Shown: piece after piece, positions 1-48,925 of the stretch
Numbering within the stretch: position 1 is the first letter of the stretch
Layout: each line of letters starts with the position of its first letter
Source: Batkoa obscura
Taxonomy: Eukaryota
Reading direction: 5' to 3'
DNA length: 48,925 nt
NCBI GenBank assembly: GCA_030770535.1
Contig: JASVEC010000115.1
Coordinates: 1-48,925, forward strand
The notes under the pieces: model-generated
What the model saw: the letters and a program-made list of their open reading frames with translations, nothing else
What the model was told of the DNA's origin: nothing
Database searches by the model: none
Position numbers and translations under genes: made by a program

Positions 1-252
1 CTCAAGGCTCTTAATTGAATTATTCCCTAGTATTGTATCTTTAATAAAGCCATCAAGTTTTAATAGTATTTTACATAGGTTTTACAGTAGTATCTTCTAT
101 TTTATTTATTTCATATATTTTATAGCTTATTGGGCACTATTTCTATTAATTTAAGCCCATCTTAGCTACATAAACTAAGGCCTTTCGACTCACGACTAGT
201 TAAGTAGGCTAGAATTGCTTTTAACTCCAATCACTGAGTATCAGATTTTACA
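1..252 (+). repeat. 5' LTR (3' portion only)
   Basis: Aligns with the 3' half of the LTR family (AATAAAGCC polyA signal, CATAAACTAAG, CACTGAGTA..AGATTTTACA end). Confidence 0.9.
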
Positions 253-254
253 TT

Positions 255-268
255 TGGCGCTCATAACT
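255..268 (+). promoter_or_regulatory. putative primer binding site (TGGCGCTCATAACT)
   Basis: TGG-initiated sequence 2 nt after the LTR end, complementary to a tRNA 3' ..GCGCCA; the tRNA is not identified. Confidence 0.7.
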
Positions 269-373
269 AGGAAAGCTCTTGTAACTACTCTAGGTACCCT
301 TCATAATCTTTCCTTTACGGTCCTTACCGCGTAACCATCCCCAAAAACCCTTAACCCCCTTAACTTTCAAACT

Positions 374-3300
374 ATGGTCAATAATAGCTTTATACCCTAT
401 TTTGCTGACTCAAGATATCTTCTTGATAACTGTCAACAATTGTCCATAACTGGATATGACATGGGTAGTAGTAATGAAGAAGAAGTTAGTATTCTCACTC
501 CAGAAATAGATATTGCTGCTCTGAAACGAGCAGCACTGCCTTCACATGTTATAAAATCGGTTGCTACCTATGGAGCTGTTCCTATGGACGTTCTTAGTGG
601 TGATTTTTCTGCTTGGAGACAATATCAAAATAGTGGCTCTAGTACTCAAATCACTTTTCGTGCTCAGTATCAAACGGTACCTACTCTCTCCCACGCTCAA
701 CAATATTTAGTAGAGTTCTTACACAACAAACTCATCCAGATGGTTGGTGAACTCAACCGTCTTTCAACTCACACTAATGAATTGTCTACCTCTTTGAGCT
801 CACTTCTAGGTACAGTTAATAATCTCTCCATGGTTATTAACCAAAACAATGATATAACCACCCTCTTAAATAAATTCCATACTAGTAAGTTAAATGAGTT
901 CGACCAAAGGCTCAAAAATACCATTAGTTATGAAGTTCATAGAGATTTGGTAAAAGAAGTAAGAGACTTCAAGGCTGAATTGCATCAGCTTGATACCAAC
1001 TTACACTCCGAGATAGTTAAGATCTCTGACGAGATCAATATTTTCCTCACTGAGATCAATGAGCATACTGCCGAAAGAATCGCAAATATTAATGGAAAAG
1101 TGAAAACCGCTTTCACAGAACTTCACAGATCGTTGATGACTACATTTAACGAGTACAATCATCGTTTATCTTGTATTGAACAATCCCCTGCGTCTGCATC
1201 AACCAAAGATTCCAGAATCTTGGCTTTAAAACAAGATTTAGCTATTTGTAATCAACAACCGGCTCAACAAGTAACTATCATCAACCAGCTCATCACTTCC
1301 AATAATAGTTTGAAGGAACAAATTAGATTGGATAAAGAGCAATCAGTAGCTGACTGGAACGAAATTTCGCGCAACATACAGAGTACTAAAGAAGAGCTCA
1401 TTCTTCTTCAGACCAAGGTAGCCTCCAATACCAGTCAAATCAAGGCGTTTTCCTGTAATTGTAAGAAGAGGCGTATTGGTGTTTCAGTATCTCGCTCTAG
1501 ACTCTCGAATTATAGAAATATTACAAAATACAAAGTGTATGATCTAAGTGATGGTACTATACAGTCTATCCTTGATACTGAATATCAAATGAACCCCAAG
1601 TGTCGTGATTCTATTTACTCAGTACAATCGGATGATCAGCCAAAAAAAGGAGACTTACCTCAAGTTTCTACATACTTGTCTCGATCGCTTCCCAGAATGA
1701 CTACCGCACCTACTGATGGTATTTACTCCAGAAATCCTGCTATAAGGTCCAATGCTGCGTCAATACGACCTCGTGTACAACCCTACCCTGAGGTTAACCT
1801 AGATAATCCTTTCAAAAATAATAACAAAGACAAGTCACCACATAACGCTTCTCAAATCACTCAACGTGCATTCTATGAACAACCTTTACCTTACTACATA
1901 CAACCTGATCCAATTCCTGCTCAACGCAATTATAGTACATTATATAATAATCATGATGGTCATTGTAGCCATTATGGACCTTCTGGTAACAATCAAAGCT
2001 CGCATAGCTTCTCAACATACCGCCGCGACTATCCAAGAAGCTCCTTACCTATTAATAACAAGTTTAATTTTAATCTCTTATTCAATCCAAGCGAAATTAC
2101 TGCTACCAGCTTTATCAAAGCTCTAGAAGCTTGTCTTGATGCAAACAACTGGTCCTATGAGTGTCGCTCCCAATGCCTCTTAGATCAGCTACAAACAAAA
2201 GAATTTTCCTGGTGCATGACCTTACCTGATGACTTACGTAGTAACTGGAACTCTTTCAAAAAGGCATTTATAGATCATTACGATTTTGATGTAAAAATGG
2301 AAGCAAAAAAAGTAGCCCTTTTATCTTTACGTTTAGACGACGAAAGTAAACTTGAGAATTTCATTACAAACGTAAGAAATCGTGCTAATGCCTTAATTTC
2401 CTGTGAAAAGTTAAGCGTTACAGACCTCCGCCTGGCCTTCCAACGAAACCTTCCAAGTCATATCGCACGTCTTTTTATATATCCTCACCATAATATCATT
2501 AATGTTACACAGATGATAGAAATTTTAGAGCTGTATCTTAGAAGTTCAAAAGGGGAAGTTAGATCCAAAAAACTGTATGCTAATCATATAGATAGCAAAA
2601 CTCTGGACTATCGTATAATAAACTATCGGACTAATAATAAATCAATTGACGTTACTCTCTGCGGATTAGTATCTGTGATTTATCAATATCCAGACATAGC
2701 GTATAGGCAGTCTGGAATCCCCATTATTTCCCCTAAGAACTTATTAATACCGCCTAAATCACAGGTAGTGCTAGATACTAAAATCTTATTATGGGTACCT
2801 AAGGAGTTCCATCTATCTATATACAGTATAGAAGGTGTTTCACGATTAGAGCCTTTAGTTATGCCTGGAGTCTTAGGTGACAATATGAATGAGACTATTA
2901 AGTTATTGCTTGCAAGCATCACTAAAAAAGATATCAATATTTCTAGAGGTCAACAGGTTGGAATCATACATCTAGAAAATAACGCTTTGATCAGTACTTT
3001 CAGTAAATTTGCAACACTAGAAGAATTCCAAATTTATGAAGTCCCTAATGGCCAGACCTCGTTTATCAAAAAAGACACCATTGGACATCTAAATCAAGAT
3101 GAACAACTCCAATTTTATAAATTGCTGGAAGAATATAAAGAGATTTTTGGAACTTCAGAAGAAGATATTGACTGTGCCCGCAACACTAAACATAAAGTAT
3201 ATACGTGCGATCCACTACTTGTCGCAACCAAAGCGTATCATGAATCTCAGTCCGAACTTAGGGCAGAACGAGAAGAAGTCCAAAAACTCCTAAATTTAGG

Positions 3301-4834
3301 CTTAATTATCCCTTTGGATAGTCCATGGGCCTCTCCTCTTATGATTGTTAAGAAAAAGGGCGGAACTAATAGAGTAGTTATGGACTATAGAAAGCTTAAC
3401 AAAGTCACAAAAGGTGTATACCCTCTACCCAGAATAGATGATGCTGTTGACCGCTTACAAGGGGCAAAATATTTTTCGGCAATGGATCTAATCTCAGGAT
3501 ACTGGCAGATAGAAATGGATTCAGAAGACCAAGAAAAGTGCGCTTTGATTACTTCTGAATGGCTATTTCAACTAACTAGGATCCCACAAGGCTTTTCAAA
3601 CACCTCTGCTACATTACAACATCTTATGGATAATACAATAGCCGATCTTAAGCTTTTATGTGTGCTAGTTTACCTAGATGACTTGAATGTGTTTTCGAAA
3701 ACTTTTGTGGATCACCTAGCTCATCTTAAAGCAGTACTCGAACGTCTTCGCCAAGCTAGCCTAAAGTCAGAACTAAAGAAATGTTCATTCTTCCAAACTA
3801 GCCTGGAATTTCTAGGCTATAAGGTCTCTGACAAAGTTTTAGCCCCTATTCCTAATAAATTAGATGAATTAAGAGAACTTCTCTCCCCAACTACACTCAA
3901 GGAGGTACAAGTATTCCTTGGGTTGATGAATTATTATCAAAGATTTATAAAAGATTTCTCGAATTTGGCTATTCCACTGTTCCAACTGTTAAAGAAAGAA
4001 TCCAAGTTTCAATGGGAGAAAGAGCACCAACAAGCGTTTGAAGAACTCCGCGACAAGCTGCTCAATGCTCCAGTTTTAATGTTTCCAAATTTTTCAAAGT
4101 CCTTCTTTCTAAATACTGACGCTAGTCCAACTGCAGTTGGAGGTGTTTTAAGCCAATTAGATGATGATAACTGCGAACATCCAATAGCTTATACCTCTAG
4201 AGCCTTATCGAAACACGAGATGAATTTTACTACGACAGAGAAAGAATGCCTTGCAATTATTCATGCTATAAAGACATTTAGACCGTACATCTATAGCACT
4301 CACTTTACTATTATCACCAACCATGTTTCCTTAAAACGGTTGTATTCGATCACTAATCCTGAAGGGCGTTTAGCTAGGTGGGCTCTAAAACTACAATCGT
4401 ATAGTTTTGATATAGTATATAAACAAGGTAAAGATAATCACAATGCGCATAGGCTTAGAAAGTTATCCAGGATCTGTCTAGCCGCTCTCATAGATGATGA
4501 TCTGTATAACCTATCAGGCGATAAAGATAAGTGGTCGCAACAGCAACCTGAACTCAAACAATGGCTTGAGAAAAACGCTCAGAGTATCATTGTCAAAGGT
4601 AATCCATTGTACAAAAAGATCAAAGGAACATATATCCTATATATTAGACCTTCTTCACAGTTGTCTGTATGTCAAAAGTTCCATAACATGATCTGCGGAC
4701 ATTCAGCCTTCCAAAAAACGTATGATGTCATGAAAGTTTTTTGTTATTGGAAATCAATGATACCGGACTTAAAAGACTTCATAAATAGTTGCGATGTTTG
4801 TAAAAAAAACAACAAAATAGGACAAAAGCAGTAG
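374..4834 (+). CDS. Gypsy Gag-Pol polyprotein (1486 aa): coiled-coil N-terminus, capsid-like domain, dUTPase-like segment, RT, RNase H, integrase Zn finger; truncated before the integrase core
   Basis: SPWASP, DYRKLN, YPLPRIDD, DLISGYWQ, VYLDD (RT); TDAS, TEKECLA, RLARWAL (RNase H); H..GH..C..C (IN Zn finger); WNSFKKAF capsid-like motif. Confidence 0.93.
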   Translation: MVNNSFIPYFADSRYLLDNCQQLSITGYDMGSSNEEEVSILTPEIDIAALKRAALPSHVIKSVATYGAVPMDVLSGDFSAWRQYQNSGSSTQITFRAQYQTVPTLSHAQQYLVEFLHNKLIQMVGELNRLSTHTNELSTSLSSLLGTVNNLSMVINQNNDITTLLNKFHTSKLNEFDQRLKNTISYEVHRDLVKEVRDFKAELHQLDTNLHSEIVKISDEINIFLTEINEHTAERIANINGKVKTAFTELHRSLMTTFNEYNHRLSCIEQSPASASTKDSRILALKQDLAICNQQPAQQVTIINQLITSNNSLKEQIRLDKEQSVADWNEISRNIQSTKEELILLQTKVASNTSQIKAFSCNCKKRRIGVSVSRSRLSNYRNITKYKVYDLSDGTIQSILDTEYQMNPKCRDSIYSVQSDDQPKKGDLPQVSTYLSRSLPRMTTAPTDGIYSRNPAIRSNAASIRPRVQPYPEVNLDNPFKNNNKDKSPHNASQITQRAFYEQPLPYYIQPDPIPAQRNYSTLYNNHDGHCSHYGPSGNNQSSHSFSTYRRDYPRSSLPINNKFNFNLLFNPSEITATSFIKALEACLDANNWSYECRSQCLLDQLQTKEFSWCMTLPDDLRSNWNSFKKAFIDHYDFDVKMEAKKVALLSLRLDDESKLENFITNVRNRANALISCEKLSVTDLRLAFQRNLPSHIARLFIYPHHNIINVTQMIEILELYLRSSKGEVRSKKLYANHIDSKTLDYRIINYRTNNKSIDVTLCGLVSVIYQYPDIAYRQSGIPIISPKNLLIPPKSQVVLDTKILLWVPKEFHLSIYSIEGVSRLEPLVMPGVLGDNMNETIKLLLASITKKDINISRGQQVGIIHLENNALISTFSKFATLEEFQIYEVPNGQTSFIKKDTIGHLNQDEQLQFYKLLEEYKEIFGTSEEDIDCARNTKHKVYTCDPLLVATKAYHESQSELRAEREEVQKLLNLGLIIPLDSPWASPLMIVKKKGGTNRVVMDYRKLNKVTKGVYPLPRIDDAVDRLQGAKYFSAMDLISGYWQIEMDSEDQEKCALITSEWLFQLTRIPQGFSNTSATLQHLMDNTIADLKLLCVLVYLDDLNVFSKTFVDHLAHLKAVLERLRQASLKSELKKCSFFQTSLEFLGYKVSDKVLAPIPNKLDELRELLSPTTLKEVQVFLGLMNYYQRFIKDFSNLAIPLFQLLKKESKFQWEKEHQQAFEELRDKLLNAPVLMFPNFSKSFFLNTDASPTAVGGVLSQLDDDNCEHPIAYTSRALSKHEMNFTTTEKECLAIIHAIKTFRPYIYSTHFTIITNHVSLKRLYSITNPEGRLARWALKLQSYSFDIVYKQGKDNHNAHRLRKLSRICLAALIDDDLYNLSGDKDKWSQQQPELKQWLEKNAQSIIVKGNPLYKKIKGTYILYIRPSSQLSVCQKFHNMICGHSAFQKTYDVMKVFCYWKSMIPDLKDFINSCDVCKKNNKIGQKQ

Positions 4835-5800
4835 CTTGTAAGCTTATTTACCTAAACATGTATTTTACACAGTAAGTATAGATGTTGTAGATCCTATTCG
4901 AGAAGCTTCTTTATTAAGAATAAATAAACATATTGTTGTAGCTGTAGACCGTTTAAACAAGTGGTTTGAAGCTAGAACAACAATAAGCCAGACTTCCTTT
5001 CCCATATCCAAATATACATAAAAAGATATTATTTGTAGATATGGAAGCCCTCAGGTGATGCTTACTGACGATTTTACCAATTTTGTTAATCTAGCTCTCT
5101 CAATTAGCTAGACTAATAGCCACAAAGCATTCTACTGCAACTTCATACCACCTTGGAACTAACGGAATGATAAACCAGTGTGTATACTAAGGAAGTTAGC
5201 TTTCAACGAAGCTAGCTCTTGAAATGTATACCTATATTCTGCCATTTTAGCATATAGACATTCAGTGCATAATATTATCAAAAAATCTCCTTTTGTTATG
5301 CTTTATGAGAAACACCCTGGACTTCCCATATCTTCCACCTCTTTAATCACTAAACAAGGCCAGATGAGCCCTGACATGTATTTGGCTAAACTAACAAAAA
5401 AATTGATGGCTACGCAAGTTGACGCCTTTAGCGCATTAAAAGATTCGAAAATAAAGAGGTATCAACAAGATATGTCTCAACTTCCTAGTCTAGCTATCTT
5501 CAAGATAGGCAATATTATTTATCTGTATCCTTCCTACGATCAATCTAGAAAAAATAAACTAGCACTGGAATGAGACGGATCATATAAAATCATATGTAGA
5601 CACTTATATGATGGTTACTCAGTCAAATATAAAGGAACAAGAGTCATTTATAATTAACCGCGTACCAAGTTTCTCAAATCAGCAATGTGATTCAACGGGT
5701 ATAATTTGTAACTGGCCGAATTGTACTATAACTATTGCGAAAGAATTGAATAAGACTAATTGTTTTGGCTCTCTTATAGGCTCTTGGTAAGCAAACCATA
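4835..5800 (+). pseudogene. disrupted integrase catalytic core and C-terminus
   Basis: Integrase-like fragments across frames (SIDVVDP, IVVAVDRLNKWFEA, RYGSPQVMLTD, YHLGTNG, YRHSVHNIIKKSPF) broken by stops and frameshifts. Confidence 0.85.
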
Positions 5801-5833
5801 AAGATTTACTAAATCAAATCATAGGGTGTGAAA

Positions 5834-6293
5834 TGTGAGATATCGCTTTGTCACCTCCATGATTAATTGCAATACAGCAATCACTTAAGTCATTATGTCC
5901 TCGAGTTTAGAGACAATCAATTCCATGCTCTTAGTTTGATTTGCTATGAGAATTTGTATCTTCGTCCTAAAAAATATTATCTCCATGTTTTGATATCTAT
6001 ACTTGTCGGAATATAAAAGAGACTCTGGAACATAGTAACTCGAGGCTTTTTAACTGAATTATTCCTTGATATCTCCTACATTTAGTAAAGCTATTAAATC
6101 TTCTTGATAATATCTTATATAGATTTTACAGTAATATTATTTATTCTATTTGTCTTACATAGTCTGTAGCCTATTACGCATTATTTTTCATAACTCAAGT
6201 CTATCTTAGCTACATAAACTAAAACCTTTCAACCTATGGCTAGTCAATCAACCAAAAAGTACTTAACTTTAATCACTGAGTACCAATTTCATA
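5834..6293 (+). repeat. 3' LTR of the Gypsy element
   Basis: Starts TGTGAGATATCGCTTTGTCA, ends GAGTACCAATTTCATA (family ends TGTGAAAT..ATTTCACA); TATAAAAG box inside. Confidence 0.92.
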
Positions 6294-7312
6294 GCATTTT
6301 AGGGATTTTTATAATAAAAAGATATTTTAAAATATTAAATAAAATAGAAAAATATTGTCTAATTAATTTCAAAGTTTAAGGTTTTTATTTACAAATATAA
6401 TAAAATCAATAGTTTAATTATTAACAATAAGAAAACAAATATAATTTTAAAAAAAATAAAAAAAATAAAAAATATAAAAAATATAAAAAATATAAAAAAT
6501 ATAAAAAATATAAAAAATATAAAAAATATAAAAAATATAAAAAATATAAAAAATATAAAAAATATAAAAAATATAAAAAATATAGGTATTGTATTTAACT
6601 AAATATGATAAATTATATTATTACCCAGTATCTAATAGATTAAAGATATCTAATGTAATTTTAATTAAAGTTATAAAATTTACAAAACAAGAAAATTATA
6701 AAATTAATTCCAACTTATTTTACAAGAATAAGTGAAAGTTTAAAATTTTTAATATTTACTAAATAAGTAAATAGTTTATTAAGTGATAAAAATTAATTAC
6801 TAAATATTAATATTACTTAATTTATTGATAGTTAAGCTAATAGATGGTTGAAAAGTAAGTAGCTATAATAATAAATAAAAACTATTATTATATTATTTGT
6901 ATTATATAAAAATAACTAATTGTAACTTTGAGGCTAATCACTCCCTCTTATGCAGCTATTTATTAACTTAGTAATATATTAATAATGTAATTATGATATT
7001 AAAACTATTGATGTATTTTATAGCAAATCCATAATATTGAGTATAAAACAGTTAATAGTAAATATCTCTCAATGAAGTTTTATAAGAACACGTATTTATT
7101 GACATATTATAACTTTGATTAATATTAATATATAAGTTATATTAGTAAAGTCCTTGCTAATATGGCAATTTATATTAGATCTAATAAAAATTCTGCTAAC
7201 TTACAACATATCTTATAACAAATAGTTTAAAAGTGCTAAGTACTTTTGTTTTTTAATAAATAGTTTATCTTTATATAGTTCTAAGCAAAGTTCTAAAATA
7301 TAAAATATAAAA
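5841..7312 (+). repeat. left arm of 1472-bp inverted repeat
   Basis: Reverse complement of 9662-11133; only one mismatch noticed by eye, near the outer end. Confidence 0.97.
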
Positions 7313-7403
7313 CTAGGTTTTATTTTAATACTATTTTATTGGTTATCCTATCCAAAATTAAGTTAAAAAATGAATAAAAAATGAAACCAGTTTGGACATC
7401 TCC
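6294..7403 (+). mobile_element. decayed 3' half of a Sola2-family transposon, into which the Gypsy element inserted
   Basis: Aligns with about 32184-33091 of the intact element (from GCATTTT to TIR-like GAAACCAGTTTGGACATCTCC). Confidence 0.8.
6467..6583 (+). repeat. (AAAAAATAT)13 tandem repeat; mirrored at 10391-10507
   Basis: Direct reading of the 9-bp unit. Confidence 0.95.
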
Positions 7404-7906
7404 ACTAACACTAGGTCTCTTAAGTTGTTCAATTTGAGTATTCAAAATTTTATTATAATTAATAAATTATTTAGACCATCAACCTTTTAAGCGAAAAAAA
7501 CACAATTTTTTTAGTTGTACTTTTAAATAACAAAACCTAACCTTTTCTCCTTGGTTTACTTGGCATTAATAAATATCAAACGCTTATTCATATCAAATAT
7601 TTTTTGTTGCTTTTTGAGTTTTAAACTTTGTATATCATTTACAATTCATTTAAAGCGAACAATGATCTATAAAAGACAATCAATCATATTTGGTATTATC
7701 TTAAATAAATTTAAAAAACTTCAGGAGCTCTGGAGGCTTCAATCTCTTTGTTTGATAACTTGATCTTCATATTATCAAAACGGTCGTATGTGTAATATTC
7801 TCAAGATTTTTTTGAAAAAAAGCAACTATTATGTAAACATAAAATATTTTTAATTCTAATAGCTTTATGAAAAGTTATACAAGAATATTAAGCGTTTATT
7901 TACTAA

Positions 7907-8497
7907 TCATTTAAATATAGGCTCCAAGTTGATATCCAGTGTATCATAGAGCTCCATATTTTGTGTAGTAGAATATGGCTTTGGTGAAGGTTTATTCCTT
8001 TTCTTTATATTTTGCCTAGGTTTATATTTATAGTTAGGATATTTTGTCTTATGTATGGATTTCTCGGCTTCAGCCATCTCCAAGTATCTTTGTTTAACCT
8101 CAAAGCCTTCATGTTTCCACATTCTACCAATAATCTGTGATATTTTTTTATTGTCGGCCATTTTGTTTGTACTACTTATCTCCTTATGTTTATCTTTCCT
8201 ATAAAGTATAAATGCATTTGCAGGCCTAGGTATTTTGTCAGTATCATCTGTTTTAGATAATGTTTTGCTTTCGCTTGAGCTATCTTCATCTTTTCTGATA
8301 ATTATCTTTTCTGCAAATGACTTTGAAATTAATAAAGGATAATGACCTTCTGGGATAAAAAAACAATCTTTCTGGTCTAAAGAAAATTCATCTTTCAAAG
8401 GCTCCATTCTGATACCATCGCCATTTTCAATGAGGTAGTCAAACTTACTTTCGTCCAAAAAAAGCAGGTGCTCATTTAACCTTAAAGGGCTATGCAT
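7907..8497 (-). CDS. MATA-type HMG-box transcription factor (SexM/SexP, MAT1-2-1, Ste11, Rox1-like class), single exon
   Basis: KIPRPANAFILYRKDKH..ISQIIGRMWK..YLEMAEAEK..H..KYPNYKYKPR sequence-specific HMG box. Confidence 0.93.
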   Translation of the reverse strand: MHSPLRLNEHLLFLDESKFDYLIENGDGIRMEPLKDEFSLDQKDCFFIPEGHYPLLISKSFAEKIIIRKDEDSSSESKTLSKTDDTDKIPRPANAFILYRKDKHKEISSTNKMADNKKISQIIGRMWKHEGFEVKQRYLEMAEAEKSIHKTKYPNYKYKPRQNIKKRNKPSPKPYSTTQNMELYDTLDINLEPIFK

Positions 8498-8625
8498 TTT
8501 AGTTGTATGTTGATTGTTGGTATAACGTCAAGGTTGATTGGTGGCTAATTATTTTTGATTTATCCTCTTTAGATTCTTTTTCTAATACTTACTCTTTAAA
8601 ATTGAAACAAAAGTAATTAAGCAAC

Positions 8626-9013
8626 ACAGCTATTTGTAGAATAACCTTTGTTACAAAATTTCAAGCTGGTGCTAGCATGAATAATGGAATGTAAATATAA
8701 GGAATATAAGCTATTGAATGCATCATTTGAGTGATTTGTATAAAAATCATATGTTTAAACCCTTTACCGATATAGGTTAAATCTTTTTTAATTTAAATCA
8801 AATTTCCTTAATAATTGTAGGCCATTGTTAAATATACAGCTATTTGTAAAATAACTTTTGCCACAAAATTAAGCTAGTGTTAGCATGAATAATAGAATAT
8901 AAATATAAGGAATATAAGCTATTGAATGCATCACCTGAGTGATTTTTATAGAAATCATATGTTTAAACCCTTTACCAATATAGGTTAAATTTTTTTTAAT
9001 TTAAGTCAAATCT
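8626..9013. repeat. ~210-bp-period tandem duplication upstream of the HMG gene
   Basis: ACAGCTATTTGT..TAGCATGAATAAT..AAACCCTTTACC..TAGGTTAAAT repeated from 8626 and 8836. Confidence 0.9.
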
Positions 9014-9617
9014 TTTTAATTTAAATTAAACCTATTTTAATAAGTTAAATTTAGCCAATGATATTAGACCGTTCTTAAGTAAAGCTTCTTTTGATTTGAG
9101 GAAGATATACAGGATTAAATTTTGTTAGCTAAAAAAATAATAAAAGGGGAATTGATTGACTGGCAAAGGAGTATCCAGGTGTGCAGTAAGTAAAAAATAA
9201 TAGACCAAACAAATATCAGTTGTTTAGTGTTTGATATATATATTCAGGCTATTACAAATCACTCAGTTTTAATAGTAACTCCTTTGAGGATTTAAGGAAC
9301 GGTAGGATATCCCACAACATATATTAATAGATAAAATAACTACTAAAATATAATCCCTATTAAATTTTAAAGAGTTCGATTAGTTATTACAAATAAAATA
9401 AAAATTCTTACTAAGTCCTATAAAGTTTTATTAGTTATGAAATAACATTATGATAAAATATCTATTAAACTCTAAAAGATATTATTAGTTATAACAAATA
9501 AGGGATAAATAAATAGCATATAAGTTAAAAAAAACCTTGTTAGTTATGACAAATAGCAAAAAACTAACTAAAATACATCAAAAAAGAAGCGCTACTGAAT
9601 ATCAAAAGGCATTACAT

Positions 9618-10680
9618 GGGGTGTCGGAATTGATTTGATTTCTTTTATCTAACTTTCAAGATTTTATATTTTATATTTTAGAACTTTGCTTAGAACTATA
9701 TAAAGATAAACTATTTATTAAAAAACAAAAGTACTTAGCACTTTTAAACTATTTGTTATAAGATATGTTGTAAGTTAGCAGAATTTTTATTAGATCTAAT
9801 ATAAATTGCCATATTAGCAAGGACTTTACTAATATAACTTATATATTAATATTAATCAAAGTTATAATATGTCAATAAATACGTGTTCTTATAAAACTTC
9901 ATTGAGAGATATTTACTATTAACTGTTTTATACTCAATATTATGGATTTGCTATAAAATACATCAATAGTTTTAATATCATAATTACATTATTAATATAT
10001 TACTAAGTTAATAAATAGCTGCATAAGAGGGAGTGATTAGCCTCAAAGTTACAATTAGTTATTTTTATATAATACAAATAATATAATAATAGTTTTTATT
10101 TATTATTATAGCTACTTACTTTTCAACCATCTATTAGCTTAACTATCAATAAATTAAGTAATATTAATATTTAGTAATTAATTTTTATCACTTAATAAAC
10201 TATTTACTTATTTAGTAAATATTAAAAATTTTAAACTTTCACTTATTCTTGTAAAATAAGTTGGAATTAATTTTATAATTTTCTTGTTTTGTAAATTTTA
10301 TAACTTTAATTAAAATTACATTAGATATCTTTAATCTATTAGATACTGGGTAATAATATAATTTATCATATTTAGTTAAATACAATACCTATATTTTTTA
10401 TATTTTTTATATTTTTTATATTTTTTATATTTTTTATATTTTTTATATTTTTTATATTTTTTATATTTTTTATATTTTTTATATTTTTTATATTTTTTAT
10501 ATTTTTTATTTTTTTTATTTTTTTTAAAATTATATTTGTTTTCTTATTGTTAATAATTAAACTATTGATTTTATTATATTTGTAAATAAAAACCTTAAAC
10601 TTTGAAATTAATTAGACAATATTTTTCTATTTTATTTAATATTTTAAAATATCTTTTTATTATAAAAATCCCTAAAATGC
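9618..10680 (-). mobile_element. decayed Sola2 3' half, inverted copy, TIR at 9618
   Basis: GGGGTGTCGGAATTGATTTG resembles the family TIR; continues into the right IR arm. Confidence 0.75.
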
Positions 10681-11133
10681 TATGAAATTGGTACTCAGTG
10701 ATTAAAGTTAAGTACTTTTTGGTTGATTGACTAGCCATAGGTTGAAAGGTTTTAGTTTATGTAGCTAAGATAGACTTGAGTTATGAAAAATAATGCGTAA
10801 TAGGCTACAGACTATGTAAGACAAATAGAATAAATAATATTACTGTAAAATCTATATAAGATATTATCAAGAAGATTTAATAGCTTTACTAAATGTAGGA
10901 GATATCAAGGAATAATTCAGTTAAAAAGCCTCGAGTTACTATGTTCCAGAGTCTCTTTTATATTCCGACAAGTATAGATATCAAAACATGGAGATAATAT
11001 TTTTTAGGACGAAGATACAAATTCTCATAGCAAATCAAACTAAGAGCATGGAATTGATTGTCTCTAAACTCGAGGACATAATGACTTAAGTGATTGCTGT
11101 ATTGCAATTAATCATGGAGGTGACAAGGCGATA
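9662..11133 (-). repeat. right arm of 1472-bp inverted repeat (includes LTR copy 10681-11133 lacking the first 7 bp)
   Basis: Reverse complement of 5841-7312, same length and same number of 9-mer repeats. Confidence 0.97.
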
Positions 11134-11895
11134 CTTTGCAAAGATTTATAAATTTAAAAACTTAAAGTTTAAACTAATTTTTAAGTAACTTCTAAAACCA
11201 ATTTAGATATCCCTATATAGTATTAAGTTAAAGATTTAATGTTCAATTAGTCAAAAACCTAAACAGTTGTTAGTAAAATACAAATCCAATAGATTTCAAA
11301 TATTTTATGCTGTATTTGTTTTAATAAATATAATATAACAGCAAAAAAATATGAAATAAAGCTAAAAAATAAATATTTTATAACAAATTAAATTAAAATA
11401 AAGCTTTTAATGAAAACAACCAAACGTTTTTATAAACTTAACTATAAAATATAAAATATAAAACGTAAAATAATTAAGTCTTTCGTTTAACTTTTACATA
11501 CAGTTAATTAGCTATAAGTTATAATGTTTGTAAACTATGTAGGTTTAAATCATCAATATATTTATTACTAGTAAAATCTTATTAATTTGAGTTTTGACAT
11601 TAATTTATATATCTGATTAAAGATATAAGTTATTATAACTATTTTTTATTATTGTTATATTTTAACTAAATAAAATAATTTGCATAAATATAGTAATAAA
11701 TTTTAATAAATAAGCTTATAAAATTATGAAACCTTATTTTTTATATTTACATCCATTTTTAATCTATTTTATTTTAGCTTTTACTCATGTTTCATAATGA
11801 AATTGTCAAACGTAATAAATTTATTTACTATTTAATTAAACCAAAAAGTTCAAATATATCATATTAGTATATTTATAATTTAAAGTTTAATATAT

Positions 11896-11994
11896 GGGGA
11901 TGTTCTTTTTGATTTCATTACCTTTTCCATTTTTTAAGCGCTATTTGAGCGGAAAATTTGTTAGTAAAATTCTTAAACACAAAAATTCATCCCC
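11896..11994 (+). mobile_element. ~100-bp MITE (GGGGATGT..ATCCCC) with ATAT target-site duplication; degenerate copy at about 12052-12142
   Basis: Terminal inverted repeats, 4-bp TSD, many homologues in the window. Confidence 0.85.
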
Positions 11995-13069
11995 ATATAT
12001 TAAAGTTAATAATGATAAATATATTTAATGATTTAAAAGCTCTTAAACTTAAGGGTGATTCTTTTTGTTATCATCCCTTTTTCTATTTTTAAGCGCTATT
12101 TGAGTGGAAAAAATATTAGTAAAATTCTTCAAAAAATACACCGTCTATCTATGCTTTAATGGATTTTCTCAAAAAGGAAGATTAATTACTTTAGAAACTA
12201 TCCTGTAAATGATTTTTTTAAGATTTTAACTTTAAATCACAAAACTTCATTAGTAGGCATTTTAAATGAGATTACCTTTAAAAATAATAACCTGTAGCAT
12301 CTTTGTTCGAGGACTTTAATTTTCCTCAACTTATTTTATAAAAAGTTAGAAACTAAAAAATAAAAAGACAACCCCACTTTAATATTTGGATAGTAACTAT
12401 GTAGTTTTAGGTTAAACTTAGAAATTTTTCTATTAAAAGAAACATCAAAGTTTTTTGTTTTTTTATTGATTTTCCGAATTTGGTGTTTAAACAAATGAAC
12501 CTTTTCAACTATAATTAGATATGAATCAAAAAACATCATAGTAATCAATAATCTTTTTGTTTATAAAAGATATTTCGTTTCGAAAAAGATTGATCCCAAA
12601 GATATTGAATTGTTTTTATATATGCATGTAAAGGTAAATGTATATATTACAATATTTTTTAATAAAATACTTATTCACTAAAAAAAAGTTACGTTAAATA
12701 AGCATTATCCCAGAACAAAATTATTGCTAACAAGTTATATGGCAAAACCCTGGATTTGCCAAAATTTAAAATACATCAGCCATAGGGGGATGATAGTGAT
12801 AAAAATAGATGAATATTATACAAGAATAAAAAACTTGATACTAATGATTAGTTTTATTCAGTAAAACTAGGATCTAAATATAAAATCAATGTTATAAGAA
12901 CAAAACAAAGAAAGAGATATTTATTATGAAATAATAATACATTGAAATACTACGCCATCTATTTAAAATTTAAAAAGAAAAGCACAAAGAATATATATTT
13001 GAAAAAATAAGATTGAGAAGTATATAAATAAGTGCTGTATCGCAAACCCAAGTTAGGTAGAATTTCAAA

Positions 13070-13876
13070 ATGACAACGGCTAAAGGTATAGGCTTGTATT
13101 CCTTACTAGTCTTTGGAGCTTCCATTGGATCTGTCATAGGAGTTTCTTTATTCGTTAATGTAATCATTATATTGGTTTTAATCATTATTAACTATATTTA
13201 GTTTTGCGCCAAATCGCCAACTTCAAACATGATCATTACTAAAAAGAAAGATGAAATTCATTTGGAATTAGAAGCTGATAACCCTAGAGCTTTTAGTATT
13301 TGTTTAAAGCGTATTGAACTTTACAGGGTGATTCGCGACTGTAGTCCTAACAGTAAATGGATAGAACCTTTATCCCAAAAATGTTCAAAAAACTGCTATT
13401 CAGAGGAAATATCTAATACTAGTCAATCTATAGACTCCTATAAATTCAGTGATTTGGATAAAAGTAGCTTAAATATATGTTTTTCTGGCGAGGATGAAAG
13501 CAGCATATATGAAGCAATAGAATTTATAAAGCAAGATGGCTTAAGCAAATCTGTTTTTAATAAAGACGGAAATAATGTACACAAAGCAACGTGTATTGTA
13601 GATCAAGTTCTAACATCCTAGAGCCTTGAAAAAGCTGGTTTAGAAGCTTTTAAATCCAAACTAGATGAAAATGTCAACTATAATTTTAAAATTGATAAAG
13701 CGAATATGATTAAAGAGGAAAATAATTCTTTAAGTTTAGATCATCCTGAACTCAATGAAGGAATTAGCTACCTAATCTCAGATCATTCAAGATATAGCGA
13801 TATCGATAGTATCAATAAGAATGAACCTGTGTCACCTTATACAGGTGAAAATGATGAAAATGAAGTTGATAATTGA
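13070..13876 (+). CDS. hypothetical secreted or membrane-anchored protein; intron 13160-13201; in-frame TAG at 13619-13621
   Basis: Exon 1 MTTAKGIGLYSLLVFGASIGSVIGVSLFVN splices in frame (GT..AG) to ORF 13229; the frame stays open 84 codons past the TAG to TGA at 13876. Confidence 0.65.
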
Positions 13877-14346
13877 ATATCTATGATTTAGTTATCTATA
13901 TAATTAATAAATTAGAATCCATATATGAAAATACTCTCTTTTTTAGTTTTCATTATTAATATAGCATCCCAAATAATTAGATAAGAGTATTGTTAGTTTA
14001 ATTCTTTATTATAAGAGAGTACAATGTAAAATATATGTACTCAATAGATAAATATGTAGTGGTATATCATCTAGATATTAAAACTTTGACACTTGCATTT
14101 CCTTACTTTGCCATTTGAATTCAAAATTTAGATACTAATAAAGTTTTATTGATAGTTTTTGTAAATTTCAAATAACTTAAGCTATTTTATTAAAGGAATA
14201 CAATTAAAAACAAAAAATTCTAACCTTCTTTATACACTATTAAAGATGTGAGAGCTTATAACTATTTTACTATTCTAATCCTTTGAGCACCGAATATTTT
14301 GCAAATTTGATTGATTAGGTGGTAATTTTTACTGATTTTATGCCAA

Positions 14347-14746
14347 TGTGAAATATCGCTTTGTCAGTCCCATGGTTAATTATTTTGATTTGTTATGAGA
14401 ATTTCTAGCTCCATCCCAAAGAATATTATCCTCTCATTTTGATATTTATACTTTTCAGAGTATAAAAGAGTTTACAGAATATAATAGTTCGAGGCTTTTT
14501 AACTGAATTAATCCCTGATATCTCGAACATTTAATAAAGCCACTAAGTTTTCTTAATAGTATTTTACATAGATTTTACATTAGTATTGTCTATTCTATTT
14601 GTCTTATATAGCTTGTAACCTATTACGTGCTATTCCTCATAACCCAAGTCTATCTTAGTCACATAAACTAAGACCTTTCGACTTATAGTGTAGTCAACCC
14701 AGCAATAGCTGTTCTTGACTCCAAACCCTGAGTACCAGATTTCACA
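14347..14746 (+). mobile_element. solo LTR, 400-bp internally deleted variant, TSD CCAA
   Basis: TGTGAAAT..ATTTCACA ends, CCAA on both sides. Confidence 0.93.
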
Positions 14747-15240
14747 CCAATTAAACCAGTTTTTTAAAATTGAATACAAAAAGGTTATTTCAGTTTAAAC
14801 CATCTGAATAGGTGTTTGTGATTTTATTTTGATTTAAAATCATTTAATTAGGGATAAAAGTGATTCTATGATGCAAAATCTTTTACCTTGTCATTAAGAC
14901 TCAAAATATTGATTAGTAAAGCTAATGTTATATTATTAGATATCCTTGAAATACTGTAATTTTGAAAACTTTTTAACTAGCAGTAACATGCTGCATTAGC
15001 AAATGCTACTTTTTACAAAGTAAACACTACCTTATTTTATGAGCTATAGCCTTATGTAGTTAAATTTGACCCAAAACCGAGGTTTTTTTGCTATATTTCC
15101 TTTTCTAATATTATTTTTCATATGTTTTTGTTTGAATTTACTTTAAAAAATTATTAATAGCTTTATCTATTAAAACATCATAAAATAGGGATATATTTTT
15201 TTGTTTAAGAATTTTACTAACAATCTTTCTGCTTAAATAG

Positions 15241-15703
15241 TGTGAAATCTGGTACTCATGGTTTGGAGTCAAGAACAGCTATTTCCGGGTTGACTACACT
15301 ATAAGTCGAAAGGTCTTAGTTTATGTGACTAAGATAGACTTGAATTATGAAGAATAGCACGTAATAGATTACAAGCTATATAAGACAAATAGAATAGACA
15401 ATACTAATGCAGAATCTACGTAAAATACTATTAAGTAAACTTAGTGGCTTTATTAAGTCTAGGAGATATCAAGGAATAATTCAATTAAAAGCCTCAAACT
15501 ACTATACTCTGTAAACTCTTTTATACTCTGAAAAGTATAAATATCAAAATGAGAGGATAATATTCTTTTGGATGGAGCTAGAAATTCTCATAGCAAATCA
15601 AACTAAGAACGTGGGATTGATTTTTTCTGAACTCAAGAACACAGCAGCTTAGGCGATTGTTATGCTATAATTAACCATAGGACTGACAAAGCGGTATTTC
15701 ACA
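15241..15703 (-). mobile_element. solo LTR (463 bp), no matching TSD
   Basis: Reverse complement of the family LTR; flanks ATAG / GTTG; truncates a MITE (15188-15240) on one side and a Sola2 remnant on the other. Confidence 0.93.
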
Positions 15704-16016
15704 GTTGTTATAAGTAGCTCTTAAAATTGACGTAGATAAATTACAATGTTTATATTGTGTACTCCTCCCTATTGTATTGAAATTTCCAAAAATTCTATTT
15801 CGAAGTTTAGTTATGAAAGTTTGCATTTTATTTTTATTTCAACATAAAATATGTAGTTGGAAAAACTAACTATTTAAGAAAAGGAAATAATTAAAATAAG
15901 TTTTAAATAAAAAGGTTTAATTTTAGGCTTTTTAGATTTAACCGTCACGTTAAAGACACAAAGTTTAGAATATTAAAACTTGGAAGTTAAATCCTGAAAC
16001 CAATTCGGACAGCCCC
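15704..16016 (-). mobile_element. Sola2 5' end remnant with TIR
   Basis: TGAAACCAATTCGGACAGCCCC TIR; reverse complement matches the transposase start region 30627-31060. Confidence 0.85.
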
Positions 16017-16203
16017 ATGTATTAAGGATTTATAAATTTAAAAACCCAAAACCTGGGTTTTCATATTTTATTGACTTTATTATTAATTCAATTCAAACGT
16101 GGGAGACTGGAGATCATTAAGTTTGCATATACTGAATTTAACTATAATAGTCTTTTTTATCTTTATGTTTACTAAATGCAAAGTCTAAAATTATTATCTA
16201 TGT

Positions 16204-16666
16204 TGTGAAATATCGCTTTGTCAGTCCTATGGTTAATTATAGCATAACAATCGCCTAAGCTGCTGTGTTCTTGAGTTCAGAAAAAATCAATCCCACGTTC
16301 TTAGTTTGATTTGCTATGAGAATTTCTAGCTCCATCCCAAAGAATATTATCCTCTCATTTTGATATTTATACTTTTCAGAGTATAAAAGAGTTTACAGAG
16401 TATAGTAGTTTGAGGCTTTTAATTGAATTATTCCTTGATATCTCCTAGACTTAATAAAGCCACTAAGTTTACTTAATAGTATTTTACGTAGATTCTGCAT
16501 TAGTATTGTCTATTCTATTTGTCTTATATAGCTTGTAATCTATTACGTGCTATTCTTCATAATTCAAGTCTATCTTAGTCACATAAACTAAGACCTTTCG
16601 ACTTATAGTGTAGTCAACCCGGAAATAGCTGTTCTTGACTCCAAACCATGAGTACCAGATTTCACA
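16204..16666 (+). mobile_element. solo LTR (463 bp), TSD ATGT
   Basis: Complete ends, ATGT on both sides. Confidence 0.95.
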
Positions 16667-16695
16667 ATGTTTAAGTCAAATTAGTAATAGGACAT

Positions 16696-16897
16696 GGGGA
16701 TGTTTTTTTGGCTTTGTTACTTTTTGCATTTTTTAAGCACTATTTGCGTGGAAAAACTGTTAGTAAAATTCTTAAATACAAAAATGCATCCCCATATGGT
16801 GACGTATTTTGTGTTTAAGAATTTTTCCAAGAATTTTTCCACTCTAAATAACGTTTTAAAAAATGCAAAAAGTAATGAAACCAAAAAAAACACCCTC
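16696..16897. mobile_element. two MITE copies tail-to-tail (16696-16793 +, 16798-16897 -)
   Basis: Family sequence in both orientations separated by ATAT. Confidence 0.85.
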
Positions 16898-17424
16898 ATA
16901 TCTTTATTTTAAAAGAATGCTAATATTCTATGATAATTTTTAGAGGACAGCAAATCAATTGAGGCTAACTATTCTTTACTTAAAATTAACTCTTAGTATC
17001 TTAAATTGAAATAAGAAATATGCTTTAAAGCTACTTTACTTACCTTAGGAAGCAAATACAGCTTTTAATACAATATTGAAGCTTGAACAGAGGCTTTTAG
17101 TATGGTACTTTATTGTATTGTACATTCTTTTACTGCTTCTATAATTAAAATATAGAATAATTCTCTATAAGTTTGATGATATTAGTATAAAAGCTACAGT
17201 ATTAGAGTAGTTTTTTATGAATGCTTGAAAAACTAAAAGATCAAATGAGGTAATTGATTATACATTTGTAAATCTCGATAAATTAATTAAATCAAAACAA
17301 AATAATTGAACAGCAGTTTAGAGCATTTGCTAGTCTATTTTATGTTCCTAAAGGCGTAATCAAAATAAAAAAGGATACACATAACTTTGACCAGTCTTAT
17401 ATTTATAACTTATTTATCTAAAAT

Positions 17425-18648
17425 TCAAAGCGACTTGATTATTTGGTCTAACATTACTTGAACTGCACGATCCACATCAGCTGCATTATTACTACTAGCA
17501 GTAGAAGATAGTTCTGAGCTTATGTCAATGGTCAACATTACATCATCTATAATTTTGAGTCATTACTCAAATAGAAAAATAAAATGCTTACCAGAACCTC
17601 TTCTCCAAGCTTTAACCTTAAATCTACTTGTTAATCTTTTATAAGTTTTCATCACCGCTGATTGGAGGGTAGGATCTAAACAGAAAGCAATGAAATTAAG
17701 CGACCCAGCTAGTGATGATCCCATTATAGACCAGTTTTTTAGATATATGGGACGTGTTCCATTTATATCAAAGTACGTCTGTGAAACAATAACACCAGTA
17801 TGGGTGAATATCATAATACATGGGTATAATACTCTAAATAAAGTTTTAATGCTAAATCAAAAACACATAATGCTCACATCCTTAACCCCAGCTGTCTAAC
17901 ACTACTAATTGCTTTACTTGATGTTTCTATTGCTCTGAAATATCTATGTTTTTTAATAGCATCTAAGTTACTATTTAACTTGATTATAACTAAAATAACC
18001 ACGACAAGGAGGTAAATCATTACAACTATATAGGTGAGCTGAAATACTAATAAATCAAAAAATTTTGCATCGCTTGCATTAGCAATAACAATATAACATC
18101 CTTGATCTTTAGCATACCCGAGCTTACCAAGAGCTATTCATAAAATGTAAATAAATTTATAATGCACTAATTATATACCTAATGGGATCGTTGCACATAT
18201 AAATGCTACTGTCAAAGGTATAACCCAATATAGGGCCTCGACTTTCTTGGTGGTATTTTTCTCTTGTAGAAATGTTCGTTGTAAGTTTATTCCAACACAA
18301 GCGTTGAAAAAAGCATACAATAATGGGAAAAAGAAAAACTGCCATCCAATAAATGTACACATCGCACTCGGTGACTTGGCATATGGTCTTATCCATAAGT
18401 GTGTGGTATGCAGCCAGATATCATAGCATGATATGACTGTTTGTAAGCGCAAAGAAACACGGTTAACTAACTTCCAGTCATAGATACCTAGATTGAATGT
18501 TTAATATCCATCATATTATTTTTTTCTAAAAGACAATACTAAGGCATATCATTGTTAGTATAACTAGGAATGCAAAGAACGCAGACGTTTTTGATGTTAT
18601 TGGGGTATAGTATAAGTAGATCTGATTAGTTTCTGGCCGTCCGCTCAT
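17425..18648 (-). CDS. 7-transmembrane GPCR-like receptor (Git3/cAMP-receptor-like), paralogue A, 5 exons
   Basis: Spliced reading MSGRPETNQ..YDWKLVNRVSLRLQ..C..INLQRTFL..YW..GCY..LYPCIM..LNFIAFCLDPT..DQIIKSL*; seven hydrophobic segments, ECL1/ECL2 cysteines. Confidence 0.85.
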
Positions 18649-20606
18649 TTTTTTAAGTTAATGAGACCCAAGAAGTTCACTTATTTAGAATAATTTTTTA
18701 TACTTTATGCTTGAGTGCTTTATTTATCTGAACAAGCTATACATACGCTATATTATATTTTTTAATCTGTAAACAAGTTAAATGTAAAATATCCTGTTTT
18801 TATGTTACTCTTTGGTAAAATAAGAAAACTTGTTGAACTTGGCATGAGTTTATTGTAATGAATACACGTTTTATAAGATTGGTTACTACATAATATAAAG
18901 GAATAGAAAATCACGGGTAAGTATTTTACATCACCTAAACCAGAACTGAGCTCGGATAATTTAAAGTTGCATTCTAATATACTGTAATGGACTATATTAA
19001 TAAATAGTAAATATTTACTAGTATATGCTTGTAGAATCCATTTTGATTTTTGAACTTCAAATCATTTGCATATCATGTTAGAAGACGTATTTGTTTATAA
19101 AATACCACTAGTTTATAAAGTAAATCTTAAAGCATTAAAAAATACACAAGATTCTATTTTTGTTCATCAATTTTCATCAATAGGTATAAAAATTATAACA
19201 TCAAAAATTACTGGCTGCAAAATAATATTCTCAAATACTTTAGAAAGTTTTGAACCTGAATAAAAATGTTTTATCAATATAAAAGTATAATGAGCTTTGG
19301 TGATTAAGTTGAATCTCGACATCTTTTTTATTAGCATTACGGAGTCCAAGAGACTAGTAGGATGTAGATTCACCATATTATTAGTTGTTTGATATAAGAA
19401 GTAGAAGCGCGCTATAGAACTGCTATATGAGGTTAAATTCATATAAACGTATTCTTATTTAGAACCGATAATTAAAGGTGTAAAATAGATATTTCATTTT
19501 TAAGTTTCCTTAAACTAGTTTGTATTAATTCAAGAATATCAATCATATTATATATATTTTCTGTTATGTTCGCATTGCCTTTTAAAAAAGTAAATTCAAC
19601 AAACAGGCTTCTATCGCATTTTTTAAAGACAAATAAGTAGCCAAAATCATATTATTTAAAAAAACGTTATACCTATATTGTATCCTTTTGTTCTAATTCA
19701 CAAAATTTTCATTAGAAAATATAAAACATGCTGTTACTTTTTGGAACTATAATAGATGTTAGCTTAACGTAAATAGTACCCATGTATTAGTATTTTATTT
19801 AGTATAGCATGAGTGCTTACTGTATAGTTATAATAAGTATATTTTCATGCTATTTGAGTTTTTTACTTAATCCTCAAAAAAATATTAGAAAGACAGGTAT
19901 GGACTATAACATCATTGCTAAAGCATTTAAATATGCCAATTTAAAAGCTATTACTGGTTGATTTTAGATATGAGTTGGATATTTTCAATTCTATATTCAA
20001 TTAATTTAATCATTGTTACTATTTTTATTTTTAAATTCACCAAATGCAAAATTAGAAATGCTCAATCCACGTCTAAAACAATTTGATAGTATCCCTTAAA
20101 AATACAATTATGCTTAAATTATGTAAAGGTAAATTCAAAAATTAAAATTCTTTAAACGCCAAGGCAATTAAAAATGAGTGTATATGATACGAGAAAGAAC
20201 AATTATTTAAATTAAGGGTTTTTGATTTTAAAATTCTAATACAAGACTTTATTAATCGTACCCTTTTAAGTCCTCTAACTTAGGGTTGGTTTTTTTACAG
20301 AAGAAGGTTCTTGATAAAAGAAATATTTTATAAATTAAAAATATAGAACAGCACTATATAACTTTCTAATTAACTCTCAAACTGATGAAAATTTTATTCT
20401 GGAGTCATTAACTATTCAATGAATGATTAAGTTGATATTAAACTAGTATTGTGATTAAATTTGACAAATATAGTAAAAAAGGATTTTTGTTGAACATTTA
20501 AATTCATTACCAAAGAGAGTGGCACTTCATTAACTGTTTATTTAGAAAATAAAGTTATAAATAGAACCAAAATTACACTTAACCTTTAAATTTAATATCT
20601 GAAAAA

Positions 20607-21822
20607 ATGAGCGGACGGCCAGAAACTAATCAGATCTACTTATACTATACCCCAATAACATCAAAAACGTCTGCGTTCTTTGCATTCCTAGTTATACTAA
20701 CAATGATATGCCTTAGTATTGTCTTTTAGAAAAAAATAATATGATGGATATTAAACATTCAATCTAGGTATCTATGACTGGAAGTTAGTTAACCGTGTTT
20801 CTTTGCGCTTACAAACAGTCATATCATGCTATGATATCTGGCTGCATACCACACACTTATGGATAAGACCATATGCCAAGTCACCGAGTGCGATGTGTAC
20901 ATTTATTGGATGGCAGTTTTTCTTTTTCCCATTATTGTATGCTTTTTTCAACGCTTGTGTTGGAATAAACTTACAACGAACATTTCTTCATAATAAGGCT
21001 GTTACTAAATGGATAGAAATTGCTTATTGGGCTATATCTTTGACAGTAGCATTTATATGTGCAACGATCCCATTAGGTATATAATTAGTGCATTATAAAT
21101 TTATTTACATTTTATGAATAGCTCTTGGTAAGCTCGGGTATGCTAAAGATCAAGGATGTTATATTGTTATTGCTAATGCAAGCGATGCAAAATTTTTTGA
21201 TTTATTAGTATTTCAGCTCACCTATATAGTTGTAATGGTTTACCTCCTTATTGTAGTTATTTTAGTACTGCTAAGGTTGTCAAAAAACATCAATACCATC
21301 CAAAATCAAGGTTTTTCTACTGGTTCTGATGCTTCTGTAAAAGCTGTAAAATATGTAAAACAATTAGGCTATAGAATGTAAACATTGTAAAAAAAATTAA
21401 ACTTTTGATTAAAACTTTTTTAGCATTTTGTACCCAGCTATTATGATATTCACCCATACTGGTGTTGTTGTTTCACAGACGTACTTTGATATAAATGGAA
21501 CACGTCCCATATATCTAAAAAACTGGTCTATAATGGGATCATCACTAGCTGGGTCGCTTAATTTCATTGCTTTCTGTTTAGACCCTACGATTCATGAAGC
21601 CTTTAAATCACTTTATTATAGATTTGTATTAAAGAAAGATTTGAACGCTGATAAGGATCATAACGAAGGTAACTATGATACCAAATTTTAGTAATATATA
21701 GTAATTTAAATTTTCAAGGAATTTATCTTAGCGGTGGGATTGACAAAAATAGTACAAACCATGAAGATGGAAATTTCAATAATGAAGACACTGCTCTAAA
21801 AAAATTTATTAGGACTTTATAA
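20607..21822 (+). CDS. 7-transmembrane GPCR-like receptor, paralogue B, 5 exons (introns about 20716-20767, 21077-21121, 21378-21423, 21669-21718)
   Basis: GT-AG splicing yields a continuous 7TM ORF ending ..ALKKFIRTL*; largely identical to paralogue A. Confidence 0.87.
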
Positions 21823-21876
21823 TAACATGTCTAAAGTTTACTCACTACATAATAAAGTTCAAATTATTAAGTTTAT

Positions 21877-23768
21877 GGGGTGTTTTTAGTTTCACTACTT
21901 TTTCCATTTTTAAGCGCTATTTGAGTGGAAAATTTATTGGTAAAATCCTTAAAAATACATCCTTATATTTTATCATTAGTGCTTTATAACAAGATAGTAA
22001 ACCTTGAACTAAAACAAAGTTTACTTAATGAATCTGTAGTTTTTTATTTTAATAAACTTATTCAATATTGAATAAAACTATAACTTTTGAAGTCAACTAA
22101 AAATATTTAAAGCAATTATAAGGTTATAAATGTTTGTTCAAATCTTCCCGTGCTTCTCTATTTACTGAGTGTCTCAGGATCATTTATTTGGAGGTCGAGT
22201 GTACCATCCTCAGGAGCTCTTAACAAAGTCCACTCAATCACCTTATATTATCCTATGTTCTCTTGATGTCTGCCATGAGTAACTTCATTTTTAAATCCAC
22301 TTCTTTCTTTAATAATTGTCCTAGGCTAATCCTGACTCCACTTTACTCTTCCTTAACGTATTACGTGTAACAAATAAAATAAGGATATGGGAGTGTTTTT
22401 TTTGACTTCATTACTTTTTCCATTTTTTAAGCGCTATTTGAGTGGAAAAGCTATTAATGAAATTCTTAAACACAAAAATACATCCCCAATATGTTTTTTG
22501 TTTAATAATTTTACTAACAATCTTTGCACTCAAATAGCGCTTAAAAAATGAAAAAAGCAATGAAACAAAGAAAACATCCCAATATAATCTTTTGAACCTT
22601 GAATTTAAAAAAATTATTTAATACTTATGAAAATAAAGCTTTATTTACAATATTAGTTGGAATTTTTAAAAAAAATTACTTTGTAGTTTATTACACTATT
22701 TCAATTAAAAAAACAGTGCTATATATATAACAAATCACTATATTTGTAAAAATATTAATAGTTAAATTAAGAATTAAAACCAGGATTAATGCTAGTCAAT
22801 TTTACTTAATTTAATTGGCATTTTTCTCAAATAATTTGTTTTTTGCTTTATTATTAAAGTAAATTTTGAGTTTCTTCGAGCTACTTATTTTGTATTAATA
22901 GTAAAATTCTTAAACACAAAAATACATCCCCGTATAATATCACTTAAGTTGTTGCGTTCTTGAATTCAGAGGCAATCAATTTCATACTTTTAGTTTGATT
23001 TGCTATAAGAATTTGTATCTTCGTCCTAAAGAATGTTATCTCCATGTTTTGATATCTATACTTATCGGAGTATAAAAGAGCTTCTAAAAGATAATAGCTC
23101 TGGGCTTTTTAACTGAATTATTCCTTGATATCTCCTACACTTAATAAAGCCACTAAGTTTATTTAATAGTATTTTACATAGATTTTACATTAGTATTGTC
23201 TATTCTAATTGTCTTACATATTCCGTAGCCTATTACGTATTATTTTTCATAATCCAAGTCTATCTTAATTTGTGACTAAGATCTTTCGACCTACAGTGTA
23301 AGTCAATCAGACAATAGCTGTTTTTGACTCCAATCACTGAGTATGAGATTCGATGATTATTATATAAAATCTAATACTTAAAAAGATCATAAAAGCTTTT
23401 TAATCAACTGTTTATGATAAATCAAAAAAAAAATTTGATAATTAAAATAAACTTATAAATAAAAAAATAATATGCAATAATTAAGTTATATAAAAACTAT
23501 AAAATAAAGATAAAAATAAGTTTATTAAATTCAGCAAAATTTTTTGAAAAAGTCATTATTCTGAAAAGTTTCTTTATATATTGAATTAAAATACTATAAA
23601 TATTAGATACAGGCATTAAAATATAAAACAATGTTTTTTGTAGTTAATAAATAAAAAATTTTATAGTAAATTTAAATGAAAATTTTTAAATTAGAGGATG
23701 TTTTTTTGGTTATCACTCTTTCCATTTTTTAGGCGCTATTTGAACGAAAAGGCTGTTAGTAAAATTCC
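21877..23768. mobile_element. cluster of MITE copies (about 21877-21963, 22389-22487, inverted 22491-22580, 22900-22931 partial, 23694-23768)
   Basis: Shared core TTTTAAGCGCTATTTGAGTGGAAAA..TTAGTAAAATTCTTAAA. Confidence 0.8.
22939..23352 (+). mobile_element. older, 5'-truncated solo LTR
   Basis: Homologous to the family LTR (TATAAAAGAG, AATAAAGCCACTAAG, CACTGAGTA) with degenerate ends. Confidence 0.85.
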
Positions 23769-24546
23769 AAAGTAACTAATAAGTTAAAACTTCGAGTCAA
23801 GTATATCACAAAAGATCTTTGAGGTATAATAAATATTAGTTAATTAAATAATATTAATGATAAGTCATAAAAACTTGAAGAAAACAAAGCATCGGATATT
23901 TTAAAGACAATGAAAATCGTTATTTTTGATAACTTTTAATAATAATTTTTACAAAGAAAATCATTCAATCATTGTATGAAAAGCAATATAATTTTAATCT
24001 TTAAGCTCCTTTATCAACTAAAACTCATGATCCTTAATCTTTTTGTTAGTTTAAATGAGTAGAATATTAAGCTCTGAATTAGTAATTAAAATTGCAAAGT
24101 TTCTCATCTGATTTTTATAGTTTTTAAATTATTTTTATTTTAAATTCCAGTTTTTTTAAATTTGCAAAGTTTCGCATCTAATTTTGTCGCAGCTTTTATT
24201 CTTACTATTTTTGTAAATAAATGTCTCATTCTAAATCCTCTTTAACTCAAAGAAGGTGCTAAGGATGCATATAAGACATACTATAGATATAATAGCGATG
24301 AAACATTCATCTCTTTTACTTTATAGTATATGATTTCTTTTGAGTCAAGAATTAATATTCTAATACTTTAATTGAATTTCGAGTCACAATTACTTATGAA
24401 TTAAAACTATCCCATTTGCGTTAAAAAGTCGGTAATTATGAGAATTGCTGCGCTATACCTAAATTGTTCTATCTATAAATTAAGAATGAAATTTGAGTTT
24501 ATCTTCTTTATAAAAAATAAATAGAATTCCTAACAACAAATAATTC

Positions 24547-26237
24547 ATGGATAAAAAAAGTGACAGTTTTAATACAATAGAAGAAGGGACAAGTGAAAAT
24601 AGTCTATTATTAGCAGAATGTATTAAGAATGAAGAACATGATTTAGTTTTTATTTATCATTATAGAGCTATTGTTAATGAATTAATTTATTTAATTACAT
24701 CGGCAATACCAATTATATTATCTACTTTTATTCAATTTAGTATACCAACTATTAATTTATATAGTATGAGTCAATACGGAGCTATTGAAATAAGTGCAGT
24801 TGCATTAGGAGCCACTTTAGCAAATACAACAGGAAATTCAATTAGTCTAGGTATGGCAACCGCATTAGATACATTATGTTCTCAAGCATTTACAGGAGCT
24901 AGTGATAAAAAACAAGTAGGAGTTCATTTACAAAGAGGAATCGTTATTCAAATGATGATGACTATCCCAATTTTTACTGTTTGGTGGTTCTCTGAATCAC
25001 TATTATTATTTTTACAACAAACTCCAGAAGTGGCTAAGTTATCAAGTATTTATTTAAGAATTATGATCTTAGGTTTTCCACCTTATATTTTATTTGAATG
25101 CTTGAAAAAGTACTTACAAGCTCAAAGTAAGTCATTTTTGATAGTGTAATATAATAGCATAATATTTAATATTTAATCTTTTTTATTTTAGAAATTATGC
25201 GAGCTCAAACTTGGGTATTTCTATTAACTGTACCAATTACTATTATTGTAAATTATTTTTTAATGTGGCATCCAACTACATCAATTGGTTTTATTGGCGC
25301 TCCGTTTACAATTGTATTTTCTAATTGGATTACTTTTTTATCCATGATGATATATATTTATTATGTTGAAGGTTTGGAGTGCTGGGGTGGATGGACGAAA
25401 GATTGTTTAACTAATTTTTCAATTTATATTAATTTGGGTTTAAATGGTATATTAATGTTATGTTCTGAATGGTGGGCTTGGAGTTTAATATCTTTAACTG
25501 TTAGTTATTTAGGTAATATTTTATTTACTTATTTATTTATCATTATTATTGTTGAAATACAAAATATAAAAATAGACTAAATTAAATTAAATTATTATTT
25601 TATAGGTGAGGATTCACTTGCAGCACATTTTATAGCACTTAATATTGATTCAATGTTATATGCTTATTCCTTATCAATTGGTATTGTTGCTAGTAATCGA
25701 ATTGGTAATTTATTAGGTGCACACCATGTTAATAGGGCCAAATTAACTTCTTCATGTTCTATATTATTATCCGTTACTGTACCAATCTTTAATTCTTTAT
25801 TTTTATTTACATTTAGACATCAATTTGCTTCTTTATTTACTAATGTTAAAGAATTGAAAGATATATTAATCGTTTTAATTCCATTCACTTGTGTATATCA
25901 TGTAAGTTTAATTTTAAATACAATATTAATGTTATTAATACTAATGTGTTGTTGTTAGGTATTTGATAGTGTAGCGTGTTGTTGTAGTGGTATATTAAGA
26001 GGTCAAGGTAGACAAAAGATAGGTGGTATAGTGAATTTATTATCTTGGTATTGTGTAGCTATACCAATTAGTATTGTATTAGCTTTTTATTTAAAATATG
26101 GATTATTTGGTATGTGGTATGGTATTTGTATTGCTCTTTTTGGTACTTCTTTTGCTTTATTTTATTTTGTTATGTTTTCTAATTGGGATCAATTATTTGC
26201 TGATGCTAAAAAACGATTAGAACTTTGTGAAAATTAA
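24547..26237 (+). CDS. MATE family multidrug/toxin efflux transporter; exons 24547-25126, 25192-25512, 25606-25901, 25959-26237
   Basis: GMATALDTLCSQAFTG, VGVHLQRG, KKYLQAQ, CSEWWA, SNRIGNLLGA, GILRGQGRQKIG; introns splice in frame. Confidence 0.95.
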
Positions 26238-26922
26238 GTTGACTTTTATTTGATATTTGGTTCATTAAAGTTATTGACGATATTTTATGCCCTTCTCTTT
26301 TAAAACTTTAAATAAATAATAGAAAATATTATCTTATATTGAATTATTCTCTAATCTTAATTGAAGTTAAAACTAAACATTTAATAAACAAATCACTCTT
26401 AAGTATCCAAATTAATTAAACTGACACAATAAAATAAATGATTCATTAAATTAATATGTAAAAATTAAAAAATACCTTGAACAGCAAAATAAAAAGTAAG
26501 TCTGATAGTATCATATAAAAATAATAAAGACTTTCAAGCCCCTAAGCCCATTGCTATACTAACTGATAAATCAATATAAAGGCAAGGTAAGTCCAATGCT
26601 TGGCCAATGAAAAAGATAAGTTTTCAAGTGTATCTAAACAAATAGAAGGTAAACCTAATACTTTGAATTAAATTAACTAAAATAATATAAGGATATTGGG
26701 GTTGCCCGAATTGGTTTCAGAATTTACTTAGAAATATACTATTTCTGTTAAATATTTAATAGATATATAATATATAACTATATGATTATATAATTATATA
26801 AATACAGTTATTTGACTTTATTTTTTGTTGAAATAAAAACAAAATGAAAACTTTCAGAACTAAACTTCGAAATGGAATTTTTGAAAATTTCAATACAATA
26901 GGGAAGAGTACACAATATAAAC

Positions 26923-27386
26923 TGTGAAATATCGCTTTGTCAGCCCCATGGTTAATTATAACATAACAATCGCCTAAGCTATTATGTTCTTGAGTTCAGA
27001 AAAAATCAATCCCACGTTCTTAGTTTGATTTGCTATGAGAATTTCTAGCTCCATCCAAAAGAATATTATCTTCTCCTTTTGATATTTATACTTTTCAGAG
27101 TATAAAAGAGTTTACAGAGTATAGTAGTTCGAGGCTTTTTAACTGAATTATTCCTTGATATCTCGAACATTTAATAAAGCCACTAAGTTTACTTAATAGT
27201 ATTTTACGTAGATTCTACATTAGTATTGTCTATTCTATTTGTCTTATATAGCTTGTAACCTATTACGTGCTATTCCTCATAATCCAAGTCTATCTTAGTC
27301 ACATAAACTAAGATCTTTCGACTTATAGTGTAGTCAACCCGGAAATAGCTGTTCTTGACTCCAAACCCTGAGTACCAGATTTCACA
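26923..27386 (+). mobile_element. solo LTR, no matching TSD (AAAC / CCCA)
   Basis: Complete TGTGAAAT..ATTTCACA ends. Confidence 0.93.
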
Positions 27387-27423
27387 CCCATGTATTTATT
27401 TATATACTACAACATTGATTAAT

Positions 27424-27823
27424 TGTGAAATCTGGTACTCAGGGTTTGGAGTCAAGAACAGCTATTGCTGGGTTGACTACACTATAAGTCGAAAGGTCTT
27501 AGTTTATGTGACTAAGATAGACTTGGGTTATGAGGAATAGCACGTAATAGGTTACAAGCTATATAAGACAAATAGAATAGACAATACTAATGTAAAATCT
27601 ATGTAAAATACTATTAAGAAAACTTAGTGGCTTTATTAAATGTTCGAGATGTCAGGGATTAATTCAGTTAAAAAGCCTCGAACTATTGTATTCTGTAAAC
27701 TCTTTTATACTCTGAAAAGTATAAATATCAAAAGGAGAAGATAATATTCTTTTGGGTGGAACTAGAAATTCTCATAACAAATCAAAATAATTAACCATGG
27801 GACTGACAAAGCGATATTTCACA
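27424..27823 (-). mobile_element. solo LTR, 400-bp deleted variant, TSD TAAT
   Basis: Reverse complement of the 14347-14746 type; TAAT on both sides. Confidence 0.93.
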
Positions 27824-28723
27824 TAATATTAATATATATATTATATTAGTAAAAGGCTTATTAATATGGGAATTTTTATTAGGTCTAGTAGAAACTCAAC
27901 TAATTTACAATATAAACTATAATATAATAATTTAGAACTGTATCAGGTACTTTTCCTTTTTAATAAAAAATTAAATAAAAAACAAAACCAATTTGGACAT
28001 CCCCATATGGTATTTGAAATTTTCATTATTTTTAACTGGAAACCAATTATTGCTCTATATTTTGTAATTTCAACAATGCTAACCTATGTATTTGTTTGAT
28101 AATATACCATTAAAACATGAATTTTAAAAAGTCGATGATGTTAGTAAAACTATCTATTTTTAAAATTCCAATAAACTTAAATATCTGGATTTTCAATAAT
28201 CAATAAAGATTCAAATATTTTAAAATTAATTATTAGTTAATATTCAATAGTTGTTTTGTTAGTACATGTAATTGGATTAGTAACACCAAATCCAAAATTC
28301 CAGCTAGGTTAGGGTAATTCGGTAGGAAACAGTAGGTTTTTAATTCTCAGCATTATATTAGTAAGAATCACAATTTTACTAGGCTAGTTCAATCGAAAAG
28401 AATATTATTACATCCAAAAAAAAAACCAATTTAACGTACTTTTTGTCCTAGTAAATAGTTTAAGCGAAAACTCCGACTAGGCCAGCCTAATAAGGAAGGA
28501 GCAGTGCCCCATACCTTTATTCAATTAAACAATCAAACTTCTCATTACTTTTAATTTTAAAAGTAATTCATCATTACTAATAATGTTATACAATGGTATA
28601 GCATAAGAAACATCACAAGGGTTCCGACCCTTATATTACCATCTTACCAGTGCTACGAAAAAGTATAAAAGCTGCCATTTAGTATCCTTGTAATTTAAAA
28701 CAAATACATTTGAAAAAACAAAA

Positions 28724-29678
28724 ATGACTTTATCAACTATCCCAAACAATCTTAAGAGAGTAGCTATTGCTGGTGGCACTGGAGCCCTTGGTCAGAACCT
28801 TACGGAGGAATTTTTGAAAATTGAGGGGATTAAATTAAAAGTATTGACTAGAAAAAGTACTGGTGAAGTGAGTAATCCACAACTAAAAGAGAAGTTTATT
28901 AAACGTGGTGCTGAAGTTGTTGAGGTTGATTATAATAACCAAGATGAATTAAACGCTGCGTTAAAAGAAATTGATGTAGTAGTGTCAGCTCTAAGTAGTC
29001 TTGATTTTGTAAAGATCAATTTAGTTTTGCTTAACGCAGCAGTTAAAAATAATGTCAATTTATTTATACCTTCTGAGTTCTTTAGTAAATTAGAGGGGTA
29101 CTTTTGTTTAACTTTATTTTACTTCTAGTTTTACTAACTCTACCATTAGAACCAACAATCCATTCACTGCCCCAAAAGCTGAAATTAGAAAACACCTTGA
29201 GAAATCTGGTTTAAATTACATTTACTATAACTGTGGCTTTTTCTATGAGCATATAACTAGCGAGCTTTTCGGTATTGATGTTATTAACAATAAAGCCAAA
29301 ATTGTAGGTTCTGGAAACACAAAGCTCAATATAACTCGTATTAGAGATGTTGCTAGCTTTATTGCACAAACCTATCATTTCCCTGAAGTCAAGAATGCCC
29401 ACGTCAATATATCTTCTCAAGTCACAACCATGAACGAAATTGTAAAACAAATAGGCGAAGTTGGCCAAAAGCCTTTAGAGATTGAGTATATTGATTTGAA
29501 AGAAATCGAAAAATTGATTGTCGAAAAAGCTGAAGATATTTACTATCTCTTGTTTGCGCATTGTGGGAGGGATATCGAGCTTGGAAATGTTTATATTGAA
29601 AAGGATTCAAACTATTTGCTTCCTGGGTTTAAGTTTGAGTCTTTAAAGGAGTATATTAGACAAACATATTTTAATTAG
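28724..29678 (+). CDS. NmrA-like / isoflavone reductase-like NAD(P)-binding protein; intron 29098-29149
   Basis: VAIAGGTGALG Rossmann motif, FIPSEF, K..IRKHLEKSGLNY..CGFFYE; intron with TACTAAC branch point. Confidence 0.92.
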
Positions 29679-29845
29679 CGTGAGTTTTTAAAATAAAGTA
29701 TAATTAATATCAATTGTTGACTATTTAGTAATTTTATTGAATCGAATAATATATAGAAATATGTTTTTTGTTTAAAAATTTTATTAATAACTTTTTTACT
29801 CAAATAGTGCTTGAAAAATAAAAAAAGTGGTAAAACTAAAAAAAA

Positions 29846-30335
29846 TATTTACTTTTATTTTTATTATTTTTAGTTTTAATTTATATTTATTTTTTTTGTA
29901 TTTTAATAGTATGTTGTAATCTTGATATTTTATTATTGTTAATTATTTTGAATAACTATATTAATTTCTATCTACATTAAATTCAAAACTATATTAATTT
30001 CTATCTACATTAAATTCAAAACTGCATTTAGCAAAAAAATATACTGAAGTTATAATTGATAATAATATTATCTATTGATTTTTGTTTCTTGTTTTCTTTA
30101 AAGCATTAATTTTATATGTTGCTTGATTAAGTTTATTATTATTATAAAATTCCGTAAACTCTGAGTTATTATAAATAGTTGTCAAAATTAATATAAATGA
30201 ATTACAATGTTCGTATAGTGTGTTTTTCTTTATTATATTAAAAAATTCTAAACTTCCATTTTGAAGTTTAATTATAAAAGCTTGGATTTTGCTTTTATTT
30301 TAATAAAAAATAAAGCAAAATAAACTATATAACTA
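29846..30335 (-). mobile_element. decayed Sola2 transposase 5' fragment flanked by MITEs (about 29755-29845, 30339-30432)
   Basis: Reverse complement resembles 30890-31350. Confidence 0.7.
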
Positions 30336-30626
30336 TATGGGGATATGTTTCTGTGTTTGAGAGTTTTACTAACAATTTCCCGCTCAAATAGTGCTTAAAA
30401 GTTGAAAAAGTAATGAGGCCAAAAAAACACCCCATATATTTATATATTATATATCTATTAAACATTTAATAAAATAGTATAAAACATATAATTAAAAAAA
30501 TTGCTAATAGAATTTTTAAATAAAAAATACATTATATGGATCTGTTTAAATTGGAAGAGTAATAAATGGCTTAAACTTTATTAACGATGTTGTAACCCTT
30601 TCAATTGAATAAACACTACAAGAATT

Positions 30627-33091
30627 GGGGCTGTCCTAATTGGTTTCAGAATCTACTTAGAAATTAGTCCAAATTTAAAATTTCAAGTTTGTGTCCAATA
30701 TAACGGTTAAATCTAAAAAGCCTAAAATTAAATGTCTCTATTTAAAACTTATTTTAGTTGTTTCCTTTTCTTAAATAGCTAATTTTCCTAACTATGTATT
30801 TTATGTTAGTTCTGTTAGATATTTAACAGATATATAATATATAACTATATGATTATATAATTATATAAATACATAATTATATAAACACAGTTATTTGACT
30901 TTATTTGACTTTATTTTTTGTTGAAATAAAAATAAAATGCAAACTTTCATAACTAAACTTCGAAATGGAATTTTTGAAAACTTCAATACAATAGGGAGGA
31001 GTACACAATATAAACATTGTAATTCATTTACATCAATCTTAAGAGCTACTTATAACAACCCAAGGTTTATGGAATTTTATAATAAAACAAAACAAAGAAA
31101 AGATATATTATCAAAGTTTACTATCGATAATAATAAACTTAATCAAGTAATGTATAAAATTAGTGCTTTAAGGGAAACAGGAAACAAAAACCAGCAAGTA
31201 GCGTTATTATCAACTATAGCTTCAGTATATTCTTTTGATGAATGTAAGAGTTTTGGGTTTAATATAAATAGAAATCAATATGATTATTCAAAAACAAGTA
31301 ATAATAATAAAATATCAACATTAAAACCTATTATTAAAAATACAAAAAAAATTAAAGATGACCAAATTGAAACTATCATACAATATTTACTAAATGATTC
31401 AACTATTTCATCAAGATTTAATAAAAAAAATAACGATAGTAAATATTCATCAGATAATATATATATATTAAATAAAAGTAGAAGAATGATATATAGTAAA
31501 TATTTGAATGATCTAAGAGATAAAGCAGTAGCTAGGTCAACGTTCTTTAAATATATACCAAGTAATTTCAAAAATCCAGCAAGAAAAACGGATCTATGTA
31601 ATATATGTACCCAGTATACAGTTAGAAAAAAGTTATTTGAAAATAAAATAAATACAGCAAAAAACAAAGCAGAGATACAAGAAATTTTCAACGAAGAAGA
31701 AAAATTATACAAATTACATAAATTCTGTGTTGATACTCAAAAAAACACATTTAATGAAACTATTAAAAAATTAAATAACAAAAGTTGTATAATAGTTTTA
31801 GATTTTAAACAAAATATGGAAATAGGAACAAGACCAGATTCAATAAATCTAGATCATTATAATAAACAAGCTATATCAGTATTAGGTTTTGGTGTATTAT
31901 ATTTAAAAGATGATAAAACGATAGGCAAAGTTTACTTTGATTATTTATCTGAAATATTGAATCATGATTCAGCATATGCAGGAGATTGTTTAATCGATTT
32001 AATCTCTACAGAGCTTCTATTTAAAAAGTTTACAAAAATTAATATATGGGCAGATACAGGAAATCATTTTAGATCCCAAGAGTTTCTACACTATATGTTT
32101 GAAGAAATTCATAAAATAAATAGTAGTTTGAATGTTAATCTTAATTTTTTTGCTGAGCATCATGGAAAAAGTATAGTTGATGGGCATTTTGGAAACCTTT
32201 CAAAATGGAAAAGTAGTTTTGAAGCGTTAGGTAAAATAGAAGATATCGATCAATTAATTTCAAGATTTGAGGCTTTTATTTGTGAGCATAATAAAATTAA
32301 TAACTCAACTGTTAATAATGGGAAAACAGATATAATTTTTAAAAAGTATAAAAGAAACAAAAATACAAAAAGAATAATAGAGATGCAGGGCATTAAGAAG
32401 TATTTACATTTTATTAAACATAACAATAAACTACATTGTTATCCAGTATCTGATACATCAAAAAAAAGCGATATAGTCCCAATTAAAGTTATAGAGTCTA
32501 TAGAAAACAGAAAAATTAAAAGATCGATCCCAGCTTACCTTACGAAGATAACAGAGAATTTAAAAATTTCGATATTTACTAAGCAAGTAAGTAGTTTGTT
32601 AAATGATAGAAATAGATTGTTAAATGTTAGGATTACTTAAGTTATTAATAGCTAAGTTAATAAATAGTCAAAGAACAAGTAACTGTAATAATATGTAAAA
32701 ACTATTATTACTTGTACTATATAGGGATGGTTAATTATAGTTTTGGGGCTGACCACTCCCTCCCATGCAGCTATTTATTAACTTGGCAATATATTAATAA
32801 TGTAATTATAACATTAAAGTAGTTTATTTATTTGATAATAAATCTACGATGTTGGCTATAAAGCAGTTGATAATAAATATTTCTCAATTAAGCTTTATAA
32901 GAACATGTATTTAAGATCTAGTAGAAATTCAACTAACTTACAGTATGAGCTATAATAGAATGATTTAGAACTGTGTTTGGGTACTTTTGTTTTAATAAAA
33001 GATGTGATTTTATAGAATTTTAAGCGAAGTTTTTAAAATACAAAATTTTTCAAAAATTGGATAAAATAATGAAACTAATTCAGACAACCCC
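30627..33091 (+). mobile_element. autonomous-looking Sola2-type DNA transposon, 22-bp imperfect TIRs, 4-bp TSD AATT
   Basis: GGGGCTGTCCTAATTGGTTTCA..TGAAACTAATTCAGACAACCCC, AATT on both sides, single intact ORF. Confidence 0.88.
30937..32640 (+). CDS. DDD transposase, Sola2-like (567 aa)
   Basis: KTDLCNIC..H Zn motif; VLDFKQN, IWADTGNHFRS, FFAEHHGKSIVDGHFG catalytic motifs. Confidence 0.85.
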   Translation: MQTFITKLRNGIFENFNTIGRSTQYKHCNSFTSILRATYNNPRFMEFYNKTKQRKDILSKFTIDNNKLNQVMYKISALRETGNKNQQVALLSTIASVYSFDECKSFGFNINRNQYDYSKTSNNNKISTLKPIIKNTKKIKDDQIETIIQYLLNDSTISSRFNKKNNDSKYSSDNIYILNKSRRMIYSKYLNDLRDKAVARSTFFKYIPSNFKNPARKTDLCNICTQYTVRKKLFENKINTAKNKAEIQEIFNEEEKLYKLHKFCVDTQKNTFNETIKKLNNKSCIIVLDFKQNMEIGTRPDSINLDHYNKQAISVLGFGVLYLKDDKTIGKVYFDYLSEILNHDSAYAGDCLIDLISTELLFKKFTKINIWADTGNHFRSQEFLHYMFEEIHKINSSLNVNLNFFAEHHGKSIVDGHFGNLSKWKSSFEALGKIEDIDQLISRFEAFICEHNKINNSTVNNGKTDIIFKKYKRNKNTKRIIEMQGIKKYLHFIKHNNKLHCYPVSDTSKKSDIVPIKVIESIENRKIKRSIPAYLTKITENLKISIFTKQVSSLLNDRNRLLNVRIT

Positions 33092-33318
33092 AATTGTTAT
33101 TTTAAAAAACATTAAAATCTGAGAATTTCGGACTTACATAAAATATTCGAATCTGAAAATTTCGGACTTACATAAAATATTCGAATCTAAAATAAATTTA
33201 ACTCTGACTTTTTCGATGATATTAATAATCAGAGTTATATTATGTAAAGAACTAATAAATGATGTTTTTATTATTATTAATGAGTATGGCGATATATAAT
33301 ATTTAAATAGGGCTACTA

Positions 33319-34392
33319 ATGAAAAACACAAAAATTATAATATATTCAATGATCAAGAACAGCAAAGTAGTTTATCAAAGTGTTCCACGTGGCCTACCAA
33401 AGGTTGATGAAACCTTCAAAGTAGTCTATGAGGATATTGATATAGATAATATTAAGATAACCCACGAAGAGCTTCTAGTGAAAATTATGTATATTTCCAT
33501 TGATCCATATACACGTTGGCGAATGGGAGATGAAGATACAAAAAATATAGTATCATCTTTTAAGATAGGGTCACCAATCCGTAGCGGAGCTATTGCACAA
33601 GTTTTAAAATCCAAAAATGACCAGTATGAAGTAGGGGATTTTGTTATAACTATTGGGGATTGGGCAAAATACTCTATTGTAGATGTAAATGTAACGGAGC
33701 CTATCCCAAAGGAAAGAAATGCACAAATACCGCTATCCTATTATTTAAGTATCACGGGTATATTAGGTGCTACTGCTTACGTTGGTTTGCACACTATATG
33801 TGAACCTATAAAAAGAGGAGAAACTATTTTTATTTCAGCAGCTTCAGGTGCTGTAGGACAAATTGTTGGGCAGTACAGTAAATTATTAGGATTAAATGTG
33901 GTCGGGTCTGCAGGCAGTGATGAAAAAGTCGACTTCCTTTTAAATGAATTAAAGTTTGATTCAGCCTTTAATTATAAGAATGAAAAGAACTTTGTTTCAG
34001 TTCTTAAACAGCATTGCCCTAATGGGATTGATATTTATTTTGATAATGTAGGTGGGAAAATGTTGGATGCAGTATTGGAAGTAGCTAACAGTGAATGCCG
34101 TATAAGCGTATGTGGTATGATTTCACAATACAATAATAGTAATAATAAGGATGGTTTACATAATTCTATGAACATTTTAAGCAAAAGGATTAAAATGCAA
34201 GGGTTTGGTGTTGCTTTTAGAAGAGATCTTTGGCCAAAATCTAATCAAATTTTTAGTAACTATTTGAAGGAAGGTAAAATCCAATATAAAGAAGATTTAT
34301 CTTTTGGTATTGAAAGTTTACCTGGAGCGTTTATTGATATGCTTCAAGGCAGAAACTTTGGCAAGGCTATAGTCAAAGTTGATGATATTTAA
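33319..34392 (+). CDS. NADP-dependent alkenal/double-bond reductase (PTGR1/LTB4DH-like MDR family); true start may be Met at 33349
   Basis: SIDPYTRWRM, GETIFISAASGAVGQIVGQ, GSAGSDEKV, GIDIYFDNVGG, CGMISQYN, GRNFGK. Confidence 0.95.
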   Translation: MKNTKIIIYSMIKNSKVVYQSVPRGLPKVDETFKVVYEDIDIDNIKITHEELLVKIMYISIDPYTRWRMGDEDTKNIVSSFKIGSPIRSGAIAQVLKSKNDQYEVGDFVITIGDWAKYSIVDVNVTEPIPKERNAQIPLSYYLSITGILGATAYVGLHTICEPIKRGETIFISAASGAVGQIVGQYSKLLGLNVVGSAGSDEKVDFLLNELKFDSAFNYKNEKNFVSVLKQHCPNGIDIYFDNVGGKMLDAVLEVANSECRISVCGMISQYNNSNNKDGLHNSMNILSKRIKMQGFGVAFRRDLWPKSNQIFSNYLKEGKIQYKEDLSFGIESLPGAFIDMLQGRNFGKAIVKVDDI

Positions 34393-36602
34393 CTTTTATT
34401 TTATGATGTTTGTAAAATAATTAATAAAGCCTTTTTATAAAGCCTAACCATATCCTATTAATAGTTATGAATTAGTGTTTATTATTAAATTTTCTTAAAT
34501 ATAGAACCCCTACTTGTTTAATTTTTTTGTGCATCTACTAGAAAATTATTAAAAGAACTTAAATAATACAAATTTACTAATATATTATAGATACATTTAA
34601 AATCCAAGTCTATAAAAAAATAAGCTTATAGCTTGGTAATAAAATACTCTATTTTTCCTTCAATACAGAATTTCATAGAAAACACACAATAATTACTATC
34701 AACCATGTTGTATTTATCTGCTGGTTACAGTTAAAAGATTATGAGCTGCTTTAAAGCTCATAAGCATGTGTTTGTTTAGAACATTGGGATTTATTAAATC
34801 TAAAAGTAAAGATTTGAAAGTTTACAGCAACAATGTTATTACAATACACAATTTAATATTGATTTAACAACTAAATTTTATTCTCAATATATGTATGGAC
34901 TGCTAATATCGCTGTTATACAATATAGAATTTTATTATTGCTACAGCTTTAGTGAAATAAACATAAATGTAAAATTGTACAAACCAATCAACAAATTAAA
35001 GATAAAGGCGTAGAAAAAATATGCATCTTTGAAATTGTTTATAAAGAATATGTATTGTAAAAATTACACTATTCTTTGGTACTATATATACTATCTTATC
35101 ACAATACCTTAGAAAAAATTTGGTTCTCATATACTTAATAACTATATAGACTTTTACTCCACTATTAATATATAATATTCAATTGTATAAAGTTTGAGCC
35201 TGCTGTCACTATAATAAAATTAATATTATAGTAAATTGGTAAATATTGATTATTAAATTATAAATAAGCTGATTTTGAGTAAGTTAGCTACTAAAGAAAT
35301 AGAATAGATATAAACGCATCTATTTAGAGACTTTGAAAATTAAAAACATTCCGTTCAAATAGTGTATAGTTAAATTGCCATTAACTATAATAGCCAATTA
35401 TCAATTAATTAATAGACTTAACACTATATAATGTTTTTATAATTATCGATAAAAAATGAGATTCCTCGAATTATCTATCGCTATCATCGTTAACCCCTAT
35501 TTATAGATTGTTTTCTTTCAAACAGTCACACAATGAAATCAACCAGATGTTGTGTATTTAATATTTGATGATAGTCCAACAGATTATATTCTACAAATAA
35601 TAAATACTTTGTGTTTAAAGTACTTAAAGCCACTTTTTCTTTATTGAATCTAATGCTAATTAAAGATCTGAATTTATTAAATATATATATGATAAAAGTC
35701 ATCAAATTACTCCTTATAGCTATATTCATAGGAGTTTATTTGAACTGTCTACCTATACCTTTAAGCAAGAAATGAGCACTCAAAATTTAGTCCTTCACTT
35801 TTTGGGACAAATTTTTTAAGCACTGTATATGATAAGTCTGGAATTAGGAGAAAATCAGGTTGCTGTTGGTATTTTAAATATTTAGGCTATATCAAGTTGG
35901 TATTAGCACATATACTAATAATCGAAAAGTAAAAAATACCGACCTGAGTTTAATAACATTTATGTTAATATAGTTGAAAAATCAGGCTTCAAAACTTATA
36001 TTTTATTGTTTTACAATATAGCCTCACTAAAAAAGACGCAAAAATTAGCAAAGGTGTTAGTTTGGTAAAATCGAAAGGTTTCTTTGCCTTCATAGCTTCA
36101 TAAAAACGTTCTAGAAGGGGCCCCGCTGATCGAGATGTCCCTACTCAACAAAATACTACTGATGAAAAAGAAAAAAAATACTAAACCAGGAACCTTAGCA
36201 CTTTTGCAATAAGCGGAAGCATCTTTATTAAAATGGTTAGCGGAAAAACCATTTCAGAAACATAGAATTCTGTTAATAGAGAAGGAAATATAGTAATCAC
36301 TATAAGAACTTGGGCTCCTCTTAGAAGAAAAGAAGATAAAACATTCAATTTAAAAGCTCAAGCTCAAGCTCTTATTAACTAAGAGAAAAAATCAGTTACT
36401 TCAGAAAATGAAAATAACTTTGGTGTAGAATCAAGTCTTCCAGTAACCAGCTTTGAAAACGCTACTGGCCTAAAATAGTAATGGGGGGTCTTGGCTCATA
36501 GGAGGTGGTATAAGAGTTTATCGCCCAACCCATACTTTAGAAAGTTCAACCAAGAGTTACCTGGATTAACAAAGAAACCCCTAATTATAACAGATTGTGA
36601 AC

Positions 36603-37068
36603 TGTGAAATATCGCTTTATCACCCCTATGATTGAGTATAACATAACAACCACTTAAGTTGTTGTACTTTCGAGTTCAGAGGTAATTAATCCCATACTCT
36701 TATTTTGATTTGCTATGAGAATTTCTGTAATATGACTCCGAAGGACATTATCTCCCCATTTTGATACCCATACTTGCTGGAGTATAAAAGAGACTCTGGA
36801 ACATAGTAACTCGAGGCTTTTTAACTGAATTATTCCTTGATATCTCCTACACTTGATAAAGCCACTAAGTTTACTTAATAGTATTTTACATAGACTTTAC
36901 ATTAGTATTGTCTATTCTATTTGTCCTATATAGCTTGTAATCTATTACGTGCTATTCTTTATAATTCAAGTCTATCTTAGTCACATAAACTAAGACCTTT
37001 CAACTTACAGTGTAGTCAATCAGGTAATAGTTGCTTTTGACTCCAATCACTAAGTACCAGATTTCACA
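36603..37068 (+). mobile_element. solo LTR, no matching TSD (GAAC / TAGT)
   Basis: Complete LTR ends; abuts a Sola2 remnant. Confidence 0.92.
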
Positions 37069-37990
37069 TAGTCTCATTAAATATGTTTTTTTGAGTACCA
37101 ATATAGAATTTATGTAATTTATATGACTTTTCTTCTTTATTGGAAATTTCTTCTATCTTTGCTTTATTTTTTATTACTGTATTTATTTTATTTTTAAACA
37201 ACTTTCTTCTAACTGTATACTGGGCATATATATTACATAAATCTGTTTTTCTTGTTGCGTTTTTGAAATGATTTGGTATATATTTAAAAAATGTTGGCCT
37301 AGCTACTGCTTTATCTTTTAAACCATCAAAGTATTTATTGTATATGATTCTTCTACTTTGTTTGATATATATTATCTGATGAATATTTACTATCACTATT
37401 TTTTTATTAAATCTTGATGAAATAGTTGAGCTGTTTAGTAAATACTGTACAATAGTTTCAATTTGGTCATCTTTAATTTTTTTTGTATTTTTAATAATAG
37501 GCTGTGATGTTGCTATTTTATTATTATTATTACTTATTTTTGAATAACCATATTGGTTTCTATTTATGTTAAATCTAAAACTTTTACATTCATCAAAAGA
37601 ACATACTGAAGTTATAATTGATAACAATACTACTTATTGGTTTTTGCTTCCTACTTCCCGTAAGCATTAATTTCATATATTACTTAAGTTTATTATTGGG
37701 GATGTATTTTTGTATTTAAGAATTTTACTAACTTTTCGCTTAAATAGCGCTTAAAAAAATGGAAAAAACGATGAAGTTAAAAAAAACATTCGCATTATTG
37801 ATAAACTTTAACCATTTTTGTTTCTTTTTTTTGTTTTATTATAAAATTCCATAAACTTTGAGTTATTATGAATAGTTGTTAAAATAATGCAAATGAATTA
37901 TAACATTTATAATGTGCTCCTCTCTATTGTATTAAAATTTTCAAAAATCCCATTTCGAAGTTTAGCTATGAAAGCTTGCATTTTATTTTA
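37069..37990 (-). pseudogene. decayed Sola2 transposase N-terminal half, cut by the LTR, with a MITE inserted at about 37698-37793
   Basis: ORF 37064-37627 aligns with the intact transposase (IKDDQIETIVQYLLN, TFFKYIP, RKTDLCNI). Confidence 0.9.
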
Positions 37991-38331
37991 TAAAAAATTA
38001 ATTTATTTTTCATAAATCGATTAATGTTTTTTAAAACTTAATTCCCTATTTAATATATAAGATAAAAACTTCAATTTCTATTTGAAAAAATACCTTAATA
38101 TTAAACAATAATAGAAGATTTTAAAATAAAAGAAATACATTAATAATATTAAAATCTATTATAAAAGAAAGGATAGTGAAAAACTAAGGGATAAACTAAA
38201 TAAGGTTAGTTTCACGATTTAACTAATAATCTCTTTAATAAACTTCTAATCCAAACCATAACTTAATCTTATGATTACTATTGCGCGAGCTTGAACTTTT
38301 AGAACCACTTTTAGCTTAAATGCAGATATAT

Positions 38332-38428
38332 GTGGCTGTTTTTTTTAGCTTCATTACTTTTTCCAGCTTTTAAACAGTATTGAGCGGAAAATTTGTTAGT
38401 AAAATTCTTAACACAAAAATATACCCTC
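38332..38428 (+). mobile_element. MITE copy
   Basis: Family core GAGCGGAAAATTTGTTAGTAAAATTCTTAA; ATAT flanks. Confidence 0.7.
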
Positions 38429-39079
38429 ATATATTGAATTTATTGTTTTGTTCTAATACAAGTAAAAGAAGAGAATCATTTGATTCACTTATATTTTAGA
38501 TTTACATTATTTTTATATACTTTTTAATCGTTGATATTCAATTCCAAGTTATAATATAACTTAAAAATGGTACAACAGTTATTATTATTTATGCAGGATC
38601 ATATCGACTATAAGGAAAAATCCAGGGGACTTTAGGATAATAAATTCTAAAAAAGGGAAGCCCATTTCTTTACCACTAGTAATGAGATTTCGGATCAACT
38701 TTTTAACGAAATTGAATATTTAACAGAATCCTATTAATATTAATTTTAGTCTTTTAAAATCATAATAATAAATAATAATAGTATTAAATTATAAAACTAA
38801 AAGTTTAATTAGTCTTGAAATTTAATATATTAAAGAACTTCTATTATTATTGGTTATCTTATAGTTATTATTTTACAACTAATTACTCTATTATTCTAAC
38901 TTAACAATTTGGAATTTATAGCTGAAAATAAAAATTAGGGATAAGATCTTCCAATGATATCATTTCTCAAGATCTTTATTTTCCACTCATTAGCATAAAA
39001 AACAAATCATCACTGTTAATGACTTTATTAATTCCAATTTAATATGTTATTTCTATCTATGTTGTTAAATTGAAAAGGC

Positions 39080-39168
39080 TTCTATCTCCTATCTTTTATC
39101 TTCTATCTTCTATTTTCTATCTTCTATCTCCTATCTTCTATCTTCTATCTTCTATTTTATATCTTCTA
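39080..39168. repeat. degenerate (CTTCTAT)n heptamer microsatellite
   Basis: Direct reading. Confidence 0.9.
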
Positions 39169-39770
39169 TTAAATGCGATAAGTGAACTTCTTTTTTTAGT
39201 ACTCTCCGAGTTCTAATAAGTTTTAATGCAATGTAATTTAATAAAGGTACAAGTTGAATTCAATATTGGAAAGATATATTAAATTTAGACATAGTGGCCT
39301 ATAATAATTCAAGCTATAAATAGATTGGAAATAAGTTCTATTATTATTTTATATTAATATTTCCTTTTTGTTTATTATAATAAATGATAACTTTTGTTAT
39401 ACACAAGATTTTTTCTTTTGATATACCATCAGTTTATATCAAATAAAACTTTAATATTGTATCAAACTAACTACATCTATATAGTTAATAATGATCTAAA
39501 TTTAATATGAACAATATTAAATTGTAATATTCAATTAAACTTGTTAATTTAAGTTTATTGAGCTAAATATAACAATCAGCCAATGATTTTAAGAATCGAT
39601 TAAAAAAGATTTAAGTCAGATTAATAAATACAAAGTTTTCAATAAAAAATCAATAAAATCCCTATAAAATTAATTGGTCATCACTAAGTTATATTTAAAC
39701 AAACAAAAAGTAAAATTAAAGATAAAAAATTGAAAAAAAGTATTTTGATTTTTTTAAAGTTAATTTCATT

Positions 39771-41444
39771 ATGTCTTCATTGTGGAAAAATGGTCAGTTA
39801 CAAATATGTGATCAATGTTATTTAAGTCGTGTAAAATGTGATAAGGGCCTTCCAAAATGTATTCGATGTGTTAAGAGCGATATACAATGTACTTATCTAC
39901 GACTGACAAAGAAAAAAGTTCGAGCTCAAGAAAACCCAATGTTTTACAATTGCATAAATATATTACAAATGAAACCAAGATATTTCAACCGTAAAAGAAA
40001 ATCATTAAAGTATCTAAATGAAGATAAAGGAATAGTAGGGACTTTTATTCAAGTAGATAATAAACTTACAATTAATACTACTTTATTGATGATTCAAAAA
40101 AAATATAACGAGCGTTCATTTGCCAATAGATTTGGTACTTTGTTAGGATTAAACATATTTTCCAATATTAAAATTAATAATAAGCTAGAAAAATTTTATT
40201 TATTAAGTTTCTGTTCATTAAAAATAGACAATAAAAATAATTTCAACAAAAGTAAACAATATCCAGTGACACAATTAAATATTCAAAAAAATGAAGTGAT
40301 TTTAAATAAGGCTAAATTAGCTTATTTTGAAAATATTAATACTTTTATCCCTTTATTTTTAGAATCTAGATATAATACAGAAGACCAACCTATGTTACTT
40401 AATATAGCTATTTGGTTATCTGGCTTAACTTTTTTAATACCGAGTAAAAATGTATTGAATTTAATGAAACAATTAGAACGAGTTTATATTCACTTATTTC
40501 AAGTATCTAGATATAAATCCAATCTTTATCTTTTACAAGCTTCTATTGTATTATATTTTGGCATACGAAGAATTCAACATCCGTTTATTAATATAGAGAA
40601 TTTAATTGATTCCACTATTCATTTATCTAGTAAACTTGGATTACATCTTTCACCTCCAAATATATCTAAATTTCATTTATTAGAAAGAAAGCTTACATTT
40701 TCTGCTTTAAATTATATCTTTTTAATACGTTCTTTTTGTTATGATTCTCATTCCATCTTTAGTAAAGAAGATATAGAACAAGATATCAATTGTTATAAAT
40801 TAGCTAAAACAATAACTCAATCTACTAAAGAATTAATGTCCATAATATTAAGTGATTTAAATTACAAAAAAGCGTATTGTTTTATATCAATTTATCAATT
40901 AAAATATAAAAGATTTAATAACTTTCAACAGACTGAAATATTATCTTTTTATTATTTAAATAAAATAAATAAACATACTTTTAATTGTTATAAGTTGATG
41001 TCTTCTTTAATCAATAATGTAATCACCCCATTTCAACGATCTATGCTTCAAAACATTCAACTTAGTTACTTGCTATATGTACTATATGTAATGAATTACC
41101 TTGCCATAGCTTTACCAAAAGAAACCAAAGTCAACATTAAAAAAAAATATGTTGATACAATTATTAACTTAGCAAAACATATTGTCAATCAAAGTAGTAA
41201 TGAGATATCTACTAATTCATTACATTTTCAATTGGGTAGTTTATCGTTTGCTTTAAATTTATATATAATTTATTGTATTGGTAGAAATCCATTGTCTGAT
41301 CAAGTTATCAACAGAGGTTTAGCTGCTTTATCTTATGCTTCTAATTCCAAACCAGCCAATTTTTCAGCTCAAGAAATGTTACACTTATCTAATTTAGTGT
41401 TGAATACATCGAAAAAGTTTTTGAAAAATTTTATATTAAATTAA
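39771..41444 (+). CDS. Zn(II)2Cys6 fungal transcription factor
   Basis: CDQCYLSRVKCDKGLPKCIRCVKSDIQC binuclear cluster; YFENINTFIPLF and LGLH..ERK middle-homology-like region. Confidence 0.9.
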   Translation: MSSLWKNGQLQICDQCYLSRVKCDKGLPKCIRCVKSDIQCTYLRLTKKKVRAQENPMFYNCINILQMKPRYFNRKRKSLKYLNEDKGIVGTFIQVDNKLTINTTLLMIQKKYNERSFANRFGTLLGLNIFSNIKINNKLEKFYLLSFCSLKIDNKNNFNKSKQYPVTQLNIQKNEVILNKAKLAYFENINTFIPLFLESRYNTEDQPMLLNIAIWLSGLTFLIPSKNVLNLMKQLERVYIHLFQVSRYKSNLYLLQASIVLYFGIRRIQHPFINIENLIDSTIHLSSKLGLHLSPPNISKFHLLERKLTFSALNYIFLIRSFCYDSHSIFSKEDIEQDINCYKLAKTITQSTKELMSIILSDLNYKKAYCFISIYQLKYKRFNNFQQTEILSFYYLNKINKHTFNCYKLMSSLINNVITPFQRSMLQNIQLSYLLYVLYVMNYLAIALPKETKVNIKKKYVDTIINLAKHIVNQSSNEISTNSLHFQLGSLSFALNLYIIYCIGRNPLSDQVINRGLAALSYASNSKPANFSAQEMLHLSNLVLNTSKKFLKNFILN

Positions 41445-41856
41445 TACTAATAATAAAAGTAACAAATAAAAATGAAGTCTTTCGATTTATTTTCTTTAGT
41501 AGACCTTATTAGAAAACAATTATATATTTAGAAATAGTCATTAATTTTTTATTTATTTACTAAATTTAAAATAATCAAGTTCAATTGCCGATACTTTTAC
41601 TTTATTTTTCATTTAGAAATACATAGCTTATATTATATTACTTATTTAGAATGTTAAAATTTAAATTTGAATATCCAGTTGATGTGTTCTTACTCAAAGC
41701 ATTATAATCTTTAACCTAAAACAGGGATCTTTAATTGTAGCAGTAATTCCAATTTTCAAAACTTTGAAATCCAACTTTTATTATCAATAGAAAGTTCAGA
41801 AGGAAACATTATAACTTAAATAGCTAGATAATTCTTTTTTATTCTAGTCAATATTT

Positions 41857-41956
41857 GGGGATGTAGTTTTTTTGTTTAAGAATTTTACTAACAAACTTTC
41901 CGCTCAAATAGCGCTTAAAAAAATGTAAAAGTAATGAAAACAAAAAAAGCATCCAC
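41857..41956 (-). mobile_element. MITE copy
   Basis: GGGGATGT start, reverse complement of the family core. Confidence 0.8.
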
Positions 41957-42417
41957 ATTTATTCAATTGAAATCAAATTCTCTTCAAGAGACCCTCTAGC
42001 AGTTGCTTTAAAAATGCAATATTTACTGTTGCAACCTATTAATACTATTTTTTTTTTTTTTTTTGCAAAATTGTAATATTTTAAACAAGAATAATACCTC
42101 TTGTATCATATCAATATTTCTGTAATAATCAATAAATCAATAATATATCCTTAACGCTATAAATTAATTTAATAAAGTTTATTGATGTCTTTTAACTTAA
42201 ATTCAATCGACTGTAATAGTTAGTCTAAATATCATAAGCAAAAGACAATAATAAAATATAACAAACTATCTACAATAACAACACAGTATAAAAATCATCC
42301 ATCCATCATACAACTCAAAATAAGCAAAAAGAAATCAAAATCAAATATACGTTTTTCCTTTATAATTAAAATAAAAATAAAATAAAATAAACTATTACTT
42401 ATTACACTCAACTTAAT

Positions 42418-45400
42418 TTAATTCCAAAGATTAGGTAAATTATTAAAACTTTTGCTTTCTCTTGCCTCAAAGTACCCTCCTTTATATTGCCATGACTCAC
42501 ATTTTTTACCTTCATAATCAATTGTTGGTTTAAGTTCAAACCAAACGGGTGTATATGTGATATTATTTTGTTCTCTATGACGTCGTCTAGCTCTTTGTAG
42601 TTCTTCTACCCGAGATTTTTCTTGCTCTGCTAGTTCGACTTTACCCTCTTCAAAATACCTTTGATCGGGTCGATATCTAGTATCAGTGATAGGTAGCTTA
42701 TCTTTAATATCCGGTGTAAGTTCATTTAATTCCACTGCAAATTTAGTAAAGTTATACATTTTAGCTGAATTAGCAATGGGTGGGTTGGGACGAAAGATAA
42801 CTTCTAAATGGTCATTTCCTTTATTCCATAAAATAGAATGACTCCATTGACCCTCTAATTGGTACATAGATTTTCCTTTATTATTAAAGATGGTTGCTTT
42901 AATTTCATTATTTGAGGATACAAAAAAGGTGCTCTCTTTAAAGCTCACTTTACTATATTCTTTACTTGTTTGATTTTTAACAATTACTTCTCCAGAATAT
43001 TCTAAATATTTATTCCCACCAACTAAATTACGCATCCATCCAACCGCTTTATTATATGTATAATGCTCATTATATTTTTTAAGTCGAATATGACTTGTTC
43101 CACCAGAATTAAGTTCCATAGATTTACCCCAAAACTTGGATTTTGGACTGGATTCTTGCCAAAATTCATAATTTTCGGATTCACTATAACATGCAAAGAT
43201 TGGTGGATTGTGACTCACTTTTTCAGATATAAATTTTAAATCCATAATCTTCTCTTATATACTCGAACGTTTTCCCCTAAAGTGGATTAAATGGTTTTCT
43301 TGCTGATCTTTGACCTGAAGCTGCATAAGGTGAAATAGCAAATGCAGTTATGTAAATTAATCTCTCTAAAGAATCATCATCCGTTGTATTATTCTTTATT
43401 TAATAATTCAAAATATTCTAATTCTCTCACATAAACGTTGTAAGATATTTAAGGGCATCATTAAGCGAAAACTGGTAATGTTACTGTGGATAAATCTTTT
43501 ACCAACATTTTTTCTTAATATACCCAAAAAACTGATCTCTTCCCCACAAACTGGTGAGGGAAGTTGACTCCTTCGATTAATTAATTTATTTTCTTGTTTG
43601 TTTGGTGAATCACCTTTAGGTTCGAAATTGTCTGCTTCAATTAATTCTTCTTGTAGTAAATTGCTAGATTCATTTTCAATTTCATTGAACTTTTCCTCAT
43701 TTTCTTCATTTTTCAGTATGACTACTTTCATTCTCTACTTCCTCTTCTTCAGCACTACTATCATCATCCTCCGATTCATTAATAACAACCACTGGTTCTT
43801 CTAAATCAGGACTTTCATCGCCTTCCAATGCATCAAAAAATTTCATCATTGTTTCCAGCTGAGGACATGGTCATGATTGAGCTTGTCTTCGACTATAAAA
43901 CTGAACGGCGGCGATTATGTTGACATATACGAGTTGGTGCCATCATATTTTGAAAGGTTACAGATGGATCAGAGGGAGATGGTAAAGGCGAGGATGGCTC
44001 TGAACTTTTTAATTGACTCAATTCAGATACTAAAATTTAAATAATTCAGTTGTGATTTATGACGTTGATTAATTTCTTCTTCTAAAATTTGATACGCTTT
44101 TAGCTTGAATGCTTCTAATTCTCTTGCTTTGATTTTAAATTTCAATTGTTGTTGAAATTAATGAATTGGTTTTTTGAGGTGAATTTATAGATTTATTTGG
44201 ATTTTCTATAAAATTAGTTTTAATTTTATTATTATACGCTATAAATCATCATTACCTTTCTTAGATCTAAATGAGAAGAACTGCAATTTTATTTTCTTTA
44301 CCTGTTCCATTTTTTTCAACGTCAAGCTTTAGGTCTGGTAAATTCAAATCATTCTCATTGAGTGTCTTAGTAATTTGATTGGATAAAAAATCAAAATCAA
44401 TAAAATATTTTCAATCATCCCTTTTAACTCTGGGCATCTAGACTCTGATAAAGTAGGATCCAGAGTATTAATGATTATTATTTAATAATAGATTGTTTAA
44501 TGGACAAAGATCGAGAAATACTATTTACAATATGATTTTGTTCAAAATGATCAGATTCAACTATTTCTTCTAAGTTAAGATTGGTGATTTTGGTGGTATA
44601 TCTTCTAACTCTAAATAATATTACTATCATGCTTTTTTCCCATGCTTTAAAAGCCTCTATAATCTAAAACTTAAATCTAAAAAAAATTGCTACCAGAGAA
44701 TCAATGAACAACATTAAGGTATCATAATCAAAAGTAGCCACAGAATGAGCAATATTTAATGAGCCTCGAACAATTGATTTATCATCTTTAGCAGCATTTG
44801 ATAACATACCTTCTTTTATTATACACCATCTTTTTGCCCAACCTATTTATTAAATTATTCCTATTTCAATTAAATTATCAAATTAATTTACCTTGCATCT
44901 TTTTCCTTTTTTTCTTTAATATCCATCCTGAAATAGAAGGTGACTCTATCTTTACTTTTTTTTCTATTTAACGTATTAAATAAAGCAAAATAATAATTAG
45001 TATTAAGTTTACCTTTAAATGTAGTAACATGAAAAGTTAAATTTTTTAGTAGTGTTCCAAGAATTCGAGTTATCTTTTAAATGTAAATAATTAAATTAAA
45101 GTTAAATTAAATAAATCACCGAAATATAAATATATAAGTTCCCAGTTGATTGATGACTTTGTGTCTCCTTTTAATAGTAGTTTTTATTCGAGTCATAACT
45201 TTTCAATGGCAAAACTTCGATTAACTCTCCTCCTTTATTAAATTTATTTTTTTCTATGACCATTCGTTAAATTTATTCGATTTTCTTTGAACCCGTTTCA
45301 AAATCACTTGTGTGGCTAATATCGATTTGATAACTTAGAGTTGTTTTTATTTATCTCTTCCCCAGGGACTTCCAGACCACAATATATCATTGTTTACGTT

Positions 45401-45689
45401 CCATGTGAATTAACACACCCCCGTCGCTTCCTGCTACTCATACTTCTTATTGTACCATTCACGGTTAGAACCTAGTCCATCAATCATTGGGTTATTACTA
45501 TCATTACTGCTAAATTCATTAATTTCATTTCACATTATGGCTAGACGTATTAACGGTGCTTTGTATAAATAGGCCAAATAAAATGGATTTTTTATGGTTC
45601 GAAAAGGACCAAGAGATGATATCGTGGTTCTTAGGTAAAGTAATATAATGTAAATATTTGTCCTTAGGTAAAATTTCAATCTCTTGCAT
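42418..45689 (-). CDS. OSH3: Osh3-like oxysterol-binding protein (GOLD + PH + ORD), multi-exon, many apparent single-base indels
   Basis: Start MQEIEILPKD..KKSILFGLF (GOLD), SGWILKKKRKKMQG|WAKRW (PH), SEKVSHNPP, KFWGKSME, TDTRYRPDQR (ORD). Confidence 0.85.
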
Positions 45690-46959
45690 TATTATTTATT
45701 AAAAAAGTTAATAAGGCTTGCTTCGATTAGGTTGGTTTCTATGCTTCGTTGTCGCTTTGATTTTTGATTGGTTCACCCTCTGTTGTCAGTCACTAAATCG
45801 AATATTGATTGGTGACTCAAAGGCATTTGTTGATAGATGATTATTAAACTTAATTTATGGCTATTTTATTTGTTCTTGTTCTTTAGTACTTTTACCGCAA
45901 TTTAGTTTCGAGTTCTTGATGTTATTTCTTGTTATCACTTCTTATCCTATACTATTGTGTTACGTGTACTAAATTTAAATCATCTTTAAAAAACGACAAT
46001 ACTAGTTTTCCCACTATGAAGTTATTAAGTTATATCAAATTAATTTTTAGTTATATCTATAGATTAATTTTTATAGCTTTAAATAGAAAAACAAACCTAA
46101 CTCTTTTTTAATTCTTGACTCTGAATAATGAACATTCATATAAAAAACAATATTAAAATATTTACAAAAGTTAAACCAAATCTTTTGGGCTGAAATCAAT
46201 ACAAAAGTAAAATTCAATGATTACAGCAAATGTTCTTTACGCTTAAGAAAAAAATATTTTTACTTTAGAAAAAAATAAAATGTAACTCCTCTGCACCCTA
46301 GCTGAAGGGATTTGCCTAAGGAGTTCGATCACTTTAGAAATTGCTTTGTACTTCAAAAGTAAATATTAGCTTTAAGTCTGTTATTAAGTATGACTTGCTT
46401 TATTTAATGGTCATTTAATTTATATTTCATATTTAAATACGATTGAATTGAAGTATATTTAATGTTATCTTCGCTTAATAATCCGATACCTTTAGCAATC
46501 AATTGGTCACTTGAAATTATTCAGCTTAATTTCATTTGATATTAAATTATAAATTTATAAATAACAGTATTTAATTGTTCACACTGAAATTTAATGAATG
46601 TTATCACTTTGTAAATCGAAATAAAAATATATGCTCAATACATACAATTATAATCATTCATAAAATTACAATTTTTAATCATTTTAATAAAATTAAAACT
46701 CCGCATTCAATTGCGTAACAAAAAAAACAAAGTTAAAAATAAAATGACAAATTAAAATCTCGCCCACAATTTGTTTGATAACCTAAATTAAAAAAGATTA
46801 ATAATCCAATGTTTGATAAACTTATAATATTAAAATATAACTAGCATCACAAGTATATATACGATTCAAAATCACATCTACTTTACATAAAATAAATTTC
46901 TACTTTATACTACACCTTTAGATCCTTAAAGTTAAACCCAACCTCACTTATATTTAATA

Positions 46960-47195
46960 ATGAACTACTTTTTATTTACAAGCTTATTGATCGCATGCTT
47001 TTATTCCAAGAAGAGCCCATGCAATCCCTTTACCTAATACTAACTCAATGGGAAGTTCCAATAACTATTATAATAGAAACTCATATTATAACTCTTAACT
47101 ATTCAAATGATTATGAGAATGCATACTATAATGGGGTGGGAAATTACGATAAGTATTCAAAAAGCAAGTTAGATATTGAGCCTCTTATTAATTAA
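46960..47195 (+). CDS. small secreted Tyr/Asn-rich protein, paralogue 1 (needs frameshift correction)
   Basis: MNYFLFTSLLIACF / IPRRAHAIPLP..NNYYNRNSYY / ..NDYENAYYNG..IEPLIN; TATA-like box upstream, AATAAA downstream. Confidence 0.5.
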
Positions 47196-47546
47196 TTTTA
47201 ATAAAAATAATAAAATAGTTATTTTTTTTTCTCAATTGCTTATTGTATTTGTAAATTGTAGTGGATAGTTTCTCTTATGTAAAAATGATAGTATTAAACC
47301 CTTACATTAAAAAAGTCTTAACAAAAAGGATATATTTCAGATTTACAACTTTTGCCAATAATTCAATAAAAAAATAGGCTAATATTATTCCTGACTATTA
47401 TTTTCCTTCTTTCTTATTTTTGAATTAATAAATATTACTTAGGTATTTACTTTGTAAAATTGTAATTATGTATAAATTGATTTATTTTTCGAATTATATA
47501 CAGTAAATATACATTGTTGAAAAAAAGTGATATACGAAAGACATCT

Positions 47547-47641
47547 GAGGATGTATTTTTTGTTTAAGGATCTTACTGTTAGCCTTTCCATTTAAACAGC
47601 GCTTGAAAATGGAAAAAATGATGAAACCAAAAAACACACTC
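47547..47641 (-). mobile_element. MITE copy
   Basis: GAGGATGTATTTTTTGTTTAAG..AAAAACACACTC family sequence. Confidence 0.75.
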
Positions 47642-48186
47642 AACTGTAATATAAACAAAACTTTGTTTAACTTGAATAGAAATCGTCGATTTTAGAAATA
47701 CTGCTCCTTTTTTACTCCTTAATACTAAATCTTTTGAAATTCTACACTACTAAACAAAAACATGAAAATACAGGAATATACTTAAGTCACTAGATATGAG
47801 CCTTGTTTATTAAAAAAATACTATGTTTGATGGACAAGCTAAAATTTACTGCTTTTTAGAAAAATTAAATCCTAAACTTAAGACTTTGTCATTTTTGCAT
47901 AAATCCTTAAAAATGGAAATTTGCAATCTCATTTGAGGCATTCATTCAATTAATTTTAGATCATCACTCCATTTAAGCGTTTGATGACTAAAAACCCAAC
48001 CAAAAAATTCGTTTGATGAGCAAGCAAAGAAAAGGGCAGTAAAAACTCAAAAAAACTATAAATACAGAGATACAAATCGAGAGAAAAAAGTATCTTTAGA
48101 AATTCTTTTGTTAAAGAACTACCATTGTTTATTTATAATATTAATTAAATCTTTCTTTTTATAATTGTTACTACACTAATCAATTA

Positions 48187-48465
48187 ATGATGTTTTCCAA
48201 TCCTTTTTCTTCTTATTAACTTTATTTATCATTGCTGCTTTTATACCAAGAAGAGCACATGCTTTTCCAGTGCCCACTTCAATATCTGATTCCAAAGATA
48301 TGGGCTATGAAAATAAAGAGAACCTATTACCGACGTGGTTATGCTGAAGATTGTGATGATAACTACAACTCCGATTATAACTATAAGAATTCCATGAATC
48401 GTAATTATGAGTATCGTAGATATTACCGTAGCTATAAATATTACCCTATTCTTATTAAACCTTAA
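48187..48465 (+). CDS. small secreted Tyr/Asn-rich protein, paralogue 2 (needs frameshift correction)
   Basis: ..LTLFIIAAFIPRRAHAFPVP.. / ..YYRRGY..DNYNSDYNY..YRRYYRSYKYYPILIKP; shares FIPRRAHA with paralogue 1. Confidence 0.5.
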
Positions 48466-48925
48466 TTAATAAATGCAAGTAATTATTATGTTTTCTTTAC
48501 GATTTGTGTCATACTATAATTTCAAGTTGATGTTGTATAAAACTTTGATTGCATAATTAAAATACAGAAAGGTGCTCTATTAACGATATACTTTTATCTG
48601 GTCACCTATTTGTTAATATTTAAAGGCTATAGCTATTGATGTTCAACTTAGGCCAAAACCAAATGTTCTTCTTTGAAGAATTTTAAACTACAGTTTTCAG
48701 CAAGGTAATAAACGAATGGTTTTAGTTTAATTTATTAAATGGAATGCTATTTTCCAAAATGAAAGGCAGGTCAAGCTTTTATCTTAGGAAAACGATTTAC
48801 TTTATTGAAACTTCAATTTTATTAACTAATGAATTTAATATCACTTATATTGTTTTATGACTAATATTGGATATAAATTTATTTTACTTTATATTAGAAA
48901 TTAGTATAATAACAGCACTAAAATT

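Follow-up and report, generated by a model that had tools for sequence, protein, structure and literature searches.

Inverted repeats enclose mating-type genes in several fungi. The FF1 flip/flop systems of Ogataea, Pachysolen and Ascoidea carry an inverted repeat around mating-type-like genes, with MATa at one end and MATalpha at the other of a region of at least 8 kb, and usually with one end near a centromere or telomere; a repeat arm appears as a double-depth contig (PMC6692504). In Sclerotinia sclerotiorum, a segment of a few kilobases with a MATA-HMG gene is inverted between 250-bp repeats within MAT1-1-1, which truncates that gene, in each meiosis (PMC3574095). Chromosome XIV of Saccharomyces has inverted repeats that are homogenized within strains while strains diverge; their 4-kb sporulation-gene arms enclose 24 kb and 15 genes, both orientations are proven, and inversion is a by-product rather than a programmed switch (PMC9731477). 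A single HMG-box gene characterizes the sexM/sexP locus of Mucorales (PMC3000332, PMC7490403), and matMc of Taphrinomycotina (Schizosaccharomyces, Pneumocystis and Neolecta) encodes a protein with a C-terminal HMG box and an F-(I/V)-P-x-G-x-x-P motif. Antisense transcripts cover the mating-type gene MAT1-1-1 of Letharia (bioRxiv 10.1101/2020.12.18.423428) and, in the case of RME2, the yeast meiosis regulator IME4 (PMC9680235). The mating genetics of Zoopagomycota is still poorly understood, according to a 2023 review (PMC10386755), and our searches of the open-licence literature for Entomophthor- combined with HMG, mating type and sexP, and for Conidiobolus combined with HMG and sex locus, found no papers.

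An earlier note on a 48,925-nucleotide stretch of DNA from Batkoa obscura, probably an insect-pathogenic zygomycete (contig JASVEC010000115.1 of GCA_030770535.1; this whole stretch is called the window) had proposed that a lone HMG-box gene between inverted repeats is switched on and off by inversion. We consider a different reading fairly probable, in which an Mc-like HMG gene lies between inverted copies of transposon debris, gene conversion is the likely cause of their continued identity, the segment flips at most passively, and antisense RNA is the likely control.

The inverted repeat and its contents

The near-perfect inverted repeat described in the earlier note is confirmed. Its arms at 5841–7312 (plus strand) and 9662–11133 (minus strand) are 1472 nt each, differ only at position 5847 (1471 of 1472 identical) and flank a spacer of 2349 nt, an arrangement supported in four DNA runs; such arms are able in principle to recombine. 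The inner junctions are crossed by contigs with at least 39 nt of arm in runs X1 and X2. In X3 and X4 the contigs extend into the arm by exactly 30 nt, one letter short of the bridging threshold of 31 letters but equal to the overlap expected at a repeat branch. As in the FF1 yeasts, the listed arm contigs have about twice the spacer depth in X1 (870–961 versus 462–485), X2 (37–43 versus 22–24, although the depths in this run are ambiguous) and X3 (84 versus 43–47), with no arm piece among the contigs listed for X4. Both inner junctions and roughly double arm depth in independent DNA runs largely refute assembly collapse, which we regard as ruled out: the inverted repeat is a real structure. 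That a single arm was written twice is scarcely credible given these runs, even though some assemblers inflate flip/flop-locus repeats to a 1-nt difference (PMC6692504) and the support, from short-read contigs none of which spans an arm, concerns the inner junctions and not the outer ones at 5840/5841 and 11133/11134.

The arms are transposon debris, consisting of the 3′ LTR of the adjoining Gypsy element and one end of a Sola2-like element that has decayed by C-to-T changes. They are repeats with many relatives inside the window, which the earlier note overlooked. The Gypsy element (1–6293, plus strand) is old and broken after its pol ORF (374–4834), which encodes RT, RNaseH and integrase domains. 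Its partial 5′ LTR (1–252) is followed by TGGCGC, which we take to be the primer-binding site. The 3′ LTR (5834–6293, plus strand; family ends TGTGAAAT...ATTTCACA, with the TG...CA pattern) forms the outer part of the left arm, and it has 10 states in common only with the Gypsy 5′ LTR (bootstrap 100), compared with at most 2 for each of 7 other LTRs. Three of the six full-length copies of this family outside the arms have 4-bp target duplications (CCAA, ATGT and ATTA). In the right arm, the LTR copy spans 10681–11140 (minus strand); transitions distinguish its first seven bases (11134–11140) from those of the left LTR.

The inner part of the left arm belongs to a decayed C-terminal and 3′ portion of the DNA transposon (6317–7403, plus strand; terminal repeat 7384–7403), which carries a roughly 50-bp insertion at 7313–7363. 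A second copy (9618–11214, minus strand; 5′ end 11214, 3′ end 9618) holds the right arm. For comparison only, we used an intact copy outside the locus (30627–33091, plus strand; 567-aa ORF 30937–32640); 104 of its 190 C:G sites read T:A in the arm. The AATT on both sides of this copy fits the 4-bp AWWT target duplication described for Sola2 transposons, as do its short terminal repeats (PMC3627910). The Sola2 assignment is tentative, and the intact transposase has no match in a Pfam release that holds no Sola profile, with Atlas neighbours that are unnamed or DUF7869 clusters. Each arm also contains a 9-bp microsatellite expansion (6450–6585, plus strand, mirrored at about 10389–10524).

The spacer holds one recognizable gene, as the earlier note had it: a single-exon ORF of 196 aa (7907–8497, minus strand; Pfam HMG_box E 1.9e-16), and the other spacer frames of at least 62 codons have no Pfam match. 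A tandem duplication (8626–9020; 187 nt, 89%) lies upstream of its ATG. The assignment to the MATA class also stands: the protein has one sequence-specific HMG box, for which fungal MATA_HMG is the nearest type, and it belongs to a subgroup of this class that includes a true mating-type gene, Mc. The N terminus, outside the HMG box, carries the Mc-type motif F-I-P-x-G-x-x-P-x-L, with a score of 12.5 bits against a profile built from 11 Mc-type N termini of Taphrinomycotina. None of 1,000 shuffles reached this score (top 4.5), and scores stayed below 2.1 for one MAT1-2-1 and for those Kickxellomycotina proteins that were tested. The protein resembles matMc products in size and in its C-terminal HMG box, with 38% identity to Schizosaccharomyces pombe Mc over 139 aa. 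In contrast to matMc, the window yielded neither a partner cassette nor another mating-type gene, and the motif, present in Schizosaccharomyces and Pneumocystis Mc, is common also to Basidiobolus and Glomeromycota paralogues of undescribed role. A tree of 254 HMG-box domains is uninformative on orthology with Mc: the nodes nearest to the gene have support of only 0.60–0.76, and Mc lies outside them.

A word-based protein search with this ORF alone gave no match among 75 candidates, and a metagenome scan gave six loci with 41–50% identity over the HMG box only; four ORFs of the window had no exact-sequence match in the protein collection. Five of the nine listed variants in the HMG ORF are synonymous (P 0.14, weak purifying selection), and divergence is lower in the ORF than in the stretch downstream (16/392 versus 26/174, P 2e-5). 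A role of this Mc-like gene in sexual development is plausible, at slightly less than even odds.

Origin and maintenance of the arms

Both ends of the identical tract fall in older, diverged homology. Comparison of the copies gives a clear direction, by which the right arm would have been copied from the left, its likely donor, and pasted into the second transposon copy. We propose that gene conversion over a long tract transferred the LTR–transposon block from the left into this inverted copy, beginning in LTR homology and halting at the 50-bp insertion near the terminal repeat, and that later exchange would spread new mutations to both arms.

Gene conversion likely keeps the arms identical. 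They differ at one site despite heavy decay relative to the intact transposon and only 74.7% likeness between the two Gypsy LTRs. Between strain X1 and the window, 13 of 2,257 sites in the spacer contigs differ. At that rate, about 8.5 differences between the arms would be expected if there were no exchange; one is seen (Poisson P 0.002). The X1 arm contigs, at about double depth, differ from the window at 3 of 539 nt compared with 1 of 1,472 between the arms within it, a contrast drawn from one assembly, possibly polished toward identical arms, and from contig depth only. Logan contigs pop single-base bubbles, so arm alleles shared in X1 are read from depth alone. Furthermore, the inner end of identity differs among strains, with the branch at 7292 in X1 and X2 and at 7313 in X3, X4 and the window. 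Homogenized inverted neighbours occur elsewhere in the window, including LTRs at 15240–15703 and 16204–16667 (99.6%) and a head-to-head gene pair with patches of 55–100% identity. Not all are homogenized: two LTRs separated by 37 bp share 94.5% identity, and transposon relics at distances of about 0.5 and 5 kb share 69% and 85%, respectively. As on Saccharomyces chromosome XIV, the repeats would be homogenized within strains while strains diverge; here the arms are debris and enclose one gene.

If the left block was instead duplicated once, recently, and no exchange followed, arm identity would reflect youth or in part assembly polishing, the gene would be an ordinary MATA-HMG paralogue and its antisense RNA functionless transposon read-through. 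The clear copying direction agrees with this account, as do other young LTRs in the window (98.2% alike and separated by 12.7 kb, each with a target duplication of its own) and the occurrence of the N-terminal motif in two paralogues of Basidiobolus and in many MATA-HMG proteins of Glomeromycota. We consider it unlikely, given that X1 arm contigs depart from the window at about double depth and that both inner junctions occur in all four DNA runs despite a strain difference of about 0.6% in the spacer, which places the duplication before the strain split. Transport of the HMG gene as cargo of a composite transposon with Sola2-like ends, whose far left end would lie beyond the window, is highly unlikely. 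The terminal repeat at 11195–11214 does face outward and no conserved housekeeping gene adjoins the HMG gene, but the transposon ends on either side of the gene point toward it, as those of two separate copies would, the right copy has near-matching flanks of its own (ATAT/ATGT) and the spacer is at single depth in X1 and X3. A Pack-element reading is rejected on the same inward-facing ends.

Antisense RNA and inversion of the spacer

At this locus, the RNA-like run X5 contains only plus-strand spliced RNA, which crosses the whole HMG ORF and its upstream region and is new relative to the earlier note. This non-coding RNA (7425–8920, plus strand; longest plus-strand ATG ORF 49 aa) has exons at 7425–7785 and 7921–8920, whose spliced length equals that of the X5 contig, 1,361 nt. 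The 135-nt intron (7786–7920, plus strand; GTATGT...TACTAAT...TAG), for which GT–AG exists on the plus strand only, includes the HMG stop codon. The splice occurs in one of three RNA-like long-contig runs (X5, not X6 or X8), all unstranded and with guessed RNA status, as no run found to carry the sequence is recorded as RNA. Run X6, from another study, contains unspliced RNA through the HMG stop codon, on a diverged allele, so that allele and condition are confounded. Circular RNA, which the earlier note had suggested looking for, is rejected, with no GT after 8920 and no back-splice among the joints listed.

Position 7425 is itself likely a splice acceptor, judging by sequence context: plus-strand sites with a branch motif and AG number 5 in 2,349 positions, and the contig start and the intron end occupy two of them. 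X5 has no comparable depth in 6620–7424, so any upstream exon sits further left, and the RNA likely starts upstream in transposon DNA. Should that start lie within the Gypsy body, orientation could make a difference. By analogy with RME2 and IME4, antisense transcription would keep the HMG gene off in some conditions. As in that system and in Letharia, antisense transcription predominates over that of the gene in some samples; the likely start in transposon DNA differs from both, and repression is here only proposed. As an off-switch, antisense RNA would be likelier than the proposed DNA flip.

Inversion would move the ATG, at the spacer centre, from 8497 to 8477, a 20-bp shift, and the HMG upstream region by about 0.6–1.2 kb, and by sequence it would not change the surroundings of the gene to about 1.5 kb beyond the spacer. 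Because the ATG would shift by only 20 bp between identical arms of the same decayed transposon DNA, the chromatin position effect on the promoter suggested previously is unlikely. Nor is the right side clearly genic, as had been assumed: beyond the arm lie a transposon end and a short repeat family, followed by a single unnamed ORF and then LTRs. A programmed flip/flop that places the promoter beside silenced Gypsy or genic chromatin thus has little in its favour beyond the Mc-like gene and identical arms similar in size to the 2-kb repeats of some FF1 yeasts, and is very improbable. The locus has in common with FF1 an inverted repeat flanking a MAT-like gene, whereas FF1 systems hold both mating types in the invertible region (PMC6692504); here one central HMG ORF lies between symmetrical arms, whose geometry would leave no move between an expressed and a silenced site. 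The few-kilobase segment with a MATA-HMG gene recalls S. sclerotiorum, but no gene or exon seen here crosses an arm.

Inversion might instead act through read-through, with antisense RNA starting in the left Gypsy body and splicing into 7425, so that inversion turns the acceptor away, ends the antisense RNA and frees HMG expression. The branch site and AG before 7425, strong donor-like sites outside the repeat at 4838, 4872 and 5787, the lack of comparable X5 depth in 6620–7424, the unspliced RNA of another study and the homogenized repeats that accompany recurrent inversion in Saccharomyces (PMC9731477) fit such an on/off switch. It is nevertheless improbable: the upstream exon is unseen and could sit in the arm LTR, identical on both sides, no second orientation appears in the short-read contigs, no recombinase or site is evident, and the Gypsy element is old and broken. 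The fuller version, in which a Mc-type gene held off by Gypsy read-through is inverted by arm recombination and turned on for zygospores, as the first such switch in Zoopagomycota, is quite improbable. The favoured reading remains that of a locus that would at most flip passively, with spliced antisense RNA, not orientation, as the likely control.

Mating-type context

Like the Mucorales sex locus as described in the literature, this locus has a single HMG-box gene in an early-diverging fungus. It is at most a candidate sex locus. In contrast to Mucorales, no Pfam match to the triose-phosphate transporter (tptA) or RNA helicase (rnhA) occurs in the window frames scanned, and no second MAT gene was found in the window. 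That scan (10+10+39 queries) covered most of the 64 stop-free frames of at least 62 codons beyond 5800, apart from microsatellite frames and those that overlap known ORFs; such a scan may overlook short exons, and the region left of the Gypsy element is outside the window. A pheromone-receptor reading of the gene pair at 17.6–21.7 kb was dropped, as six exon-sized frames have no Pfam match; tRNA and Rfam searches also gave no match in the window.

The same HMG gene is present, whole or in part, in all eight runs compared, with alleles about 4–5% apart rather than idiomorphs. No idiomorph occurs among these runs, which were found by the present sequence, so that strains with another idiomorph would be missed. 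Run X7 contributes only one 464-nt low-depth contig. An idiomorph suggested by the one X4 contig over the HMG box is likely bubble removal; X2, X6 and X8 have a second allele about 4–5% apart. The two-allele runs X2 and X4 are larger assemblies (40 and 47 versus 25–29 million letters), which fits genome-wide heterozygosity or mixed strains.

The switch and the sexual role of the locus have candidate status only. The locus indicates how a host gene can come to lie within a perfect inverted repeat through nested transposon relics together with gene conversion, and such repeats are raw material for a possible origin of flip/flop systems. An Mc-like gene with sample-dependent antisense RNA provides a concrete, testable candidate for the mating genetics of Zoopagomycota.

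Arm identity in the inverted repeat

Two arms of 1,472 nt (5841–7312 and 9662–11133), identical but for a single mismatch at position 5847, enclose a spacer of 2,349 nt, much as long repeats surround mouse Sry. The near-perfect repeat that the earlier note described is therefore borne out. Eleven public sequencing runs contain the spacer, and eight of these, including four DNA runs (X1–X4), were compared with the window. In X1 and X2, contigs continue through each inner junction for 39 nt or more, and those of X3 and X4 stop exactly 30 nt into the arm at either junction. The runs compared contain no arm-spanning contig, and the junction evidence covers the inner junctions. In X1, X2 and X3, depth in the arm contigs listed is roughly double that of the spacer, a comparison made by single contigs because summed depth gives no copy number; the same reasoning is applied to yeast repeats in PMC6692504.

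Several differences between the runs and the window tentatively point to continuing exchange between the arms. The two long spacer contigs of X1 differ from the window at 13 of 2,257 sites. Approximately 8.5 arm-to-arm differences would be expected without exchange and one is observed (P = 0.002). The X1 arm contigs, at roughly double depth, differ from the window at three positions in 539 nt, and in X1 and X2 the identity stops 21 nt earlier at its inner end. Part of these signals could arise from polishing of the window or from bubbles being removed in the contigs. Of the other inverted pairs, two within 11 kb are likewise homogenised and three are not (94.5%, 85% and 69%), and thus the pattern is common in the region rather than special to the gene in the spacer. 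One homogenised pair consists of inverted LTRs (15240–15703 and 16204–16667) that lie 500 bp apart and are 99.6% identical; a matching target duplication is present at only one of them. Head-to-head duplicated multi-exon genes (17566–18653 and 20602–21688), which encode a predicted membrane protein with no Pfam match, show patchy identity of 55–100% and are likely to be a mosaic of conversion tracts. The closest published case is the flip/flop region of Saccharomyces (PMC9731477).

Origin and surroundings of the arms

The outer 460 bp of the arm is an LTR of a family with the ends TGTGAAAT...ATTTCACA. About ten copies lie in the window, three with 4-bp target duplications, and a partial copy precedes the ORF (374–4834) of the Gypsy retrotransposon at 1–6293. 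The arm LTR and the Gypsy 5′ LTR have 10 private states in common (at most two with any other copy; bootstrap 100), and the arm LTR is therefore the 3′ LTR of the same Gypsy element. These states also point to the left arm as the likely original from which the right arm was copied. In the Gypsy polyprotein, residues 781–863, before the reverse transcriptase, weakly match dUTPase (E = 0.001, below the Pfam cut-off).

Over its inner 1,000 bp, the arm corresponds to the final 130 codons and the 3′ end of a DNA transposon, an intact 2.5-kb copy of which (30627–33091) has an open 567-aa ORF, GGGG ends and duplicated AATT on both sides. This element tentatively fits Sola2 as described in PMC3627910. 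A fungal survey found Sola2 once (PMC5751038), and if the assignment holds, the Zoopagomycota family may be new. The arm transposon is heavily decayed, with T:A at 104 of 190 C:G sites and a peak at CpG (13 of 16). The right arm lies within a second transposon copy (5′ end 11214, 3′ end 9618). Beyond the identical tract, in either direction, the left and right sides are still related yet diverged. The inner limit of the identity falls at a left-side insertion of about 50 bp. By its sequence, this anatomy is what conversion between older relics would leave, rather than that of a repeat built for a purpose.

Gypsy LTRs repeatedly adjoin Sola2-like pieces (6293, 11141, 15704, 26923, 27824 and 37068), which suggests either targeted insertion into the transposon or shuffling by LTR recombination. 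A likely MITE-like family of short repeats, some of them small palindromes, has GGGGATG...CATCCCC ends (11860–12140, 16690–16910, 22380–22600, 30330–30460, 37690–37810, 38326–38448, 41850–41973 and 47540–47660). To the right of the inverted repeat, an unnamed plus-strand frame (13070–13873) without a Pfam match is interrupted by a stop at 13619–13621. Ordinary genes encode a MATE transporter (24547–26234), an NmrA-like protein (28724–29675), a zinc-binding dehydrogenase (33319–34392), a Zn2Cys6 factor (39771–41444) and an oxysterol-binding protein (42418–43734).

Because the closest named relative of a transposase in the window comes from Neoconidiobolus thromboides (82%), the host is likely, judging from this one protein, to be an entomophthoralean of the Neoconidiobolus group. 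The family forms zygospores (PMC9409958).

The HMG-box gene and its alleles

The spacer carries the predicted MATA-type gene, a single-exon HMG-box ORF of 196 aa on the minus strand (7907–8497). Its HMG-box relatives are at most 55% identical, and a tree of 254 HMG domains leaves it without placement. Outside the box, the protein has an N-terminal motif in common with Mc, the fission-yeast mating-type HMG gene, of Schizosaccharomyces, Pneumocystis and Neolecta. The motif scores 12.5 bits against a profile built exclusively from 11 Mc-type N termini, a score reached by none of 1,000 shuffles, and the protein is 38% identical to S. pombe Mc over 139 aa. Two Basidiobolus paralogues and numerous MATA-HMG proteins of Glomeromycota have the same motif; the Kickxellomycotina proteins and the one MAT1-2-1 tested lack it. 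This distribution places the gene in a sequence subgroup that includes true mating-type genes, membership of which is no proof of role.

Unlike the Mucorales sex genes, which adjoin tptA and rnhA (PMC3000332, PMC7490403), the locus has neither neighbour, nor a second MAT gene, in the window frames scanned. Among these runs, which were selected by the present sequence, a second allele in X2, X4, X6 and X8 lies about 4–5% apart in the ORF and as much as about 10% in other parts of the spacer (X4), and its sequence is not that of an idiomorph. At 7411–7584, 26 of 174 nt differ in the second allele of X6 (25 by transition), well above the ORF level; this excess may reflect hypermutation spreading from the transposon end. 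Searches of the open-licence literature listed no paper on an entomophthoralean HMG sex locus. The text available of PMC11105155 makes no mention of HMG; it discusses possible RIP-like mutation in the Entomophthorales.

Antisense RNA and gene orientation

In X5, one of three unstranded runs presumed to be RNA (with X6 and X8), one 1,361-nt contig covers 7425–8920 at a depth of 619, compared with 2–6 elsewhere in the spacer, and skips 7786–7920. On the plus strand the skipped segment reads GTATGT...TACTAAT...TAG, and the minus strand offers no canonical reading of it; its removal takes out the HMG stop codon, and the spliced plus-strand product has no ATG ORF above 49 aa. The contig start directly follows a branch site and AG. 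The spacer plus strand has five sites of this kind, and the intron end coincides with another of them. Thus, the X5 RNA is antisense and spliced. Because X5 shows no comparable depth in 6620–7424, this RNA likely starts further left, before 6620. The splice is seen in one of the three runs: in X6, which belongs to a different study, a 718-nt contig of a diverged allele runs unspliced through the stop codon, and no joints were seen in X6 or X8. In Letharia, antisense RNA is reported to dominate at MAT1-1-1 (preprint, bioRxiv 10.1101/2020.12.18.423428), and in yeast antisense RNA represses IME4 (PMC9680235).

The earlier note proposed that crossover between the arms flips the gene between a silenced Gypsy side and a genic side. 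The start codon lies at the spacer centre, so that inversion carries it only from 8497 to 8477 and moves the upstream region by 0.6–1.2 kb, behind identical 1.47-kb arms. The flip/flop yeasts carry both mating types, one towards each end of a larger segment (PMC6692504), and in Sclerotinia inversion truncates MAT1-1-1 (PMC3574095); neither arrangement applies here. A switch acting via chromatin is therefore highly improbable, and the proposal survives only in part, with the repeat and gene themselves confirmed. The one route by which an orientation switch could work is antisense read-through from the Gypsy body, in which case inversion would remove the RNA. Donor-like sites in that body (4838, 4872 and 5787) are consistent with this route, which we nevertheless consider unlikely.

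On balance we favour, with modest confidence, a transposon-derived repeat that conversion between its arms would keep alike, around an Mc-like gene that antisense RNA would likely hold down. If that RNA starts in the arm LTR, the orientation of the gene would be irrelevant.

Follow-up and report, generated by a model that had tools for sequence, protein, structure and literature searches.

Two neighbouring predicted GPCR genes in a fungus with near-identical outer halves and divergent inner islands

Results

Layout and expression of the gene pair

How can two neighbouring receptor genes be identical along most of their length, introns included, beside stretches in which they are as diverged as any two paralogues? 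The question is raised by a pair of genes, here A and B, in a 48,925-nt stretch of DNA (the window). The contig is listed under Batkoa obscura (GCA_030770535.1), and the pair was placed in Neoconidiobolus thromboides, an aphid-infecting fungus. A and B, with the coordinates and peptides originally predicted, lie head-to-head and are divergently transcribed, with 5' ends 1.9 kb apart (Table 1). The 1,948-nt spacer presumably holds both promoters; the regions upstream of A and B are unrelated, and 30/40 nt differ just upstream of block 1.

Table 1. Features of the gene pair, in positions of the window.
Feature	Position	Strand	Remarks
Gene A, predicted 7TM receptor, 340 aa, 5 exons	20607..21822	+	GT..AG introns, open frame
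Gene A exons	20607-20715, 20768-21076, 21122-21377, 21424-21668, 21719-21822	+	
Gene B, predicted 7TM receptor, 345 aa, 5 exons	17425..18648	-	GT..AG introns, open frame
Gene B exons	18648-18540, 18487-18179, 18133-17878, 17833-17592, 17546-17425	-	intron 4 predicted only
Unique spacer between 5' ends, 1,948 nt	18654..20601	.	single-copy contig in X1, X2, X3
Homogenised block 1: 5 nt before ATG to TM3 end, with intron 1	20602..20987	+	mirror 18268-18653; 0/386 differences
Divergent island 1: ICL2 and inner TM4, residues 111-127	20988..21037	+	mirror 18218-18267; 26/50 nt, 10/17 aa differ; pS 0.87
Homogenised block 2: outer TM4, intron 2, ECL2, outer TM5	21038..21237	+	mirror 18018-18217; 0/200 differences
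Divergent island 2: inner TM5, ICL3, intron 3, inner TM6, residues 179-230	21238..21438	+	mirror about 17819-18017
Homogenised block 3: TM6, ECL3, TM7	21439..21582	+	mirror 17675-17818; 1/144 differences, V240I
Divergent island 3: helix 8, intron 4, C-tail	21583..21822	+	B counterpart 17425-17674

Expression was assessed from contigs of runs X5 and X6, which were classed as RNA solely from skipped GT..AG introns, no run being recorded as RNA. All four introns of A were skipped in RNA contigs. For B, an X5 contig with B-type ICL2 skipped introns 1 and 2, and a 118-nt insert in X5 matched the B ICL3 stretch minus intron 3. Spliced contigs of both genes were found in two studies, and both genes were expressed together in the same RNA runs; silence of one copy, named beforehand as an outcome that would count against the proposal, did not occur. 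One X6 contig, joining B upstream sequence to an A-type ICL2, was considered as a chimeric transcript or spacer inversion and set aside, since contig simplification can yield the same arrangement; spacer orientation is not readable from contigs.

The public annotation holds residues 178-340 of A only (P0043, 99.4% match), and no counterpart of B was found in it. A word-based homologue search found no orthologues of A or B in other species, returning only P0001, P0002 and P0043 itself; for exon 2 it gave no match near its length. Look-ups of five single-exon ORFs of the window gave no entry.

A and B as predicted GPCRs

The structural model used was that of P0001, a close paralogue 48-49% identical to A and B. 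The model (pLDDT 87.7; helices 6-39, 47-72, 78-110, 117-140, 159-203, 209-248, 254-276 and 279-298) shows seven TM helices in the GPCR arrangement followed by helix 8. All 49 Foldseek matches listed for it are GPCRs, and it superposes on 7ept_R with Z 23.0 and rmsd 3.4 over 256 aligned residues. The family profile scored A at 311 bits and B at 303 bits. C80 and C152 are at least 90% conserved in 86 family members and present in both receptors. By alignment, their counterparts in EP2 and ADGRL3 are the cysteines of TM3 and ECL2, which mark the outer face in an N-out topology. From this model and these alignments, A and B are predicted to be GPCRs.

Their class is less clear. P0001 and P0002 had no Pfam match, six exon pieces of A and B matched no GPCR family and no Dicty_CAR (PF05462), and a phmmer search of the PDB with P0001 gave 0 matches. 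Dicty_CAR was matched by 5 of the 86 family members (best E 3.2e-07), the nearest Atlas clusters are labelled Dicty_CAR, GPR157 or Git3, and the best structure match listed in the Atlas is a Dicty_CAR protein (TM 0.71). A and B may work like class V cAMP-receptor-like GPCRs, of which they are possible members.

Alternation of identical blocks and divergent islands

Along A and B, three blocks alternate with three islands, with block borders inside exons. The original prediction had described identity over block 1, near-identity over 21038-21249 and over block 3, and sharp differences in ICL2, in ICL3 with intron 3 and in the C-tail. The first and third blocks are as described; the second is exact up to 21237, and the claimed range contains one difference, the first being at 21238. 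The islands, which are about 50% identical, proved to take in inner TM4, TM5 and TM6 as well. In island 2, 4/29, 56/111 (21267-21377) and 6/15 nt and 29/52 residues differ, with pS 0.88 in ICL3; intron 3 ends in 17 nt that A and B nearly share. In island 3, 32 of the first 60 nt and 13 of the 18 helix 8 residues differ, and the distal tails barely align.

Synonymous sites are saturated in the islands (pooled pS 0.72, pN 0.38). The pooled blocks contain 1 synonymous change in 138 sites, and introns 1 and 2 are identical. The longest identical run is 386, against a maximum of 99 in 20,000 permutations of the 125 differences over 995 aligned sites; the identity of the blocks is not due to chance.

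Evidence for gene conversion between A and B

DNA runs from four studies (X1-X4) were compared, X1 being an independent strain and X3 and X4 haplotypes about 10% diverged; all read evidence comes from contigs, which drop variants. In X1, blocks 1 and 2 were single contigs at depths of 891 and 873, both ending at the block ends of the window, and the block-3 contig had a depth of 866, against 438-473 for single-copy contigs. These blocks carry 3, 1 and 1 letters unlike either window copy. From contig depth and ends, we infer that the five substitutions are present in both X1 copies; four of the five are amino-acid replacements, and these four all fall on the predicted outer side. In X2 the copies were resolved; of the three sites that set them apart, two are fixed in both X1 copies. 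The variant letters at 20617 and 20641 occur in both X1 copies, in the A copy only of X2 and in neither window copy. Polymorphism common to both copies is thus seen, given the same reading of X1 depth and ends.

The diverged haplotypes gave a similar picture. The X4 block contigs differed from the window at 14/114, 12/115 and 4/106 positions at depths of 46-57 (single-copy, 19-26), and a 1-nt deletion in intron 1 had a depth of 53. Block 3 stood at double depth in both X1 and X4. For X3 there were 32/279 differences at a depth of 19.8 versus 8.2. Double-depth blocks with lineage-specific letters, the intron 1 deletion of X4 among them, therefore occur in X1, X3 and X4; in the blocks, introns and synonymous sites included, the paralogues are closer within a lineage than across lineages. 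The B tail has an orthologue about 90% alike in the diverged haplotypes, which also show B-like ICL2, a B-like ICL3 start and A-like helix 8. Among the contigs of X3 and X4, no A-type ICL2 or ICL3 was found, and the A distal tail had no fit at 80%. An X3 contig across ICL2 carried B-like letters at a depth of 16.2, and ICL2 could be homogenised in X3. Of the mosaic expected in related lineages, blocks uniform within each genome and a B-like tail were thus seen, and A-type ICL2 and ICL3 did not appear among these contigs.

Given the identical introns and synonymous sites beside saturated islands, and the strain-specific substitutions found in both copies, interlocus gene conversion between A and B, as originally proposed, is almost certain.

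Placement of the differences relative to the membrane

On the P0001 model, the divergent segments map, as anticipated, to cytoplasmic parts: ICL2 with inner TM4, TM5-ICL3-TM6, and helix 8 with the C-tail. A and B differ at 1/138 residues in the outer half and 52/158 in the inner half. In the 14 remaining pairs formed by six full-length members of the family, identity is 0.31-0.49 in the outer half and 0.42-0.54 in the inner half. A and B have identical ECL1 and ECL3, the outer loops that vary most across the family (0.16 and 0.25), but differ in ICL2 (0.47). TM4, TM5 and TM6 also differ in their inner halves (8/81 inner-TM residues). No differences occur in ICL1 or in the inner halves of TM1, TM2, TM3 and TM7, and this homogenisation of inner parts counts against the dual-coupling reading discussed below.

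Random island placement matched the observed pattern in 1,385 of 200,000 trials (0.7%), and circular shifts in 5/296, with inner and outer boundaries that were drawn on the P0001 model after the data had been seen. The independent observations are the two internal islands only (p about 0.007), the tail island being at the end of the gene, beyond which tracts would not run in any case. A site-level Fisher test (p 2e-15) was discarded because the differences are clustered. Selection has probably acted on the islands at some time. The original claim that selection keeps the cytoplasmic faces distinct is supported indirectly by this placement.

A and B each keep 17/21 family-conserved inner residues, the same ones except at two positions, which gives no support to the idea of a degenerate decoy copy.

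Discussion

The surfaces formed by ICL2 with inner TM4, TM5-ICL3-TM6 and helix 8 grip Gα in solved GPCRs. We favour, at a probability of about 0.5, the reading that A and B are old, expressed duplicates whose outer face is kept near-identical by recurrent conversion and whose inner islands are kept by selection, so that one ligand drives two distinct G-protein couplings. The copies, 1.9 kb apart, would template each other's repair, and tracts overwriting any of the three inward-facing islands would be purged. Identical outer halves would confer the same ligand specificity, the islands would route the signal, and the cell could tune the ratio of the two outputs through the separate upstream regions. 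A difference between A and B in Gα preference or efficacy is about as likely as not. Somewhat more tentatively, the pair may be a paired receptor within a 7TM bundle, in which conversion locksteps a still-changing ligand face and the islands wire one signal to two G proteins that differ and might even oppose each other. It weighs against dual coupling that the family is poorly characterised; in the excerpts of PMC13308352, no Gα interaction is on record for one of the class V receptors.

Less likely, in our judgement, the islands serve regulation. A and B would then have the same ligand and the same Gα, and the islands would govern how each receptor is phosphorylated, internalised through arrestin or ubiquitin, or localised, or how active it is at baseline. 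One receptor might, for example, adapt fast and the other persist, each under its own promoter. Such a role would suit the unrelated C-tails (10 Ser/Thr in 49 residues in B, 5 in 44 in A), the unrelated upstream regions and the largely common set of conserved inner residues, but it fits poorly with the protection of ICL2 and inner TM4 as a separate 50-nt island between identical blocks; this region is better known as a Gα contact than as a trafficking signal.

Nor do we think it likely that A and B have no present functional difference, the islands having arisen by drift or from another paralogue and persisting either because conversion fails at 50% heterology or because co-adapted inner surfaces suffer from partial swaps. 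Island identity between A and B (7/17, 12/37 and 4/17) is as between any two paralogues, B ICL3 is nearer to P0032 (19/37) than to A, and the island tree did not resolve (0/8 branches starred) or pair A with B; only the two internal islands are informative. Against this stand the homogenisation of the family-variable ECL1, ECL3, outer TM5 and TM7 and N-terminus, and of two introns as long as the ICL2 island, together with the 0.7% placement null and an island pN well under pS. An AU test on the islands did not reject A and B as sisters (p 0.107), so import from another paralogue is not shown.

Selection for identity, and not for difference, is quite improbable. Here, outer TM helices would have to match for A-B heterodimerisation while inner loops drift. 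Co-expression in the same RNA runs is in keeping with it; in the excerpted sources, dimers have been put forward to explain CCR2/CCR5 (PMC8877049, PMC2720389), and heterodimers of two fungal GPCRs form in yeast (PMC13308352). However, it leaves unexplained the identical N-terminus, ECLs and introns, and the differing inner TM4-TM6 positions. Near-identical repeats do collapse, and A is only partly present in the annotation, but identity by assembly collapse or mis-polishing is largely refuted by double-depth blocks in four independent DNA runs of four studies, with the window's block ends in X1, and by the resolution of the copies in X2 at a three-base difference.

The closest precedents for our favoured reading of dual coupling, cited from the excerpted literature, are the paired opposing leukocyte receptors that show 'merohomogenization' (KLRC/NKG2, KLRI, KLRB, Ly49 and PIR; PMC3210942), with Siglec-5/14 and CEACAM as further such pairs. 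As in those neighbouring paralogues, the ligand part is homogenised within species and the signalling part stays distinct (PMC3210942); in A and B, the ligand side, as given by predicted topology, was homogenised after the lineages split. The vertebrate receptors are single-pass, with ligand and signalling domains in separate exons, whereas A and B alternate blocks and islands within one 7TM bundle; opposite signalling has been shown for leukocyte pairs and is hypothetical for the fungal pair. Primate red/green opsins are likewise GPCR paralogues with homogenised introns and a divergence island attributed to selection, but there spectral-tuning sites are kept different (PMC3924837), and here the effector side. 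The adjacent GPCR genes CCR2 and CCR5 have undergone conversion more than once, in several lineages; their tracts, unlike those of A and B, are lineage-variable, mainly TM and on both faces, never at the N-terminus in a bat study, without a consistent outer-identical, inner-different pattern in the excerpts (PMC2880985, PMC8877049). For EMR2 with CD97 and EMR3, concerted evolution has been proposed to conserve or co-evolve the binding region (cited in PMC2720389).

The part common to EMR2, CD97 and EMR3 is an N-terminal EGF region outside the 7TM bundle, unlike the outer bundle half of A and B. Fungal class V (Dicty_CAR, PF05462) and class III (Git3) GPCRs, such as GprH, Gpr4, Ta.Gpr1 and Ao.Gpr2/Gpr3, have a 7TM fold (PMC13308352, PMC12842992) like that predicted for A and B, and gene conversion has 0 occurrences in these two papers. 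Literature searches found no case of the paired-receptor principle inside a GPCR bundle or in fungi. The principle itself is known from leukocyte receptors, and A and B would place it within the GPCR bundle of a fungus.

If this reading is true, the paired-receptor logic known from the immune receptors of vertebrates had an independent origin in a fungal GPCR, where conversion tracts can be resolved against the helices as they thread in and out. It would also leave a scannable signature hidden by draft assemblies; such pairs may escape notice in short-read genomes, given that the public annotation has A as a fragment and that B was not found there. Since the outer halves are the same, any A/B signalling difference would trace to the tail and the 52 inner residues. 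Gα selectivity thus becomes directly testable in a largely orphan receptor class, with a working constitutive readout even ahead of the ligand, and the pair would be a natural chimera experiment marking the coupling determinants of these orphan fungal receptors.

Mosaic structure of the gene pair

The inverted, divergently transcribed 7TM receptor genes A and B are the sole members of their family in the window (tblastn). They are separated by a spacer of 1,948 nt, and each is interrupted by four GT..AG introns, 44-52 nt long, whose positions match between the genes. In a mirror-image alignment, three homogenised blocks alternate with three divergent islands. Identity begins 5 nt upstream of the ATG, and 30 of the 40 nt upstream of block 1 differ. 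When the 125 differences over 995 aligned sites were permuted 20,000 times, the longest identical run was at most 99, against the 386 observed for block 1. The original observation of identical or near-identical blocks that include introns is borne out by these counts.

Features of the window, with differences between A and B from the mirror-image alignment
Feature	Position	Strand	Description
Gene A	20607-21822	+	340 aa, 5 exons
Gene B	18648-17425	-	345 aa, 5 exons
Block 1			0/386 differences
Island, ICL2/inner TM4			26/50 nt different
Block 2			0/200 differences
Island, TM5-ICL3-TM6			56/111 nt different
Block 3			1/144 differences
Island, helix 8/C-tail			32 of the first 60 nt different
Dispersed repeat	5831-6300, 10680-11136, 14346-14746, 15232-15703, 16204-16675, 22939-23350, 26920-27387, 27424-27824, 36600-37068		about 400-470 nt, nine copies
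571-aa ORF	30925-32640	+	
Broken inverted copy of the 571-aa ORF	37064-37989	-	about 85% alike
1,499-aa ORF	335-4834	+	

Receptor family and fold

Neither B nor A at full length was found as a database protein entry by profile and word-based homologue searches. P0043, an annotated protein of Neoconidiobolus thromboides, an aphid-infecting species, corresponds to A residues 178-340 at 99.4% identity; this match identifies the species and is consistent with introns 3 and 4. A profile built from the two first matches retrieved 566 relatives at E <= 0.001. To the relatives P0001 and P0002, 84 of a further 148 listed relatives, picked for coverage, were added to give the family alignment (n = 86); its Pfam matches were Dicty_CAR (5), GPR_Gpa2_C (3) and 7tm_1 (2), and P0001 had no Pfam match. 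Against PDB, the family profile matched GPCRs (best E 4.6e-05), the TM3 and ECL2 cysteines aligning with those of EP2 and ADGRL3. The AlphaFold2 model of P0001, which is 48-49% identical to A and B, has seven helices plus helix 8 (pLDDT 87.7), resembles GPCRs by Foldseek and gave Z 23.0 and rmsd 3.4 over 256 aligned against a GPCR with VIA-align. The nearest Atlas clusters were cAMP-receptor-like, GPR157 and Git3-like. On this evidence, the pair would work like class V fungal GPCRs, a putative class assignment.

The N. thromboides annotation holds at least 10 family entries (P0001, P0002, P0003, P0005-P0007, P0018, P0031, P0032 and P0043), several of them fragmentary. The records of P0001 and P0043 both give a 64,305-nt contig; P0001 is absent from the window. 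Leu is the last residue of A, of B and of nine close paralogues (11/11), mostly after a short, apparently amphipathic stretch that is modelled in P0001 as helix 334-344 (pLDDT about 60) and is retained in the otherwise unalignable tails of A and B.

Gene conversion and expression

Six sequencing runs, of nine containing the A/B stretch, were compared by assembled contigs, depth and contig ends; X1-X4 are DNA, and X5 and X6 are RNA-like. In X1, blocks 1 and 2 were single contigs of 386 nt (depth 891) and 200 nt (depth 873) ending exactly as in the window, and the block-3 contig had a depth of 866, against 438-473 for single-copy contigs. These block contigs carried five letters found in neither window copy; given the double depth and the contig ends, we infer that both X1 copies carry them. 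In X2, the unique spacer contig reaches 70 nt into each of the two copies of block 1. Of its 16 differences, all listed, three fall in the first 40 nt of A and none in B, so A and B are unlike at three sites in X2; at two of these, both X1 copies have the variant fixed and both window copies lack it. This pattern is shared polymorphism between A and B, which PMC3924837 describes as a very strong indicator of conversion. Gene conversion between A and B, first proposed from identical introns and synonymous sites, is thus strongly supported by the X1 and X2 substitutions as well, and is most likely ongoing. That the identity is an artefact of collapse or mis-polishing is highly improbable, since X1 blocks stand at double depth and X2 resolves the copies. 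V240I, the lone outer-half difference in the window, appears to be missing from X1 and X5, as judged by contig start and difference count.

Aligned to A, an 838-nt X5 contig skips introns 1 and 2. Its ICL2 is of the B type at 16 of the 17 letters compared, out of 20 listed, the three within a gapped stretch being excluded, and it has 118 differing letters at a place where B counts 162, of which 44 nt are an intron. Another X5 contig covers the A tail and skips intron 4. X6, from a separate study, skips A introns 3 and 4 and includes a B-type tail end. Since introns are skipped in contigs with A-type and B-type letters, both genes are transcribed and spliced in two studies, B intron 4 being predicted; neither copy is silent.

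Placement and age of the islands

The divergent stretches had been assigned to the cytoplasmic side, and this held: with residues 1-296 halved on the P0001 model into predicted extracellular (outer) and cytoplasmic (inner) positions, boundaries being drawn after the data were seen, A and B differed at 1/138 outer and 52/158 inner positions. Identity among the other 14 pairs of six full-length members was 0.31-0.49 outer and 0.42-0.54 inner, and across the 86-member family the outer half was less conserved (0.32 vs 0.42 inner). Since the outer half is nearly A/B-identical yet the less conserved in the family, conversion appears to have wiped out differences in the family's most variable regions and to have left alone ICL2/inner TM4 and helix 8, which are moderately conserved. 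Homogenisation covered two introns of ICL2-island length. Because differences cluster, island placement is the fair test; with boundaries set post hoc, 1,385/200,000 random placements avoided the outer half and 5/296 circular shifts equalled the observed pattern. The accessions of P0002 and P0005 are consecutive, but the two proteins are ordinary paralogues (identical at 43/79 outer and 61/125 inner positions).

Pooled island codons gave pS 0.72 and pN 0.38, indicating that A and B are old duplicates with constrained islands; pooled block codons held two changes, one synonymous, the other nonsynonymous. At their edges the islands grade into the blocks (86% at inner TM5), the pattern expected if conversion tracts eroded them. 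Within the islands, the distance between A and B is that of any two paralogues, and B ICL3 is closer to that of P0032 (19/37) than to that of A (12/37). The island tree was without resolution, A and B as sisters not being rejected (p-AU 0.107). A decayed decoy copy is not supported, since both A and B retain 17/21 conserved inner residues.

Other elements in the window

The two arms of an inverted repeat, 1,472 nt long and mismatched at one position (5841-7312/9662-11133), enclose 2.3 kb containing an HMG-box ORF (7907-8527, minus strand; PF00505, E 2e-16; MATalpha_HMGbox 0.022, below cut-off). Within the arms lie the dispersed repeat and a stretch copying 32209-32913 at 74%. The structure may represent a gene captured by a transposon, or else a cassette that can invert; a link to mating type is speculation. 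The dispersed repeat, with an additional partial copy at the window start, frequently forms inverted pairs that are 92-99% alike and resembles the long terminal inverted repeats found in DNA transposons. The 571-aa ORF had no significant Pfam match and is, judged by its motifs, possibly a DNA transposase; the 1,499-aa ORF presumably encodes a gag-pol of the Ty3/gypsy type, with a reverse-transcriptase motif.

Proposed mechanism and alternatives

The inverted neighbours would template each other's repair, and tracts over ICL2/inner TM4, TM5-ICL3-TM6 or helix 8 would be selected against. Because these are the G-alpha contact surfaces in solved GPCRs, we favour, with a probability of about 0.5, a single ligand for which A and B would differ in G-alpha preference or efficacy downstream. 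That the islands set different desensitisation or trafficking is rather unlikely, and that they are neutral or epistatic barriers is about equally so; identity through matching for heterodimers is more doubtful still.

Both X3 and X4 include a second haplotype, diverged by about 10% (contigs on 17000-22200); the two are unlike each other in intron 1 and may reflect a hybrid, heterokaryon or mixed culture. The X4 second-haplotype block contigs showed 14/114, 12/115 (plus a 1-nt intron deletion) and 4/106 differences at depth 46-57, vs 19-26 for single-copy pieces, and one begins exactly at 21439. An X3 block-1 contig from 20602 had 32/279 differences and a depth of 19.8 vs 8.2 for B's tail. X3 showed a B-like ICL2 and the beginning of a B-like ICL3; X4 showed an A-like helix 8 (14/126). 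Neither diverged haplotype yielded an A-type ICL2 or ICL3 among the X3 and X4 contigs listed, which counts against the favoured reading; the X3 contig across ICL2, at depth 16.2, is compatible with a dropped bubble or a homogenised loop. The B tail persists at about 90% (33/305 different in X3, 41/410 in X4), and the A tail no longer fits at 80% beyond about 21645-21672; the distal A tail (21673-21822) may evolve faster.

Relation to known systems

The mosaic is real. In concept it comes closest to the merohomogenization described for paired leukocyte receptors (PMC3210942). In opsins, an island persists under conversion inside a GPCR, there on the side of tuning (PMC3924837); the conversion tracts of CCR2/CCR5 vary and lie mainly in TM regions (PMC2880985, PMC8877049); EMR2/CD97/EMR3, as cited in PMC2720389, is a further comparison. 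The literature searched, covering few subscription journals, yielded no outer-identical, inner-divergent GPCR pair, no fungal case, and the term merohomogenization in one paper only. Two fungal GPCR papers (PMC13308352, PMC12842992) leave gene conversion unmentioned.

Four of the five substitutions shared by the X1 copies are nonsynonymous, all four on the predicted outer side. Since the shared substitutions as a whole are as dense (5 in 730 nt) as the differences in the spacer (13 in 1,948), the ligand face would be altering in step between the copies and not frozen, in numbers too small to claim positive selection. By analogy with class III and V receptors, as described in PMC13308352, our guess is that the ligand may be a nutrient or host cue.
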